A program made the position numbers and the translations under genes. This document shows positions 1 through 64,000 of a DNA stretch of 64,000 bases, piece by piece. Below the pieces are notes generated by a model. The model saw nothing but the letters and a program-made list of their open reading frames with translations, made no database searches and had not been told where the DNA came from. Origin of the DNA: a virus; the IMG/VR virus record IMGVR_UViG_3300036770_005504, positions 9,045-73,044 of that record, one strand, 5' to 3'. The stretch's first letter is position 1. Every line of letters starts with the position of its first letter.

Positions 1-315
1 GTATTTTTCCTGTTGCTGCATAGGACTGGCTCCATCTTTAAATCCTGGGCGTAAATTTTGAGATGTGCTTTGATCCCAAGTCAGTTGTTGACTTTGCTCT
101 AAGATATTTGGCAATATTTCTGACCAATCGCCAATAAATCTACCCAATCGATGAAACCATTGTCCTTCGAGATCAGTCTGCCATTTATCAAAATGATAGT
201 TACTGAATGTCTTGGCATACTCATAACTGCTGTGAAATTTATTGCCATCTTGATGATTGAAATCATCGGGCAGTTTGGGATATTTAACTCGTTGGGTATA
301 TATGTCAATATTCAT
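1..315 (-). CDS. Hypothetical protein, 5' part only (runs off the window start)
   Basis: Manually translated open frame from ATG at 315 (MNIDIYTQRVKYPKLPDDF...) to position 1; ATAAGTA late-promoter-like box 5 nt upstream. Confidence 0.7.
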   Translation of the reverse strand, partial: MNIDIYTQRVKYPKLPDDFNHQDGNKFHSSYEYAKTFSNYHFDKWQTDLEGQWFHRLGRFIGDWSEILPNILEQSQQLTWDQSTSQNLRPGFKDGASPMQQQEKY

Positions 316-317
316 AA

Positions 318-345
318 TGATACTTATCTTGAATAATAAGTATCA
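318..345. promoter_or_regulatory. Back-to-back divergent late-promoter-like boxes (ATAAGTA) in a 10-bp inverted repeat
   Basis: TGATACTTAT (318-327) and ATAAGTATCA (336-345) lie between divergent genes. Confidence 0.55.
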
Positions 346-365
346 ATACATTAAAGGTTTTTACA

Positions 366-1505
366 ATGGATCTTGTCAAGAATTATCCTCAGGGATATTA
401 TCAAGTTGGTAATAAGTTATATATTAATAAACACACTGCCATGGTAGAAGCAGTGAATAACCACAACAATGAAAAAATTTCTTATCATTTTTTCGATGAG
501 TCATGGACAAATTTTGATAGAAACAAAATAGGTCAGTATTCTCTCAATGAGCTTTATCGTCAACGAGCTCAACAATTAAGAAATCAATATGATTATCTTA
601 TTTTATATTTCAGTGGTGGTGCCGACAGCTATAATGTATTAAGGTCTTTTTGTGATAATAATATACATCTCGACGAAATATGTGTCAAATGGTGCACCGA
701 TGTGTTTAACAGTAATCGACACATATATACACCCAACACCGTCGATTTGACATCCTACAACTATCTCAGTGAATGGGACTACGCAATAAAACCAGTATTA
801 GAATGGGTAGCTCAACATCATTCAGACATAAAAATCACAATATTAGATTGGTTTAAAGATCGAGACTCGACCACTATCGCTAATGCATTTGCCCTGGTCA
901 ATCATTTTCACGATTGTGAAATTAATAGTTTAGCAATCTGGAGTCCAAACGAAGCTCGACAATTAGAGTTAGGCAAAACTGTGGGCAGTATATACGGTAT
1001 AGACAAACCCAATATGTTCATTGATACTAATAGTCAACAATGGAAATTATTTTTTTCTGACACCACCGTGGCAATGGGCACACCAAATCCGGACAATGTC
1101 TGGGGGACAGAATATTTCTATATCACACCCAATATGCCCGAGATTATATTTGAAATGGCACATCAATTGATTATCGAATCTCGTAATAATAATTTGTTAG
1201 CTCAGGTATTAGATATAAAAACAGCCAACAATATGTCCGAGTTTCAGGTCAGACAAAAAATTGTCAGACACATACTATACAATAATTGGACAGATAGGTT
1301 TCAATGTTTTAAACCCACTATCAAAGAAAGAAGCGACAAGCATTTTTGGATCTATAGGTCCGACGAGTTAAGTGACTACAAAAATCTCTACGAAGAACTC
1401 AAAACATATTATGATCAACAACTTGAGCACAGTCGATATCGTGGACAACGAGCATTAATTTATCAACCATTGAATTCAGCAGGATTTCCAATTTGCCCAA
1501 AATAA
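366..1505 (+). CDS. PP-loop (adenine nucleotide alpha-hydrolase) ATP pyrophosphatase family protein
   Basis: LILYFSGGADS motif; clear paralogue of 4090-5250. Confidence 0.75.
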   Translation: MDLVKNYPQGYYQVGNKLYINKHTAMVEAVNNHNNEKISYHFFDESWTNFDRNKIGQYSLNELYRQRAQQLRNQYDYLILYFSGGADSYNVLRSFCDNNIHLDEICVKWCTDVFNSNRHIYTPNTVDLTSYNYLSEWDYAIKPVLEWVAQHHSDIKITILDWFKDRDSTTIANAFALVNHFHDCEINSLAIWSPNEARQLELGKTVGSIYGIDKPNMFIDTNSQQWKLFFSDTTVAMGTPNPDNVWGTEYFYITPNMPEIIFEMAHQLIIESRNNNLLAQVLDIKTANNMSEFQVRQKIVRHILYNNWTDRFQCFKPTIKERSDKHFWIYRSDELSDYKNLYEELKTYYDQQLEHSRYRGQRALIYQPLNSAGFPICPK

Positions 1506-2204
1506 TTTTTGCTGTTGATGAATTTCTACCCATCTCGACAAACCATAAGTCAAGATATCCTTGGAATCAATTGCCAGCTGCTGAAATTTTTGTCGGTCAT
1601 ATTGTCCTAATTCAAATACTTCAATCATTGATGACAAATAGTCTGGATAGATATCTCCTACATAGCAATAGTAGTAGTGGTCACTAACATTGTCTACCCA
1701 ATGAGGTAAAAAACTGTTTAGAGTATATACAGTATGTTTGTTATAGGGTTCCAATAAATCATAGCTGTTTAAATTTTGATCTAAATTAGAAAAGTAAAGA
1801 TTAATTAACTTGCTGTCAGACATGGGTATCATTATTCTGTGACAAAATTTATGAAGTTCATGTTCACCATCAATGTGACGATCAATCGATTGCCCCGGGC
1901 TAATTCTCAGTATACCACTTTTAATAATTCGCCCCGGTAACAATGTCAGTAGATCACAAATTAATTGTTCATAATGATTTAATAATTGCTGATCGAGATG
2001 TTGATTACAGTCAAATGTATAAAATTTTTTATCATTTGACAATGGACTAGTTTTAAACCATATCGTATTAGTATTTCGAAACTTAAAATTATTTTTGGGT
2101 CTAGTGTCTGCATTCCATGATTGCTCTGGGATGTCAACAACAAATTCTAATAATTTGTCTGTGTTTATTTGTCCCAAAACTTGCCGATGATCCGGTAACC
2201 ACAT
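1476..2204 (-). CDS. 2OG-Fe(II) oxygenase, aspartyl/asparaginyl beta-hydroxylase-like
   Basis: I.PG..I..HID (HxD), HRIMIP and distal N...HWVDN. Confidence 0.65.
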   Translation of the reverse strand: MWLPDHRQVLGQINTDKLLEFVVDIPEQSWNADTRPKNNFKFRNTNTIWFKTSPLSNDKKFYTFDCNQHLDQQLLNHYEQLICDLLTLLPGRIIKSGILRISPGQSIDRHIDGEHELHKFCHRIMIPMSDSKLINLYFSNLDQNLNSYDLLEPYNKHTVYTLNSFLPHWVDNVSDHYYYCYVGDIYPDYLSSMIEVFELGQYDRQKFQQLAIDSKDILTYGLSRWVEIHQQQKLFWANWKSC

Positions 2205-2214
2205 GATGCATTAT

Positions 2215-3129
2215 TTACCTGAGATTATCAACACTTTGTTTGACCAGCTGCTCGGCATATTCCTGACCCATGGGCAAAGGTTCAAAAAATTGATCTTCGA
2301 AATTCTTTATGACCATGGGATCACTGACATATGACGATACTATGTTTCTCCAGGTATCAACAATGGCAGTTGGTGTATTAGGTGGTAAAATTAAAACAAA
2401 ACCATCAAAATCTTTCCAGTTGGGATATTTGTTTTGTATTAGATCTGCGTTGGGATATTGATATAATTTATTTTTAGCAGCTATACCCACTAATACCAGA
2501 CGATTTGCTTGAATATGAGAATGAACCAAACTCAATGGTAGTGCTGCCAGATCTATATGACCTCCTAATAGATCATTGACAACCAGTGCTCCACCTCTGT
2601 AACTGATCAATGAATGTTGGTAATTTGGGTTTACTATATTGATCAGTTGTTGTAGAGACATTTTTTGCCCTGGCGCACCTTGCCCTATTTTTACGTGATT
2701 ATTTTTTCTTATATCATAGTCAATATCTTGGAATGTGGTTAACCCGCTGGTTTTTGATGTCACGAATGCAGTGACACTATTTCTAATAGCAGACACCACA
2801 ATGAGATTGGAATTTGAATTCTTAATACGATGTATAGCCACTGTTCCTGCAGTCCCAACACTGACAGTGTAACCGTCGTTGGGGGACTTTTCAATTTCGT
2901 TCATTCCTATTAGGCCTTCGGCACCTGATTTATAAACTGCAGCAGTATTGATATTTTTATCCAAGAGATATTTTTTAAAATGTTGATATGTTTGATCAAC
3001 TCCTCCACCAGGCGGAAAAGGGATCACAACTGTGACTGTTTTTTTATTAAAATCTAGTGCGTGAGCCCCTGGCCATTGCAGTAGCAACAGAATAGCAAAA
3101 ACAACAAAAAATTTAATATTGTTTATCAT
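2215..3129 (-). CDS. Bug/TctC family tripartite tricarboxylate transporter substrate-binding protein
   Basis: Signal peptide; VIPFPPGGGVD, GAEGLIG, DGYT, YRGG..VVNDLLGGHID motifs. Confidence 0.85.
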   Translation of the reverse strand: MINNIKFFVVFAILLLLQWPGAHALDFNKKTVTVVIPFPPGGGVDQTYQHFKKYLLDKNINTAAVYKSGAEGLIGMNEIEKSPNDGYTVSVGTAGTVAIHRIKNSNSNLIVVSAIRNSVTAFVTSKTSGLTTFQDIDYDIRKNNHVKIGQGAPGQKMSLQQLINIVNPNYQHSLISYRGGALVVNDLLGGHIDLAALPLSLVHSHIQANRLVLVGIAAKNKLYQYPNADLIQNKYPNWKDFDGFVLILPPNTPTAIVDTWRNIVSSYVSDPMVIKNFEDQFFEPLPMGQEYAEQLVKQSVDNLR

Positions 3130-3130
3130 A

Positions 3131-4093
3131 TTATTCTACCTTGAGATTCTGAATAATTGTTCTGTATTTTTTTATTTCATCATCGATGAAATTTGACAAT
3201 TCTTGTGTGGTCATCAATGGTCCTACAGTGGCTCCACTTTTTTCCAATAATTGCCGCAATGGTAGACTGGCAACTATCAAATTGATTTGATTATTTAAAA
3301 ATTGACGATGTGCGTCTGGTATTCCACCGGGTGCCAGTATAGCATACCAACTTGAATAGAAATAATTTTCATAACCGGATTCTTTAACAGTGGGTAAATT
3401 TGGATATTGTGGCAATCGTGAACGAGTTGCCACCGCTATTGCCCGGACTCGTTGTGATTCCAGCAAGTGTCGAACAGTTAATATATTGGCTATCCACAAG
3501 TGAGTTTCACCACTGCCAAGGCTTAAAACAGCAGGACTAGCACTTTTAAATGGAATATGTAAGATATCAGTCTGTGTAATTTGTTTCAAATGTTCAGCAG
3601 CCAATTTAGGCAAACTGCTAGGCCCAGCTGATGCATAATTATATTTCCCGGGATTATCTCGAACAAGTTTAATAAAATCTCCGAGAGTGTCTGCTGGCAC
3701 TTGGGAGTTGACAAAAATCACATAAGGCATTTCACCAACAAATGCCAGTGGAGTGAAATCTAATTTAGTGTCATACGGTAATTTTTTAAAAACCGAAGGA
3801 TTAGTGGCAAATGTTTGAGTAGCAAACAACAAAACATGCCCATTGGATTTGGCACTGGCAACTTCGTTGGCTGCAATAGTTTGCCCACCACCGGGTTTAT
3901 TTTCTACAATGACATTAATACGAAGACGTTCGCTGAGTTGTTGAGCAATGAATCTTGCCACAACATCGACTCCACTACCTGGCGATACTCCAGTGACAAT
4001 TCTAATAGATTTTGTAGGGAAATCCAATGCATACGCTGGATTAAACAGATTGATTGACAATAGTATTGATAATATTTTAAATAGTTTTTTCAT
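3131..4093 (-). CDS. Bug/TctC family tripartite tricarboxylate transporter substrate-binding protein
   Basis: Signal peptide; FPTKSIRIV..PGSGVD..AR, VIVENKPGGG, LPYD...DF.P, HIPFK, PNLPTVKESG. Confidence 0.92.
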   Translation of the reverse strand: MKKLFKILSILLSINLFNPAYALDFPTKSIRIVTGVSPGSGVDVVARFIAQQLSERLRINVIVENKPGGGQTIAANEVASAKSNGHVLLFATQTFATNPSVFKKLPYDTKLDFTPLAFVGEMPYVIFVNSQVPADTLGDFIKLVRDNPGKYNYASAGPSSLPKLAAEHLKQITQTDILHIPFKSASPAVLSLGSGETHLWIANILTVRHLLESQRVRAIAVATRSRLPQYPNLPTVKESGYENYFYSSWYAILAPGGIPDAHRQFLNNQINLIVASLPLRQLLEKSGATVGPLMTTQELSNFIDDEIKKYRTIIQNLKVE

Positions 4094-5250
4094 GATAAAA
4101 ATTTTCCAATGGTATAAAGACGGGTATTTAACGGAACCAGACTGCCACTTTCAGTGCGAAATCGATCGTCGATTTCGTCAAGGAATCCTTGAAATTGCCA
4201 TCGCCATGATGAAATCAGTCTGTCAAAATTTGGACTTTGATAAAGCCAAAAATCTTTGTCTCGTATGACTGCACTGAATGATTTTTCAGTTTGGAAGGTA
4301 TTTATGTTCCAGGTGTCTGGGTATAGCACTTTTCTGGCCACATAATTGTTAAATTCCACAACTTGATCAATAGGAGCTCTCAGTGGTCTTGATCTTAGAT
4401 ATTTTCTCAGATCAGGATTCTGTTCATAATACTTTAAAATCGAGTAAGCCATTTCAAAAATTAATTGGGGTAATTTAGGACTCCAATAAAACGCTTCAAA
4501 CTCGCCCAAATAATTACTGGCAGTTTGCATAGATACGTCTGAAAAAAACATACTGACAGTGGTTAGATCTCGGTTTAAAAACAGTCTGGGTTTGTCATAT
4601 CCATAAATTGATGCAACTTTCTTGCCTTGGTCCAGATTTTTTTGGCTGTGTTTACTGAAATTCTGATTTCGAGGCAAACACCCTGCTCCATAATATGTTG
4701 AGGATTTCAAAAAAGATTCAGGTTGATACAGCCGGTCATTGAGATTCGCCGACCAATCACCTACTTCGATATTGATCTCAGGTCGATAACGTGCAATCCA
4801 TTGCAGAGTTGGTAATACACAATAATCCCACTCACTGAGTAGGTTAAATGATGATTTGTCAATGTCATTGGGTTTGTAAATTTTACTATCAATGGCAATT
4901 TTCGGCCAGTTGGTAAAAATATTATCCAAATGAATATTGTTTTGCACAAAGGTCATTAAAATATTATGACTATCTGCACCACCAGAATAATGCAATGTTA
5001 GATAGTCATATTCGTCACGTAGTTGTTGAGCTCGTTGGCGGTATAGATGTTGCAACGAACTACTGCCCAACTTTGATTTGTCAAACTCGGACCAAATATC
5101 ATCATACCAGTGATATGTGACATTACTGTCTTTGTGTTTAGATGCTGCAATTAATGCTGATCTTTTATCAAAATATCGATTGGTAGCATCGAGTCTCGAC
5201 ACTTGCCAATGCCCCAATGGGCCTGTTATTTGCGATTCGACACCAATCAT
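4090..5250 (-). CDS. PP-loop ATP pyrophosphatase family protein
   Basis: LHYSGGADS; shares LYRQRAQQLR, SEWDY and SIYG.DKP blocks with 366-1505. Confidence 0.75.
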   Translation of the reverse strand: MIGVESQITGPLGHWQVSRLDATNRYFDKRSALIAASKHKDSNVTYHWYDDIWSEFDKSKLGSSSLQHLYRQRAQQLRDEYDYLTLHYSGGADSHNILMTFVQNNIHLDNIFTNWPKIAIDSKIYKPNDIDKSSFNLLSEWDYCVLPTLQWIARYRPEINIEVGDWSANLNDRLYQPESFLKSSTYYGAGCLPRNQNFSKHSQKNLDQGKKVASIYGYDKPRLFLNRDLTTVSMFFSDVSMQTASNYLGEFEAFYWSPKLPQLIFEMAYSILKYYEQNPDLRKYLRSRPLRAPIDQVVEFNNYVARKVLYPDTWNINTFQTEKSFSAVIRDKDFWLYQSPNFDRLISSWRWQFQGFLDEIDDRFRTESGSLVPLNTRLYTIGKFLS

Positions 5251-5300
5251 TGAAATATTTATATTTGGATATATTGTCGGATAAATATTTCAATGATTGG
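5243..5300. promoter_or_regulatory. Divergent T4-type late promoters within a perfect 20-bp inverted repeat
   Basis: ATAAATATTTCAATGATTGG on both strands (5243-5262 minus, 5281-5300 plus); exact TATAAATA at 5256-5263 minus. Confidence 0.8.
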
Positions 5301-6036
5301 ATTGGGATCAAATTCTGCAGCATTTAAGTATTTAGATGAGTTTGTTAGTTGTCCGGATTGGAGTCAACTTCACACTGATGTTTGTTATGGAATAGCCCGA
5401 AGCCACTGGAATAAAAGATATGTCAGCAGTGGAATTCATGATGATTTTGCTGACAAAGAAATAACCCCTTATGTTCGAACACTAGAGCATCATCTAACAG
5501 ATCATGCACTGGACAAATTTAATCTATTAGACAACACAGATCAACGGTTGAAATTTGTGTCCGCATGGGGACCAATCCCTCATCCCTTTTGGTTAATTTA
5601 TATTAGAGATAATAAACGTATCGAACCCACTGGTATTTTTAATAAATCTCTGGCACAAGATTGTGATTGGACAGACAATAAAAAGTATTTTGGCAGTTTA
5701 ATTGATTTCATAGAGCAACTGCCTTTTCAACAGTTGGGAAGAATAATTTTGTTTATGACTGAAGCCAATAATGCCACACTACCACATTATGATGGTGCTC
5801 ATCGATTTGAGCGGCCATCTGATGATTTTGTTTGGTTTACCACAAAACCTTCCACTAAACAGATATTTGTATTTGATGAGTTAACCAAGAAAAAACACTA
5901 TCCTGACCCTGGCAAAAAACTAATATGGTTCAATGAGATGGATTTTCACGGCACTGATCCAGTGGACCATTTTTCTTTTAGTATACGCATAGACGGACAA
6001 TTTAGGTCAGACATAAAACAAAGATTATTAAAATGA
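5293..6036 (+). CDS. Putative 2OG-Fe(II)/cupin-fold oxygenase
   Basis: LPHYDG (HxD), distal FHG and FSIRIDG. Confidence 0.55.
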   Translation: MIGLGSNSAAFKYLDEFVSCPDWSQLHTDVCYGIARSHWNKRYVSSGIHDDFADKEITPYVRTLEHHLTDHALDKFNLLDNTDQRLKFVSAWGPIPHPFWLIYIRDNKRIEPTGIFNKSLAQDCDWTDNKKYFGSLIDFIEQLPFQQLGRIILFMTEANNATLPHYDGAHRFERPSDDFVWFTTKPSTKQIFVFDELTKKKHYPDPGKKLIWFNEMDFHGTDPVDHFSFSIRIDGQFRSDIKQRLLK

Positions 6037-7493
6037 ATATTATATTTTGGACCGGGGTGTTTGAATTGTCCACTCATTACCGCGCGATTGGTGCTTATCA
6101 GTTGGCCAGCTGGATGAGAAAGCACGGTTATAGTTGTCAGGTCATTGATTTTGTTCATCATATGTCTGTGGATGAATTAATAAAGTTTACTGAAAAATTC
6201 ATTACGTCAGACACAATATGTATAGGGATAAGTTCGACGTTTTGGAGTCAATTAGTTCCTAGAAATAAAACCTGGTCTATGTCAAGATTTTCTCCAATCA
6301 CTGTGCCGGACATCATAGAATCAGCATTGCTTGAACTTCGTAAAAAATATCCCACGGTGAAATGGGTATTGGGCGGAGTCAGTGCTGACTTCATCCCTCC
6401 GGAATCCTATCAACTATTTGATGTTTCTATAGTGGGCGATGCTGAAGATACTTTTCTTGATTTGGTAAATTCTTGGAAAAATCAAAAAAGAATTTTTCAC
6501 AGTGTGACTCGTGGCGGTCGTCCTTTTATGAATGCACAGCCCAATCGGATTTTTGATATTCAACATTCAACACATCGATTTCTGCAGCAAGATTGCATAG
6601 TGCCCGGGGAAACATTACCTATAGAAATCAGTCGTGGTTGTATATTTCGTTGTGCATTTTGTCAATATCCTCATTTGGGCAAAACTAAATTTGATTATCT
6701 CAGACAGCCAGAATTGATCGGTGAAGAAATTGAATATAATTACCAACAATTTAAAACTCAAAATTATTATATCTTAGATGACACATTCAATGACAGTGAT
6801 TATAAAATGCAGGGATGGCAAACTTCATTGTCTAAACTGAATTTTACAATTAATTATACTGCATATCTCAGAGCTGACTTGTTGAACAGAAATCCAGACC
6901 ATATCCATCTATTGCAAAATACAGGATTGGTCAGTGGTTTTTTTGGTATAGAAAGTTTTAATCCCGAAGCCAGTCGAATTGTGGGCAAAGGATGGAGCGG
7001 AAAACAAGCACAAAAATTTTTACCAGAATTGAAATCATTATGGAAAGATAATACCACTTTTCATTGTAGTTTCATTGTGGGTCTCCCACCGGAAACAGTC
7101 AACGAATATTTTGCCGCTCAACAATGGCTGATAGACAACAATATAGATTCTTGGGTGTTTAAACCTTTGTTGATCACGCCCGGCACACGAACAATGAGCA
7201 GTGATTTTGATCGTAATTACGAAAAATACGGTTTTGTCTATGATCCAGGCACACAGGGATGGTCTAGTCAATATTTAAACAGCAAAAAAGCAGTTACAAT
7301 CGCAGCCACCCTTAATAAGATCAGCGAAAAATATATAAAAACCACATCCTGGAAGGCATTGAGTTTGATGGGGTTGGGTGTGGATAAATCACAACTATTG
7401 AACAAAAAAGCCAATGAATTGGATTGGAACGATATTCATAAAAAAAAGCAAGACTTTATCGCAACCTATAAAGAAAAATTAAATGCTTTATAG
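6033..7493 (+). CDS. B12-binding-domain radical SAM protein
   Basis: EISRGCIFRCAFC (CxxxCxxC), DDTFN, FGIES, FIVGLP; N-terminal cobalamin-binding-like region. Confidence 0.85.
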   Translation: MNIIFWTGVFELSTHYRAIGAYQLASWMRKHGYSCQVIDFVHHMSVDELIKFTEKFITSDTICIGISSTFWSQLVPRNKTWSMSRFSPITVPDIIESALLELRKKYPTVKWVLGGVSADFIPPESYQLFDVSIVGDAEDTFLDLVNSWKNQKRIFHSVTRGGRPFMNAQPNRIFDIQHSTHRFLQQDCIVPGETLPIEISRGCIFRCAFCQYPHLGKTKFDYLRQPELIGEEIEYNYQQFKTQNYYILDDTFNDSDYKMQGWQTSLSKLNFTINYTAYLRADLLNRNPDHIHLLQNTGLVSGFFGIESFNPEASRIVGKGWSGKQAQKFLPELKSLWKDNTTFHCSFIVGLPPETVNEYFAAQQWLIDNNIDSWVFKPLLITPGTRTMSSDFDRNYEKYGFVYDPGTQGWSSQYLNSKKAVTIAATLNKISEKYIKTTSWKALSLMGLGVDKSQLLNKKANELDWNDIHKKKQDFIATYKEKLNAL

Positions 7494-7501
7494 AAAATGT
7501 T

Positions 7502-8035
7502 TCAATGTTCGAATAATTCCGTCTGTCGTATTGACTCAGGATACTTGTATCTCATGGTGATAAAATATCTGTGGTCGGGGCCTCCATTGGCCACACTGTG
7601 CATCACAATATTATTGATGACATAGACTCCTCCTTTGACAAAATGGCAGACATGACTACGTGCATTGACTCGGTCATACCACATCATCAAGACTTGAGGA
7701 TTGGTTATGATGGGAATTTGTAATTTAATTAGATTAGTGGGTCCGTAATGCTCGGGAATTCTGTTTTTTAAAATATCTGTGTGCTCGGGCATATAAGTGT
7801 AAGGGCTCATTCTTGCTATATTACTATTGAAATGACCATCGGATCGTAACCAATTATTTAAAAACAACAACAATGATTCCAATAAATCCGACTTAATAGG
7901 TGCATACACTTGTATTATATCATCTGGAAAACTACTTGAAGCAAAATAGTCTAGAGTAGTAACATAATCGACAAATTTTTCAATGACATTGTCTGGCAGT
8001 GTGCAGATATGTCGGCAAAAAAAATTATGTTTCAT
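7502..8035 (-). CDS. 2OG-Fe(II) oxygenase, aspartyl/asparaginyl beta-hydroxylase-like
   Basis: MPEHTD (HxD), QIPIITNP, INN..MHSVAN.G...R. Confidence 0.75.
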   Translation of the reverse strand: MKHNFFCRHICTLPDNVIEKFVDYVTTLDYFASSSFPDDIIQVYAPIKSDLLESLLLFLNNWLRSDGHFNSNIARMSPYTYMPEHTDILKNRIPEHYGPTNLIKLQIPIITNPQVLMMWYDRVNARSHVCHFVKGGVYVINNIVMHSVANGGPDHRYFITMRYKYPESIRQTELFEH

Positions 8036-8610
8036 ATTATGGGATTCAACTCTGAATTATATTTGGTGTTGATAATACAATTATTTTTGTCTGCATTTTG
8101 TTCTAAAAACTGTTGATAATATTTCAATGCCAACTGCTGTGATATTTGTCGGTAAGGCAGCAAATGTCTGACTTCAAAACCACTGTCATAAATGCCTTGC
8201 CCCAAAGAAATTTTTTCTTGTTCAGTCCATTGGTGTCCTGACTTCAGTGTCGGTGTTTGATCAAATATACTTTTGATTATGTCAACACTGCGCCAAATTT
8301 CAATGTAGTCGATACTGTGACTGATACTATTTAATACTTTGACTCTCCAAACTAGATTACCATTGGCTCCACTGTCATCAAATACTTGATTGTGATTACG
8401 CCACACCTGACCTAGATGTTGAGTTTGTGTCCTGACATTGAGCCCTCGAGTATGCCCATTGGCAAAATAGTTTTTTATGAATTGCTCATTTTCAAAACGA
8501 TGTTGAATCCATAGATATCTCACAGCCCAACCAGGCTGGTTGTCAGGATCTATTAGACCGAACATTTCTTTGAGATTGTCATTGAAAAAGCATTCTGTCA
8601 AATAGTTCAT
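8032..8610 (-). CDS. Hypothetical protein
   Basis: 192-aa ORF, stop overlaps next start. Confidence 0.6.
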   Translation of the reverse strand: MNYLTECFFNDNLKEMFGLIDPDNQPGWAVRYLWIQHRFENEQFIKNYFANGHTRGLNVRTQTQHLGQVWRNHNQVFDDSGANGNLVWRVKVLNSISHSIDYIEIWRSVDIIKSIFDQTPTLKSGHQWTEQEKISLGQGIYDSGFEVRHLLPYRQISQQLALKYYQQFLEQNADKNNCIINTKYNSELNPII

Positions 8611-8613
8611 ATG

Positions 8614-9405
8614 TTATTTCAATAGAGGTAACCAAATTCGACAAGGATCCCATTCCCACCAACGACCACTGACACTAGACCCAAAATCAAATGAACCGGG
8701 TGAATGGTGATGATTGTTATGCCACCCTTGACCCCAACCCAGATATCCCATTACAACATTGTTATGAGAGTTATCATGTGTATCAAAGTTTCTATAACCA
8801 ATGCCCAGTGGCAAATGTCCCACTATATTAATGGTGTTGTCCTGCAGAAGACTCAATGCAGTGGGCAAACATAATAAACACAAACTCAATTTCCAATCAA
8901 ATAAACTCACCACAATTGGTGCTAACCATAATATTTTAAAATGATTTTGATGAAACCAAATATGGTTGGGTTTACGTAATAAGTCACTGGCATATTTTAA
9001 ACTAATGCCAGGATTATTTTCTGTGATTTGATTTGCCCAGCCAAAAAATGCATGATAAATTCCATGTTTTGGACTATGTATGTCTCGATCAGTGTCGGCA
9101 AATCTGTGGTGATATCCACGATGTATAGCAGTCCATGTAATACTAGATCCTTGACCGCCTAGGCTGCCCAAGAATAATATGAAATTTTCTTTCCACAGTG
9201 GTAGATTGGGATGTGTTTTATGACTGAAAATTCTATGATAACCCACTGCTATACCCAGGCCAGAGATCAACGTCCAGCCCAATAATGTAGCAAATAGATA
9301 TTGAACTGGAATAATATTCATGATTATCAATGCAATTGTGATTGCACCCAAACACATAAATGGAATGAAACTGAACCAAGTATACTTAGAAATATTTTTA
9401 AACAT
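8614..9405 (-). CDS. Membrane fatty acid (delta-9-type) desaturase
   Basis: Three His boxes HRIFSH, HRGYHH, WHNNHH and hydrophobic segments; ATG at 9405 preferred. Confidence 0.92.
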   Translation of the reverse strand: MFKNISKYTWFSFIPFMCLGAITIALIIMNIIPVQYLFATLLGWTLISGLGIAVGYHRIFSHKTHPNLPLWKENFILFLGSLGGQGSSITWTAIHRGYHHRFADTDRDIHSPKHGIYHAFFGWANQITENNPGISLKYASDLLRKPNHIWFHQNHFKILWLAPIVVSLFDWKLSLCLLCLPTALSLLQDNTINIVGHLPLGIGYRNFDTHDNSHNNVVMGYLGWGQGWHNNHHHSPGSFDFGSSVSGRWWEWDPCRIWLPLLK

Positions 9406-9432
9406 TGCAAAAACCCATTGGTTCAATATTTA

Positions 9433-10038
9433 TTATAAACCAGCACCCAATATCAGTTTCGACCTATATTTTTGTCTAAGGAAGCTACACCTTACCACAG
9501 TGTCAACTGGTAATAAAACTCTGTTAAATAAAATTTGCCAATGGTGTGTATAGAGACATCGATGTCTAGCTGGCACATAGTATTCATCAAAGTAATCATA
9601 TCTTTGTTGACTGTGTGTCGACAACGCAAATCTTCTCATTGATCGCATATACCGTTGATGCCAAAGACTATAAAATTTTAGTCTGCCGGTTGATTCTTGA
9701 AATTCAATCATTCGATCAGTCATCTGATGAACATAGTGCAATTTACAATCTTTGTTGGATTTGATCTGTGTATAAAACCAGCTGGGTTCGTCGATACTTT
9801 GATATGATGAAATCAAAGCCACTAATTTATTGTCTACCCATGCACCCAATGCATGATAGCCAGTCAAGTCACTGAGATAAGCATTAACAAAGTTGTGATA
9901 GTATTGTGTATTTTGGTCGTGTTGTTCGTAGGGTTTCAAATAGAATTCGTTGATATTATTCTTGCCCATATAACGGTCATCTAAAAATAGTTCACGAACT
10001 GATGGACGATCGTCGGCAGTCAAAAACTTTATTTCCAT
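9433..10038 (-). CDS. Hypothetical protein, possible GNAT-fold acyltransferase
   Basis: MEIKFLTADD start and ALGAWVDNKLVALIS strand pattern. Confidence 0.45.
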   Translation of the reverse strand: MEIKFLTADDRPSVRELFLDDRYMGKNNINEFYLKPYEQHDQNTQYYHNFVNAYLSDLTGYHALGAWVDNKLVALISSYQSIDEPSWFYTQIKSNKDCKLHYVHQMTDRMIEFQESTGRLKFYSLWHQRYMRSMRRFALSTHSQQRYDYFDEYYVPARHRCLYTHHWQILFNRVLLPVDTVVRCSFLRQKYRSKLILGAGL

Positions 10039-10952
10039 AATGGAGCACTCAACTGTTGAATAATTTGTGTATATGAGATACCATCAATATTGTGCACCAG
10101 ACGTCGACATTGATTTCTACCAATTGTTTTTGTTGATAAAAAGTTAAAAGCCAATAATTCTTCAAAGCCATGAGTCTTTTTTTTGGGTGTGACATAGGGG
10201 CACAATCGTTTTAGTATACGATTTTTACTACTGACCGAAGTCAATTTATAGTTATATTTTTCACTGACTAGATTTTTTATATCTGTATCGGTTAGATAAT
10301 ACAACAATAATTCTGGAGTATAACTGAACCATTCGTTGACCAGTGGTAAATTATACTTTAAACTAAAACGAATAGCACTGGCATCTTCATTTTCTCTAAA
10401 TGTCCAATACCAGTAACTGGGATCAGCATTGACATGTCTAGACAGCAGTGCCTCGCCGCCCATTACTGCTGCAGTCTGTAATTGATGAATAATTTTGTAA
10501 CAGATCAAGTAAGTGATTTGTGTGCATTGTATAGAATTGCCAAACTCCTCAGCCTCACCACTGAATAAAAAATCTTTGACATCAAAATCAACGACCTTGA
10601 GTGGCAAGTTCAGTGATGTAGCGATACGTTGAGCTTCTTCCACATCAGTTATATTGTGATTGTTTTTAAAACGTATGGTCACACAAGTTGGGCGATGGCC
10701 AATTTGAACAAAATTATTAGCCACTATTTCGCTGTCTGTGCCTCCGCTCAACAGTAATATAAAATCTCGACCATAGTCATTGGCAACCAAATGAGCAGTT
10801 CTTTGTAATTCAGACTCAAAATTACTTTTGTTAAATCTGTCGGGATCAACTGAACCCACCGAACACTGATAAGTTTCATATCCTTGTTGTCGATATCCAT
10901 ATAGTCTATCGTCGATATGATATTTCAAATGATTTTGATAAGTGAAATTCAT
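10029..10952 (-). CDS. PP-loop ATPase, asparagine-synthetase C-terminal-like
   Basis: ILLLSGGTDSE, A..IA..LNL, KKKTHGFE. Confidence 0.7.
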   Translation of the reverse strand: MNFTYQNHLKYHIDDRLYGYRQQGYETYQCSVGSVDPDRFNKSNFESELQRTAHLVANDYGRDFILLLSGGTDSEIVANNFVQIGHRPTCVTIRFKNNHNITDVEEAQRIATSLNLPLKVVDFDVKDFLFSGEAEEFGNSIQCTQITYLICYKIIHQLQTAAVMGGEALLSRHVNADPSYWYWTFRENEDASAIRFSLKYNLPLVNEWFSYTPELLLYYLTDTDIKNLVSEKYNYKLTSVSSKNRILKRLCPYVTPKKKTHGFEELLAFNFLSTKTIGRNQCRRLVHNIDGISYTQIIQQLSAPLWK

Positions 10953-11476
10953 GCTCTATATTCTGCCACCCATTGAGGAGTAAAGTATATATTTTTTTCA
11001 CCAATGGGATGGAATTTTTTGTAGATAGGTGGCCAATTGTCGAACAATGCAGTTCTACGTCCTTGTTGTGACCTCACAAACCAATTGTATATAGCAGAAT
11101 TATAATCGTTGACAGTTATCCACCGATTAATATAATTTTGTGTATCAGATATTTGGGATGGTAAAATATGTTGAGCTAATAGATATTGTGTTCTATATTG
11201 CTGGTTGACATAGGACCTTGACAACAATAATGCAGTATTGTTGTTGTATTCGTTCCAACCGGCACTGGCTATAAACTTTCCGTCTTCCTCTAATACTGTA
11301 TAACAACCTTGTTTATATCTTCCGTTTTTTAACAGATAAAAAACATTACCAGTTTTGTCACTGTGATCCGGGTGGTAATTTTCTATAATGTCATTATTTG
11401 TAATAGTGGCAAATTCTGATTTTAGTATATTGATGATTTTGTTATTGGCAAGATCATGAATATGATGTATAGTCAT
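10949..11476 (-). CDS. Putative GNAT-fold acetyltransferase
   Basis: VLEEDGKFIASAG...LSRSYVNQQYR (motif A-like), TVNDYN. Confidence 0.55.
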   Translation of the reverse strand: MTIHHIHDLANNKIINILKSEFATITNNDIIENYHPDHSDKTGNVFYLLKNGRYKQGCYTVLEEDGKFIASAGWNEYNNNTALLLSRSYVNQQYRTQYLLAQHILPSQISDTQNYINRWITVNDYNSAIYNWFVRSQQGRRTALFDNWPPIYKKFHPIGEKNIYFTPQWVAEYRA

Positions 11477-12195
11477 GAATTTAATACCGCCGATATTTGT
11501 GCAGCATTTAGTATATTATCCCAAGGATTTCCTTTGATAGTTTTGCCGTCGAGAACACCAAATGGATGATGATAAATTTTTTCCAGGTCTTGATAGATGT
11601 TTTCGTAAGTCACTGAATCGAATGTGATACCCGACAAACATTTATCAACATTGTGATGAAAATTTTCAATACTGGGTTTTAGAATTTTCAGTGTATAGTC
11701 AATGATTTCTGGGCTGATATAAATTTTATCAGTCAAGGAGCTACCGATACCGAAAATATTTCTTTTGTAGATTTTTTTAGAACTCAGTGCAATAGCATAG
11801 CTCAACAATTGTTCGTTGATGTTTGCTCTTGACAGTTTAACAAATTTAAATCCTATTTTGTTCAATGACGAACATATTGACAATAATGTTTGTTGACTAT
11901 AGTGATTCATTACAAAAAGTCGAATAGTCATGGGCTGGGTTTGGTCAGCAGCAGATAAAAATTTAATTTTATTCTGGTAATCCGAATCAATTTCAAACAA
12001 TGAATCTTGAGATTTTGTGTGAGACAACACAATATAATTTTTATCATCGCATTGATATTCGCTGCGATTCCAGTTTTCGAAGTATTCGCCTAGATCAGTG
12101 GCAGAATTTAGTTCGCTGATTATTTTTGCACATAGTTGACTACCGGACCGCGGAGTGCACAATATACAAACACGACCATTTAGATAGTCATTCAT
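11473..12195 (-). CDS. Putative sulfotransferase (Stf0-like)
   Basis: ILCTPRSGSQL 5'-PSB-like loop, LGEYF, LSR.N..EQLLSY, VTYE; start at 12195 avoids overlap with upstream gene. Confidence 0.6.
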   Translation of the reverse strand: MNDYLNGRVCILCTPRSGSQLCAKIISELNSATDLGEYFENWNRSEYQCDDKNYIVLSHTKSQDSLFEIDSDYQNKIKFLSAADQTQPMTIRLFVMNHYSQQTLLSICSSLNKIGFKFVKLSRANINEQLLSYAIALSSKKIYKRNIFGIGSSLTDKIYISPEIIDYTLKILKPSIENFHHNVDKCLSGITFDSVTYENIYQDLEKIYHHPFGVLDGKTIKGNPWDNILNAAQISAVLNS

Positions 12196-12202
12196 TGAAC
12201 AA

Positions 12203-13060
12203 TTATTCAAGACCCATGCTTTGTCGTATCTTAGTAGCAGATATACTGTGGATCTCGTCAGACAGCATTTCTTGAGTAATACGATAGCCCACATCTCTAC
12301 CGTAGACAATTTCTGTAATATTTGGAACAGTGATAACCTGATATTGTCCTTGATAGAATGGGTCAAGGTCTCTGCGAATCATCGATGATATCTGACTGAA
12401 ATCAAATGGGTTACTATTGTTCCATCCTTGACAATCTCGAACTTGTATAACAACTTGTCCAGTTTTAGTCAGTGCACGTTCAAACAATGCACGATGTCCT
12501 GCATGCCAAGGTTGATATCGACCCAACATTAATGCAGTTTCTTTCTGCCAATTAAAAATTGGTCGTCGTTGGTTGTTCAATATATGGTGGCCCACAAACG
12601 GCACCCATTTTTCGGCATTTTTTTCTGTAATACGGAAATCGTAATCGTTGGGTGGCACAAATATGCGATTAGTGTCTTCGTAACGACCCTCATCAATGGT
12701 GTCCATCCAAATAGTCCAATCGGCTTTAAAATTATAGCGCATTTCGGGCAATGGAGCCACAAAGTCGCAGATCACAAAATCGCTATTACATTCCAATGCA
12801 AATTGTGCCATACGTAGACTTTGGCGTATACGGCCATCATGACTAAAATCCCAATCGTTATATTTTTGTCGCACTTGGTCGGCGTTGAACCAATCAACTT
12901 GAGCATGCCAATTATGTGGAGGTTGATCAAATTGACACATACGTTCTGTTGAAATGTTAGAGATATTGCTGAAATCCTCGAGATATTTTTTTAATTTCTC
13001 AGCAAAATGTGTCTTGCCAGACCCAGGAAGGCCGCAGATTAATATTTTTTTTGGTTTCAT
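12203..13060 (-). CDS. Adenylylsulfate-kinase-like / HxGH nucleotidyltransferase fusion
   Basis: GLPGSGKT P-loop, NAD.VR..DFS..GR, DFVAP; C-terminal GRYQPWHAGH and ISATKIR; start at 13060 because the longer ORF overlaps the tRNA. Confidence 0.8.
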   Translation of the reverse strand: MKPKKILICGLPGSGKTHFAEKLKKYLEDFSNISNISTERMCQFDQPPHNWHAQVDWFNADQVRQKYNDWDFSHDGRIRQSLRMAQFALECNSDFVICDFVAPLPEMRYNFKADWTIWMDTIDEGRYEDTNRIFVPPNDYDFRITEKNAEKWVPFVGHHILNNQRRPIFNWQKETALMLGRYQPWHAGHRALFERALTKTGQVVIQVRDCQGWNNSNPFDFSQISSMIRRDLDPFYQGQYQVITVPNITEIVYGRDVGYRITQEMLSDEIHSISATKIRQSMGLE

Positions 13061-13077
13061 TATTACAATAACATTTA

Positions 13078-13154
13078 TGGTCTCCGAGGACGGATTCGAA
13101 CCGCCGTCACATGGTCCCAAACCACGGATAATGACCTGGCTATACGACTCGGAG
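13078..13154 (-). tRNA. tRNA-Pro (TGG)
   Basis: Cloverleaf with CGTGG-TTTGGGA-CCATG anticodon arm, GTTCGAATC T-loop, C1:G72, A73, encoded CCA. Confidence 0.93.
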
Positions 13155-13162
13155 TTTTTTAT

Positions 13163-13879
13163 TTATTGTTGTTCCCAATGCACCACATTAAATTCTTGAT
13201 AAAAGTCCAATTTGCTTTGTCCATTGCCCAATTGAAATGTGTTGGGATCAAATTTAAAAACTATGGTATCATTGGGCAATGATTCCTTGTAAGTTTTAAT
13301 AAAACTATGATATGACAATTGTTGTCTTATTTTTTCAAAAATCTCTGGACCCGGATCAACATCTATCATGTAGCCCATTAATTCTTGTGTTATACCGTGC
13401 ATATAAGTCTGTGAACCCAAATAATAGGTATGCGTTATGCCGCTATATCTTCTTTTTAAATTTAATTCAATGACCCGTTGATATATAGGATTTCCGGGTT
13501 CGCTACACATGATATCTTGACTGAAATCATAATCGCCGTCGGTGGGCAACAAACATTTTATCCCGGGTTCAACAATCTGACTCATTGGGATATTATAGTA
13601 TCGATCTAGATCCAGATACATACCACCTTCGTTATAGAGTTTTAGTAATCTCCAAATATCGCTTCGTTCCACAAAAGGTCTTTGCTGTAACAATGCATAA
13701 TCGCGAATGCCGATATGTTGACGGATATATTCATCAACTTCATGGTCGAGATATATGTTGACTGTCCAGTCAGGATTGAGATCCCTGACATTACGTAATC
13801 CATTCATTATCATGGGATTCTGGTGATCGAAAATATCACGGTCAACCCAAGTCATATGAATTTGTCGAGGAATACTCAT
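13163..13879 (-). CDS. DXD glycosyltransferase (GT32/OCH1-like)
   Basis: IPRQIHMTW, NPDW, SDIWRL..LY.EGGMYLDLD. Confidence 0.85.
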   Translation of the reverse strand: MSIPRQIHMTWVDRDIFDHQNPMIMNGLRNVRDLNPDWTVNIYLDHEVDEYIRQHIGIRDYALLQQRPFVERSDIWRLLKLYNEGGMYLDLDRYYNIPMSQIVEPGIKCLLPTDGDYDFSQDIMCSEPGNPIYQRVIELNLKRRYSGITHTYYLGSQTYMHGITQELMGYMIDVDPGPEIFEKIRQQLSYHSFIKTYKESLPNDTIVFKFDPNTFQLGNGQSKLDFYQEFNVVHWEQQ

Positions 13880-13880
13880 G

Positions 13881-14486
13881 TCACATTACCACACCGTGAT
13901 TACCATTTTTGAATCCCACAATTCCGCCCTGGGCAACGATTCTTTTACAAACATCTTCGAACAAGATGGGAGTAAAATCAATTTGTTCTACACTTACATT
14001 AAAGTATCTAGTATCAATTTCATTACCGTATAATACTTCTCCGGTTTTTGTGTCGACACCGCAGGCCTTCATAACCCGATTGGCATGAAGATGTCCGTGG
14101 ATATTACAACCAAAACGGGCAAGACTATCGGGATGCACCGGAACATGACTAAGGATCAAACCATTCATGACATGGTAACCACGAATGTCTCTAAAGTAGG
14201 GAGTATAGTCCTCAAGTTTGAAGATATCATGGTTTCCACGGATCAGAACTTTGTCGCCATTGAGTCTACCCACAGTATGAAGGAAGCGACGATTGATTAC
14301 TACATCTCCAAGAAAATAGACCTTGTCCGAGGGTTTGACTCTTTCGTTGTGACGACGGACTAATTCTTCATCCATTTCCTCAGCAGAGGCAAAGGGACGC
14401 AAAGGACTACCGTCATTCCGTTTGAATACTGTACAAGTCTTTTCATGACCAAAGTGATGGTCAGAGCAGAGAAAAACAGAGGGCAT
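13881..14486 (-). CDS. Calcineurin-like metallophosphoesterase
   Basis: SDHHFGH, LGD, GNHD, SHVP, HGHLH. Confidence 0.92.
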   Translation of the reverse strand: MPSVFLCSDHHFGHEKTCTVFKRNDGSPLRPFASAEEMDEELVRRHNERVKPSDKVYFLGDVVINRRFLHTVGRLNGDKVLIRGNHDIFKLEDYTPYFRDIRGYHVMNGLILSHVPVHPDSLARFGCNIHGHLHANRVMKACGVDTKTGEVLYGNEIDTRYFNVSVEQIDFTPILFEDVCKRIVAQGGIVGFKNGNHGVVM

Positions 14487-14507
14487 GATACGGTTCCTTA
14501 AAATTTT

Positions 14508-14599
14508 TGGCGGAGATGGTGAGATTCGAACTCACGGAGCCAATTACTTGACTCGACGGGTTAGCAACCCGCTACCTTAAGCCACTCGGTCACATCTCC
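14508..14599 (-). tRNA. tRNA-Ser (GCT)
   Basis: GCGGG-TTGCTAA-CCCGT arm, long variable arm, G73, encoded CCA. Confidence 0.93.
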
Positions 14600-14608
14600 A
14601 TGTGTCTA

Positions 14609-15082
14609 TTAGATATTCAACAACTTTCTTTTCAACTTGTCAGCAGCACCACTGGCTGCAATAGCATCGGGTTTGACTACTGGCATGACATTACATACCC
14701 CCTTGATATATCCAATTGCTTCGTTTAATACCACATTAGAATTATACATTTCATTGGGATTGATGTCAAGATGAACTTCGATGTCAATGTCTACTACTTC
14801 TACTAATTTTAGATACATATCAGCAGCACGATAAACTTCGTTCATCAACCGTAATCTTGGTCGATTGCGATTTTTTTCGTAATTGATTTCTCTTTCAACT
14901 TGTCCGAAAACACGGCAACCATAACGCCCGCCGATATGAATCACCACAGCAGTGGTATAATCAACATATTCGATATTGTCTTTGTAAACAAGTTCTGAAT
15001 CACACCCGAGATAAATTTTAGTGTCAGGGCCGCAGTTATCTACAAACTCTTTAATTTCTTTGAGATCGATTTGATTTTTCAT
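14609..15082 (-). CDS. YkuK-like RNase H-fold protein
   Basis: IYLGCDS, RLMNEV, EVHLDIN, KPDAIAAS.AAD. Confidence 0.8.
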   Translation of the reverse strand: MKNQIDLKEIKEFVDNCGPDTKIYLGCDSELVYKDNIEYVDYTTAVVIHIGGRYGCRVFGQVEREINYEKNRNRPRLRLMNEVYRAADMYLKLVEVVDIDIEVHLDINPNEMYNSNVVLNEAIGYIKGVCNVMPVVKPDAIAASGAADKLKRKLLNI

Positions 15083-15127
15083 TTACGGGAATCATTGTTA
15101 TTATGAATAGATGTTGAATTAATAGTT

Positions 15128-15210
15128 TGGTGCTGGAGGTGAGACTCGAACTCACGGAGGTTCCCCGCCGGATTACAAATCCGGTGCAATTGCCACTATG
15201 CGACTCCAGC
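15128..15210 (-). tRNA. tRNA with TGT (Thr) anticodon and atypical 12-nt variable arm
   Basis: GCTGGAG/CTCCAGC acceptor stem, CCGGA-TTTGTAA-TCCGG arm, CGGGGAACCTCC variable region, A73, CCA. Confidence 0.85.
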
Positions 15211-15274
15211 CATGATTAATAAAAATCAATCTATTATATATGACAACTTTTGTCCATGGATATTAATTTGTCAA

Positions 15275-15733
15275 TTACCAACTAGATTGATATTCAAATC
15301 GCCACTCCTGAGGCAACGATAACACCTCTTGACAAATATCTATAGTATTTTCAATATCCCAAAAATAGTCATCATCATATTGAATGTTACCAAAAAAGAA
15401 ACCTGATTTTCTGGGCAACAATTCATTGGCTAGATGTCGAAATCCCAATACTCGTTCACAGATTTGTTGAAGTTCAACCAGTTGACCTCGTGACACTGGG
15501 TATGAATTGCAATCATCTTGATTGTTTTGAACATTACGCACAAACCAATCATGAATATGATTAGCTTTACGCCAATATCCAGCTTCAATTTCAACTTCTT
15601 TAATGACAGGGTCACCTCCGCGGAAATTCGCTAGTTCAGGAAAATTTTGTTGCACAGATTCCACTTGACTACGATTTTTTTCATCATATGTATTGAGATA
15701 TTTACGTCCTTTGAGATACATATCTAGACCCAT
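15275..15733 (-). CDS. Conserved phage hypothetical protein
   Basis: MGLDMYL...YWRKANHIHDWF...GFFFG...YQSSW pattern common in phages. Confidence 0.75.
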   Translation of the reverse strand: MGLDMYLKGRKYLNTYDEKNRSQVESVQQNFPELANFRGGDPVIKEVEIEAGYWRKANHIHDWFVRNVQNNQDDCNSYPVSRGQLVELQQICERVLGFRHLANELLPRKSGFFFGNIQYDDDYFWDIENTIDICQEVLSLPQEWRFEYQSSW

Positions 15734-15763
15734 GATAGTTGCCTTTTTAATTGAATTAACTCT

Positions 15764-15792
15764 ATTATAACAAATTCTTTTTTTGTAGTCAA
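15764..15792 (-). promoter_or_regulatory. Sigma70-type promoter
   Basis: TTGACT-17 nt-TATAAT. Confidence 0.7.
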
Positions 15793-15813
15793 TGAGTTTG
15801 ATTAAATAGTGTT

Positions 15814-16086
15814 GTGAAAAAACAACATATCCCTATTCATATAAGACGTCAAGTCATAGAACGAGATGGGCTTTATTGTGTGTATTGTGATGATGATTTG
15901 TCCGACCAAGAAGTTCATCTTGACCATATTATCCCCGAAAGTCAAAGTGGTCCCACTACAGTGGACAATCTACAAGTAACTTGTCGACGATGCAATACTG
16001 CCAAAGGTGTGTTGACTGAAGACGAGTTTGTTAATAGACTACGTATAAGAGCACAAAATATCTTATGGCGCCTGGGATCAAAATAA
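15814..16086 (+). CDS. Small HNH endonuclease
   Basis: RD...CVYC, HLDHIIP..SG, NLQVTCRRCN..KG; TAAATA 5 nt upstream of GTG. Confidence 0.9.
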   Translation: MKKQHIPIHIRRQVIERDGLYCVYCDDDLSDQEVHLDHIIPESQSGPTTVDNLQVTCRRCNTAKGVLTEDEFVNRLRIRAQNILWRLGSK

Positions 16087-16146
16087 TTGCTGTATCTCTC
16101 GAATCAATAATAAAAACATAAATATTGTTATATCGGGAGAATTAAA

Positions 16147-17856
16147 ATTTTACTACGAGAATTTGATCAATTAGGAGAACGATCTCCACAACCTCGTGGA
16201 TTTCGAAAATATCAAGATTCGAGCATTAGAGGGCCGCAGGGGCAGGATCTAGTGATCAATAGTCGTGGTGAAGTTGGATATCTAAAAAGGTCAGGGCGTG
16301 CCACTAACTTTGTGCCCTTTGATCCAGTAGTGGCAAAACAACAACAAGATGACCGATGGAAAATGGAACCCAGTCGGGCTCAACAGACTGCTGCTGAACC
16401 AGTGGCAGATCGGTCATCTACCACAGGTGGCGCGGCATTTTTACCTGGGCGAGCTGCAAAACAACGAGCACAAGGGCTTACTACACCGGATCCTAAATTG
16501 CAACAACAATTTGCACGTGGTGTAGCATCAGTTATACCGGGTGTAAGTTCGGCCGCAGATGTCTACGATGCATATCGAAGTGCCAAGGCCGGAGAATACG
16601 GAAAAGCTGCTTTACAAGCAGGTGCAGCAGGTTTGGGGGTAGTGCCTGGGGTAGCAGTCGGTCGAGCAATTGCAGCACCGTATCGATCGGCCCGAACTGC
16701 AACTGGCCCTTCACGGGCAGCATCTACTGCAACAAAACCAGCTGATCCCAGTGCTCGGGATATAGCAGCAGGTGAAGTAAGTGGACCACCGAGTATTGCT
16801 AGACCATCTGCTGTAACTCGTCAAGAACCCACATTAACCGATCCCAACATCAGCAGTGCTCAAGCAACCCGAGGACGCCAGGAACCCACCGGAGCAGGGC
16901 CTACCATATCCGATATTGGTGTATCAGGTCAGTATGATCCTATGCTGAACACTGTGGTCAAAACACCAAGAAAAGTTGAACCTTATCTTTCTTCTAGCCC
17001 AAATATCAAGACAGGAAGAAAGGAACCCGATCTACCAACTAAACCTAGAATTCAAAGAAAACCTGGTGAAACTCCAGCTGATGCAATAAAACGTGTACAA
17101 AGTCAATCAGCAGCCTCTGCAATAAGACCCACTTCTACTACAACACCTGGTGTATCTATTAATCCTGTAGACGATTTGTCACCAAGCACAGGAAGATCAA
17201 CTTCGACAATTAAACCAACAATGTCTCAAGCAGCAGCATCGGCAATATCAACTGCAGCCGCACCGTCCCTTCCAACAACACGAGCAGCACCAACCACACC
17301 TGAATTACAACCAGCTAGATCAACTCGAGCAGCACCAACCACACCTGAATTACAACCAGCTAGATCAACTCGAGCAGCACCAACCACACCTGAATTACAA
17401 CCAGCTAGATCAACTCGAGCAGCACCAACCACACCTGAATTACAACCAGCTAGATCAGCCACAACAGCACCAACTACACCAAGAACAGAACCAACTACAC
17501 CAAAACCAGAACCAGCTAGATCAGCCACAGCAGCACCAACTACACCAAGACCAGAACCAACTACACCAAAATCAGAGCCAGCTAGATCAGCCACAGTGAG
17601 CCCTAAGACTTCAGATCAGTCTACAGAATTTAAACCACAAACTCCATCGGGCGGTGGCGTTGGCGACGATGTTAGATTAAGAGCAATGCAATATCTGTCT
17701 GGATTAAGACCAGATGCCAGCGGTAAAGTTAATCCTAACCCACCAGGCATTAATCCAGCAGCTTGGAGTCCAGAACAATTATCTCAATATAATACTGTCA
17801 AAGAACACACTGACGATCAAGAGTTAAACCGTATCATGGTTCTGTCAGGTAGATAA
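16147..17856 (+). CDS. Low-complexity Pro/Thr/Ala-rich protein, probably virion-associated (likely ATT start at 16147)
   Basis: ORF track starts at GTG 16252, but the frame is open to ATT 16147, 6 nt after GGAGA and downstream of ATAAATA (16118-16124). Confidence 0.65.
   Translation: MLLREFDQLGERSPQPRGFRKYQDSSIRGPQGQDLVINSRGEVGYLKRSGRATNFVPFDPVVAKQQQDDRWKMEPSRAQQTAAEPVADRSSTTGGAAFLPGRAAKQRAQGLTTPDPKLQQQFARGVASVIPGVSSAADVYDAYRSAKAGEYGKAALQAGAAGLGVVPGVAVGRAIAAPYRSARTATGPSRAASTATKPADPSARDIAAGEVSGPPSIARPSAVTRQEPTLTDPNISSAQATRGRQEPTGAGPTISDIGVSGQYDPMLNTVVKTPRKVEPYLSSSPNIKTGRKEPDLPTKPRIQRKPGETPADAIKRVQSQSAASAIRPTSTTTPGVSINPVDDLSPSTGRSTSTIKPTMSQAAASAISTAAAPSLPTTRAAPTTPELQPARSTRAAPTTPELQPARSTRAAPTTPELQPARSTRAAPTTPELQPARSATTAPTTPRTEPTTPKPEPARSATAAPTTPRPEPTTPKSEPARSATVSPKTSDQSTEFKPQTPSGGGVGDDVRLRAMQYLSGLRPDASGKVNPNPPGINPAAWSPEQLSQYNTVKEHTDDQELNRIMVLSGR
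17281..17595 (+). repeat. Intragenic tandem repeats: four 45-bp units, then about two 66-bp units
   Basis: CGAGCAGCACCAACCACACCTGAATTACAACCAGCTAGATCAACT repeated (RAAPTTPELQPARST), then PARSATxAPTTPRxEPTTPKxE twice. Confidence 0.95.
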
Positions 17857-18447
17857 AACAATTTGACAAATATGTTCGAGGCGTTCTAAATGTTCAAATG
17901 CACGCCATGGACTAGTGTCTACAGCAATCGCACCATGACGATCCATACCAATGATATTGTATTTTAGACTTCCATCTTCCTGCACCCCGATATTTTCAAT
18001 ACAGGCATCTGCTAATTCTTGAGTAATAGGCGGAATCATGGGCACTGTGGGTCCTACACTGGTATACCTGCTGAGTTCCGGAAACTCATCTACTAATTTT
18101 TGTAGATCGATACCTCGATACATGGCAGCATTGATATAAGTGGGGTGCATATGTAAAACCACACGCACGTCGGTATTGATTTTTCTTTGCAGTCCCCAGT
18201 GCATAGGGATTTCGCCGCTGGGTTCTAATTGTGAGCTGATATCGGTGTATTTCATTTCATACCAATTGTGTTCACCAATTCCGATTTTTTTAAACATATC
18301 GGGTTGTAGTGTTTGTTTTCTAACACCCTTGGGAGTGATGTGAAAATGATCTACAGTGTTATATCGTAGACTGGCATTACCATCTCGGGTGGTAATCCAG
18401 CCACGACGATAACCTTCTCGAAAAATTTCTCCAATTGTTTCTAACAT
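17845..18447 (-). CDS. Class II aldolase/adducin family protein
   Basis: DGNAS.R, ITP.G, PSGEIPMH, VLHMHP, HGAIA, E.LEH. Confidence 0.9.
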   Translation of the reverse strand: MLETIGEIFREGYRRGWITTRDGNASLRYNTVDHFHITPKGVRKQTLQPDMFKKIGIGEHNWYEMKYTDISSQLEPSGEIPMHWGLQRKINTDVRVVLHMHPTYINAAMYRGIDLQKLVDEFPELSRYTSVGPTVPMIPPITQELADACIENIGVQEDGSLKYNIIGMDRHGAIAVDTSPWRAFEHLERLEHICQIVLST

Positions 18448-18450
18448 AAT

Positions 18451-18606
18451 TTAGCCCTTGGGTTTGGCGTCAAACGCATCAAAGCATTCTTTGATAAATT
18501 TTACCACACGACGATGCGTGTCAAAAATATATTCTCGACTTTCATCTTCGTCATTGACTACTACAATATATCCATTTGCTACCTTGCGGATTTCGATTGA
18601 TTCCAT
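18451..18606 (-). CDS. Small hypothetical protein (51 aa, not in ORF track)
   Basis: Manual translation MESIEIRKVANGYIVVVNDEDESREYIFDT...; fills the intergenic gap. Confidence 0.7.
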   Translation of the reverse strand: MESIEIRKVANGYIVVVNDEDESREYIFDTHRRVVKFIKECFDAFDAKPKG

Positions 18607-18623
18607 GATTGTTCTTTCGATGA

Positions 18624-18860
18624 TTAATATTTAAGAGACAACATAATAGCATGTGTTTGATCTTGTAATTCAACCTGTATCGTTTGGTCTATAGGTTGAG
18701 TAGTTATACGCCAATCTTTACCGCCATACCATAAATGTAAATAATAAGTTTGTTGACTGATCTGAGTCTGACAATATTTTGAAATTTCTGATCGATGCTG
18801 ACTATTAAATTTTAAAATATATTGAAACTTAGACATATAACAAATATAGCATAAAATCAA
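18624..18860 (-). CDS. Hypothetical protein
   Basis: ORF in minus-strand run; true start probably MSKFQY. Confidence 0.55.
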   Translation of the reverse strand: MILCYICYMSKFQYILKFNSQHRSEISKYCQTQISQQTYYLHLWYGGKDWRITTQPIDQTIQVELQDQTHAIMLSLKY

Positions 18861-18891
18861 TCATTGAATCAATTTTTTTGGCAAAATCGTT

Positions 18892-18923
18892 AAAAAAAAG
18901 AAAGGTTCCATTATGGAACCTTT
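18892..18923 (-). terminator. Rho-independent terminator
   Basis: AAAGGTTCCA-TAA-TGGAACCTTT hairpin followed by a U-tract on the minus strand, downstream of the OMP gene. Confidence 0.8.
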
Positions 18924-18943
18924 GTTATCAATGGAAATAAGAT

Positions 18944-19390
18944 TTAAAAGTTATACTTTAGTCCTACGCCCACACTAGTTCCGTTGTGCACTTTCATACT
19001 ACCACCTCCTACATTTCGTCGCAGATCAGCGGCAACAGAAATGTTTTTGTATAGTGGCATCGATGCGCCCAAACCGACCACACTGGTTAGACCATCTTTG
19101 GCAGTATCACTGGTAATATAACTAGCACCGAATTGTCCTTCTACAGTTAGCCCGGCCACCTGAAGTAGTTGATAGCCTGCAACCAAAGACAGTTGGTTTT
19201 GTTCACCCACTGCCACATCATATCGTTCTGCTGATGCAGAGAGGCTAAATTTTTGCCAAGAATCGGTGACAGACACAGATACACCATTGAGGTCATTGGT
19301 GACATCTCGACTATAGCCCACACCAAAATCCACAGCAGAAGCAGTGTTCAATGCTGACAACAAAGCAAGAGTAATAAGTGGTTTTTTCAT
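18944..19390 (-). CDS. Small outer-membrane beta-barrel protein (OmpA-TM/Ail/Lom-like)
   Basis: Signal peptide, amphipathic strands, C-terminal VGVGLKYNF beta-signal. Confidence 0.8.
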   Translation of the reverse strand: MKKPLITLALLSALNTASAVDFGVGYSRDVTNDLNGVSVSVTDSWQKFSLSASAERYDVAVGEQNQLSLVAGYQLLQVAGLTVEGQFGASYITSDTAKDGLTSVVGLGASMPLYKNISVAADLRRNVGGGSMKVHNGTSVGVGLKYNF

Positions 19391-19440
19391 ATAGTTTCCT
19401 TTTTGTTTAGTATATACCTATATAATTTCGCATGAGTTTT

Positions 19441-19761
19441 TTATTGAGCAACACGGACATCAGTGTTCAGTGAAGGGCAATACTCTCGAATCAGTTCGCG
19501 TTCGCGTTGATGAGCTTGAGTTTTGCCACGAACAGTATCAATGATACTGACAACAAATGATTCAACACCGTGTTCGCGGATAGCTTGATATAGCTTCCAT
19601 CCGTGGCTTTCGCTACGAGCACGATAAACATGTTTGTTCCAACGAACCATAACACTGCGATTGACTGTGGATTGAGTTTTGGCTGTGACACCGATATAAA
19701 ACTCTTGCCCACATTCCAACATGTAGATGATATGGGTCCGGTCGCTGCGTTTTTTTCTCAT
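19441..19761 (-). CDS. GIY-YIG nuclease domain protein
   Basis: IIY...FYIGVT, RW..H, E..LI....P.LN. Confidence 0.8.
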
Positions 19762-19767
19762 GTTGTA

Positions 19768-19796
19768 ATTATACGATCAAGTGTGATTTTTGTCAA
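19768..19796 (-). promoter_or_regulatory. Consensus sigma70 promoter
   Basis: TTGACA-17 nt-TATAAT, 6 nt before the GIY-YIG ATG. Confidence 0.85.
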
Positions 19797-19852
19797 GTCA
19801 ATTTTTACAAATTCTGTAAAAATTTTGTTACAAAACTACAACTTCAACTACT

Positions 19853-19881
19853 ATTATACAGGAATAGTCTTTTTTGGTCAA
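19853..19881 (-). promoter_or_regulatory. Sigma70-type promoter
   Basis: TTGACC-17 nt-TATAAT. Confidence 0.7.
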
Positions 19882-20252
19882 GTGTTTTTTCGATAATTTT
19901 TTAAAAAACATTCAAGATCGTTGTATAGCGACATCCAGAAAATTTCTTGACTGTCACCAAACATACAAATATCTAGACATGAAATTTTTGGTTCAACATG
20001 ATAGAAAAATGGGGTGCTAAATGCTCTATCTAATGCCAATACATTAGATAAAGTCATATTTTTATAGAGTTTTAGTTTCAGATGATGTTGTGGTAGTTCA
20101 CTAAATGTGTTGAAAAGATAGTGTCCTGTATTGGTCAATCTAAAACTATTGACATTGGGATTCAACCAGATTTGCAATTTTTCTGTATCAAACAGTTGGT
20201 CTTGTTTGGCCAGTTGGTTTAAAATATACTGATGATAATCATCTTTAGTCAT
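19878..20252 (-). CDS. Hypothetical protein
   Basis: 124-aa ORF coupled to upstream gene. Confidence 0.65.
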   Translation of the reverse strand: MTKDDYHQYILNQLAKQDQLFDTEKLQIWLNPNVNSFRLTNTGHYLFNTFSELPQHHLKLKLYKNMTLSNVLALDRAFSTPFFYHVEPKISCLDICMFGDSQEIFWMSLYNDLECFLKNYRKNT

Positions 20253-20538
20253 CTGGATAAATTTTTTGTCCAGCTCGTAACAGCACCACTGAAAATTTAT
20301 CAGTTTTAAATTGTGTATTTAATTTTTTTGCCAGATTAATTGCATGACCTTTGTTGCTGAAACTGACTTTGCGATATTTAGGACCGGGCACACTGGTCAA
20401 CAAGTAGCAGGTTTTTAAATTTATAGGTTGTTCATTATAAAAAACAGCCCAAATTCCCTCACTGGCTAATACTTGTTCACTGCGATAGTTGTTACGATTT
20501 GTGATCTCTGCGATGATTTTGGGCTTGGGTCTACTCAC
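20245..20538 (-). CDS. Hypothetical protein
   Basis: 97-aa basic ORF with AAGGA ribosome-binding site. Confidence 0.7.
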   Translation of the reverse strand: MSRPKPKIIAEITNRNNYRSEQVLASEGIWAVFYNEQPINLKTCYLLTSVPGPKYRKVSFSNKGHAINLAKKLNTQFKTDKFSVVLLRAGQKIYPDD

Positions 20539-20570
20539 TGATATTTCCTTGAATTATATCTACAGTTTAT

Positions 20571-20774
20571 TTATCGAAAATTTCCGCCGGACAGATCAAC
20601 ATTAATTTTTTCCTGTGTAGATGATTTGGATGACAGTTCCTCGACTCGATTCAATAAACGAGTTATATCCAATAAAAGATTTTTAGCGTCCTTCATAGAC
20701 ATAGAAAAGTCGTGTCGGCCACGTAATTCCTGTGAAGACACTTGGTCGATAAATTTATTGATATACAAACTCAT
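20571..20774 (-). CDS. Hypothetical protein
   Basis: 67-aa ORF with ATGA overlap. Confidence 0.65.
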   Translation of the reverse strand: MSLYINKFIDQVSSQELRGRHDFSMSMKDAKNLLLDITRLLNRVEELSSKSSTQEKINVDLSGGNFR

Positions 20775-21145
20775 AGTGGTTTAGTCAAATATTTTTTCAG
20801 TTCAGGAGGTTGCCAGCCCACGGGCTTAAGGATTTTTCCATCTTCTCTTTTTCTCACCAGACCGGTGCTACGGTCGATTTTGGCAAAATTAGTTGACATA
20901 ACTTCTTTCCACGCTCCTTCGCCGTCGGATCCCATACTATGGATAGCACCAATGGTCACTACCAAAATATCGATCAGTGCATCCAACATTTCCTCGTGAT
21001 CGTTGTCTTTGTTGGCTGCGAATAATTCGTTGTATTCTTCTTTGATCAAATTTAGATATAGATCAAATTGTTTATGATTAAATTCGTTGACTGTTTGACC
21101 GCAAGCTCGCATAAATTTTTCTTGGTCACGAAACACGTTTGACAT
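20771..21145 (-). CDS. MazG-like/PRA-PH NTP pyrophosphohydrolase
   Basis: LIKEEYNE, LDALID...V..G, EV..TN..K, REDGKILKP. Confidence 0.85.
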   Translation of the reverse strand: MSNVFRDQEKFMRACGQTVNEFNHKQFDLYLNLIKEEYNELFAANKDNDHEEMLDALIDILVVTIGAIHSMGSDGEGAWKEVMSTNFAKIDRSTGLVRKREDGKILKPVGWQPPELKKYLTKPL

Positions 21146-21153
21146 GATTTTCC

Positions 21154-21600
21154 TTATTTAATTTCAGTATTTTGTGCAGATTGACAAGTATAAAAGGGTC
21201 CTTGATATGGATATCGATTAATAGATATCAACTTGGGATTTTGTATCACAGACCAATCATCTCGAAATTTGATTCGATACCAACCGGCAGCGAACCAACA
21301 TCGACTTTTTCTTTGTTTAGTAAACAATGGCAATTTCCTTTTCAAGTCCCATACAGCATTATATGCTGGACATCCGGTATCAAATCCATAGACTTGATTT
21401 GAGTTTTGTGGTTTTTTAAAATTAATTTTTTCAAAAACTACATCATTTTTCTGTATAGACTGAATGTTCTTTGCTGTAAATTTTTGGTTACCGATTGTGA
21501 TCGAATAGCCTTGCCCCAAAGATTTAATGTTTCCTATTTTTTCTTGATCTTTTTGTAATATCCAAAATTCATTTTTTAATACTGGTTTCGCTACTATCAT
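21154..21600 (-). CDS. Hypothetical protein
   Basis: 148-aa ORF in operon. Confidence 0.7.
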   Translation of the reverse strand: MIVAKPVLKNEFWILQKDQEKIGNIKSLGQGYSITIGNQKFTAKNIQSIQKNDVVFEKINFKKPQNSNQVYGFDTGCPAYNAVWDLKRKLPLFTKQRKSRCWFAAGWYRIKFRDDWSVIQNPKLISINRYPYQGPFYTCQSAQNTEIK

Positions 21601-22594
21601 CTAGTATCCCTTGATATTTTTGATTTAACCATCGACCATATTGTTCAGATGATTCACTGAGTTTTATCAGTTCAAATTTTCCACAAAACTTAATAAATTT
21701 CGTGCCCACTTGTCCAACATCTTGTGTGCGAATTTGTGTTTGTATTGCTTGATCCACTGCTTGTTTGACCCAGTCTGGTTGAGCACGAAGATCAATCAAT
21801 ACTCGATTGCGTTGATAGTCATCAATTACTCGATGCTCAATGCCCAAATGATCTACCCATCTTTGTAGCATGAGATTGTTCCATGCAAAACCTCGATGAT
21901 TTCGATCTTGGAATGCTTCAAGCAACCCAATTTTATTTTTACTACTTTTCAGTCTTACATTGGGATAAGCTGAAAAAATATTGTCGGTGGGATCACCTCG
22001 CATACATTTCTCAAATAATAACCATTCGGGGTCGGGCACGGGGCGTGGTTGTCGAGTCCGTCGGTCGCGACATAATTGTCCTTTGGAATCAAATATTCCT
22101 TCCACGGTGATTAATTCGTCAGTGATACCGTTATATTGTCGAACAGTGGGCGTCAACAATTGCACAAAATCAGTGTCACTGCTGATAATTACATGTTCAT
22201 CATTGGGATGCAATGCAATCCACCTAGCAATGATATCATCGGCTTCGGCATTGGGGTGTTGAATCACTGAGCAATTGGTTTGATTTTTAAGGTATTCAAC
22301 AAAACGATCATAAGTTTCCCAAAACAATTGATCTTCTTTTTGTTGAGATGCGGTTTGTGCTGCTCTAGCAACTGCACGATTTTTTTTGTAAGGCTCATAA
22401 TGATCTTTTCGCCAACTACGTCCTTCTAGTGCAAACATGATATGATCTGCAGGAAACTGTCGACAAATTCGATTGATAGAGCTCATTGTGATATGTAGTG
22501 CATATCCGATTTTTTCATTGTCATCTGATGCTCGACTGGCAGTATGTCTTGCCCGAAAAAATGTATTGGCTGTGTCTATAAGAAGATATCGCAT
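21569..22594 (-). CDS. rnh: T4-like RNase H / 5'-3' exonuclease
   Basis: LLID..N, WRK..Y..YK.NR, EADDII, ISSDTDF.QL, GD.TDNI. Confidence 0.92.
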   Translation of the reverse strand: MRYLLIDTANTFFRARHTASRASDDNEKIGYALHITMSSINRICRQFPADHIMFALEGRSWRKDHYEPYKKNRAVARAAQTASQQKEDQLFWETYDRFVEYLKNQTNCSVIQHPNAEADDIIARWIALHPNDEHVIISSDTDFVQLLTPTVRQYNGITDELITVEGIFDSKGQLCRDRRTRQPRPVPDPEWLLFEKCMRGDPTDNIFSAYPNVRLKSSKNKIGLLEAFQDRNHRGFAWNNLMLQRWVDHLGIEHRVIDDYQRNRVLIDLRAQPDWVKQAVDQAIQTQIRTQDVGQVGTKFIKFCGKFELIKLSESSEQYGRWLNQKYQGILDDSSETSIKK

Positions 22595-22627
22595 GATTTA
22601 GGATGGTTTCTCTAATTTGAGAAAAAT

Positions 22628-22656
22628 ATTATAATATAATATTTCTAATGCGTCAA
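22628..22656 (-). promoter_or_regulatory. Sigma70-type promoter for rnh
   Basis: TTGACG-17 nt-TATAAT. Confidence 0.7.
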
Positions 22657-22847
22657 CTAATTTTGTGGACCTTGTTGGTCAATGTTAACCAAACCACCAT
22701 GGGTTGGTGATTTGTGGTAATTGTTATTTGTCGATAGTTACCAACAAAACTCCATTCATTGCCAGGTGCGCCCCAATTTTCTCGACATGATCTCAATGTT
22801 TCGACTATATGGGATTGTGTTCCTTTGATAGTGATATTTGACATCAA
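22653..22847 (-). CDS. Hypothetical protein
   Basis: 64-aa ORF overlapping the upstream stop. Confidence 0.55.
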   Translation of the reverse strand: MMSNITIKGTQSHIVETLRSCRENWGAPGNEWSFVGNYRQITITTNHQPMVVWLTLTNKVHKIS

Positions 22848-23227
22848 CTGATCTCTGATCGATTATTACCGATTTTTTTATCTTTGATAAAATTGGGCGA
22901 GTTATTAAAATTAATAGCTTGTTCTTGTTCCCATGTTTCCATGACCACATGTCGACAAATATTTTGAAACCAACGATCTACAATTTCGTTGTCGCGGTCC
23001 TCCTTTTTAAGTTGATACCCAGCACGAATCAAGTCAGCTACAAATTTATCGTTCCAGTCCAATTCAAAACTGCCTTGGTGAGGATTATCTATATCAAGTT
23101 CGAAACTGACAATTTTGATATAGGGTTCACCTCGTTCCGTGGCCAATTGTTTGGCTGATTTTTCATCAGTGGTTGTGTTTGACGATTTCTTACTAAATTT
23201 TTTAAACCAATTCCACATGGTTACCAA
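22844..23227 (-). CDS. Hypothetical protein
   Basis: 127-aa ORF (GSFELDWND.F...L..AGY). Confidence 0.7.
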   Translation of the reverse strand: MVTMWNWFKKFSKKSSNTTTDEKSAKQLATERGEPYIKIVSFELDIDNPHQGSFELDWNDKFVADLIRAGYQLKKEDRDNEIVDRWFQNICRHVVMETWEQEQAINFNNSPNFIKDKKIGNNRSEIS

Positions 23228-23403
23228 CTTTCGATATCAGTGATATCAATTTTAATTTTTGATTTAGATTCAAACTCAGCAGTGACTACAGATCCAATTC
23301 CACTGGAATTATCGAATATCAAATCTACATGATCAGGGTCATATTTTTCGAAAATTTCTAGTAATTTTTTAAATTCACCACGAGTCATTCGAAAAGATTT
23401 CAT
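23221..23403 (-). CDS. Hypothetical protein
   Basis: About 60-aa ORF coupled to the queE stop. Confidence 0.6.
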   Translation of the reverse strand: MKSFRMTRGEFKKLLEIFEKYDPDHVDLIFDNSSGIGSVVTAEFESKSKIKIDITDIESW

Positions 23404-24272
23404 TACGTTCCCCATTGATTTTTGAATAGTGGTACTTGAAGTCGATCGCTATATCTAAGACCGTTCTTCATTGCAAAGTCGGCAACACGTCGATTGTTTA
23501 AAGTATAGACACTTTCAACGCCTCCTACCGGCATGAGATAGCAAGGGCCTTGGAAACCTTCTGCACGATATATGTCTAAAGTTTCTATAGCTTCTTCAGC
23601 ATCATCTTCAGAGGCAACAACAAATTTAAGATATGTATAACCAACTTCCTCATATTCGCAGACAACGTCTGGGCGGATAGCTTCGTGTCGTTCCTCACCA
23701 GAGCAGCTAAGTTTAGCACTAACTGAAAATGTTACATCATCTCTGGATCTATCACTGCCCGACCAATTGACAAGATAGTTTTTAAATTCTGGTGTGAGTT
23801 TTTGAGTACCGTTGGTCTCGAAAGTGATTTCTTTAAGACCTGCCATCTTAGGATGATTCAGTAGATCGGAATAAGCACGTTGCCAACCCAGCAATGGTTC
23901 ACCGCCGGTGATTACTAAGTGTTCGTTTTGCCATTCTTTGTGTGGAAGGAGATCAACAATATTTTGAGCTAGGCCATCAATCTCAACCAGTGGACTCAAA
24001 TGTTTGAATTCTGGATAGACCGCAGCATAACTATCGCATCCTGTTTCGACTAATGGTAAACTTTTATAATCTTGATACCTATTAATATTATCAATAATAG
24101 AGACTACTTCAGGATTATGTGTTTCTTGATCTGGGATGGAGTTTTTGTCCCTGCCAAAGCCTTGACAACGAAAATTACAACCAAAAGTTCTTAGAAAGAC
24201 ACTGGGCACTCCCATATATCGGCCTTCGCCCTGAATAGAGTAAAATAGTTCCGATATTTTAATTTTAGACAT
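23403..24272 (-). CDS. queE: 7-carboxy-7-deazaguanine synthase (radical SAM)
   Basis: ELFYSIQGEG, VFLRT.GCN.RC, CDS, ITGGEP, ETNGT, LKFVV, YLMP, R.S.RLQ; clustered with folE and queD. Confidence 0.9.
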   Translation of the reverse strand: MSKIKISELFYSIQGEGRYMGVPSVFLRTFGCNFRCQGFGRDKNSIPDQETHNPEVVSIIDNINRYQDYKSLPLVETGCDSYAAVYPEFKHLSPLVEIDGLAQNIVDLLPHKEWQNEHLVITGGEPLLGWQRAYSDLLNHPKMAGLKEITFETNGTQKLTPEFKNYLVNWSGSDRSRDDVTFSVSAKLSCSGEERHEAIRPDVVCEYEEVGYTYLKFVVASEDDAEEAIETLDIYRAEGFQGPCYLMPVGGVESVYTLNNRRVADFAMKNGLRYSDRLQVPLFKNQWGT

Positions 24273-24576
24273 GTTGATCCTTATTGATTGCCTGCCCATT
24301 GTCGCCTATGAAAATAGTTGACCATTTACGCAGTTTTGTTCTTTTGTTTACAGCAGCAGAATCTATGTTTGCTTGATTTATGAGATTATTTTCTACCAGC
24401 AGTTCTATCATACAGATTAAATCACCAATTTCTTCTTCAAGATGTTGACGATTATTTCTGTGATCTTTTGGGTTCATTCCTAAAAACCCAAATCTATTTA
24501 CTTTACTAACTGCTTGGATTACCTCAGCACATTCTTCTTGCAATATAGCAAGTATTTCATCGGTATTGTCTATCAT
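24265..24576 (-). CDS. MazG-like nucleotide pyrophosphohydrolase
   Basis: EECAEVIQAVSK..R, LEEEIGDL. Confidence 0.8.
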   Translation of the reverse strand: MIDNTDEILAILQEECAEVIQAVSKVNRFGFLGMNPKDHRNNRQHLEEEIGDLICMIELLVENNLINQANIDSAAVNKRTKLRKWSTIFIGDNGQAINKDQHV

Positions 24577-25349
24577 TTTTTAATTGCCTTCACACATAGA
24601 TGCCATCCTAAATATTGTTTTATCGCCAATCTCATGGCCTCGGGCATGGCAGAAAACCAAGGTTCTAAGACATAGTTACCACGACGATATTCTTCTACAT
24701 TATACATGAAACAATGATTTTGTCTAATATCATTTATATCAAACAGCCCGGTAATTAACCAATGTATTTTGTCTACATCATATGTTTCTGCGTAGGGGCA
24801 ACCGGCTTGAGCCTCATATTGATCAAGACCGGCTTGAATCATGGCAGATTTCCAACTATGTTCAGCATAAACTAAAAATCTAAATTCTCCTTGGTCCTTG
24901 AGTAAGTTGTGGGCATTTTGAACTATCTGTCGTGGTTGTGGACTATGATGTATCACTCCCATACTATAAACCAAATCAAATTGACCCAAATGTTTCAATT
25001 GTGACCAATCGGTGGAATCTAGACAAAAAAATTGTGCTTCTAATTGCTGAATTGAAAACCGTTTTCGACAAAGATCTACACTGTTTTGACTGATGTCTAT
25101 GCCCACATATTCAGCGCCGTGGCGAACGAATTGCTCGGCATCAGTGCCAATACCGCATCCAATTTCCAAAACTCTGCGCCCTTGCCAAAGATGAAAATTT
25201 GCCAATTCATGGATATGTGGTTCTACAAAATATCTACGATGAGTTATTTCGTTCCAATATTGTGCAGTGTCAGGATCGGCCCGACTATGCAATACATTAC
25301 AAGGTTGATTATCCCAGTATTCGACGATTTTTTGTTCTAAATTTTTCAT
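24573..25349 (-). CDS. Class I SAM-dependent methyltransferase
   Basis: VLEIGCGIG, GIDIS, FDLVYS.GVIHH. Confidence 0.9.
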   Translation of the reverse strand: MKNLEQKIVEYWDNQPCNVLHSRADPDTAQYWNEITHRRYFVEPHIHELANFHLWQGRRVLEIGCGIGTDAEQFVRHGAEYVGIDISQNSVDLCRKRFSIQQLEAQFFCLDSTDWSQLKHLGQFDLVYSMGVIHHSPQPRQIVQNAHNLLKDQGEFRFLVYAEHSWKSAMIQAGLDQYEAQAGCPYAETYDVDKIHWLITGLFDINDIRQNHCFMYNVEEYRRGNYVLEPWFSAMPEAMRLAIKQYLGWHLCVKAIKK

Positions 25350-26173
25350 TGATTAACATCGATCCTAGTCAGTCGATTTTTAGTATCTGCAGCATACATT
25401 TTTGCCCAAATATCAATCTTGCCAGCACAACCATCTCGGAACCAATCACAAATTCGATTTTCGGTTTTTTCGATATAATTGCAAATTTTGTTGGCATCGC
25501 GTAAACGAATCTCTCTCCAATTACTGTGATTAAAGTCACGGGGGTCGTTGTGATTACCTTCTAACATGGGACGATTTTTGTATGTTTCGTCGTTGTTGAG
25601 ACCAGTTAGATCAAATCTTTCATGATGAACAAATACTGGTATATCGACCATGATGTCTAGTAGATATGCAATATGACTGACCCATGCATCATTGATCTGA
25701 TGTGGGCTGATATACCCAGTGACCTGTGTCCACTCACGGGGAATAATAGGAAAGATAGCATAGGGATGTTGATTAGTAGTTTCGGCTCTTAAAACTCGAA
25801 ACTGCCCTGTATATTTTTTAATTTCTAAATCCCAATCCTGTGTGTCCATCACTGCATCGTCATTGTAAAAAAACAACCAATCACCTTGACTGATCCGGGC
25901 CAATGCATTGAGATATTCATTGAGTCGAATATAACCAATGGGATTAAATGCCATTGCAGTATACCCACATCGATATTGCGTCTCTAACAATTTTTTAAGA
26001 TCGGTGGTGGCAAAATTAATTACTTCTTTGTCATCTCGATCTAATGCCAATAGTATTTCGATTTGTGTGGGATCATGTGCTCGTGACAACAAAGAAACCA
26101 AAGATTTTTCCAAAGATTGTATTCGTCCACGAGTGGGTAACAGTATACTGATTTTGTATTTTTGTTGATTCAT
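25346..26173 (-). CDS. Glycosyltransferase family 2
   Basis: ISILLPTRGR, EILLALD.DD, GDWLFFYNDD. Confidence 0.85.
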   Translation of the reverse strand: MNQQKYKISILLPTRGRIQSLEKSLVSLLSRAHDPTQIEILLALDRDDKEVINFATTDLKKLLETQYRCGYTAMAFNPIGYIRLNEYLNALARISQGDWLFFYNDDAVMDTQDWDLEIKKYTGQFRVLRAETTNQHPYAIFPIIPREWTQVTGYISPHQINDAWVSHIAYLLDIMVDIPVFVHHERFDLTGLNNDETYKNRPMLEGNHNDPRDFNHSNWREIRLRDANKICNYIEKTENRICDWFRDGCAGKIDIWAKMYAADTKNRLTRIDVNQ

Positions 26174-26409
26174 AAAAAAGACTTTATCAAAGGTGGCAAA
26201 TATATTATTGTAATTACTGTTTGAACAGTCAACAAACTATATTTTTTCCACATTATAGCTTGTATTGCCCAACCTAAATTACTTAAAAAAAGAAACCAAA
26301 TGTTTAATGGATATATGTTGAGTGAGGTCAATACAGCACCAATAATCAGTAATGCAGTAATACCCCACTCAAACCAAAATGTCCAGGGTTGCCTGAACAA
26401 TTTTATCAT
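26170..26409 (-). CDS. Small membrane protein (PnuC/half-transporter-like)
   Basis: 79 aa, three hydrophobic helices, EW..T...I.G..L.S.NIYP. Confidence 0.5.
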   Translation of the reverse strand: MIKLFRQPWTFWFEWGITALLIIGAVLTSLNIYPLNIWFLFLSNLGWAIQAIMWKKYSLLTVQTVITIIYLPPLIKSFL

Positions 26410-27101
26410 TTCATGTCTCTAGCTTCTTCGCGTGTGGGTGCTAGACTTACCAATGGAGTCAGCAGTAAAATAATAACCAATTTAAACAATGTTGACCCGG
26501 ACACGATTCTTGCAATTGCAGTGTCAAATGCCATGACCGAACCACCGAGAATCATCGGGAAAACAATAAATGCCAAAATTGTAAAAAATACAGCATCAAC
26601 TGGCAAGCTCAGTAAGTTACTAAAGAATGTTCTAGCCCAACTGCTGTAGTCACGATCCCATAACCATTGATAGATATAAGTATTAACCCATTGACTAATA
26701 ATAGTTGCTATCTCTGAACCTAATACGATTCCCAGACTCATTCGAAAAACTGCATCAAAATTCACACTGGGTCGAAAACTCGGGGCAGGCAAAAAAGTCA
26801 TTGCATACATAAATGCTGCAATAGCTAAATTCAATACTACACCAATCAGGATTGTTTGTCGAACAATCTCAGCACCGGCCAGTTTGTGCAACATATCGCG
26901 AACCACAAATACCACAGCAAATAATAGTGCCCCGGCTGGTGTTACTACCCAACCAAAATCTAAAAACTTCGCCGCAGCAAAATCTGCCACTGTCATGGTC
27001 ATGATCAGGGTAGCAGCTAATCCCAAAATCCAATAGAACGTTTTGTGATCTAATGTCATTGATGGATGATTTAAAAATTTATCATGTAATGAAGTTGTCA
27101 T
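26406..27101 (-). CDS. YhhQ/VUT-family queuosine-precursor transporter
   Basis: A.K, PAG...F...F..RD, SQ..N..IY, R...SN..S..VD...F; within the 7-deazaguanine cluster. Confidence 0.8.
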   Translation of the reverse strand: MTTSLHDKFLNHPSMTLDHKTFYWILGLAATLIMTMTVADFAAAKFLDFGWVVTPAGALLFAVVFVVRDMLHKLAGAEIVRQTILIGVVLNLAIAAFMYAMTFLPAPSFRPSVNFDAVFRMSLGIVLGSEIATIISQWVNTYIYQWLWDRDYSSWARTFFSNLLSLPVDAVFFTILAFIVFPMILGGSVMAFDTAIARIVSGSTLFKLVIILLLTPLVSLAPTREEARDMK

Positions 27102-27135
27102 TTTTTTCCTTTTCTAGAATGTGTATTTAAAATTA

Positions 27136-27666
27136 TTACAAAGATGACTCGTATATAGCACTATTGCCTGTGTGCTCAAAAACTTCTACCGAACGCAAAC
27201 GAACATTAGCGCCCACAGGATAACGTGCTTCGAATAATCGACCATCTGGATGTGTCCACCCTCGCCCTTCTTGATATGCTTGGAGTATTTCGTTCATTGT
27301 TCGATATGCCAACTCAGCAAATTTTTCACAGCCCACAGCTTCTACAATCCGTAGATCGCATACCCCACCTTGATCCTGTAGACCCAATTGAGCCATTTGC
27401 TTGAACATTTTGAGATGTGGATCATCCTGTGCAATGATCAGGGTATGATCAAATTGCCATTCGCTCCATTCCTTAAAGGCCTTAAGCCCGCCGAAATCCA
27501 TGACCCAATTACGATCATCTAATGTTGAGCTTTCGAATACCAATCTGATTCCTATGCTATAGCCATGTAGAAGCGAACAATGGCTATGAGTCGATCGCCA
27601 CTGTCTAAAACAGCAACTCAGTCCTCGATCATTGCCATAGGTTTTTGTTGATAGGTAAGTTGCCAT
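27136..27666 (-). CDS. queD: 6-carboxytetrahydropterin synthase
   Basis: HCSLLHGY, VMDFG.LK, FDH, E.FA, V.VFEH..N.A.Y. Confidence 0.88.
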   Translation of the reverse strand: MATYLSTKTYGNDRGLSCCFRQWRSTHSHCSLLHGYSIGIRLVFESSTLDDRNWVMDFGGLKAFKEWSEWQFDHTLIIAQDDPHLKMFKQMAQLGLQDQGGVCDLRIVEAVGCEKFAELAYRTMNEILQAYQEGRGWTHPDGRLFEARYPVGANVRLRSVEVFEHTGNSAIYESSL

Positions 27667-27673
27667 AACTTAG

Positions 27674-28366
27674 TTATTCCTCACGATTACCAAATAAGTT
27701 TAGTAGTGATAAGAATATATTAATGAAATTAAGATACAATGTCAATGCTCCTATAATCTCAACATTGCCATTTCCTGCTAGACTAACCGATTCTCGAATA
27801 CGTTGTGTATCCCAAGCAGTTAGTCCCAAAAAGACTACCACAGCAATGGCCGAGATCACCATAGACATAACACTACTACCGATGAAAACATTGATGATAC
27901 TGGCAATGACAACTGCAATCAAGCCCACAAACATAAACTGGCCCATACTTTCGAGACTTTTTTTGGTAAAATATCCATAAAAGCTCATTGTGCCAAATAA
28001 AATAGCAGCCGCCATAAAGGCACTGATAATACTACCTGTGGTATAGACCATAAAAATAGTAGCAGTGCTAATACCCATCAATGCAGCAAATCCATGCAGC
28101 ATCAATAGTGCAATTTCACGAGGCGGGTTGGCATTTAATGCCATAGTGATGCCAAAAATTGCTGCCAATGGGGCAAAAATCACAATCCATTTGACCCATC
28201 CAGTAAACAAAAAGCTCATCAACGCTGGACTGGTGCTGATCAATAATCCCACAATCATACTGGTCAAAACTGCCAACATCATGTGATTGTATACACGTAA
28301 CATGGCAGAATTGATTTCACTAGCACTGCGATAAATTGATGCAGTTTCGATCGAGTTCATTAGCAT
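27674..28366 (-). CDS. Bax inhibitor-1/YccA family membrane protein
   Basis: About seven TM helices; AWDTQRI, GALTLYLNFINIF. Confidence 0.92.
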   Translation of the reverse strand: MLMNSIETASIYRSASEINSAMLRVYNHMMLAVLTSMIVGLLISTSPALMSFLFTGWVKWIVIFAPLAAIFGITMALNANPPREIALLMLHGFAALMGISTATIFMVYTTGSIISAFMAAAILFGTMSFYGYFTKKSLESMGQFMFVGLIAVVIASIINVFIGSSVMSMVISAIAVVVFLGLTAWDTQRIRESVSLAGNGNVEIIGALTLYLNFINIFLSLLNLFGNREE

Positions 28367-28380
28367 ATAATTATTCTCCT

Positions 28381-29067
28381 TTATCGATGACAGTTATTGA
28401 CAATGTTCATAAATTCCAATCTGACAGAATTGTCAGTTTTGAACACCCCTCCAAGTTTACTGGTCACTGTGGAACTACCAGTATCTTGAATGCCTCTACT
28501 TTTTACACAATAATGTTGTGCATCAATTACCACTGCAATATTATCTGTTTCTAGAATGTATTGTAGTGCGTGATAGATCTGTTCAGTCAACCGTTCTTGA
28601 ATTTGAGGACGTTTGCTGAAATATTCAACCACTCGATTAATTTTACTCAACCCTAACACTTTGCCATTGGGAATATAGGCCACGGTGGCTAGCCCATCAA
28701 TGACAACTCCGTGATGTTCACAGTTACTTTGCACATTGACATTACGTTCTACTACCATTTCGTCGTAGCGCATTTTATTATCCACTGTGGTGCACTTGGG
28801 GAAATTTTCTTCTTTGAGTCCAAAATAAATTTCATTGATATACATTTTGGCCATGCGGTTTGGTGTTTCTGCCAAACTGTCATCATTGAGATCCATGCCC
28901 ACAGTTTTCCAGATTGTAGTAAATGCTTGCTCTAAGATATCAATTTTCTTTTTATTCTCCACAGATAGAGCTGTGTCGATAATGGGTGTTTCTACTCCCA
29001 TTTTAATTAGATGTTGACGGATTTTGTGACCCAGGACGGGATCACATTTGGTTTTATCGAAACTCAT
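28381..29067 (-). CDS. folE: GTP cyclohydrolase I
   Basis: ETPNRMAKM, SNCEHH, GLSKINR, RPQIQERLT, H.C...RG. Confidence 0.96.
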   Translation of the reverse strand: MSFDKTKCDPVLGHKIRQHLIKMGVETPIIDTALSVENKKKIDILEQAFTTIWKTVGMDLNDDSLAETPNRMAKMYINEIYFGLKEENFPKCTTVDNKMRYDEMVVERNVNVQSNCEHHGVVIDGLATVAYIPNGKVLGLSKINRVVEYFSKRPQIQERLTEQIYHALQYILETDNIAVVIDAQHYCVKSRGIQDTGSSTVTSKLGGVFKTDNSVRLEFMNIVNNCHR

Positions 29068-29147
29068 ATTTGTTCTCCTTACTCAAATTCTGAGATTGCT
29101 TGATAACGAAAATGTTGAGATCTATCATACCTCAACAATGATATTTA

Positions 29148-30326
29148 TTAATATTTTTCTTGACTAGTATATTTGCGATAATCGACACTATCACGACGCC
29201 AATGATCTGCCTGACCTTGCATAATATCAACAATTCTGTCAATGGTTTTATCAGTCCAGTCGCTGATCTTACCTTGATTTGCATGTGGTGATTCTAGTAA
29301 TTTTTCCAGTTTGTTTAAGGCATCTGTCAATGACCAAGGAATATACATTCTTTCATGGTCGTTAGCAAATGTTTCCGGAAAACTTCGATATGCAGGATAT
29401 AAGACATTGCAGCCTAGTGCATCAGCTTCACTGACTGTATTGGAAACCCAATCTTGCAGAGCGCAATTAAAGAGGACTCGTGTATTGTTTAATAAGGCAT
29501 AGTAGTCATTTTTCGTGAGATTGGTATAGATCTTAAGTAGACCTTGTTGTTCTAACTCACGAGCTTGTGTGACATGATCGAGATTGTTACTACGCAGTTC
29601 AGAGGCACCAGACAGCACACAGAATTCCACAGGCATATTGGGATAACGTCGGTGCCATTCTTTAATCAAGTCCATATAAAAGTCGGGTTGTTTTTCCTGA
29701 TCCCATCGTGCTGCAAATCCCACACGCATAGCACGCTGCTCAAATGGTCTAATGTCTTTTACTCGTTCTTTTACTTCTTCTTTGCCAAATGCAAGACCGC
29801 TGACATTATAGATAGGAGCAGACCATCCGGCAATGCGCATATGCGCTACCATTTCTTCATTGGTGGCCAATACTCCATCTACGAATTCGTTGACCATTTT
29901 TTCATAAAGGCCCATCCATTTCGACATACCCCACACATGAACGAAATCGTCCGGATCAATGGATTGAGCAAGACAGCGGACAAAAATGCGAGGACGCTGA
30001 TCAGCATTAATTTGATTGAGAATATAAGGTAAGCTCTCGATACCGGGTTGAAACATGTCTTCAAAAAATATGACATCATTGCAGTCGATCTCTCCGTTAC
30101 GCATCATTTGAACAAGATTCATCATTTGGCTCATGCTAAAATAACTGCGACCATGAGCATCTAACACTTGTCCTACAGAAATAGCTCGAGTGTTATCTAA
30201 AGTGGACCCAGGCACATATACTACGTTTAATCCTCTACGGTCAAACACACGACGATTCCATTCTGTCAGCTGTAGAGTGTATCTTTCTTGGTATGGTTCG
30301 AGTCCCATATAGATCAATTTTCTCAT
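29148..30326 (-). CDS. GT-B fold glycosyltransferase (GT4-like)
   Basis: FAARWDQEKQP, SEADALGCNVLYP...FPE; start at 30326. Confidence 0.8.
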   Translation of the reverse strand: MRKLIYMGLEPYQERYTLQLTEWNRRVFDRRGLNVVYVPGSTLDNTRAISVGQVLDAHGRSYFSMSQMMNLVQMMRNGEIDCNDVIFFEDMFQPGIESLPYILNQINADQRPRIFVRCLAQSIDPDDFVHVWGMSKWMGLYEKMVNEFVDGVLATNEEMVAHMRIAGWSAPIYNVSGLAFGKEEVKERVKDIRPFEQRAMRVGFAARWDQEKQPDFYMDLIKEWHRRYPNMPVEFCVLSGASELRSNNLDHVTQARELEQQGLLKIYTNLTKNDYYALLNNTRVLFNCALQDWVSNTVSEADALGCNVLYPAYRSFPETFANDHERMYIPWSLTDALNKLEKLLESPHANQGKISDWTDKTIDRIVDIMQGQADHWRRDSVDYRKYTSQEKY

Positions 30327-30544
30327 GCCAGTCCTTCGAGTTTTTTTAGATCTTCGGCCCATTGATTTTTAAAATTTTTGCCGGCTGCATATTTACTATA
30401 TTGTTGCCAGGCATAGCTGCGAAAGTTATTGATATCATTTTCACTATAACGATATCCATACTCACGACAGAAATTGAGATATTTTTCTAGCAGATCAAAC
30501 ACTTCAGATACTTGTGGGTTATGTTGAATTTTAATTTTTGACAT
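30323..30544 (-). CDS. Hypothetical protein
   Basis: 73-aa ORF coupled to the glycosyltransferase. Confidence 0.7.
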   Translation of the reverse strand: MSKIKIQHNPQVSEVFDLLEKYLNFCREYGYRYSENDINNFRSYAWQQYSKYAAGKNFKNQWAEDLKKLEGLA

Positions 30545-30550
30545 AATATA

Positions 30551-30982
30551 TTACCTTGATTGTGGATATTGAATAAAACAACCGTTCTCGCCGTCCTCGG
30601 ACACTTCGATCCAGACATCTCGTTGAGGATATCGAGCCGAAATTTGTAAATAAAGATCGTCGGCTATCATTTCGCAACTTTTGTAATCTAGTTGCAAAAC
30701 ACCTTGTGGGCCAGAATACAACCCTTCAAGCCATCTTTTAAATTGTATGAATTCAATGTCTCGGTCGTCTGTAAAGACATCAATCCAAACACGAAAGTGA
30801 AAAATATGCCTATGAGGGCTCGCCAAAAAACTGACGTCATACTGGTCTCCTGTGGCTAGTAATGGATCTGTGGCAGCAGCCGGGTAACAATGAATACCTT
30901 CTTTTTGAAAGGTCACCCAGATTTTTCGTTGTGCAACAGCAATGGTATGATCGATTTTGATTCGTTCAGAATGTGTGATCAT
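30551..30982 (-). CDS. QueD-like T-fold protein, DpdL-like (putative CDG decarboxylase)
   Basis: LASPHRHIF matches LxxxHRHxF; DRDIEFI..K, SCE.IA, V.EDGENG. Confidence 0.7.
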   Translation of the reverse strand: MITHSERIKIDHTIAVAQRKIWVTFQKEGIHCYPAAATDPLLATGDQYDVSFLASPHRHIFHFRVWIDVFTDDRDIEFIQFKRWLEGLYSGPQGVLQLDYKSCEMIADDLYLQISARYPQRDVWIEVSEDGENGCFIQYPQSR

Positions 30983-31251
30983 GATTTTAATGACTCCAAA
31001 GTGATAATTTTTGTAATAGTATCAGAAATATCATCGCTGTTGGCAATGACATACAAATTATAATTATGTCGATCTATTTTATTGACTTGTTCGGGAGCAA
31101 TAACTTGAATTACTGTGCCACCATTGGCACGGTATACATTAAATCGAATAGGTCGATCGGTCAATGATATATAATCATTGTCCACCGGGGTTGTCAAATT
31201 GCCGAGCAATTCTTGCTTTTTTGGAAATATTTTACGCCATAACTTTTTCAT
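30979..31251 (-). CDS. Hypothetical protein
   Basis: 90-aa ORF with ATGA overlaps. Confidence 0.65.
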   Translation of the reverse strand: MKKLWRKIFPKKQELLGNLTTPVDNDYISLTDRPIRFNVYRANGGTVIQVIAPEQVNKIDRHNYNLYVIANSDDISDTITKIITLESLKS

Positions 31252-31787
31252 AATGGTTGATCTTGGTTGTATTTAGACCAATCAGTAAATACTGATCGAT
31301 CCGTAAGTTGATTGACATAATGACACCATACTCCGGGGTTACTGCAATTAAAATCTCGATCGTCGATTTTTAATACTGCATTATACCCCAGTTGACTTAG
31401 ATACGGTATTGGTGCACTGATCATGGGAATAAATTGATTGTTTTCACACAAACCACTTTCAAGTAGCCCTTCGACTTGGCTGATATTGATATCTAAACTA
31501 CACCAAAATCCATGTGCTAAACAAATTTCGATCATATTTTCCCATTGACTCCAATTTTTGTAGTCGTTGGTAGTTATTGTAATCGGGAAACTGCGATCAG
31601 CACCGAAGTAAATATGTGTGATATGTTTTTGACAATCACTGTCCTGTTTTGACTGTTGAACAATTTCAAGAATTTTTTCAACTGGTTGAACCCCGATTAC
31701 GAACAATGTAGTTCTACCGTAAGCAGGAGTGTGTTCGACCTCTTGACCAATAAAAAAGTCTCTGTCTTGGTGATTGGGTCTATTCAT
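31248..31787 (-). CDS. Hypothetical protein in DNA-modification cluster
   Basis: FF.G.EVEHTP..G..TLFV, HIYFGA, KIDD.DF..SNPGVWCH; coupled to the TGT-like gene. Confidence 0.75.
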   Translation of the reverse strand: MNRPNHQDRDFFIGQEVEHTPAYGRTTLFVIGVQPVEKILEIVQQSKQDSDCQKHITHIYFGADRSFPITITTNDYKNWSQWENMIEICLAHGFWCSLDINISQVEGLLESGLCENNQFIPMISAPIPYLSQLGYNAVLKIDDRDFNCSNPGVWCHYVNQLTDRSVFTDWSKYNQDQPL

Positions 31788-33463
31788 TGATTTTCTAATA
31801 CCTCTAATAAAGTTTCATCAAATTGTGTTTGTTCTTGCTCTGGTGATTCCAGCTCATCAGGATTTTCTGCTTCAAACAATGAATTAAACACAGATTGATT
31901 CGGTCTCATCAGTCGTTTGCCAGTAAATCCTCTTGTGCCGATAATTAGATCAAAACAAGATTCATAGTATGATATACGTTCGAGACTTTTTTGTCTAGTT
32001 TTTTGGCTAAACACATCATCCACAATAGATCGAAAATCAAACTGCTCGTCAGTTTTACCAGACAACATCAGTGGCATTAGTCCATTTTCATACTGTTGAT
32101 TGGCAGTTTGAACTGCATTGATATGATGCCAAACATTATGAGACATCAATAATGCATAGCTAAAACTATCCCAACTGGTGTTACCAATGTTGCCTAATTT
32201 ATTTTTATCTGTGGGCCCATACACACAGATGTCAGAAATTTTCAATAATTTCGAAACTGGGCTGTCATCAAATGTATCATGTATACCATCTTGTAACACC
32301 ACATCACGAAATGCTCTTTGGTCGGTTTTATACTTTTTATCATCGGCAGTGGGTTCCATACGATAAACCCACTTGGATCTATGTTGACATTTGTTGTGAG
32401 TATATAACTGTCCATTTGCTGTGGCCAAAAATGGGCTGGCGCAATCAAAACTGATAGAGAATCGAGGATTGTGATATTTTCTTACTGAATTTTGTATATC
32501 AGTTAATAGACAAGCCCATTCCAGTTTACTGGTTCCTAAAAAGTGCATCCAGTCATGAACTCCGGGTACCAATAAGCCATCATAGATGATATTCACAAGT
32601 CTTTTCAATACCAAATGAACATCACACATGTTTTGGCCACCCATGGCCCAACCATCAAAATGTCGTCCTGGATATTGTTGAGGATCACAATAACCTTTCA
32701 TAGTTTGATACCAATCCTCGGCACTATCGTGATTATCTCCCTGTAATACATTTAGAATTCGTGTGCCACCGTTTTCGATACCACGACGATTGTTGATAAA
32801 ATATTCATTGTTATATCGTGTGGCATCAATGGCTTCTTTGAGTGTGGTGATACCACAGGCTTGACCTGCTGCTTTGTCATGTATTACCCAGGTAGGAATA
32901 TCTAATGTCATACTATAATCAGCAATGGTATCAAGCCATGTCAGCACCGATCGACGACGTTGTTCTGTGTCTTTGAGAGACTTTTGATATTCTGCCACTG
33001 GATCTATTGTTTTGGTACGACCTTTTTTGTTGATCTGTGTTTGAGTTCCTAGTGCTGCAAGATTGGCAATATGTGCTGCAACTTCGTTACTATTAGGTGC
33101 ACGCCATTCACCTGGCCATCGTCCTTTGGCTATTTGAAAGCCACCACTATCACCTAACATAAAAGACCCGGATTCTCTATTGCGGACCATATCCTCGCTG
33201 GGGTCGGATTTGGTCAAGTCCAAATTAGCATGCCCAGCACTATACAAACTCCATTTGTAGGGGAACATAGATTTTTGATTATTAAGCCAATTTAGTTGTT
33301 CCATATCATGAAGTCCCGCGGGCATACGAGCAGGATCTACATAGTTTTCTACTCGCTGCCGACCAATGAAAGTTGCATAAAATCCGCTAATAGCGGGCAA
33401 GAAAATAGCCCATTTGCTGAGACCATTTTGATTCAATTGTCTTTGTGTAAAGTTATGTTGCAT
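31784..33463 (-). CDS. TGT/DpdA-family guanine transglycosylase-like protein
   Basis: DSGGFQI, MTLDIP, NVLQG, GWAMGG, HFLG, SFDCASPF: TGT-fold catalytic motifs. Confidence 0.82.
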   Translation of the reverse strand: MQHNFTQRQLNQNGLSKWAIFLPAISGFYATFIGRQRVENYVDPARMPAGLHDMEQLNWLNNQKSMFPYKWSLYSAGHANLDLTKSDPSEDMVRNRESGSFMLGDSGGFQIAKGRWPGEWRAPNSNEVAAHIANLAALGTQTQINKKGRTKTIDPVAEYQKSLKDTEQRRRSVLTWLDTIADYSMTLDIPTWVIHDKAAGQACGITTLKEAIDATRYNNEYFINNRRGIENGGTRILNVLQGDNHDSAEDWYQTMKGYCDPQQYPGRHFDGWAMGGQNMCDVHLVLKRLVNIIYDGLLVPGVHDWMHFLGTSKLEWACLLTDIQNSVRKYHNPRFSISFDCASPFLATANGQLYTHNKCQHRSKWVYRMEPTADDKKYKTDQRAFRDVVLQDGIHDTFDDSPVSKLLKISDICVYGPTDKNKLGNIGNTSWDSFSYALLMSHNVWHHINAVQTANQQYENGLMPLMLSGKTDEQFDFRSIVDDVFSQKTRQKSLERISYYESCFDLIIGTRGFTGKRLMRPNQSVFNSLFEAENPDELESPEQEQTQFDETLLEVLENQ

Positions 33464-33466
33464 TAA

Positions 33467-34939
33467 TTATTTCCGTGAATAAATCAAGTTACCACAATCC
33501 CATATTCTATAATATCTATTCAATGACATGTTTTGATATTCGCTGAGATCTGGGTCAAAAATTGACAATTTTTCAGCCAGTAAATGTTTTTGAAATTGAT
33601 TTCTCGACAATAACAGACCAGGATTATTAAGGTGAAAATATTTATAATTGGGATCAGACTGTCCTATTAATTCAAATCCTGAATTTTGATATAAATTGCC
33701 GTTAATACTGTTGGTCCATCTACGGTCGGCATAGGATATCACACCGACGTTACCCACCAATCGATCAAAGTAAGCCAGTATTTTGGATAAGCCACCGACC
33801 ACAGTGTGATATTTTTCTGAGCAATATCTCAATAGTTCAAATTGAAATTGTTTGTTAAATCTAGACTTGCCAAAACCAGCAGCTGAAACCAACTGATCTT
33901 GATAAAACAACCCGATTTTTATACCACTGGCAATGAAACCTTGCAAATGGTTTCTTTCTACAAAACTTTGATACAATTTATTATCTATTTCTTTGACTTG
34001 ACATTTTCTTGCCGGTATCTTGATACTGCGCCCTAACAAATGATTTAGTTTGCTTTTTACTATATCATGTTTTACTGGATCAAGCCATTCTGAATCGTAG
34101 ATTTGTATCAAATGTATATGTGATTTTTCGCATTCAATTGTTTTGTCTAGATGATATTTTTTTGATTTTCCCTTTTCCTCACAGTGCCAATATATGCCAT
34201 TGATTTCAATGGCAAGATTTTTGTCTGGGACAAAAATGTCAATCTCTTTGTTGTTGAGAATTGTTCTATTGCTTTGTTCAATTGATGCATCAGTGATAGA
34301 TTGTAAGTATTCTATGACTTCTTGTTCTATTGATGATGTTGAGTGTCTAATTGCTGATATATCGTTTTCTGCAAAAAAGTTTAAAATAGGTGTGGCAGAT
34401 ATTCCTAATTCTTTGGCAATTTGTCCACAAGATTTTTTAAGTTCAAAATGTTGATACCTCAGCCACTCAAGGTCTTTCATTAGATGTAAAGATTCTTGAG
34501 ATATATGTATTTGCTTGTTGGTTGCGCGACCATATTTTTCTAAATTAGTCTTTCTACGTTTCTCAAGTATAGAATCTTTTTTTACTTCAAATCTCTCGAT
34601 TGCACTTTTTTGAATCTTCTCAACAACAGCAGGATCTTTACTGGGATTGTCTACACCATAACGAGACATGAAAGTTGATTTCATTTTTGCTTTGACCAAC
34701 GGACTTTTTGAAGGGTTGTCAACACCATATTTGGTTTGAAAAGTATCAACTAGCTGTTGCCTTATGGCATCATTGTGCATGGGATGACCACCGAACTTGT
34801 CAATATTGGTTTTTTGTTTTTTCTCTAATATGGCAGGATCACGTCCCATACACTTATTGCTACACCAATCCCAATATTCATTCCGACTTTTGATAAATTT
34901 AGTTACCGGATTATTACAGATTTTACATCGCTTTTCCAT
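33467..34939 (-). CDS. Free-standing putative homing endonuclease (Hef-like, PD-(D/E)xK/Vsr-type)
   Basis: C..C and CS..C Zn motifs, KYGVDNPSK repeats, HTH, EIDIF...LAIEINGIYWH, C-terminal SYADRRW...IWDCG domain. Confidence 0.8.
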   Translation of the reverse strand: MEKRCKICNNPVTKFIKSRNEYWDWCSNKCMGRDPAILEKKQKTNIDKFGGHPMHNDAIRQQLVDTFQTKYGVDNPSKSPLVKAKMKSTFMSRYGVDNPSKDPAVVEKIQKSAIERFEVKKDSILEKRRKTNLEKYGRATNKQIHISQESLHLMKDLEWLRYQHFELKKSCGQIAKELGISATPILNFFAENDISAIRHSTSSIEQEVIEYLQSITDASIEQSNRTILNNKEIDIFVPDKNLAIEINGIYWHCEEKGKSKKYHLDKTIECEKSHIHLIQIYDSEWLDPVKHDIVKSKLNHLLGRSIKIPARKCQVKEIDNKLYQSFVERNHLQGFIASGIKIGLFYQDQLVSAAGFGKSRFNKQFQFELLRYCSEKYHTVVGGLSKILAYFDRLVGNVGVISYADRRWTNSINGNLYQNSGFELIGQSDPNYKYFHLNNPGLLLSRNQFQKHLLAEKLSIFDPDLSEYQNMSLNRYYRIWDCGNLIYSRK

Positions 34940-34940
34940 A

Positions 34941-34984
34941 TTGAATACCCCTGTTGTTTATTTATGACTCAGGCGGGTATTCAA
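34941..34984 (-). promoter_or_regulatory. RBS-occluding hairpin with late promoter in its loop
   Basis: TTGAATACCCGCCTG...ATAAATA...CAGGGGTATTCAA immediately before ATG. Confidence 0.75.
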
Positions 34985-34998
34985 TAGGATATTTCGAT

Positions 34999-35724
34999 TT
35001 ATTTAGTAAATGCCGAAATTGCATAGTTATAAGTGGCCAAACCAGAGTTGACAGTAATTTGCATAGCACCAACATCACTGATGCGAATAAACTTGTCGCC
35101 GGCAAGACCCAAGATACCGATAATTTGATTAACAGGCCAAGACCAAGGATTTTTAAGTGTCCCTGCTACGTCTGGTTGAAAAACAAAATTACCAGCATGG
35201 CTACTATGATTACCAAAGTGGAATTTGAGATCATTATTTTTGACTTCAGTTCGAAACACAGTTTCTTCAGCATTGGCCTGTGCTTGCATTTTCAATCTCA
35301 TAATAGAATTAACACTGGGTTCAAATTCAATACACCATGGTGGTTGTTTAAAGTTATAGGTTTTAAGTTGTTCATCTACAATTTTCGATGACATGAATCT
35401 ATAACTATTATGAAAATCTCCCAAACTATTTTCAAAATTAATACCATCTAGTTGTTGGTCAGTGGATCGTTGTGACACACTGAGTTTGGCATTTTCTCGA
35501 TATTCTGGCAGATTCAACAAAATCTTCAGTTTATTAAGATTTGGCATGCCAAATGTTCCGATGAATTCAGAAATTGGTCCAGCAAATTCGCCATGCAGCA
35601 CCACCGATTTGTCCTCGGCCATGGAATAGATTCGTGTTTGCTCTTGTGTGCCTGTGATTTTCAATAGATTAATAAATCCTAGATCGTATGTATGTTGAAC
35701 AAGATCTAAAAGTTGGTCTCTCAT
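34999..35724 (-). CDS. Sliding clamp (gp45-like)
   Basis: About 240 aa near the polymerase; FG...L..L..LL and C-terminal TYNYAIS pattern; AAGGAG RBS before ATG 35724. Confidence 0.7.
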   Translation of the reverse strand: MRDQLLDLVQHTYDLGFINLLKITGTQEQTRIYSMAEDKSVVLHGEFAGPISEFIGTFGMPNLNKLKILLNLPEYRENAKLSVSQRSTDQQLDGINFENSLGDFHNSYRFMSSKIVDEQLKTYNFKQPPWCIEFEPSVNSIMRLKMQAQANAEETVFRTEVKNNDLKFHFGNHSSHAGNFVFQPDVAGTLKNPWSWPVNQIIGILGLAGDKFIRISDVGAMQITVNSGLATYNYAISAFTK

Positions 35725-35755
35725 TACATTCTCCTTGAGTAGTATATTATATGAT

Positions 35756-36670
35756 TTATTTAGATTTAGCAATGACTTTTGCCAAAGTTTGTCCACCTCT
35801 GATAGTGGAAATTTCTCCAGGTTTTTGTATCTCCCACCATGAAGTTCCCGAAAGATCTCGACTGTGATAAATTAAATTGTAGCCCAAATTGACAATTTCC
35901 GGTCTTAACATAGAACCAGGTATATAAGAATATACATGTTGTTCAGTCATTCGAGTTTCGTAACTATGGTCACAATCATTGAAACTAAACGAACAGATAC
36001 CCCCAGGCCGCAGTAACAAAAAAATTTCTTTGAGATATTTTTTCATAGTAGCAAAATCTTTATAATTGAAAAAATCTAAAGCAACTACTAGTCCAAAATT
36101 TCCTTGTGGTAATGGATGTAGAAAATTTTTAGCACTAGAATCAACTACATAGGGCCTGAGACGTCGTTGGTATTCCGGTGGAAATTGTTTTAAAGAATAA
36201 TCGATCAACTCTCGATCGCTGTCGACTAGATACAAAGGGTCACACGCAACCAATGGTCTAAGATCACTAAATGCCATTGGTCTGAAAACTAGACCTGGAA
36301 AAATCCAACTGCTACGAAGTTGAATTTTATGATTAATACGTTGTTGAGTATGATTTTGGATTTTACGTCGAGTATTCAAAATGTAATCAAAACTTTCTAT
36401 CAATACTTTTCCGAAAAAATTTTCACTGTCAACAAGATACTGTTGATGTAAATGATAGTGTTGTTGATTTAGTAACTCCAGTTGGTGGTCAATTTCACAT
36501 AAAAAAGTTTCATCGAGTTGGCAGTATTGTTGATGAATATGGCTAAAACTCTGTGATATTGTGGTTAATTTTTGAAACTGATCAGCACTGACTGGTGATC
36601 TGTTGTAAAAATTGTTCTTTAAACTCGACAGATATTGTCTGTCAGCTATGATATCACTGAGCAATGCCAC
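35756..36670 (-). CDS. SAM-methyltransferase-like protein
   Basis: YLKEIFLLLRPGG, LP...FGLVVA; degenerate motif I. Confidence 0.6.
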   Translation of the reverse strand: MALLSDIIADRQYLSSLKNNFYNRSPVSADQFQKLTTISQSFSHIHQQYCQLDETFLCEIDHQLELLNQQHYHLHQQYLVDSENFFGKVLIESFDYILNTRRKIQNHTQQRINHKIQLRSSWIFPGLVFRPMAFSDLRPLVACDPLYLVDSDRELIDYSLKQFPPEYQRRLRPYVVDSSAKNFLHPLPQGNFGLVVALDFFNYKDFATMKKYLKEIFLLLRPGGICSFSFNDCDHSYETRMTEQHVYSYIPGSMLRPEIVNLGYNLIYHSRDLSGTSWWEIQKPGEISTIRGGQTLAKVIAKSK

Positions 36671-36672
36671 AA

Positions 36673-39345
36673 TTATTCTTCAAGTTCAAAAAACATATTA
36701 AACGTGTTGGTAGTATTGGTACTATCTTTTAAATTCCAATTCAGCACACCTAACAGATTTTCGATCTTTTGATCCACAATGGTAGTTTCCATTTCCGAAT
36801 CATCAAATGGTAGTTCTTTGAACCATTCGGGCAATCGAGTTTCGTCGGTGGGATAACCAACACTGGTCAATCCCAATGGATTGGGTCGCAATTTACAGAC
36901 GATGGTCTTCATACCATCGACAATTTGCATACTATAATTATCGCTATGCATACGTCTTAGATTATTCCAATTCATAGCAGCACGAACATGTCCGGGCATA
37001 TTGGCTCTACCCAGTTGTTGTTCCTTTTGCGCATAGTTAGTAAGATTGTTGACTCGTTTGGGTGTGCCTTTTTCCCATGATGGCCTTTGAGCAAATTTTG
37101 TTTTGAAATTTTTAATTTCATCAACAATAACAGAACGATCAATACCAGTCAACACAGCTTTTAAAATTTCATTGAGAAATTCCTGAACCACCTTGGGTGT
37201 GTCAGATCGTTTAAGATCAAGACCCATGGCTTTGATTTTTCCTGGTTGCTGATCTTGATCGTAACGACGGCCTTCTTTGTCATAGTATAACAATGCATAC
37301 CGTTTTTTAGTAATAAACAATCCTCGTTCGGCCACAATCTCTCGACCGCATTTAATAACTGAGCCTCGGTCTGTAGAGCAATTAAATGCTTGACTCATAA
37401 AGCCTGAGAAACTGTCGTTGACAAGGTCAGCAATATTGTCATAGACATCGACTGCAATATCTTTGTTCCATGCCATCTTACCAGATTCGATATCAGCTTG
37501 TAAGACCGGCCATGCAGAAAAATAACAAGAATCTGTGTCATTGTATATAATGCTACGCCCGAGGTGATTTCGATCGTTGTCGATGATATAGTTTATCTCT
37601 TGAGTCATATGTTGTGTGATTGCCCTGCCGCATAAAGTAGTGCTTTGCCCAATTCGTTTGTCAAAGAATCTACAGCCAGGATTCAAAATTGCACCGTACA
37701 GGCTGTTAAGATTAATTTTTTTAACCAACTGCCTTTTATCCCAGTATTCTTCGTCGGTTTTGTTTTCTTCTTTGATCGATTCTTTGAGTTTGGCCTGCAA
37801 ATCTTTTCTTTCAGAATACCATCTTTTCAGTAGTCCAGGAATAATACCTTCTCGTTGACTGGTAAAGATTGTACCATTGGCACTCAACATCCAGGGATTA
37901 TTTCCCTGAAAAATTATGTTGTAAATTTCAGCGGCTGAATGCTGTGTTTGTTCTCCGTTCTCCCAGTCTATGGTTATAATTTGATCAACACGTCTTTCCA
38001 ATACTGCTGAGTATTCCAAACAGGCGAATAATCCTTCCCAAGCTTCAGCAAAACTACGTCCTCGATCGATTCGTTCTTTGATATATGATTGGGTCATATC
38101 TTGTCTTAACTGACCCACAATCGTTTCCGGGCCCATATTTAATGCTCTAATAGTGGACGGGTATAGACTATTAATATCAACACTGCCGACGTATTCGTGT
38201 ATACCTTTTTTTGGATAGGCAACATAAGCACCAGCAGCTTGTAGATCTTCGTTGTCTCGGTTGTCTTTCCTATTAGGAACTACCATTCCTCGATCGTGTG
38301 CTTCATTGATAATAGCTTGCTCAGTGACTGCTACTGCGCCCATTGTAGTGGGCAATAGCACAGTATTTTCATGTGCCAGTGTATTGGCTAGATCTAGGAA
38401 TTTTAGTTTTTTATCAAGTCGAGCAATCAATGCCACATCTTCTCTATTGTATTGGATGAATTTGCTGAATTCTCTATTATAGAGTTGATCTAGTGTGCCC
38501 TCATAGGCCACTTTACTGCCTACATTTTCGTATTCCCCAATGGCATCAAGACTATAGCTATGTCGTTCTTCGTAGGTATATTTTCTGTATAGTTGCATAT
38601 AGTCCATATGCACACGACCTATTAGATCAAATGTAATATTCTCGGCACCGAATCTTTCAAAGGTTCTCTGTTTGGGCAGTTGATTCCAAAGACAATATCT
38701 ACGTGTATCGTCACGACTGAGAACACGAGTAGTTCTCATCACCATATAGGGGATATCAAAGCCTTCGCTGTTCCAGCCACTCAACACATCAGCATCATCG
38801 ATCAGTTGCAAAAAAGTATTAAGCAATTCTTTTTCGTTTTCGCACACAAAGCAATTTTCGTATTCCTGTGCTATTGTCTGTGCCTGTTCATAATCAAGTG
38901 TGCGTGGTGGAATCACCAGTGTAATCAGTTGGTCTAACCAATCAAGATAAAGACTGACTGCAGTGATAGGGTTAAAGGGATCTTCGGGCCGGCTATATCC
39001 TTTCAAAGGATCAAAATCTACCTCGATGTCAAAAAACACAGTATGTAGTTTGGGTGGGTCTTGATTTTTAAAATTTTCTTCGAGACACCTCAATACTGGA
39101 TTGATATCAGATTCGTAGATTTTTTTGCCAGAGTGGACACGTAATTCTCGACGAAACTCTTTGGAATTTTTTGTTTGAAATCGACTGACTGGTGTATCAA
39201 AAATTGATCGATATTTGCCTCGAGGATCGTCATAATAGAATCGATACTCAGCTGGATATTCCTGATAATAACGTTCACCTTCACGTCGACCCACAATGTG
39301 GATTCGGTCTTTGGTTCGATCATGTAATGCATCGATATATGACAC
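36673..39345 (-). CDS. Family B DNA polymerase (gp43-like)
   Basis: FFDIEV, GWNSEGFDIPY, YN..DV, DINSLYPS, KINLNSLYG, YNDTDS, KKRY. Confidence 0.97.
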   Translation of the reverse strand: MSYIDALHDRTKDRIHIVGRREGERYYQEYPAEYRFYYDDPRGKYRSIFDTPVSRFQTKNSKEFRRELRVHSGKKIYESDINPVLRCLEENFKNQDPPKLHTVFFDIEVDFDPLKGYSRPEDPFNPITAVSLYLDWLDQLITLVIPPRTLDYEQAQTIAQEYENCFVCENEKELLNTFLQLIDDADVLSGWNSEGFDIPYMVMRTTRVLSRDDTRRYCLWNQLPKQRTFERFGAENITFDLIGRVHMDYMQLYRKYTYEERHSYSLDAIGEYENVGSKVAYEGTLDQLYNREFSKFIQYNREDVALIARLDKKLKFLDLANTLAHENTVLLPTTMGAVAVTEQAIINEAHDRGMVVPNRKDNRDNEDLQAAGAYVAYPKKGIHEYVGSVDINSLYPSTIRALNMGPETIVGQLRQDMTQSYIKERIDRGRSFAEAWEGLFACLEYSAVLERRVDQIITIDWENGEQTQHSAAEIYNIIFQGNNPWMLSANGTIFTSQREGIIPGLLKRWYSERKDLQAKLKESIKEENKTDEEYWDKRQLVKKINLNSLYGAILNPGCRFFDKRIGQSTTLCGRAITQHMTQEINYIIDNDRNHLGRSIIYNDTDSCYFSAWPVLQADIESGKMAWNKDIAVDVYDNIADLVNDSFSGFMSQAFNCSTDRGSVIKCGREIVAERGLFITKKRYALLYYDKEGRRYDQDQQPGKIKAMGLDLKRSDTPKVVQEFLNEILKAVLTGIDRSVIVDEIKNFKTKFAQRPSWEKGTPKRVNNLTNYAQKEQQLGRANMPGHVRAAMNWNNLRRMHSDNYSMQIVDGMKTIVCKLRPNPLGLTSVGYPTDETRLPEWFKELPFDDSEMETTIVDQKIENLLGVLNWNLKDSTNTTNTFNMFFELEE

Positions 39346-39359
39346 TGATTATAACCTTT

Positions 39360-39620
39360 TTAAAGTGTTCGTCCTACAGTTTCAAGAATAGTTTCCAATA
39401 CTTCGTGATCGTGTTTCTCTCGTCCAAATTCTGCTTTGTGTGCTAGTCTAATAGCTTTTTTCAAAATATTAGGTTTAATTTCCAATTCTTCCGCAATAGC
39501 TTTAATTGTATCACTGAGTCCGGCATTCAGTGTTTCAACTTCTTGCATGACCTGCATACCTTCATTGATCAACCGTTGAAGTTTGGCTTTTTGTTCAGCA
39601 GAAAACATTTTGTCTGACAT
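39360..39620 (-). CDS. Small DNA-binding protein (T4 DsbA-like)
   Basis: 86-aa helical protein, IKAIAEEL.I.P..LKKAIRLAHK; adjacent to polymerase. Confidence 0.6.
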   Translation of the reverse strand: MSDKMFSAEQKAKLQRLINEGMQVMQEVETLNAGLSDTIKAIAEELEIKPNILKKAIRLAHKAEFGREKHDHEVLETILETVGRTL

Positions 39621-39689
39621 ATATTTGTCCTTGTAAAAGTTATATTATAGTGTAGTTATCTAGAGAAAACAACCAGGCAATTTATCAGT

Positions 39690-39998
39690 TTATTGCCAAA
39701 TTTGTTCCATGACAGACATCACATTATCTGTCCCTACAGTGTTTTCTAATCGAGATACCTTTTTTTGAAGACGTTGAATAGTTTTTTCAAGATTGCGTAT
39801 TTTTGATTCGTGATCCTGGTCGTTGGTTTCGCTATGTTCAATACCACGCATCAGCCATTTTAAAAATGCCTCCGACCGTGATTGATAACCTGGATAGTGC
39901 CCAAAAGCATAATCCATTTTTCTTTGCAACAAAGGATCATTGAATTTAGATTCATTATCGGTTTGTTGTCGTTCATGGATCAAATCTTGGATAATCAT
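39690..39998 (-). CDS. Hypothetical protein, possible internal head protein
   Basis: MIIQDLIHE N-terminus, coiled coil. Confidence 0.6.
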   Translation of the reverse strand: MIIQDLIHERQQTDNESKFNDPLLQRKMDYAFGHYPGYQSRSEAFLKWLMRGIEHSETNDQDHESKIRNLEKTIQRLQKKVSRLENTVGTDNVMSVMEQIWQ

Positions 39999-40004
39999 AA
40001 TAAG

Positions 40005-40673
40005 TTATCTTTCTTCAATGTAATCGCCGGATTGCTGTGATTTATTTTTTCTAGATCGGTATATATCAACTGCCATTACTGCATCATCAATGTTTTTGAA
40101 TTGTCGATCAATAAAACGATCTCCCAAGCCCAATCGAAACCCTTGATTCTCATCTCCGTGTATTTCTAAAATTTTGCCATTTTCCAGTGTAATAGTTTTG
40201 ATTGGTATACTGCCCGAATCGGACTGCATAGAAGATGATGATTCTGGTGGATCAGGATTAGGTTCGGTTTCGGTAGGATCTTCTTCTACAGGAACCGAAT
40301 CTGAATCGAGATTTTTTTCTATCACTGCTTGAGCTTTTTTCAATAGTTCATTATTTTCTTGAGTTTTGTTGGCCAACATATCTAGATATTGACGAAGATC
40401 ATTGCGAGTTTTACTGATCATATCTTCTTCGACACTACGCATTGCTTCTTCCAATGGAGTTTGTGCTACATCAATGTCATCGCCAACAAAATGTCCAGCT
40501 GTGGGATGTTGTGGATCTGTTTTATTGGTCAGCACTGCAATCTTTTTTGGACGAAATAATGCTGGTAGTTGATCAACACTTTTTTGTTGGGAAGTTAATC
40601 CAGACTTGGTACTAACTGGACTGGTGCGTCCTTCGATCATGTTAAAACTTTGTAATATTCTAGATATATCCAT
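40005..40673 (-). CDS. Hypothetical protein, possible internal head protein
   Basis: Multiple hydrophobic-x-E motifs; C-terminal DYIEER. Confidence 0.6.
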   Translation of the reverse strand: MDISRILQSFNMIEGRTSPVSTKSGLTSQQKSVDQLPALFRPKKIAVLTNKTDPQHPTAGHFVGDDIDVAQTPLEEAMRSVEEDMISKTRNDLRQYLDMLANKTQENNELLKKAQAVIEKNLDSDSVPVEEDPTETEPNPDPPESSSSMQSDSGSIPIKTITLENGKILEIHGDENQGFRLGLGDRFIDRQFKNIDDAVMAVDIYRSRKNKSQQSGDYIEER

Positions 40674-40677
40674 GATG

Positions 40678-41118
40678 TTATGCTCTTTCTACTTTGAGGA
40701 AACTCTGTAACATCCATCGATGTTTGCCCATGGCATCAATTCTTCCGGCCACAAAATCAGCAACACCTTGTTGGTTTTCACTTTCGGCCGATGAAAAACA
40801 TCGATTTAGTAGATCTATTAAAGTTTGGCAGTCATTTAATAATTCTTCTAACATTAATCTAGCTCGAGGAATTTTAGTTTGTCCAGAAATTAAACTTAAT
40901 TCACTGAATCTTTCAAAACTACCCGGAGTATATTCTCCCAAAATTCTGATATATTCAGCAGTGGGATCTATTGCATCATAGACTTCTTCATAAATTTTAC
41001 CAAAAAATTTATGTAATTGACTGAAGTCTGGACCTTCTACATTCCAATGAAATAATTGTGCCTTTATAACAAACGCATATTCAGTGGCTAATAAAACTTT
41101 GAGATCATCTGTTAACAC
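40678..41118 (-). CDS. dps: Dps/ferritin-like DNA protection protein
   Basis: FHWNVEGPDF.QLH..F...YE....D..AE.IR.LG, K..WML. Confidence 0.92.
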   Translation of the reverse strand: MLTDDLKVLLATEYAFVIKAQLFHWNVEGPDFSQLHKFFGKIYEEVYDAIDPTAEYIRILGEYTPGSFERFSELSLISGQTKIPRARLMLEELLNDCQTLIDLLNRCFSSAESENQQGVADFVAGRIDAMGKHRWMLQSFLKVERA

Positions 41119-41293
41119 TTTTATCTCCTTGGCCGAACACAGTTAAATTCGGTGTATTAGAATATTTAGCTGATTTAACAGATTCACCGGTTCTTGTGAT
41201 GGGTTTATGATAATTCAATGGACCAGAAATCACTGCAATATTACCAGCACTAGTTGTTGCTGCTGAAGAATTTTCTTGTATATTTTTATTCAT
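41105..41293 (-). CDS. Hypothetical protein
   Basis: 62-aa ORF coupled on both sides. Confidence 0.6.
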   Translation of the reverse strand: MNKNIQENSSAATTSAGNIAVISGPLNYHKPITRTGESVKSAKYSNTPNLTVFGQGDKSVNR

Positions 41294-41598
41294 GCACGTA
41301 TCCTTAATGTATTTTTTATCAATTGAGTCGACCCAGTTGTTTCTAAAATTTCAATGTTTTTTAATTTTATCACTGCTGAAGTTGCCGGTATGACTTGATA
41401 TTTAATCAAATAATCCCCCGGTGGTGCTGAGATTGGTATAATCTCTTTGAGATATGCATCATGCCATAACCATGTTCTTTCTGTAAACAATTCTTCATTG
41501 ACATAAAGTCGATAGATAGGGTTTTGCTCGAGAATTTTACAATGAACATCGATGGCAACAACAACATTGACAATTTTTGATTTGTTTTTCTCGACCAT
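41290..41598 (-). CDS. Hypothetical protein
   Basis: 102-aa ORF (YRLYVN.ELFTERTW). Confidence 0.7.
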   Translation of the reverse strand: MVEKNKSKIVNVVVAIDVHCKILEQNPIYRLYVNEELFTERTWLWHDAYLKEIIPISAPPGDYLIKYQVIPATSAVIKLKNIEILETTGSTQLIKNTLRIRA

Positions 41599-42462
41599 TT
41601 ATTTTATGGATTTCCATTTTTCAGCTAAACTATCAACAAACTCCGATACTTTGGTAAATCCACGCTCTCGCATATATTGAATAATTGTAGTAGCGTGTCG
41701 ACGATCTGGCCCACTGTCGGGTTTACGAGCGTTGGACAAATCATTGGCCAACCCCTGTGCGGAATTCGATCTATCGTAAGTATACATCAAATTGTATCTT
41801 ATACGATCAGCATCTTTGCTTAATTGTGTTTTGTCTTTGGCTTTTATTAGTTCGATCCATGGTGTCATGTATCCACGGCGGCGACTGGGAACATACCCCC
41901 GAGCAGTGTCCTGACCGGGCAATGCACCACTGGTAGTTTTTCTAGTATCTAACATTCTCCAACTGTTTTTATCACGATAGAAATATGTGTCAATTCCCCT
42001 ACGTTTAGCAGCAATTAGACACTGTCGAGCCCATGCTTTGATTTGATCGTCTGCATCAGGGCTTACATAAATGTGTACCGCAGTTACTCCATCAATGGAT
42101 ATAGTAGGCTCGGCACTGAATACACGATCTTCAGCTTCATGAGCACGATGATGCTGTTGATGAGGAGACCTATTAAGCCAATAATCAACCGGTTGAGATT
42201 TATAGTGTCTGTTAAACCAATTTCCATCTAACACAAACATCACCGCAGAACTACCGATAATGTCATGATATCCACCAGTGCGTGTGCGTGTGGTACTAAG
42301 AAAGTAATATTGGCCGCGCGGCATATACTGTTGTTCCACGCTGCCCATGCCACTGCTGAGTTCAAATTGCCCCGATATTAAAATTTTTCGAGCCGCAGAG
42401 ATATTGGTATAATGATAAGCTACTCTGCTGAGACTTTCTGCAATAAATTCTACAGCTTTCAT
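41599..42462 (-). CDS. Putative ADP-ribosyltransferase-fold protein with MKAxEF tag
   Basis: AYHYT, FLSTTR, HEAEDR resemble ART strand motifs (H/R, S-T-T, ExE). Confidence 0.45.
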   Translation of the reverse strand: MKAVEFIAESLSRVAYHYTNISAARKILISGQFELSSGMGSVEQQYMPRGQYYFLSTTRTRTGGYHDIIGSSAVMFVLDGNWFNRHYKSQPVDYWLNRSPHQQHHRAHEAEDRVFSAEPTISIDGVTAVHIYVSPDADDQIKAWARQCLIAAKRRGIDTYFYRDKNSWRMLDTRKTTSGALPGQDTARGYVPSRRRGYMTPWIELIKAKDKTQLSKDADRIRYNLMYTYDRSNSAQGLANDLSNARKPDSGPDRRHATTIIQYMRERGFTKVSEFVDSLAEKWKSIK

Positions 42463-42935
42463 AGTAGTCCTATTTTGCCTGGATACAGTGGTCCACGTTC
42501 TATTCGTTCACCACCATCATAGTATTTAAGCTCAATGGGCAAACTGTTCCAACCCAAGCGAGCAGCAGCCATTATGCGATGATTGCCTTCGTTGACCCAA
42601 GCTTCTCCATTATGGGCCACCATTATGAATGGCACATACTCCTCACCGGATTTGGTTAAAGGTAAACGACCTGTGTCCTTCATTATCTGCATAATAGCAA
42701 TCAAATCGTCCTGTCGAACATTTCGTTGTTCATTACGCATACCAGGCAAACTTTTCAGTATATCAACCGGTACACGAACATCGCCACGAACCGAGGCTGT
42801 GGTAGCACCAAAGTAAGGTGCTCCCCACCGATCGCGACCTTTTTCTTTAGCATAAGCAATTTTGCTGTTTAACCAATCTTCGTTGGGAACATCAATATTG
42901 AGTTGTGCTTCAATGATGAATTCTCTGGCTTTCAT
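42459..42935 (-). CDS. ParB/Srx-like domain protein with MKAREF tag
   Basis: PFIMV...G.AWVNEGNHRI.AA..LG. Confidence 0.7.
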   Translation of the reverse strand: MKAREFIIEAQLNIDVPNEDWLNSKIAYAKEKGRDRWGAPYFGATTASVRGDVRVPVDILKSLPGMRNEQRNVRQDDLIAIMQIMKDTGRLPLTKSGEEYVPFIMVAHNGEAWVNEGNHRIMAAARLGWNSLPIELKYYDGGERIERGPLYPGKIGLL

Positions 42936-43523
42936 TTAAGACCCCTGAGTTCTGATGTTGACTTCGCTTATGAGTTGGAGACGATCTCGATTAAACCAAG
43001 CAGTGGATTCTACGTCCCACATGCTCATAAGTATGTTATTCAAACTACTGCCCCAAGTGCCGCTCAATCTAGCAGGGTATCTTATACCATCTACCAACTG
43101 ACCTAATTTCGCCCAGGGATAATCATCTATAATACTATCTCCCTGTAACTTGTGCCCAAGAATCTGAGCTATTTTTCTTGCTGCTTGGTCACTACCGATA
43201 TTTAATACTCGTGCTCCGGGTTTAACCTGATATAACTGTCCTTTGGGTGCCAACCATTGAGCCATATTTTCTCGGCACCATTCAGCCCATTGACTGGTAT
43301 ACGAATCTTTGCCGGTGGGTATGGCTGTACTGGTCCATATACTTGCTCGTGGTTTGACACTTTCCTTGACATATTGTGAATTACGAGGAATGTAGAGTTG
43401 ATATTTCAAACTTCGACTGGCGGCCATCTTGTTGCCATTGTCTTGTGCTTGAGCTATTAGAGCTTCAATGGCAGGAGTAATTTCCATATTGCTGTTTTCG
43501 AATGTGAATTCACTGGATCTCAT
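42936..43523 (-). CDS. Hypothetical protein with MRSSEF tag (possible ART-like)
   Basis: ATG at 43523 overlaps upstream stop; IWTSTA, WDVES. Confidence 0.55.
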   Translation of the reverse strand: MRSSEFTFENSNMEITPAIEALIAQAQDNGNKMAASRSLKYQLYIPRNSQYVKESVKPRASIWTSTAIPTGKDSYTSQWAEWCRENMAQWLAPKGQLYQVKPGARVLNIGSDQAARKIAQILGHKLQGDSIIDDYPWAKLGQLVDGIRYPARLSGTWGSSLNNILMSMWDVESTAWFNRDRLQLISEVNIRTQGS

Positions 43524-45865
43524 TTTTTCTTGTTCCTTCCTCGACGCATATTTAGTTGCCACTGAGCCATTCGTCGTCGTTCTCCATTACTGGATTTAGC
43601 TATTTTTTCTAATTGTCCCAATGTGGCTTTTTTTGGTATACCTACTCTACGACTCAGTCCTTTGCGGCCTGGGTTTCGACCGTCAGCAAAGTTTTCCTCC
43701 ACATCTTGCTTTCCGGATATTTTTTTAAGAGTTTGGTGTGCTCGATCAGCTACAAAAGTTCCTTTTTCTTCATCATTGCCGCGATAAAGATACTTGGCAG
43801 TGCCACGATTATCAAGCCAAGGTCCAACTATTTCATATGTTCTTCCAGTTTTAGCACTGTACACTATATCTCCAGGTTCCCACAGCCATGTATCTGGATG
43901 TTGAGCCTTTAGTATAGCCATATTGGCTTGCATCTGTGATACATGGCCACGAACAGCATTACCTAAACTTTGATGAAACCCTTTAAGTTTTTTGCTGTCA
44001 TCGTCGCCCATGCTTTCTGTCACATTTTCATTGAAGGAGGCATTAAGCCATGGATCTGTTATTACCAATGTTTTACCGCGTAGCATGATATTAAAATCAT
44101 CGTCGGACTTTATAAAGTCATTTTCAAAACCCAGTGCTCGGCCACGTTGGGCTACCGACTTTAGTGTTTTATAAAATAGTTCATAGCCCGGATATCGTTG
44201 TTCCAATGGTGTATTATTTTCTACGGAATTGATCATGTCAAATAGCATATCATCATATTCGCTGGGTGCTGGAATATCTAACAATCGTTCTTGGGCAATC
44301 TGAACGAATCTTTCGCCGTCAATATAGAAATCAGCGTAATCCTGTCCTTGTATTTCACCAAATTTTGGAAGATGTGGGTTTTTCTGATTGGCCTGACAGT
44401 ATTTGTAAAATTCTAAGAAAGGGATTTCTGCAGAACGCACAGTTTTTTCATCTTGGGGGATTAATATTTTTATAATATTGCCTTGTTGTTTTGCGTAAAC
44501 TTGAGCGTCTCTACCACCCCCCAGCCGTTGGTAACCCATTTTTTTCATATGGGCATTTATAAGTTTTAAATGGCGTTGATAGTCGATGTCTTCCACCACA
44601 CCTTGTTTGCCAATTTCTTCTATATCTCTGTCGGGCACAATTCGTGATGGAATAGATTTTAGGTCTAATAATTTGTAAGCCCAAAATCTGTGATGCCCAT
44701 CTAATACTTGATAACCATCTTTGTATTTACGAACTAATATAGGAGGAAGTCGATCGCCTTTTTTCAAACCTGCAACAATTTTTTTAACATTAGCTCGGCT
44801 TTTAGGTTGACTCATTTTACTGTCTGGTTCAAACCCCACAAGTTTATTGACCGGAATGTTGATAACTGGTAATCTATCAAACCCGGTGTCATCTACCTCA
44901 GCACCAAAATAGTCAGGTTCTGTATAGAGTTTTATCTTGCCTTCCGCCACATTTTGCCGAGCATTTTCTTCTATTTCTATGTTCGGTAAATGAGTATCAA
45001 ATTTCAATGACAGTGCAGTTCGAAATTTATCGTATTCACCGATTGATAAAAATGTAAACGTATTGAAAATTGATAAATCTCTCATGGTCTTAGATGGATA
45101 AGTTCGTTTGCCCAATTTGGTTTTAAATGTCAATCCATCATTGCTTTTTGCTACAAATACTGCAATTGATGGTGCATCAAGCGGCATTATTTTGTTACCT
45201 ACTAGAGATAATGGAACTACAATATATTTTTTACCTTTGGTCAATTGCGACGACATGTTAAATAGAGATACAAAATACTCTTTCTTGTCAATGTCAACTG
45301 ATTCAGTTAAACTACCTTTTGTATAAAATTCCTCAAAAATGGACATCTTATCTTCCATGCTCAGGCCTTCGTCTAACTCTGACCAGACGATGCCTTCCGC
45401 TACATCCTTTTTTATTTTTTTGAAAATGTAGTGTTGATGATAAGCATCATCTTTTGTGCTAAGTGCATACCCCAAGCCAGCAGCATATTTTTTTGCTAGA
45501 GCTGTATATAACTTTTGACGGCTACCTGTTTCGTCCTCATGCTTAATTGCGGAAAATCTAATTTCATTAGGCTGTTGATTGTTGATAAATTGCTGTATGG
45601 CCGATAAAACGGTTGCAAAGATTCGTTGTTGATCCCCTTGTCCGGTTTTTTTAATAGTGCCGCCACGATAAAAATCCACATCCCAATCATTATAAAGCGG
45701 ACTTTCCTTATTAAAATTAATTTCTAGATTTGTGCCATCTGGCAGAGCAGCCCAGGTCTTAAGTGGTTCACCAAAGTCTTCTTGATACCAGTCTATTAGG
45801 TTATAGGGTTGGTTGAGACTTTCATTAAGTTTACTTAAATCGATAATAAATTCTTTTGCTCTCAT
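43520..45865 (-). CDS. Multi-module polyprotein (unknown domains, ParB/Srx domain, protein-kinase-like domain, basic tail)
   Basis: PPILVR...QVLDGHHR; LGGGRDAQVY..IIKI..PHLPK..NIMLR..VITDP; modules joined by (K/Q)xVxE linkers. Confidence 0.75.
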   Translation of the reverse strand: MRAKEFIIDLSKLNESLNQPYNLIDWYQEDFGEPLKTWAALPDGTNLEINFNKESPLYNDWDVDFYRGGTIKKTGQGDQQRIFATVLSAIQQFINNQQPNEIRFSAIKHEDETGSRQKLYTALAKKYAAGLGYALSTKDDAYHQHYIFKKIKKDVAEGIVWSELDEGLSMEDKMSIFEEFYTKGSLTESVDIDKKEYFVSLFNMSSQLTKGKKYIVVPLSLVGNKIMPLDAPSIAVFVAKSNDGLTFKTKLGKRTYPSKTMRDLSIFNTFTFLSIGEYDKFRTALSLKFDTHLPNIEIEENARQNVAEGKIKLYTEPDYFGAEVDDTGFDRLPVINIPVNKLVGFEPDSKMSQPKSRANVKKIVAGLKKGDRLPPILVRKYKDGYQVLDGHHRFWAYKLLDLKSIPSRIVPDRDIEEIGKQGVVEDIDYQRHLKLINAHMKKMGYQRLGGGRDAQVYAKQQGNIIKILIPQDEKTVRSAEIPFLEFYKYCQANQKNPHLPKFGEIQGQDYADFYIDGERFVQIAQERLLDIPAPSEYDDMLFDMINSVENNTPLEQRYPGYELFYKTLKSVAQRGRALGFENDFIKSDDDFNIMLRGKTLVITDPWLNASFNENVTESMGDDDSKKLKGFHQSLGNAVRGHVSQMQANMAILKAQHPDTWLWEPGDIVYSAKTGRTYEIVGPWLDNRGTAKYLYRGNDEEKGTFVADRAHQTLKKISGKQDVEENFADGRNPGRKGLSRRVGIPKKATLGQLEKIAKSSNGERRRMAQWQLNMRRGRNKKK

Positions 45866-45868
45866 TTT

Positions 45869-48800
45869 TTATCCTATGATCGGTAATACATCAATTTCTG
45901 ACGAGTTACCAATGGTTAAGTTGCCCAGTCTTTGTTGATCCAATAGCCAACGTGTGGCGAATCTCACTGCATCTGCTTGAACATTGCCCACACCGCCGAA
46001 TCTATGTACTTCTTCACCATCAATGGTAATTCGCCAGGATCCAGTAAATCCGCCCTGAGATCGTTGCTGTTGGAGATCCCGAGTGCTACCTGGAATAGGC
46101 TGGGACTGAGTAGTTGGCTCTGCTGGAATTTCACGTACTTCTGCATCTATTTCCACGTCAGGATGTCGTTCGCGTCTCTGTGCTAAGAACTGTTCGGCGG
46201 CCTGTTGCGTAGGAAATCTACGCAACGGTATCTCTTGCCCTATTGGATATTCACCAGGCTGACGAGCAAAGCGTTGACTTGCCCTGACCCAAATACCCCA
46301 ATTACCAGTGCTACCACTCTGTAGTATATCCAAAGATCTTGGAGGTATGAAACTGCTTCTGGGCTGTACAGGTACGAGTTCGTAAGTCCACGCATCTCCC
46401 ATAGTTAAGCGGTCAAATTCAGTTTCAGCTTCGGCTGGGGTATTTCTGGTAAAGTAATTTACAGGTCTGCCATCATGTTGGCGAACCACAGCCCAATTGG
46501 CATCGGGTTGAGTTTCAGGAGCAGTCAACTGTGGTCGTTGAGGTGTTTGGGTGGTCTGTGGTTGTGCTCTGCGTACATCATACAGGTTTCTATTAGGGCC
46601 CGAAAATATACTGTCAAAATACTGTAGTGCCTCTTCATCACTATTGGCATTGAAAGTGTCAATTACTTGATTTCTTTGAAGGTTAATGATTTCGTAAGTA
46701 TTTCCAGTAGTCGAGCCAGGTAAAGGTTTTTTAGCAGTGCTGCGTTTCAACTGTGCTTGACGCAAGAAACTCTTTAGTGCCTGTTTGGGTAATTCACCTG
46801 AACTGTATTTAACAAAATAGTCAATGGGGTCATCCTCAGACTTTGGAGCCAAAAGTTTACGAAGTTTGCTGAGGTATTCTTTACGGTACTTATCGGGATC
46901 CATGGCAGCATCTAAGGCCACAATGAATCTCATCAAAGTAGATACTAATTTTTTGGGATCTTCATCTAACCAGTCCCCTCCAGGGCTACGAAATTCTATA
47001 TATTTTCCCTGAGGATGAATGCTGGTATATTTGCCTACATCACTGCCCTGTATACTTCTGCTGGCGAATTTGTTCAATCCTGAACGCATTTGATCAAATA
47101 AACCTTGGACTTGATCCGGAGATAAATTTTTTGCTCTTGCTTGAATTTTACTTAGTGCGCTGGTTGCATATGTATTAGCACTGCGACCAAACTGATCTAG
47201 CACATATTGGTCTCCGACTAACAATGCTAGTTTTACGAAATCTAAATTTTTATCGTCATACCCGGGAATACTGACATTCATATGTAGACCCGTGCTGTTA
47301 TTAGTGTAGGCACCGATTCGGTTAGCCCACTGACGAACTTTTTCTAAATCATCCAGCATTTCAGGAAAGGTCAGCGGTGGACTGACAAACTCCAGTCCCA
47401 TGTCGTCGCTGTCATGAGGTCTTAAACTGCCATCGGGTTCTACCACATATTTGCCTGGCTCACGCCGAGCACTATGATAAGATGAACTGGCATTAATTGG
47501 TCGGCCAATGGCTTCACTGAAGTCATTTGCAATGGCATCAATGCTGGTACTAGATTCCGATTCTTCCGTGGTCCAGTAAGGCCAATGGATAGTATCGGAA
47601 TATTCATCGTGCACATCACTCATATTTACTAGACCAGCTTCGCCCAACCATTCCTCTTCTAAATCTGGGTCTTCCAGAAAATCTTCTAGAGCCTGCTCTC
47701 GAATATTGTCTAATCTATCACCACCCTCTCTGATAATTAGATCGGCGGCTTCTTCGGCTTGTGTTCGTGTTAACCCGTCGAGCCTGTCGGGATCTAACCC
47801 CAATAACTCAGCAATATCCTCTACATCCATGTGATCTGTTACATAGTCATAGACAAAAGTTTCTTTGTTCGATTCCCACCGTGCGTCAAATGCTTCCGAG
47901 GTCCAATCACTGAAATCGCTTCTTAGCTGTATCTCCAAACTTCTGACAGCATTACGACTATTATAGTCACGGTCATCGAAAAAATTCACAATGTCGGTGA
48001 TGCTGCGAGTGCCCTCATTATAGTCCATGTCCATGACCATTTCGGGATAATCGACGCCGCCTGCAACATTGGGCACAATCATTTCAAATTCTATGCCCAC
48101 ACGAGCATCGATATCCTTGACTGCAGCAGCCAGACTGGTTGGATCCATACGGATTTCTAATAGGTCATCCTCGTTGATCAGAGTTGAATTACTAGAGAAT
48201 TTATTTGAAATTTGTTTTAACTTATTTTCTAAATGGTCAATTGTGTCATACTCGGCATTATAAAGAATTCCATAACCGCCGGCCTTGTTCCATTTTTCGA
48301 TATTTGATGGTTTGTCATCTATTAAAACATTGGGTATTCCGTCACTGGTTGCATATTTTTCTTTGTTACGAGTAAAAACTATATCGCTAGGCAAGGGAGA
48401 TAAATTTGATAATAGCCACTGTTTTTTATTGTTGCTGCTGTTTTGTATATCGCCTCGCAACGGGCTGGAGCAAATCCCATAATGATTTCCACCATACTTT
48501 AATGCCAGATTGACCACTTGGTCACTGGTAGAAAATTTGTTTAATTTTCTAAAAAAGTCAGTACCTAAAATTTTGGGTATATTGGGATCGTTACGACTAC
48601 TGATGTCTGGATCGACTCCAAATAAAGTTCGATATCGACCGGCAAAATCAGCCAACACACCATCCATATCTAGATAAATTTTAAGATTGGGTTTCTTTTG
48701 TTGACTTTCGTTGTGTTTTTTCTTTTTGCCTTGACAATGTGCTCGTTGGCTAAATCCTTTGGGGCGGTCACAATCGATAGATTTTTTATATTTGGTTGAC

Positions 48801-50179
48801 CACTCTTCTTGCAGTTTTTTTGCCAACAATAGTGCAGGTCTACCTTGTGTATCAGTTTTTAGATGTAATTTATTGGCTTGACGTCCGGTTTCTCCTGGGC
48901 GAATATCTTTGGTCAATGCTGTGGAAAATCTAGGATCATTTTTTTGTTTTTCTGTGGGGATATATCCAGATGCTTCTGACAATTTGATATCTGTAAATAA
49001 TTCTGGTCTACGCTCGGCAAATCCTCGCATGATTTGTCCAGCCAATGCATTGGCTTCGTTTTCGTAGGGACTACCAGTCTGTCCAGCATCGTCGGGAAAT
49101 TTTCCTCGATGACGTTGTGCACAGTGCACTAACTCGTGAGCCAATGTTCTAATTATATCTAATATATGTCTATTAGAAATACTTAATTGTAAATGATTGT
49201 TGTCCGGACTATATTGTCCAAAGCTACCGGTCTTGGCAGTCCATCGGGGATCACTATGTAAAATTATCTTTGGACGATTGACAATTTTTAACTCGTCCAT
49301 GATCTCATTGGCAAACAATTTTATTTGAGATTCAATATTTTCGTTGATACTTTCACCACCACCATCACCACCACCACCTTCTCCGCTGTCAGCCCAACTA
49401 AATCCCGGATACCAATACCCACTGAAACCATACTTGACTCGAGATTTTTTACGACGTTTTTTTCGTTCTGTCAGACTGAGTTCTTGATCATGTAACTGAT
49501 TTCTACGATCATAGAGTTTTTTAATAAGACCATGATGTCTTAATAGTTTAAAAGTTAAATTTTCTACACTGAATTCGCCTCGATCTGCCAACCCCGAAAC
49601 CCGCATATTTTTAATTTTATCAATCAATGATTGAAGTCTTTCAAGACTGTTGTCATTGACAGCTGAATTAATTCTGTTTTCAAGATCTTGATATTTACTG
49701 ATCACACTGTCATCATTGATGTCGGTTTTGATTTTTTTTGGAACTATTAACCATTGATTATTGAGTAGACTATAGATTCCTTGACTGTAATGAGGTTGAT
49801 TGGCATTTTGCACATATAATTCAACATCATATCCACCTATAGTGATATTGTGCTGGTCATTGTATTGGTATTTTTTTGCATCAAATAATTCTCTATAGAC
49901 TTGACTACGATCTGCCTCAGGAAGATCCACTACTAGATGTAGATCTATATCACTGTGATCGTTGTAATTATAACCGGCATTACTACCACTGACGGTGATA
50001 TCTTTGAGCCCAATGTCACTGACCCCTAGAAATTCACGAAAATCGTTGGCTATATCCAATAATATATTTCGAACTTTGGGATTCAAATTTTGATTTTCAT
50101 CCCATAATACAGGATTCAGACGATCGTGAAATTTAACATAGTCTGACAGTTGTAGAGAATTAAGTTCTTTGAGGTTCAT
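45869..50179 (-). CDS. Polyvalent protein: Pol-beta nucleotidyltransferase, HExxH metallopeptidase, NT5C-type HAD phosphatase, amidoligase and C-terminal repeats
   Basis: GSNA...SDIDLH; TLAHELVH...ENEA; YLDMDGVLADF...LIDD...N..KW; GIEFE...PDGSL...LEFVSPP...TGLHMN...IEFRSP. Confidence 0.85.
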   Translation of the reverse strand: MNLKELNSLQLSDYVKFHDRLNPVLWDENQNLNPKVRNILLDIANDFREFLGVSDIGLKDITVSGSNAGYNYNDHSDIDLHLVVDLPEADRSQVYRELFDAKKYQYNDQHNITIGGYDVELYVQNANQPHYSQGIYSLLNNQWLIVPKKIKTDINDDSVISKYQDLENRINSAVNDNSLERLQSLIDKIKNMRVSGLADRGEFSVENLTFKLLRHHGLIKKLYDRRNQLHDQELSLTERKKRRKKSRVKYGFSGYWYPGFSWADSGEGGGGDGGGESINENIESQIKLFANEIMDELKIVNRPKIILHSDPRWTAKTGSFGQYSPDNNHLQLSISNRHILDIIRTLAHELVHCAQRHRGKFPDDAGQTGSPYENEANALAGQIMRGFAERRPELFTDIKLSEASGYIPTEKQKNDPRFSTALTKDIRPGETGRQANKLHLKTDTQGRPALLLAKKLQEEWSTKYKKSIDCDRPKGFSQRAHCQGKKKKHNESQQKKPNLKIYLDMDGVLADFAGRYRTLFGVDPDISSRNDPNIPKILGTDFFRKLNKFSTSDQVVNLALKYGGNHYGICSSPLRGDIQNSSNNKKQWLLSNLSPLPSDIVFTRNKEKYATSDGIPNVLIDDKPSNIEKWNKAGGYGILYNAEYDTIDHLENKLKQISNKFSSNSTLINEDDLLEIRMDPTSLAAAVKDIDARVGIEFEMIVPNVAGGVDYPEMVMDMDYNEGTRSITDIVNFFDDRDYNSRNAVRSLEIQLRSDFSDWTSEAFDARWESNKETFVYDYVTDHMDVEDIAELLGLDPDRLDGLTRTQAEEAADLIIREGGDRLDNIREQALEDFLEDPDLEEEWLGEAGLVNMSDVHDEYSDTIHWPYWTTEESESSTSIDAIANDFSEAIGRPINASSSYHSARREPGKYVVEPDGSLRPHDSDDMGLEFVSPPLTFPEMLDDLEKVRQWANRIGAYTNNSTGLHMNVSIPGYDDKNLDFVKLALLVGDQYVLDQFGRSANTYATSALSKIQARAKNLSPDQVQGLFDQMRSGLNKFASRSIQGSDVGKYTSIHPQGKYIEFRSPGGDWLDEDPKKLVSTLMRFIVALDAAMDPDKYRKEYLSKLRKLLAPKSEDDPIDYFVKYSSGELPKQALKSFLRQAQLKRSTAKKPLPGSTTGNTYEIINLQRNQVIDTFNANSDEEALQYFDSIFSGPNRNLYDVRRAQPQTTQTPQRPQLTAPETQPDANWAVVRQHDGRPVNYFTRNTPAEAETEFDRLTMGDAWTYELVPVQPRSSFIPPRSLDILQSGSTGNWGIWVRASQRFARQPGEYPIGQEIPLRRFPTQQAAEQFLAQRRERHPDVEIDAEVREIPAEPTTQSQPIPGSTRDLQQQRSQGGFTGSWRITIDGEEVHRFGGVGNVQADAVRFATRWLLDQQRLGNLTIGNSSEIDVLPIIG

Positions 50180-50183
50180 AGTG

Positions 50184-50190
50184 TATTTAT
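50184..50190 (-). promoter_or_regulatory. Late promoter of the polyprotein block
   Basis: ATAAATA 4 nt before ATG 50179. Confidence 0.7.
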
Positions 50191-50217
50191 TGATTTAGTA
50201 AAATCCATAGTATTCAG

Positions 50218-50245
50218 AATAATCCCGCATTGATGCGGGATTATT
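50218..50245. terminator. Terminator-like hairpin
   Basis: AATAATCCCGCAT-TG-ATGCGGGATTATT inverted repeat downstream of the GT gene. Confidence 0.7.
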
Positions 50246-50270
50246 TGATATATCAATAAACAACAATAAT

Positions 50271-51086
50271 TTATGAGCTGACCAATACTTCTGGATCGGG
50301 CGACAGTGTCGCTGATTGTTGTTCTTGTTCGGATATAGTAGCAGTATTATTATCGTATACCAGTTTTAAATCTTTGTAGAGTTTTTCTTGATTCATATAG
50401 TCAAATGTATAACTGCCTGTATGTTTCAGCAATACTCGGCGATCAATGAATACTTGTCCGCCAAGGTCTCTCCAGTTTTCACAAAAGGTCCAGTCCTCAC
50501 TATAATAGCGATTGTCTCTGACCACTGTGGTAAAATACGTTCTCAGGTGTTGATTTATATCGGCATCTAAACCCACATCATTGTTAAACTGCACCACCTC
50601 GGAGTGTTCGTTGAGTTTTTCAAACACTGATCGTTTTATCAACATAAATCCAGTGCCGGTTTTGCTGACTTCAACTAGACCCGATTGAGATTGCATATCA
50701 CTATTGGCCAAGCCGTTGACACACCATTTGACCGGCAATGTTTTCATAGGATATAATCCACCGACTACATCAACATCATGATTTAACAAGGCCAATAAGT
50801 GCCATGGTTCCCACCCGATGTCAGCATCGATGAACATGAGATGTGTGCTGGCCTCGGTCATTAAAAATTTTGCAGTCAATGTATTTCTGGCTCGACAAAT
50901 TAAACTTTCATTGGTCATGGTTTCCAATGTCCAATCTATTTGTAGTTGTCTAGCTGTATTAGCCCATTTAATGTAGCTCATGAAAGTGCTTTCTGTCAAT
51001 TGGCCACCATAACATGGCATACAGATATGCACACGAGTTTTACGAATTTTTTCAAGATCAAGCTGAATTTGAATTTTGTCTGACAT
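50271..51086 (-). CDS. GT-A fold glycosyltransferase (T4-like phage type)
   Basis: MPCYGG, ESLI.RARN, MFIDADI (DxD), GTGFMLIKR, SEDW.FC, L.H.G. Confidence 0.85.
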   Translation of the reverse strand: MSDKIQIQLDLEKIRKTRVHICMPCYGGQLTESTFMSYIKWANTARQLQIDWTLETMTNESLICRARNTLTAKFLMTEASTHLMFIDADIGWEPWHLLALLNHDVDVVGGLYPMKTLPVKWCVNGLANSDMQSQSGLVEVSKTGTGFMLIKRSVFEKLNEHSEVVQFNNDVGLDADINQHLRTYFTTVVRDNRYYSEDWTFCENWRDLGGQVFIDRRVLLKHTGSYTFDYMNQEKLYKDLKLVYDNNTATISEQEQQSATLSPDPEVLVSS

Positions 51087-51136
51087 TGTGTCCTCTAAGA
51101 TATTTCTATATTTAAATAATTACAGTCGGCGGGGTA

Positions 51137-51970
51137 TTATTTTTCGTTGATGTAGTCGAGTCGACTATGTGTGTGTAAAAGTTTTTCTATATTGGAAACT
51201 TTGGTGTTTAACAATTTCCATTCATTGAGTAGTTTTTGTAGTTTAACATGATCGCCTGCACGAAATTCTGTCAATGCAGACTTTAAGTAAGGTAATACAT
51301 TCGAAACCAAACTTTCAGTCAATGTATTCACACCTAGGCCCATGTCAATCAATTGTATAGCTTGTTGTGTTAGTTTATCATTGTTGGCGGTCAGTGGATA
51401 CATCTCTTTGACTAATTTTTGTTTTGCTGTTTGATCAAGTGTAGGCCAAAGATTTCTAATCTCTGTGGCCGATGTCATACCTGATCCAAATGTTTTGACA
51501 GGCAAATAGGCCATATAGGCGTGTCGAGTCATGGGATCAAGATGATTGCTATTGCTGTCATAATATGCCAAATAGTCACTGACAGGCTGTCCTTTACGTG
51601 GACCACGAGTTACCAATGGTAATCGCCCTTCTGCATCGCGTTCCGGTGGTAAAGGTGGTTTTCCTTGATCTTTCTCACTGCGAACAAATATTAAAGCAGT
51701 ATTATCTTCTTGACCGTTGACAATTTGTGCAATTGCTGGATCCGCTGCGGAGAATTGTCTTTGCACTTGAATAAAATTTTTCTTAGGGACACCGGCTATT
51801 TGAGCCAAAGCCTGTTTGATTGCAAAAGGAAAAGGTCTTTTTTCTTGAACATCAGTGGCACCCACAATGACTTCAGCATCTGGAAATGCTGATTTTGCTG
51901 CTTGATATAATGCAGCATGTCCTGCATGAAATGGGTGAAATCCTCCGGAAATTAAAACTATCTTGCGCAT
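51137..51970 (-). CDS. HIGH-motif cytidylyltransferase-like protein
   Basis: GGFHPFHAGH, PF..K, SATEIR; late box 4 nt upstream; C-terminal DYINEK. Confidence 0.8.
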   Translation of the reverse strand: MRKIVLISGGFHPFHAGHAALYQAAKSAFPDAEVIVGATDVQEKRPFPFAIKQALAQIAGVPKKNFIQVQRQFSAADPAIAQIVNGQEDNTALIFVRSEKDQGKPPLPPERDAEGRLPLVTRGPRKGQPVSDYLAYYDSNSNHLDPMTRHAYMAYLPVKTFGSGMTSATEIRNLWPTLDQTAKQKLVKEMYPLTANNDKLTQQAIQLIDMGLGVNTLTESLVSNVLPYLKSALTEFRAGDHVKLQKLLNEWKLLNTKVSNIEKLLHTHSRLDYINEK

Positions 51971-51996
51971 CAATTATTTATCTATCATGAAAAATT

Positions 51997-52359
51997 TCAA
52001 TATACCGCAGTGATAGAATCTATGTCGCCATCGGAAAAGTCTTGAATTCGAGCTCTTAGCCAGGTAAAATTTCCTGTCACATTAGATGAATATACACCTG
52101 ACCATTGAGTGCTGAAATCAGCACCAAAACTGTCAACTTCGATCCAAGTGGCAGAGTTGGGGTCTTGATCCACAGTTGCTTCTATACTGATTCCACCAGT
52201 GAATCCATCGAATCTATAAAATATTGTCTGTAGACTGCCTCGACCTTGATAGTAATTTGCTGCAGGCTGTGCATCTCCATAGAAATCCATACTGCTGCCA
52301 TCATAATTACCTGATGGCACCCCGTATACTGTGAGAGGTAACAGCACCACTGTGGTCAT
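51997..52359 (-). CDS. Hypothetical beta-rich protein (possibly structural)
   Basis: 120 aa, GNFTWLRA. Confidence 0.65.
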   Translation of the reverse strand: MTTVVLLPLTVYGVPSGNYDGSSMDFYGDAQPAANYYQGRGSLQTIFYRFDGFTGGISIEATVDQDPNSATWIEVDSFGADFSTQWSGVYSSNVTGNFTWLRARIQDFSDGDIDSITAVY

Positions 52360-52529
52360 GATTGATCTAAAATCTCAACTTCGACTACACACCCAATTCC
52401 AACTAATTGCTCAGTCAACTCCTGAATGGCGTCCACTAGCTCTGAACTAACTAGTTCCACTGGCTCACTGTTTGATTTAACCAGTTTACTGATTTTTACT
52501 GTGATAATTTGTTCGTGTATTTTGGCCAT
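52356..52529 (-). CDS. Small hypothetical protein (57 aa, not in ORF track)
   Basis: Manual translation MAKIHEQIITVKISKLVKS...; TGA overlaps the next ATG. Confidence 0.7.
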   Translation of the reverse strand: MAKIHEQIITVKISKLVKSNSEPVELVSSELVDAIQELTEQLVGIGCVVEVEILDQS

Positions 52530-52533
52530 AATA

Positions 52534-53196
52534 TTATTTAGCTTTGATTTTGAATGTCTTTCTGACCAAATTTGGTATAATTAGATTTATCATCAAAATC
52601 TCCGAATCGGTGGTATGGTCAATAAAGTCACTTGAATGTATATATTTATGTTGTGTAACATCAGTTTCGTAGTTTAGTAACCAGTCTAATCTGGCATTGA
52701 CTTTGATGTAATCTTTATTTTCTTGAATAAAATTTGTCAAAGTTTGATAGCCATTATAGTTAATACGTTGGTTAGACAAATAAGATCTATATAAAAATTT
52801 GGGATTTTTTAAATAAACAAAATTTTTATCATAGACAACCATTGATTGTCTCACAATGTGATATTGATTAGAGAAAAAATCAAGAGTCAACAGTTGATCA
52901 ATATCGGACAAATTTGATGTATAAAAATATATTCCGTCATAATGAGTTGTAATCTTGAAATCTGTTTTGATATCAGTCAAATGACCACAACAGTGATGTA
53001 GATTATCGATTTGAATTTGATGTAACTTTCCGATCGCCCAATGATGATTGTTGCGGAATTCAATTAATTTGTTTATTTGTTCATGATTCAACGATTTTAA
53101 ATAGATTGCACCTGGTAAAAACAACCAAATCGAGTAAAGATATTTTCCATAGAAATATGAATTTCTATTCTGTTGAATAATTTTGTAAGTGGTCAT
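52534..53196 (-). CDS. Hypothetical protein
   Basis: 220-aa ORF after clpA. Confidence 0.65.
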   Translation of the reverse strand: MTTYKIIQQNRNSYFYGKYLYSIWLFLPGAIYLKSLNHEQINKLIEFRNNHHWAIGKLHQIQIDNLHHCCGHLTDIKTDFKITTHYDGIYFYTSNLSDIDQLLTLDFFSNQYHIVRQSMVVYDKNFVYLKNPKFLYRSYLSNQRINYNGYQTLTNFIQENKDYIKVNARLDWLLNYETDVTQHKYIHSSDFIDHTTDSEILMINLIIPNLVRKTFKIKAK

Positions 53197-53198
53197 TG

Positions 53199-55433
53199 TT
53201 AACTTTTTTTCTTGATTCGAATGGGTTTAGCAGAGATCACAGTTTGTTGATTTTTGATATCAATGTTACATTGAGTATTCTCGAGATTTTCAAACAAAAT
53301 TTTCCTTGCCAGTGGAATCTTGATCATTTCGTCGATTTTTCTCGACAGCTGACGAGCACCCATTCGATTGTCATAGCCATTTACTGCCAAATAGTTTAAT
53401 GCAGATTCTGTGACATTGATTCGAATATTTTTGGACAAGAGACTTGTTTGCAGTTCGTTGATAAATTTTTCTACAATCTTTCTCACAGCCGACTGATCCA
53501 GCTTGTTGAATTTACAAATAACATCAATTCTGTTTCTTAGCTCAGGACGAAAAAAGTCTCGAACTGCTCGATCTTCACTACCGGTCTTTTCTAGATCAAC
53601 AGAAAATCCAATATTGTTTTGCTCGTTGTCTTGACTGCCTAAATTACTGGTCATGATGACAATACAATTTTTTAAATTGACTTTTTTGCCATTGTTGCCA
53701 GTCACAGTGCCTTCGTCTAAGATTTGCAATAAAATGTTACTGACATCCGGATGTGCCTTTTCAATTTCATCAAACAACAATACAGCATGAGGATGTCGAT
53801 TAATATCACTGATTAATTTGCCACCGCCTACATTACCATCTTCAAAACCTACATAACCCGGTGGTGCACCAATCAGTGAACTGACAGTGTGTTTTTCTTG
53901 AAATTCACTCATATCATATTTCAATAGTGTCATATCGAGATTATGTGCCAACAATTTGGCCAGTTCGGTTTTACCTGTGCCAGTGGGTCCTAAAAATAGA
54001 TAACTAGCAATGGGTTTGTTGGTATTACTCAATCCCGAGAAACTGATATAAATTCTTTCCAAAACTTGATTGACAATAGAATCTTGACCATATAGTGACT
54101 GTCTAATGGAATTTTCTAAATTAGAAATTTTTTGACTGCTGGTATTTTGCAAATTCTCTAAGCCAATACCTGTGATTTTACTGATCTGTTGTTGAATCAG
54201 TGTTCGATCGATCCGGGCCGGGTTGGGTAAAATTCGTTGTCGAGCACAAGCCGAATCTAATAGATCAATGCTTTTGTCAGGATTTTTCTTGTCTGTGATG
54301 TATCTATTTCCTAACTCCAGTGCTGCCGAAATCGCACTATTGTCAATGACAACATTATGAAACTGTTCAAGACGAACACTGACTCCAATTAAAATTTGTT
54401 CGGTGGTAGTGAGATCAGGCTCGTCAATGGCTAACTTATGAAATCTACGCATCAATGCACGATCTTTTTCAAAACTTTCGTAGAATTCCTCCCATGTGGT
54501 ACTGGCAATTACTTTGAAATGACCTTTGGTGATTGCTGGTTTGATCATATTGGCAAAATCTAAACTACTACCACTGCCGGACCCAGCACCTTTCATGGTA
54601 TGAGCTTCATCAATGAACAAGATACAATTTTTTTTGATTTCCAATGCCGAGATAATCAATTTCAATTTTTCTTCAAAATCTCCCCTATATTTACTACCGG
54701 CCAAAATGTTACCAATTTCCAAACTCCAAACTTCATAACCTTTGAGAAATTCAGGAACTTGTTGATCAATGATATCTTGTGCTAACCCTTCGATGATACT
54801 GGTTTTTCCTACACCTGGATCACCAACTAACAGAATATTGGATTTAAATTTTCTAGCCAATACTGTGATCATTTCGTCTAATTCATCTCGACGACCAATC
54901 ATGGGTTCAAGTTTCTTTTCTTCTGCCAGTCGACTGAGATTAATACAGTATTCTTCTAGAATACTGTCAGCTTGTTTAATGCTGATACTATGGTCACTAT
55001 GGTAATTTTCTTGATAAAAATTCACAAATTCTTGTTTGTTAATACCATATTTCAGCAAAAAATAGTGAGTATGACTATTGGTTTCGCCCATCAATGAAAG
55101 ATATAGGTCAATAGTGGTCACTGTTCTACGACCGGTAAACAGAACTTGAGTTAATGCACGATTAAATGTTCTTTCCAATGCATTGGTTTTTTTTGGTGAG
55201 AAATCAGAACTAGTTGACAGTGACGGAGAGATTGCCAACAAATAATCAATAACTTCTTTTTCGAAACTGTCAACGTCAACACCGAATTTTATTAGAATAT
55301 TGTTAAATGGTTCGTGTTGTAGTAATGCCAATAGCAAGTGCTCAGTTAATACATATTCGTGACGAAAGTTTTTTGCCAATTTAACACTGTGTTCAACGAT
55401 GGATTCAATTTCGTGATTTTGTGATGAATTCAT
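53199..55433 (-). CDS. clpA: ClpA-like AAA+ chaperone
   Basis: Clp-N domain (EHLLLALL), GDPGVGKT, FIDEAH, GPTGTGKT, DMSEFQE, GAPPGYVG, DEIEKAH; no ClpB middle domain. Confidence 0.92.
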   Translation of the reverse strand: MNSSQNHEIESIVEHSVKLAKNFRHEYVLTEHLLLALLQHEPFNNILIKFGVDVDSFEKEVIDYLLAISPSLSTSSDFSPKKTNALERTFNRALTQVLFTGRRTVTTIDLYLSLMGETNSHTHYFLLKYGINKQEFVNFYQENYHSDHSISIKQADSILEEYCINLSRLAEEKKLEPMIGRRDELDEMITVLARKFKSNILLVGDPGVGKTSIIEGLAQDIIDQQVPEFLKGYEVWSLEIGNILAGSKYRGDFEEKLKLIISALEIKKNCILFIDEAHTMKGAGSGSGSSLDFANMIKPAITKGHFKVIASTTWEEFYESFEKDRALMRRFHKLAIDEPDLTTTEQILIGVSVRLEQFHNVVIDNSAISAALELGNRYITDKKNPDKSIDLLDSACARQRILPNPARIDRTLIQQQISKITGIGLENLQNTSSQKISNLENSIRQSLYGQDSIVNQVLERIYISFSGLSNTNKPIASYLFLGPTGTGKTELAKLLAHNLDMTLLKYDMSEFQEKHTVSSLIGAPPGYVGFEDGNVGGGKLISDINRHPHAVLLFDEIEKAHPDVSNILLQILDEGTVTGNNGKKVNLKNCIVIMTSNLGSQDNEQNNIGFSVDLEKTGSEDRAVRDFFRPELRNRIDVICKFNKLDQSAVRKIVEKFINELQTSLLSKNIRINVTESALNYLAVNGYDNRMGARQLSRKIDEMIKIPLARKILFENLENTQCNIDIKNQQTVISAKPIRIKKKS

Positions 55434-55455
55434 ATTTTACCTGTAGTTTTTTATA

Positions 55456-55484
55456 ATTATATATTAGTCAAAATACATTGTCAA
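55456..55484 (-). promoter_or_regulatory. Consensus sigma70 promoter for clpA
   Basis: TTGACA-17 nt-TATAAT. Confidence 0.8.
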
Positions 55485-56242
55485 TGCTGATTTGACTGAG
55501 ATTCCTTTTTGATCAATTCCAACAATTCTGGGGAAATCTCCGAGGGTATACTGACCTGCAGTTTCATTAATATATCACCTCTACGATTATTTCGGTCTAA
55601 AAACCCGCGGCCACGAATACGCATTATAGATTGAGGTTTTGTATTGGGTAATACTGCTACTGAAAATCGTCGGCCTGTTGGATCGGTGATTTCATACTCA
55701 CCTCCTGCAATCAATGTCCAAATTGATACCGAACAATTAGTGATTAGATCCAGACCTGACTTGAACCAAATTGGATCCGGTTTGATTCTAAATATCACAA
55801 TTAGATCTTCTCGATTTGGCCCAAGACGATCATAACGCACCATATTACCATCTTCTACACCCATTGGGATGTCAATTTGAATATTATGTGTAGATCCAGT
55901 TGCGGTTGTTACTGTGATAATTTTTTTAGTGGGATTTAAAATATCACGTATGTCTAGCCAAAGATTAATTTTGCTAGTCTGTTTCTGCGTGAAAGTTTGA
56001 TGAAACATGTCAAACGGAGAAAATCCATGATCAAAAAACCCTCTCGAATGAATTGGATTGTCGTAGAGATGTTTTTTTTCTGGATCACTGAGTGTATTGT
56101 ATGCAGCCTGTATTTCTTGAAATCGGTCAGTGTCACCACCATGGTCTGGGTGGTGTTGACTGGCTAATTTTCGGTAGGCACGTTTGATATCGTCGGCAGT
56201 GGCACTGGGAGGAACTCCCAGTGTTTTATAGTAATCGTTCAT
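55481..56242 (-). CDS. dnaJ: DnaJ/CbpA-type co-chaperone
   Basis: J-domain DYY..LG...IKRAYRKLA..HHPD plus C-terminal domain (GDI). Confidence 0.92.
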   Translation of the reverse strand: MNDYYKTLGVPPSATADDIKRAYRKLASQHHPDHGGDTDRFQEIQAAYNTLSDPEKKHLYDNPIHSRGFFDHGFSPFDMFHQTFTQKQTSKINLWLDIRDILNPTKKIITVTTATGSTHNIQIDIPMGVEDGNMVRYDRLGPNREDLIVIFRIKPDPIWFKSGLDLITNCSVSIWTLIAGGEYEITDPTGRRFSVAVLPNTKPQSIMRIRGRGFLDRNNRRGDILMKLQVSIPSEISPELLELIKKESQSNQH

Positions 56243-56272
56243 ATATGTAGTTATTGACGATCACTGAACAAA

Positions 56273-56482
56273 TTAATTTTTAGGAATCGGTGTGCCTTCA
56301 AATTTCTTATGAACCTTGATTTCACGACAGTCTTTGCGCACTGAACCATCCTTGTTTTTGATGACATTGCCTGACTTGTCTCGGGCATCTACACAGACAC
56401 GTTTGGTCTCAGGTTTTTTATCAGTAGCATAGACTGGCAAAATCAAACTCATTGCAAAAATGGCACCGATAATTTTTTTCAT
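56273..56482 (-). CDS. Small secreted protein
   Basis: Signal peptide, two Cys; late box at 56504-56510 and GGAG RBS. Confidence 0.65.
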   Translation of the reverse strand: MKKIIGAIFAMSLILPVYATDKKPETKRVCVDARDKSGNVIKNKDGSVRKDCREIKVHKKFEGTPIPKN

Positions 56483-56502
56483 TATAATTCTCCCTGTGAC
56501 TA

Positions 56503-56808
56503 TTATTTATCCGCAGTGGGTTTATGAGCTGGTTGACTGTGATCCTGTATGGTCATTCCGGCAATCTTTTCTTTACTACGCCACCAAGCAGTTATACCCA
56601 ATATACCACCCATGGCCACATGATATAATCCAGCACCTTGTAGAGTGATGGGATTCCATTGGCTTGTGACTTGACCATGACTGACTGCTTGGAGGATACT
56701 CCACAATACAGGAAATATCACAAAATCACAAATACACACAGAAAAATACATCCATCCCATGGCTGGACGCCATTTACGATTAACCCAAGTTTCATGATTA
56801 TGATCCAT
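56503..56808 (-). CDS. Putative holin (3TM-holin-like)
   Basis: WRPAMGW.Y, GILGI....S.EK; in lysis cassette. Confidence 0.75.
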   Translation of the reverse strand: MDHNHETWVNRKWRPAMGWMYFSVCICDFVIFPVLWSILQAVSHGQVTSQWNPITLQGAGLYHVAMGGILGITAWWRSKEKIAGMTIQDHSQPAHKPTADK

Positions 56809-57236
56809 TATTTTTTCTCCGAGGATTCGACTTTGGTTGGTTCGTAGTAGTCTTTGTATTTTTGAATTATAATTCTTTGTGTATTAATAAGATTTCGTAA
56901 TTCAGCAATGGTCACCGACAGGGCTTGATAGCCGTCACTGGTCAACCCAAATAATACCAAACTTTGGTCCTTGGACTGCATCTGACTAAACACCTCCTCC
57001 CAATTTTGCGGAGTAATCACAATCCAATCAAGCGATTTTAATCTCAATGGTTGAGGGTTTTCGATTGACAATGGAGTTTTTTCTGCAGGTTTAGTTACTA
57101 CCTGCACAGGTTCAACGGGTTTTCTAAATAGAAAGCTGCAACCTGACAGGGCAATACTAGCGGCTACCAGCAGGGCGATAGTTGGGATTGGCGATTGCCG
57201 GACATTCTCTATTGATTTCTTCTGGCTTGGTAGCAT
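56808..57236 (-). CDS. o-spanin (Rz1-like lipoprotein)
   Basis: Lipobox LSGC; overlaps the 3' end of the i-spanin. Confidence 0.75.
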   Translation of the reverse strand: MLPSQKKSIENVRQSPIPTIALLVAASIALSGCSFLFRKPVEPVQVVTKPAEKTPLSIENPQPLRLKSLDWIVITPQNWEEVFSQMQSKDQSLVLFGLTSDGYQALSVTIAELRNLINTQRIIIQKYKDYYEPTKVESSEKK

Positions 57237-57672
57237 TTTTTTCAGCCTCCGTTAATGGCGCTCCACTGGCAATTTCTAAACAACGTAGAGCATTGACTGT
57301 GCCACGGTTTACGGCACGTTCTACTGCTGCGGGTTTCTCAGCAGCAGTCTTGCCCCAATTACGTTGTTGACCACTGGCAGTGGTATTGAACCTATCACGT
57401 AATGCATTGACATCATTGTTTTGTTTAGTGACCTGATCATTGACTGCTTTTGTCATTGCACGAATTTGATCTTGATCTTTTTTTATCTGCTCCATAGCAT
57501 CTTGCTGTTGTTTCACTGCCTGAGTCAATTTTTCTGTGTTGGCTTGACTGGTAGCGAGATCCGCTCTTAATCCAGTGATCCACCAGAAACCCACAGCAAA
57601 TAGTATTACAATGATCAATGCTGTTACTGCTTTTATGATGGTGCCAATTGGTAGAGGCAACATCGGAATCAT
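57157..57672 (-). CDS. i-spanin (Rz-like)
   Basis: N-terminal TM helix, periplasmic coiled coil, C-terminal Cys. Confidence 0.75.
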   Translation of the reverse strand: MIPMLPLPIGTIIKAVTALIIVILFAVGFWWITGLRADLATSQANTEKLTQAVKQQQDAMEQIKKDQDQIRAMTKAVNDQVTKQNNDVNALRDRFNTTASGQQRNWGKTAAEKPAAVERAVNRGTVNALRCLEIASGAPLTEAEKNATKPEEINRECPAIANPNYRPAGSR

Positions 57673-58499
57673 CCCAACAATTGTTGTAGAGTAGTTGGAC
57701 CAGCAACACCATCGGCCGTGAGACCGTTTTTTTGTTGCCATTCCTTTAATACTCTTTCCGTTCCTGGCCCAAAATCCCCGTCGGCTGTTATACCTAACGC
57801 TCTTTGTAGTGCTTGAACTTCGGCACCCTGACTACCTCGTTGTAATGTAACTTGTGTATTGACAGTCGGAGTCACTACATGTCCGCCTAATACTTCCAAT
57901 GCATGATGATAATGCTTTTTGCGATCTTCTAGGCCAATTGTACCACCGTTGATTCGTCGACTCAATGTTTCAATGTCACCACTGTCAGCCCATTGATTCA
58001 GTTTATTGGTTTCCCAGAACCAGCAAGCACTTTGAATAGCTCCTTCGAATGTTTCTAGATATTTGGGTATTTCTTCTATGTCAGTGTCGATGCTTTGACT
58101 GAACCAAAAATAGTTGTCACGACCGGTTAATTGGATCAATCCACGACCACGATAACGCCATCCATCACCACTGGATTCATCACCATTGCCCATGCGATTA
58201 GCATAGACACGATTGGCAATCTTTTCTGGCTGACGAGCATATTGTTGTGCCAGCTCGTCGGTTGGGAAATATTTTGGGAATACTTTACGTAGACTTTCCC
58301 AACGATAATTTAAATTTTCTGTTAAGAATTTAAATCCACCACTTTCGTGAGCACATTGAGCAATAAATGCTGCAACTCGAATAGCAGTATTGATTTCGTA
58401 TTCGGGTAAAATTTTATTTAATGCATCACACCAATACTGTGTATAGGAATTGCCAGGAATCAGTTGTTGTAGTTGCGGTAGAGTAATTACGTTATTCAT
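57669..58499 (-). CDS. GH19 endolysin with C-terminal peptidoglycan-binding domain
   Basis: AAFIAQCAHES, ENLNY, YRGRGLIQLTG..NY, INGG..GL.DR; L..G..G.EV..LQ..L...ADG.FG..T. Confidence 0.93.
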   Translation of the reverse strand: MNNVITLPQLQQLIPGNSYTQYWCDALNKILPEYEINTAIRVAAFIAQCAHESGGFKFLTENLNYRWESLRKVFPKYFPTDELAQQYARQPEKIANRVYANRMGNGDESSGDGWRYRGRGLIQLTGRDNYFWFSQSIDTDIEEIPKYLETFEGAIQSACWFWETNKLNQWADSGDIETLSRRINGGTIGLEDRKKHYHHALEVLGGHVVTPTVNTQVTLQRGSQGAEVQALQRALGITADGDFGPGTERVLKEWQQKNGLTADGVAGPTTLQQLLG

Positions 58500-58510
58500 A
58501 CTGCTATTTA

Positions 58511-59536
58511 TTAATCTTTTGTGATCGGGCCACCTACAATGAAAGCCGAACAACTCCTAGATCCTGCACATTTAAATTTCAAAAATGTGCAATATCCAAG
58601 GTCAGCTAGATCTATAGGAGCACGAGCATCTGCAATTTTGTTGTCCTCACCGTGAATACCGTCCTCAATACATTTACGCATGTCATCACTGACATCAAAT
58701 GCACCACAATTTTCGCATTTCATTGTTTTTGCAGTTGATTCTTTGATTTTCCAAATATCAGCTAACTCTTTCCAATAATTTTCTGGATGATCAGGATTAG
58801 CTGGACCATAGTGATAATCATCAATGGCTTTTTGCCGATTTTTTAAATTGACATCTATATCATATGTGGCAGTTGGGCAATTTTTGTTTTTAGACTCAGA
58901 AACAATATTGATAAATTTTCGTATAGTATTTTCTGTAGTAGGTATACTGCCCGAAGTTGTACCAGCTTGATTCGGTGTTTTATTACCAGCTAAAGTTTTT
59001 ACTGTTGAACCAATTGATTTAGCAGTCTGAGGTAAATTAGCCACATTTTGCCCAATACCAATGGCTTTAGCTGCTTGAGCGGCACGTTGGCTCCCGCCTG
59101 CAGCAGAAACGGTCAACGAATTCTTGGCTGCACTAGCTACATCTCCTTGTTTCAAACTATCGTAGGCTGCTATACCTGCATCCAATTGTTTTTGTGTTGC
59201 CCCAGTGAATGCACCTGGTAAATTACGTATCGCACCTGGCATATCACCTTGTATTGCCGAGCTGGCCACATCAGCTGCTCCTGCTACCTGAGCCACTCCT
59301 GGCACGAATCCCATCACAGTTCTTGCCATGGGATTTTCTTGACTCCATTTATCCCAGCTTTTTGCTGTGTCTGTCCATGTAGTTTGTTTAGGCTGTGGTT
59401 CGGGGGTCCCGACTTTAATTGGTTGACCCGATGCATCAACTACACCTGTAACGGTACTATTATCTTGTTCTTTGAATTTTTTATATTCGTTAGTGACTCG
59501 TAATAGATTTTTTTGAAATTCGTCTAGTTTATTCAT
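58511..59536 (-). CDS. Multi-part hypothetical protein with C-terminal Cys-rich domain
   Basis: Gly/Ala-rich helices, IRKFINIVSE linker, CP...C.NC..F...GYC....FKC...RSC. Confidence 0.7.
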   Translation of the reverse strand: MNKLDEFQKNLLRVTNEYKKFKEQDNSTVTGVVDASGQPIKVGTPEPQPKQTTWTDTAKSWDKWSQENPMARTVMGFVPGVAQVAGAADVASSAIQGDMPGAIRNLPGAFTGATQKQLDAGIAAYDSLKQGDVASAAKNSLTVSAAGGSQRAAQAAKAIGIGQNVANLPQTAKSIGSTVKTLAGNKTPNQAGTTSGSIPTTENTIRKFINIVSESKNKNCPTATYDIDVNLKNRQKAIDDYHYGPANPDHPENYWKELADIWKIKESTAKTMKCENCGAFDVSDDMRKCIEDGIHGEDNKIADARAPIDLADLGYCTFLKFKCAGSRSCSAFIVGGPITKD

Positions 59537-59537
59537 A

Positions 59538-60098
59538 TTATATACCTGCTGCAGATTGTAGATCGCGTAGATCTTTGTCAATTTCGTAGATAGGTTTGGT
59601 TGTCAATCCAGCGGCTATTCTAACTTCATTGAGTTCAAGATTTTCTCGTTCACGATAATCACGAGGACTCAGTGGCACTAGCTTTTTAAAAGTTTCCTGG
59701 TCAAATTGATAAGTTCGGTCTTTGTAGACCATCGACCAGTCATTGATATCGAATTCAGTTAATGTTTCTAAATCTTGAAGCAATTGAGCAATTTGTTGTG
59801 GCACAGCATTTCTTCTGCGGATTTCTACGTAGACCAAATATCTATTAGGTTTGATTTCACCAGGACTTTGATCAGCATCTAATATAAAGTCATAGCCTTT
59901 TTCAAACCATTGTACTAGATCATTTGCTGCTTGTTTGTCTCGAACAAAAAAACTAATCACAACAACATCTTCGTCATCGCCCATTTTACTAGAAAATTCA
60001 TCCACATGAATAGTGGGTTTTAGCATTTCTTCGAGATCTTTATAATCTAAAGTCTCTTTGAGGATATCACTGCGGTGGGATGGCCATTTGTGTTGCAT
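59538..60098 (-). CDS. Hypothetical protein
   Basis: 186-aa ORF with two C-terminal AAG(L/I) motifs. Confidence 0.7.
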   Translation of the reverse strand: MQHKWPSHRSDILKETLDYKDLEEMLKPTIHVDEFSSKMGDDEDVVVISFFVRDKQAANDLVQWFEKGYDFILDADQSPGEIKPNRYLVYVEIRRRNAVPQQIAQLLQDLETLTEFDINDWSMVYKDRTYQFDQETFKKLVPLSPRDYRERENLELNEVRIAAGLTTKPIYEIDKDLRDLQSAAGI

Positions 60099-60639
60099 TT
60101 TGATTGTTCTCTATAGAGTTATTTTTGTATTGGTCTTTGTCTAAATCTTCACTGTATGCATCTTCTATGTCTTGCATATCAATATCTTGATCTTCTAGTT
60201 CAATCGAACCAGTTCGAATATCAGATATAAGATTTTTAGGAATAGTAATTTCTACTAGCCAAACTGGTTTTTTGATCAATCTAGCTTTGTGTGTACCAGC
60301 ACGATAATCACTGGGTTTTTCAATTTTGATAGGAATTTTAATTTCGGTTTGACGAAATTTGACTTGACAGTCAAATGGCAACAGTCGACGACCACCTCGA
60401 GGGTCGGGCATCAGTTGGTCCGGATACATAAAAATGCATGATACTGAATATTTTTTTATATTCGGCCCTGATACTAATTCACCATGTATCCAATTTTTAA
60501 ATGCATAAATATCCAGCTCATCTAATACACGTTCAAAATCCATTAAGGTCAGTAATGTACCTTCGGACATGTAAATATCTTTGATATTGTCGGCCACTAA
60601 CCAATAGTCGGCGTGATCTTTAAATAAATCTTTATCCAT
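60067..60639 (-). CDS. Hypothetical protein (late)
   Basis: 190-aa ORF, ATAAATA 5 nt upstream. Confidence 0.75.
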   Translation of the reverse strand: MDKDLFKDHADYWLVADNIKDIYMSEGTLLTLMDFERVLDELDIYAFKNWIHGELVSGPNIKKYSVSCIFMYPDQLMPDPRGGRRLLPFDCQVKFRQTEIKIPIKIEKPSDYRAGTHKARLIKKPVWLVEITIPKNLISDIRTGSIELEDQDIDMQDIEDAYSEDLDKDQYKNNSIENNQNATQMAIPPQ

Positions 60640-60800
60640 AACATTATTTATGTCGGACTGAAATATTTCAAAAAACTCAAAAGTTATTGGGCCGAAAATT
60701 TATTTAGTAATGGTTTTTTTGTTTAAGGTATGCAGAGAACTTCAAAATTTAAAGTCTAAATAACTATGTTGATAGTATCAACATAACAGGAGGATTTAAC

Positions 60801-61526
60801 TTGAGTAAAAATCGAGGAGCACGAGCTCAACGTAAAATAGAAATGCCAGAAAATACCATACAATTTCAAAACCACTCAAAAACACGACGAACACCTAACA
60901 TTATCCCCAAAACATTAAATCAAGAAAACTTTTATCTAAATCTCAATGATCAACACAAGGACATTGTGATTGCCACTGGGCCAGCTGGCACCGGAAAAAC
61001 TTATCTAGCCATGCAGATGGCAGTTCGCAATCTACAAAACAATACTTGTCAGCGAATTGTGATGACTAGACCTGCAGTGGGAGTTGATGATGAACAACAT
61101 GGTTTCTTGCCAGGAAACTTGGTGTCAAAAATGGAACCATGGACTAGACCGTTACTTGATGTATTGCGTGAATATTATCGTCCTCAAGATATTATATCAA
61201 TGATCGAAGATCAAATCATTGAAATTTCACCATTGGCTTATATGAGGGGGAGAACATTCTCAGATGCTTGGATCATTGCCGACGAGATGCAAAACTCTAC
61301 TCCTAATCAAATGAAAATGTTATTGAGTCGAATCGGCAAAAATAGCAAAATAGTGGTCACTGGGGATGTTGAGCAAACCGATAAAAAACAATCCAACAAC
61401 GGACTGCTGGATGTAGTCGAAAGACTCAAACATCATCCTGTTAAAGGTATCTCAGTCTGCGAGTTTTCCACTCGAGATATTCAAAGACATCCTATCATAG
61501 GAGAGATACTGAAAATATACAATTGA
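60801..61526 (+). CDS. phoH: PhoH-family ATPase
   Basis: GPAGTGKT, RP.V, GFLPG, AYMRGRT, DEMQN, GD..Q.D, RHP; TTG start with AGGAGG. Confidence 0.95.
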   Translation: MSKNRGARAQRKIEMPENTIQFQNHSKTRRTPNIIPKTLNQENFYLNLNDQHKDIVIATGPAGTGKTYLAMQMAVRNLQNNTCQRIVMTRPAVGVDDEQHGFLPGNLVSKMEPWTRPLLDVLREYYRPQDIISMIEDQIIEISPLAYMRGRTFSDAWIIADEMQNSTPNQMKMLLSRIGKNSKIVVTGDVEQTDKKQSNNGLLDVVERLKHHPVKGISVCEFSTRDIQRHPIIGEILKIYN

Positions 61527-61549
61527 TAATCTATTTCTACTGCCAGTGA

Positions 61550-61816
61550 TTAATTACCACTGGCAGTAGCTTGATTGATTTGTTCTAACTGTTGAAAAAC
61601 ATCTCGGTAAAATTTTTTGTAATACTCAATGATATTGTTCCAGTTTTTTTCGACTATTTTACCATCAACATGGCATTTAATGATTTGTCGATCTCGGAAA
61701 TCTAGAATAATATTACAAGATTGATAATCACGATTTTTTAAAGTTTTAACAATGGCAGTGGACTCGTTATACTGCCCATTGGATTGACGTAGATAAGTTA
61801 AACAAAAATATCGCAT
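61550..61816 (-). CDS. Hypothetical protein
   Basis: 88-aa ORF downstream of clamp loader. Confidence 0.65.
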   Translation of the reverse strand: MRYFCLTYLRQSNGQYNESTAIVKTLKNRDYQSCNIILDFRDRQIIKCHVDGKIVEKNWNNIIEYYKKFYRDVFQQLEQINQATASGN

Positions 61817-61821
61817 AATAA

Positions 61822-62745
61822 TTATCGTCCAATGGCTACAAGTTCACAAATTGTGGCACTGAGATTGATTTCAGGGTCGGCAACTAAACTGTGATTGACC
61901 AAACCATCTCGGATTTTAATAATGGCCTGATCTTGATCAAATTCATCAGTGGCCCAGATGTCAATGTTGTCATACATCCAACGATAAATCGATTCGATTT
62001 CGTCTGGGCGAATTGATTTACACAATTTTTCCCTGGCCATTTTGACTTGCCCTTTTTTAAACAAATCAACCACAGACAACATAACATCTTGACTGTTTGA
62101 CTCGTTGTCAACAGCCACAGTCAGATGTCCTGACCCACTGTTTAACTGACAACTGTTGATACATTTTCGTAGATCGGGGTAAGTGGCTTTGACAAAACTG
62201 TCTAGTGTATCAAGTTCGAATTCTATATTTTCATTGACCAAAATAGTGGCTATTCTGGCGGTGAACTCAGTGAGATCGATTCGATCGATATGAAATCCTT
62301 GACATCTACTATGAATAGCTGGGATAATTCGGTTGGCATAGTTACATGTCAAAATAAATCTTGCAGTTTCATGATACATTTCCATGACACCGCGCAATGC
62401 AGCTTGACCATTGGGACTAATAAAATCAGCCTCGTCGAGCAATACCACTTTAAAATCACCAAATGGCATAGTCTGCACAAATCCCACAATCTTATCACGA
62501 ATAGTATCTACACTATTTTCTCGACTGGCATTGATTTCTAATACGTCATAATCGTTGACATTCAGTTCATTGATCAACATTTTTGCCAATGTAGTTTTGC
62601 CCACACCGGGTGCACCGGAAAATAACAAATGAGGGATGGATTTATTTTTGACCCATTGAGTGATTGTTTTTTTCTGTGCCTCATCACGAAATACATATTG
62701 GTCAAGAGTTTTCGGGCGATACAATTCAGTCCAAAGTTGATTCAT
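61822..62745 (-). CDS. Clamp loader ATPase (gp44/RFC-small-like)
   Basis: W.E.YRP, GAPGVGKTT, NAS, LDEAD, ILTCN, SRC. Confidence 0.95.
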   Translation of the reverse strand: MNQLWTELYRPKTLDQYVFRDEAQKKTITQWVKNKSIPHLLFSGAPGVGKTTLAKMLINELNVNDYDVLEINASRENSVDTIRDKIVGFVQTMPFGDFKVVLLDEADFISPNGQAALRGVMEMYHETARFILTCNYANRIIPAIHSRCQGFHIDRIDLTEFTARIATILVNENIEFELDTLDSFVKATYPDLRKCINSCQLNSGSGHLTVAVDNESNSQDVMLSVVDLFKKGQVKMAREKLCKSIRPDEIESIYRWMYDNIDIWATDEFDQDQAIIKIRDGLVNHSLVADPEINLSATICELVAIGR

Positions 62746-62814
62746 TTTATACCTTGTGTTTTTAATATAACAATTAATATTATAAAGTTGATTTTGTATA
62801 TTGTCTAGACTCTA

Positions 62815-63279
62815 TTAGCTCTTTTTAGATTCAGATTCAATAACACGTTTACGTAGATTGCTGGAACTAAAACTATGATCACGCTTGTTGAAAATGCAAA
62901 CAATATCTCTGGCTTGACAGATTGACTTGCCTGTAAACTCTTTATCTATATATTCCACCCCCAATATTCTAACATCAATGGGCAATGTTAATAGTATATC
63001 TTCTAGATCTTTTTCGGTTTGATAAACCACAATTTCATCCACATATCGAACAGCTTGAAGTTGTATTTGTCTCTCAACAATAGATTGAACTGGTTGATTT
63101 TTTGTGTTGGGTCTATCTATAGTGGGATCCGTTTGTAGTCCAGCAATTAAGTAATCACAATGATTTTTAGATTCGGCCAACATGGCTATATGCCCGGCAT
63201 GCAAAAGATCGAATGCACTAAACACTATTCCGATTTTTAACCCTTGTTTTTTTAGTTCTTTGATTTTATTAAATATCAT
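62815..63279 (-). CDS. Cytidylyltransferase (TagD-like)
   Basis: FDLLHAGH, ER..QL....YVDE, SSS.LR. Confidence 0.9.
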   Translation of the reverse strand: MIFNKIKELKKQGLKIGIVFSAFDLLHAGHIAMLAESKNHCDYLIAGLQTDPTIDRPNTKNQPVQSIVERQIQLQAVRYVDEIVVYQTEKDLEDILLTLPIDVRILGVEYIDKEFTGKSICQARDIVCIFNKRDHSFSSSNLRKRVIESESKKS

Positions 63280-63517
63280 CTTTTTTCAATATTTGCCAAA
63301 TTTTTGATTGTTCTAAATTTTTGAGATACTGTTGTTCAAGTTCCCCAAATTTGGGACAATCATTTAAACATTGATTCACTAGTTGTTGAATTTGATAAAG
63401 ATCTTGTTTACATCCCCAAGCATTAAATCCGTCATTATAGGGACTACGTATCTCTCGGCCCAACCTGGATATCTGTTGACAAATATCGTTGACATTCCAC
63501 GATTGTCGAAAACCCAT
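63269..63517 (-). CDS. Hypothetical protein
   Basis: 82-aa ORF in operon. Confidence 0.65.
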   Translation of the reverse strand: MGFRQSWNVNDICQQISRLGREIRSPYNDGFNAWGCKQDLYQIQQLVNQCLNDCPKFGELEQQYLKNLEQSKIWQILKKDDI

Positions 63518-63522
63518 GATAA

Positions 63523-63906
63523 TTAACGAGATTTTTGATCTATGTGTATAGCATCGCTGACAGTGTCATCAATGATGGGGTCATCGGATACTAATAAAAT
63601 ATCGTTGGGGTCAATTTTTCTAATAGTTTTAACACCATGATCGTCTTCAATTTCTAATCCGCGAGTCCATCTTCCGTGAGCTACACAAATCCATTGACCG
63701 ACTCTGACTGATTTTTGATCCGGGCCAATGGCATATACTTCGGCCCATCTTGGTCGAATACCTGTGCCCTTGCCATCATCACTGGGCAATATGATACCCG
63801 AACTGGTGATTCTTTTTTCAAAGTTCATGTCTGAAACCAATACCTGATCCCTGAGCACTTTTAGATTACGAATCCGAGTGGGCGAATATGAAGCTTTTTT
63901 TTCCAT
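63523..63906 (-). CDS. groES: GroES-like co-chaperonin
   Basis: LRD.VLV, TSSGIILP, V.AIGP, V.VG, DILL. Confidence 0.88.
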   Translation of the reverse strand: MEKKASYSPTRIRNLKVLRDQVLVSDMNFEKRITSSGIILPSDDGKGTGIRPRWAEVYAIGPDQKSVRVGQWICVAHGRWTRGLEIEDDHGVKTIRKIDPNDILLVSDDPIIDDTVSDAIHIDQKSR

Positions 63907-64000
63907 TATTTCCTCTTTTTGGCTTTTTCTACAGCAGCAGCAATACCCGATTGTGGTGTTTGGTTTTGTGATACTGTACTAGATGTTGACTGTTTTTGTG
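63906..64000 (-). CDS. 3' end of an upstream gene (partial)
   Basis: Open frame ...QTPQSGIAAAVEKAKKRK*, TAA overlapping the groES ATG. Confidence 0.55.
   Translation of the reverse strand, partial: QKQSTSSTVSQNQTPQSGIAAAVEKAKKRK

What the first reader, a model, noticed from the sequence alone, without database searches (positions are those of the whole stretch)
43520..45865. Cassette-like polyprotein whose modules are joined by a repeated V-x-E linker conserved at DNA level
Seen: the 781-aa ORF splits into about six unrelated modules at KKDVAEG (45393-45410), RQNVAEG (44940-44957), KQGVVED (44589-44608), NENVTES (~44011-44030) and KQDVEEN (43692-43712). Four linkers are similar in DNA (GATGTAGCGGAAGG, AATGTGGCGGAAGG, GGTGTGGTGGAAGA, GATGTGGAGGAAAA). 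A ParB/Srx domain and a protein-kinase-like domain each sit exactly between two linkers. Known: T4 gp21 prohead protease cuts after Glu in (I/L)-x-E motifs of packaged proteins. Inference: this is a capsid-loaded effector 'magazine' cut into separate enzymes during head maturation and injected. The short repeat may also act as a microhomology joint for adding or removing modules, giving an integron-like array at the protein level.
Basis: partly seen in the sequence, partly recalled or inferred. Interest (0 to 1): 0.85.

Follow-up and report, generated by a model that had tools for sequence, protein, structure and literature searches.

The report
Capsid-tagged cargo polyprotein of jumbo phage
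This giant-phage gene strings five unrelated protein modules between a T4-like head-targeting tag and a conserved small basic protein, joined by short linkers that look like head-protease cutting sites and also mark where modules are swapped between related phages.

Summary
Homology breakpoints in 150 representative relatives fall on them. The modules are mutually unrelated, ParB sits between linkers 2 and 3, and a kinase-like fold sits between linkers 3 and 4.

- An N-terminal cap, MRAKEFIID, resembles the T4 internal-protein capsid targeting sequence (MKTYQEFIAE).
- A sixth site, LNE15.
- The C-terminal 57 aa form a very basic protein found once per genome. In many relatives it is joined directly to a 9-aa cap.

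Relatives with 67-71% identical PolB carry T4-type portal, gp21-family protease and gp23 capsid genes. Junctions across the family read [ILVM]-x-E, which matches gp21 specificity. The linker is also conserved as DNA: GVAE is encoded by GGTGTGGCGGAA at 29 of 49 sites, using a rare Ala codon. One module indel against a close relative breaks inside the linkers.

My best reading (confidence about 0.65) is an expanded internal-protein gene whose product is loaded into proheads, cut into separate cargo proteins and injected. Packaging and cleavage are inferred, not shown. I rate it a new variant of the T4 internal-protein and polyvalent-protein theme, seen only in uncultured jumbo phages.

The parts
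45839..45865 (-). Cap, aa 1-9 (MRAKEFIID). It resembles the T4 capsid targeting sequence and ends in Asp instead of Glu.
   Evidence: Sequence. The T4 CTS is MKTYQEFIAE (PMC8442874). Ninety-four of 276 collected relatives start with the cap pattern; residue 9 is E in 82, D in 10 and Q in 2.
45821..45829 (-). Sixth candidate cleavage site, L13-N14-E15, just before module 1 proper (SLNQPY...).
   Evidence: One search lists it. In relatives module 1 ([SA][LF][ND][QK]PY) follows [IL]-x-E, for example ITE|AFDKPY and LYE|SLDKPY.
45395..45820 (-). Module 1, aa 16-157, function unknown. It ends in linker 1, V155-A-E157 (45395-45403).
   Evidence: PHROG 6387 at 2.7e-12 and PHROG 16075 at 1.7e-10, both of unknown function. 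It gives 58 domain hits in 40 of 196 relatives, some in tandem. The PDB profile search had no hit better than E 0.0059, and the listed stretches lie in alignment regions that include flanks from the longer relatives.
44942..45394 (-). Module 2, aa 158-308, function unknown. It ends in linker 2, V306-A-E308 (44942-44950).
   Evidence: Found in 22 of 196 relatives, where it is usually preceded by VAE|G[LM]SWS. No Pfam or PDB profile hit.
44591..44941 (-). Module 3, aa 309-425, ParB/Srx-like N-terminal domain (DGHHR). It ends in linker 3, V423-V-E425 (44591-44599).
   Evidence: Pfam ParB_N at 9.8e-6, 26.0 bits against a cut-off of 26.3. PHROG ParB-like at 7.8e-10. It gives the best-matched stretch in 88 of 150 representatives. 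The upstream junction in relatives reads ...QGVAE|GK[IV]KL.
44015..44590 (-). Module 4, aa 426-617, a minimal protein-kinase-like domain. It ends in linker 4, V615-T-E617 (44015-44023).
   Evidence: AF2 mean pLDDT is 86.8, and the last 7 residues fall below 50. Foldseek PDB gives 82 hits at E <= 0.001, including PknB, GAK, Mps1, LicA and APH(3'). G24, G26, K41, D158, N167 and D179 are invariant in 12 sequences. PHROG 15752 (T7 0.7-type kinase) scores E = 9e-4.
43694..44014 (-). Module 5, aa 618-724, function unknown. It ends in linker 5, V722-E-E724 (43694-43702). The close relative L001 lacks it.
   Evidence: Found in 9 of 196 relatives. L001 DNA is 92% identical over aa 422-617, then resumes at aa 722, with an 11-nt overlap at the linker. 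No Pfam, PHROG or PDB hit.
43523..43693 (-). Tail, aa 725-781 (NFADG...RRGRNKKK). A conserved small basic protein (18 K/R against 3 D/E), proposed as the internal-protein core.
   Evidence: It is 78-97% identical in most of 57 IMG/VR loci, with three divergent variants at 49-53%. There is one copy in each of 5 of 5 phage records. Seventy-nine clusters of 39-104-aa proteins carry it, and 25 of 77 have a 9-aa cap joined directly to it. AF2 predicts three helices at pLDDT 73, with no PDB match.
45869..50179 (-). Upstream 1436-aa polyvalent protein with a zincin-like HExxH domain, an NT5C-like domain and an amidoligase-like domain. It lies in the same frame as the 781-aa ORF, separated by TAA AAA.
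   Evidence: Pfam and PHROG hits. Junction sequence. The homologue in G002 is 1851 aa and ends in the tail. Its NT5C part occurs as cargo fused to a tail in L050 and L035.
42936..43523 (-). Downstream 195-aa gene with cap MRSSEFTFE. Its start overlaps the stop of the 781-aa ORF (ATGA).
   Evidence: PHROG 8582, unknown function.
42459..42935 (-). 158-aa gene with cap MKAREFIIE and a weak ParB-like signal.
   Evidence: It is 65% identical to the first module of P0023, a 344-aa protein that ends in a tail.
41599..42462 (-). 287-aa gene with cap MKAVEFIAE, function unknown.
   Evidence: It is 49-54% identical to modules of tail-bearing proteins L037 (450 aa), L041 (407 aa) and P0015 (600 aa).

Best explanation
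The ORF is an expanded internal-protein gene of an uncultured jumbo phage of about 340 kb in the T4 superfamily.

Its minimal form in relatives is a 9-aa N-terminal cap (MRAxEF[IV]xE) joined directly to a 55-59-aa very basic protein, which here forms the tail. This mirrors T4 internal proteins, which are a 10-aa capsid targeting sequence plus a basic protein.

In this gene five unrelated cargo modules sit between cap and tail: unknown, unknown, ParB/Srx-like, kinase-like, unknown. Each ends in [ILV]-x-E.

Proposed mechanism (inferred):
1. The cap docks the precursor to the scaffolding core of the prohead.
2. The gp21-family prohead protease cuts after each exposed linker Glu.
3. This frees about six proteins that stay in the head with the DNA and enter the host at injection.
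4. There the enzymes act in host takeover or counter-defence.

The linker is also conserved as an 18-nt DNA stretch. It is where modules are gained, lost and exchanged between related phages, most likely by recombination at this short homology.

Shown here: the anatomy, the family-wide junction motif, coincidence of breakpoints with linkers, codon-level conservation, and T4-type head genes in relatives. Inferred: packaging, cleavage, injection, what the modules do in the host, and the recombination mechanism.
For: 1. Cap. MRAKEFIID shares the EFIxE core with the T4 CTS MKTYQEFIAE (PMC8442874 passage). In T4 the processing determinants are residues 8 and 10, the I and E of I-x-E, and Asp at 10 blocks processing but not targeting (PMC9026906 passage). 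Four consecutive window genes carry the cap, as do eight in the syntenic locus L001. Only 4 convincing cap ORFs exist in the complete 337-kb genome G002.

2. Cleavage logic. T4 gp21 cuts after Glu in I/LxE (PMC12991175 passage). Before the tail, 133 distinct junction 6-mers have P1 = E in 131, P3 = I/L/V/M in 115 and both in 113, against a background of 1.8% per position. Of the 10 proteins whose cap ends in Asp, 4 have a further ITE or VAE immediately before the tail, and the window protein has LNE six residues on. For 4 (P0008, P0066, P0145, L036) no nearby second site was identified, and 1 has the Asp directly at the tail junction.

3. Protease present. Two of 2 complete relatives and 3 of 5 records encode Peptidase_S77. 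G002 has Portal_T4, Peptidase_S77 and Gp23 in a row. Its scaffold has 6.6 [ILVM]xE per 100 aa against 1.25 background, and 4 of the 5 sites in its capsid protein lie in the first 42 residues, before the Gp23 domain starts at aa 54. PolB of these records is 67-71% identical to the window's.

4. Modularity. Boundaries of matched stretches fall on linkers: 119 of 150 starts and 129 of 150 ends. Of 254 well-supported breakpoint clusters in an all-against-all comparison, 82% lie within 6 aa of an [ILVM]xE Glu, against 20% at random. L002 lacks modules 2 and 3 exactly, and L004 joins module 3 to the tail exactly.

5. Minimal form. Twenty-five of 77 short tail proteins are a 9-aa cap plus tail. The tail is single-copy in 5 of 5 records.

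6. The linker end of the module 4 model is disordered, with pLDDT below 50.
Against: - No proteomic or biochemical data exist. No cultured relative carries the protein: there were 0 hits among 50,697 isolate phage records for the whole protein at E <= 1e-5 or for the tail at E <= 1.
- The window's own contig is about 21% complete and holds no prohead protease, so the protease evidence comes from relatives.
- The cap is one residue shorter than the T4 CTS and has no counterpart of Tyr4, one of the two targeting residues.
- P3 is mostly Val here, whereas T4 prefers Ile or Leu.
- Seven further [ILVM]xE lie inside modules, so the motif alone does not define a cut.
- The locus sits beside replication genes, 4 kb from PolB, not with head genes. 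No exact TATAAATA lies near the operon: the window has 2 against 5.7 expected by chance.
- The strong nucleotide conservation of GVAE linkers is not required by a protease site and points to some additional constraint.
- The homologue set was chosen by similarity to this protein, so counts are dominated by the ParB module (88 of 150) and the tail.
Confidence: 0.65

Rival explanations
1. It is a cytoplasmic polyvalent protein that is not loaded into the head. The linkers are either plain flexible connectors or are cut by another protease, for example the zincin-like (HExxH) domain of the 1436-aa protein encoded just upstream. This is the processing route Iyer et al. proposed for polyvalent proteins.
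For: The upstream ORF has a metalloprotease-like PHROG hit (phrog_87, 5.7e-5) and a visible HELVH motif. PMC5512222 proposes MPTase-mediated processing of polyvalent proteins (passages). The locus lies in the replication region. No exact T4 late-promoter motif was found at the operon.
Against: - The cap matches the T4 CTS core.
- Cap-plus-tail minimal proteins mirror T4 internal proteins.
- The junction motif matches gp21-type specificity, including compensation for Asp-ending caps.
- Many tail-bearing proteins have no metalloprotease module, so that domain cannot be a general in-cis processing enzyme.
Confidence: 0.17
2. The linkers are mainly a DNA feature: a short dispersed repeat (caaGGTGTGGCGGAAggc) that serves as, or is left by, recombination joints. 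The encoded V-A-E is a by-product and is not cut. The protein acts as one multi-domain chain.
For: - GVAE is encoded by GGTGTGGCGGAA at 29 of 49 distinct sites, where about 0.6% is expected from codon usage (my multiplication of the frequencies; counts).
- GTGGCGGAA occurs at 41 distinct places against 4.6 expected, and 37 of these are in frame as VAE.
- Linker Ala is GCG in 15 of 28 cases, against 91 of 1261 elsewhere.
- ORFs often stop 0-4 codons after a linker.
Against: - Junctions with other codons and residues (IEE, IDE, VDE, LEE, ISE, MSE) keep hydrophobic-x-Glu without DNA identity, which shows selection at the protein level.
- G002 has linker-type junctions but only 2 GTGGCGGAA sites, and neither is in a linker.
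- P1 = E in 131 of 133 junctions is not explained by a DNA repeat.
Confidence: 0.1
3. The whole protein is packaged intact. The conserved basic tail is the element that binds DNA or the capsid interior and carries the cargo along, and the linkers are not cleaved.
For: The tail is the most conserved part and is single-copy. It is very basic and helical. Some phage cargo, such as the N4 virion RNA polymerase, is packaged unprocessed (PMC5512222 passage).
Against: - Cap-bearing neighbours lack a tail, so the tail is not needed for whatever the cap does.
- The tail is always preceded by a gp21-type site.
- A chain of more than 80 kDa with six folded domains would have to unfold to pass the tail tube. 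Separate small proteins fit the T4 precedent better.
Confidence: 0.08

Closest known systems
[quoted passage not shown]
   Same: - A short N-terminal tag with an EFIxE core, removed after Glu by gp21.
- A small basic mature protein.
- Unrelated cargo proteins that share only the leader.
- Clustering in a hypervariable locus.
- Injected anti-defence roles: Ip1-3 block GmrSD enzymes.
Sources: PMC8442874, PMC9026906, PMC12373910 and PMC2839356, passages read.
   Different: - T4 IPs are single-cargo genes cut once. Here up to six or more products are encoded in one reading frame, separated by internal sites.
- The cap is 9 aa rather than 10.
- A single conserved core protein (the tail) ends the array.
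- According to PMC2839356, shuffling in T-evens is attributed to intergenic regulatory repeats. Here the breakpoints lie inside the ORF, at linker codons.
T4 Alt (packaged ADP-ribosyltransferase)
   Same: A large enzyme loaded into the head through an N-terminal propeptide. It is trimmed by gp21 at both ends (PMC9026906 passage).
   Different: Alt is a single enzyme with terminal propeptides only. It has no internal sites that release several unrelated domains.
Polyvalent proteins of phages and conjugative elements (Iyer et al. 2017, PMC5512222)
   Same: Many unrelated effector domains in one polypeptide, including ParB-like, kinase, nucleotidase, amidoligase and zincin peptidase. They are predicted to be delivered with the DNA and cut into units. 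The 1436-aa upstream ORF fits this class.
   Different: That paper proposes self-processing by an embedded MPTase. A term search of its text found 0 uses of 'linker' and 0 of 'capsid targeting'. Here a CTS-like cap, gp21-type linker sites, a conserved terminal core protein and a DNA-conserved joint define the architecture.
Giant-phage ejection proteins processed by prohead proteases (phiKZ, 201phi2-1, SPN3US)
   Same: Head-internal proteins cut after Glu at a three-residue motif by a T4-related protease: A-x-E in SPN3US, and Ser at P3 in the one phiKZ site quoted (SLE-13; PMC5694885 passages).
   Different: Those have long N-terminal propeptides of 100 or more residues and single mature products. 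No cap-cargo-tail polyproteins are described there.
Integron gene cassettes
   Same: An ordered array of exchangeable units bounded by a short repeated sequence.
   Different: No integrase or attC-like recombination site was looked for or seen. The units are in-frame protein modules, and the repeat is a coding 18-mer. This is an analogy only.

Membership tests
T4-type internal (CTS-tagged, head-packaged) proteins | N-terminal targeting peptide of about 10 aa with hydrophobic-x-Glu at its end | tested here: met
   The cap MRAKEFIID compares with the T4 MKTYQEFIAE. The family cap is M[KR]xx[ED][FILV]xx[EDQ] in 94 of 276 proteins, with E at position 9 in 82. In this protein position 9 is Asp, and the next site is LNE15.
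T4-type internal (CTS-tagged, head-packaged) proteins | A gp21-family prohead protease and T4-type head genes in the same phage | tested here: inconclusive
   Absent from the window's own contig, which is 21% complete. Present in 2 of 2 complete relatives and 3 of 5 records with 67-71% identical PolB.
T4-type internal (CTS-tagged, head-packaged) proteins | Cleavage after Glu by the prohead protease, presence in virions, injection | not testable with these tools
   Only the site motif could be tested. P1 = E and P3 = I/L/V/M together hold at 113 of 133 tail junctions.
T4-type internal (CTS-tagged, head-packaged) proteins | Sequence homology of the mature part to a known T4 IP | tested here: not met
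   No tblastn hit of the protein or the tail in 50,697 isolate phage records. T4 IPs themselves share only the leader (PMC12373910), so this feature is weak as a criterion.
Polyvalent proteins (Iyer et al. 2017) | Two to 15 unrelated effector-type domains in one phage polypeptide | tested here: met
   Five cargo modules plus the tail, mutually unrelated. They include a ParB-like and a kinase-like module.
Polyvalent proteins (Iyer et al. 2017) | Embedded MPTase or other peptidase proposed to process the protein | tested here: not met
   The 781-aa ORF has no peptidase hit. A zincin-like domain is present in the adjacent 1436-aa ORF.
ParB/Srx N-terminal domain (module 3) | Match to the Pfam ParB_N profile over its curated cut-off | tested here: inconclusive
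   26.0 bits on the module and 24.5 on the whole protein, against a cut-off of 26.3. Supported by several PHROG ParB-like families down to 7.8e-10. The DGHHR motif is visible in the sequence.
Protein-kinase-like fold (module 4) | Bilobal kinase fold with Gly-rich loop, beta-3 Lys, catalytic Asp/Asn and metal-binding Asp | tested here: met
   AF2 mean pLDDT 86.8. Foldseek probability is 1.00 to PknB, GAK, Mps1 and APH, with 82 hits at E <= 0.001 and TM 0.34-0.47 for this short domain. G24, G26, K41, D158, N167 and D179 are invariant in 12 sequences. No Pfam kinase family matched. Assigning these residues to kinase motifs is my reading.
Integron cassette array | Tyrosine-recombinase integrase with attI/attC sites | not tested
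   No search for an integrase or attC was made. Only the repeated coding 18-mer was studied.

The most novel reading that the evidence does not exclude
The linker may do two jobs. As protein it is a prohead-protease site. As DNA, the 18-mer caaGGTGTGGCGGAAggc, kept with a rare Ala codon, is a portable in-frame recombination joint.

Together with the cap-to-core junction of an ancestral internal-protein gene, it would form a landing pad into which any cargo module can be dropped and still be loaded, released and injected. That would be an integrase-free, protein-level cassette system which a whole clade of jumbo phages uses to evolve its injected arsenal.
Probability: 0.35. Interest if true: 0.85.

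Novelty: new variant of a known kind. Interest (0 to 1): 0.72.

Why it matters
If this reading is right, a large and so far uncultured clade of jumbo phages delivers a customisable cocktail of enzymes into the host from a single gene. The search found 2901 representative proteins at E <= 0.001 in 1.84 billion.

It would extend the T4 internal-protein model from single-cargo genes to polyproteins with stoichiometric loading.

It would give a simple sequence rule (cap, [ILVM]-x-E, tail) for finding injected phage proteins in metagenomes. Many of those would be candidate counter-defence factors of unknown fold, such as modules 1, 2 and 5.

It would offer a natural design for packaging several foreign proteins in T4-type heads.

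The nucleotide-level conservation of the joint would be a rare documented case of in-frame domain shuffling guided by a short coding repeat in viruses.

Tried and rejected
- Isolate phages. tblastn of the whole protein (E <= 1e-5) and of the tail (E <= 1) against 50,697 records found nothing, so no proteomics from a cultured relative can be used.
- Tail identity. No Pfam or PHROG family matched; the only Pfam row was PF0610-like_N at E 0.0049 and 17.5 bits against a cut-off of 33, which I treat as noise. Foldseek PDB on the tail model gave no match at E <= 0.001. The Atlas returned only unnamed viral clusters of 58-68 aa.
- Modules 1, 2 and 5. Profile searches of the PDB gave nothing better than E 0.0059, and those rows map to flanking regions of the alignments. 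A PHROG row named 'Shiga toxin subunit B' for module 2 (E 0.045, 14.9 bits, 23 residues) is noise.
- Whole-protein alignment for folding (A2, 43 sequences). Single-module proteins were misplaced, with 17-24% identity to the query, so I did not fold the whole protein.
- First all-against-all breakpoint test. Without a support filter the enrichment was only about twofold: 32% against 17% within 5 aa over 1136 clusters. It became clear only for breakpoints supported by at least 3-6 alignments.
- DNA-level breakpoint test. Twenty-nine of 52 fall within 6 nt of a site, against 8% at random, but most are the tail junction, so it adds little beyond the tail's conservation.
- T4 late promoter. The window has 2 TATAAATA against 5.7 expected, and none at the operon. 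Expression timing is undetermined.
- tRNA explanation for the rare GCG codon. The window encodes tRNA-Pro, tRNA-Ser and tRNA-Thr but no tRNA-Ala.
- Host. The tail occurs in only 5 contigs of metagenome-assembled genomes among 185,579 species genomes (Nitrosopelagicus, Crocinitomicaceae, Haliscomenobacter, Burkholderiaceae, Agathobacter). These are probably mis-binned phage contigs, so no host call is possible.
- Earlier notes of this scan: none for this genome or for the tail sequence.
- Literature. Searches for the linker and cap strings (one irrelevant hit), for 'capsid targeting' with polyprotein and prohead protease, and with anti-defense, packaged and injected listed no paper describing this architecture. 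Repoila et al. 1994 is not held and is cited only through PMC2839356 and PMC12373910.

Full report
**1. What is in the window**

The window comes from a 73,044-bp viral contig estimated at about 21% complete. It encodes a family B DNA polymerase whose best isolate matches are jumbo myoviruses: 47.7% identity to Sinorhizobium phage Phosso and 45.3% to Agrobacterium phage Atu_ph07. Five uncultured phage records carry a PolB that is 67-71% identical. Two of them are complete, at 346,856 and 337,119 bp with terminal repeats. The window therefore belongs to an uncultured clade of jumbo phages in the T4 superfamily.

**2. The observation**

The ORF at 43520-45865 (minus strand) encodes 781 aa.
The coordinates agree within 1-2 nt. 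About 2.2 V-x-E are expected by composition.
- The six segments are unrelated to each other; the best pairwise BLASTP E-value is 0.099.
- Module 3 (aa 309-425) is ParB/Srx-like. Pfam ParB_N scores 26.0 bits against a cut-off of 26.3, and PHROG ParB-like families reach 7.8e-10.
- Module 4 (aa 426-617) folds with mean pLDDT 86.8 into a minimal kinase-like domain. Foldseek gives 82 PDB matches at E <= 0.001, led by PknB, GAK, Mps1, LicA and APH(3'). TM scores are modest (0.34-0.47) because the domain is short. Gly-loop, Lys, Asp, Asn and Asp positions are invariant in 12 sequences. The last seven residues of the model, which are linker 4, have pLDDT below 50.
- Modules 1, 2 and 5 have no assignable function.

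**3. Independent test of the boundaries**

A search of 1.84 billion representative proteins found 2901 relatives at E <= 0.001. For the 150 best, the matched stretch starts within 10 aa of a linker or terminus in 119 and ends there in 129. Sixteen per cent of positions would qualify by chance, and seven stretches cross a linker by more than 25 aa on both sides.

Among 57 IMG/VR loci, which gave 46 distinct proteins:
- L002 lacks modules 2 and 3 exactly (query 15-153 is followed by 420-781).
- L004 joins module 3 to the tail (294-426, then 718-779).
- L010 joins module 1 to the tail.

In an all-against-all comparison of 197 proteins, 82% of 254 well-supported breakpoint clusters lie within 6 aa of an [ILVM]-x-E Glu, against 20% for random positions. 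Without the support filter the enrichment is only about twofold. The homologue set was selected by similarity to this protein, so the ParB module (88 of 150) and the tail dominate these counts.

**4.

(a) The cap. The protein starts MRAKEFIID. The three downstream genes start MRSSEFTFE (true start at 43523, overlapping the stop as ATGA), MKAREFIIE and MKAVEFIAE. Ninety-four of 276 collected relatives begin with this cap. The syntenic locus L001 has eight such genes in a row. The complete genome G002 has only four convincing ones.

The T4 capsid targeting sequence is MKTYQEFIAE. Internal proteins are cut once next to it, and about 1000 molecules stay in the head (PMC8442874, passage). In T4, targeting depends mainly on residues 4 and 7 and processing on residues 8 and 10. 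Asp at 10 blocks processing but not targeting (PMC9026906, passage).

(b) The tail. The last 57 aa (NFADG...RRGRNKKK, 18 K/R against 3 D/E) are 78-97% identical in most of the 57 loci; three divergent variants are 49-53% identical. Similarity begins right at linker 5. The tail occurs once in each of 5 of 5 phage records. Seventy-nine clusters of short proteins carry it, and in 25 of 77 a 9-aa cap is joined directly to it, as in MRAxEF[IV]xE|NFADG. That is the architecture of a T4 internal protein.

(c) A sixth site. LNE (aa 13-15) precedes module 1 proper. In relatives this module is likewise preceded by [IL]-x-E.

**5. The junction motif**

Before the tail, 133 distinct junction 6-mers have Glu at P1 in 131, I/L/V/M at P3 in 115 and both in 113. 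The background is 1.8% per position. Before the ParB module the junction reads ...QGVAE|GK[IV]KL in many different upstream contexts.

T4 gp21 cuts after Glu in I/LxE (PMC12991175, passage). Related giant-phage proteases also cut after Glu in a three-residue motif (PMC5694885, passages).

Of the 10 proteins whose cap ends in Asp:
- four have a further ITE or VAE immediately before the tail;
- the window protein has LNE six residues on;
- four (P0008, P0066, P0145, L036) have no nearby second site that I could identify;
- one has the Asp directly at the tail junction.

The compensated cases fit the T4 rule that Asp is not processed.

**6. The protease**

Peptidase_S77 is present in 2 of 2 complete relatives and in 3 of 5 records. 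It is absent from the window's own incomplete contig.

In G002 the genes for Portal_T4, an acidic protein, Peptidase_S77, a coiled-coil scaffold and Gp23 lie in a row. The scaffold carries 24 [ILVM]xE in 366 aa, which is 6.6 per 100 aa against a background of 1.25. Four of the five sites in the capsid protein lie in its first 42 residues (LLE|G, LLE|G, ILE|N, LRE|N), upstream of the Gp23 domain that starts at aa 54. This fits T4-like specificity in the clade, with the same P1' residues (G, N) as the linkers. It is an inference, not a demonstration.

**7. DNA-level conservation**

- In the window, both linker Ala codons are GCG, which is 3% of Ala codons, and 4 of 5 linker Val codons are GTG, which is 28%.
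- In 47 tail ORFs from IMG/VR, linker Ala is GCG in 15 of 28 cases, against 91 of 1261 elsewhere.
- Across all the DNA held, GVAE is encoded by GGTGTGGCGGAA at 29 of 49 distinct sites. About 0.6% is expected from codon frequencies, which is my multiplication of the values.
- GTGGCGGAA occurs at 41 distinct places against 4.6 expected, and 37 of these are in frame as V-A-E. The shared extension is caaGGTGTGGCGGAAggc, and the flanks are unrelated.
- Junctions with other residues (IEE, IDE, VDE, LEE and so on) keep the peptide pattern without DNA identity.

Two layers of constraint therefore exist: a protein motif everywhere, and one widely copied DNA version of it.

**8. Evidence for exchange at the joint**

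L001 is syntenic with the window on both sides, but the cassette region is rearranged. Its DNA is 92% identical to the window over exactly aa 422-617. It then continues at aa 722-781, and the two alignments overlap by 11 nt in the linker, so module 5 is precisely present or absent.

Several ORFs stop 0-4 codons after a linker and are followed at once by a cap gene. Some proteins carry internal ENFAD remnants in front of a module, as expected if cargo was inserted at the cap-to-tail junction.

The neighbouring window genes occur elsewhere as modules of tail-bearing proteins. Parts of the 1436-aa upstream polyvalent protein, such as its NT5C domain, occur as cargo fused to a tail. The whole stretch 41599-50179 is therefore one cargo array.

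**9. Mechanism proposed**

1. The cap targets the precursor to the prohead core.
2. The gp21-family protease cuts at exposed linker Glu residues.
3. The tail (a small basic protein) and the freed modules remain with the DNA and are injected.
4. The ParB-like and kinase-like enzymes and the unknown modules act early in the host.

This is inferred from the T4 precedent. Nothing here shows packaging or cleavage. I put it at about 0.65. The rivals are a cytoplasmic polyvalent protein processed otherwise or not at all (0.17), a purely DNA-level repeat (0.10), and intact packaging via the tail (0.08).

**10. Comparison with what is known**

The closest systems are:
- T4 internal proteins and Alt. 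They share the leader, gp21 processing and hypervariable loci, and Ip1-3 are injected GmrSD inhibitors that share only the leader (PMC12373910, passages).
- The polyvalent proteins of Iyer et al. (PMC5512222). These are predicted to be injected and self-processed by an embedded MPTase. A term search of that text found no 'linker' and no 'capsid targeting'.

Plasticity of the T-even IP loci has been ascribed to intergenic regulatory repeats (PMC2839356, passage citing Repoila 1994). In the present system the exchange points are in frame, at the protease-site codons.

A recalled precedent, not checked here, is the exchange of T-even tail-fibre adhesin segments at conserved His-box motifs.

My literature searches (search listings and abstracts only) turned up no description of cap-cargo-tail polyproteins. 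The library lacks most subscription journals, so this is not proof of absence.

**11. Verdict**

I rate it a new variant of a known kind and of high interest for phage biology.

Noticed in passing
window 45863-45871 (minus strand): The 1436-aa ORF and the 781-aa ORF are in the same reading frame, separated only by TAA AAA before the ATG (...PIIG * K MRAKEF). The G002 homologue is a single 1851-aa protein that ends in the tail. The stop may therefore be a recent split, or a readthrough point.
   Followed up: partly
L025 3619-4213: Four QGVAE[GN] linkers spaced 192, 192 and 210 nt apart separate tandem modules of about 64 aa that begin [TS]EQVYKV. This is a repeat array of small cassettes in one ORF.
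   Followed up: no
homologues P0027, P0050, P0036 and P0071 (C-termini): Several relatives end a few residues after a linker with a short acidic peptide such as ...NVTE|STDYLEEK or ...GVAE|DYLPEK. This may be a second, very short kind of C-terminal piece.
   Followed up: no
L003, L004, L027, L040, L043, L045; window ORF 45869-50179, about aa 228-270: A recurrent module often follows the cap directly. It is a Lys/Arg run followed by a Gly/Tyr/Pro-rich stretch that ends in GG(V)GE (RKKRKK...AAYGPGPYG...YSGDGG..GVGE). It also lies inside the 1436-aa ORF. Its function is unknown.
   Followed up: no
L004 (aa about 145-160), L008, L013: Internal ENFAD(S/G/D) remnants of the tail's first residues sit in front of other modules. 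They look like scars of insertion at the cap-to-tail junction.
   Followed up: partly
window 50215-50250 (minus strand): A GC-rich hairpin (AATCCCGCATCAATGCGGGATT) followed by TTCT lies upstream of the 1436-aa ORF. An AATAAATA, one mismatch from the T4 late-promoter consensus as I recall it, lies close to its ATG. The cargo operon may start here.
   Followed up: no
window 16001-18000: This 2-kb stretch has unusual composition: GC 0.46 against about 0.37 elsewhere, and AT skew +0.23. It overlaps a 534-aa ORF on the plus strand (16252-17856), whereas most genes are on the minus strand.
   Followed up: no
window 13078-15210: Three tRNA genes, Pro(TGG), Ser(GCT) and Thr(TGT), found by ARAGORN and Rfam. 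None reads the rare GCG codon used in the linkers.
   Followed up: yes
window 40678-41118; 53199-55433; 55481-56242: The phage encodes a ferritin/Dps-like protein (Pfam Ferritin, 1.9e-21) and a ClpB-like double AAA+ chaperone (AAA_2, 4e-53). A neighbouring ORF starts MNDYYKTLGVPPSA, which looks like a J-domain by eye; that was not tested.
   Followed up: partly
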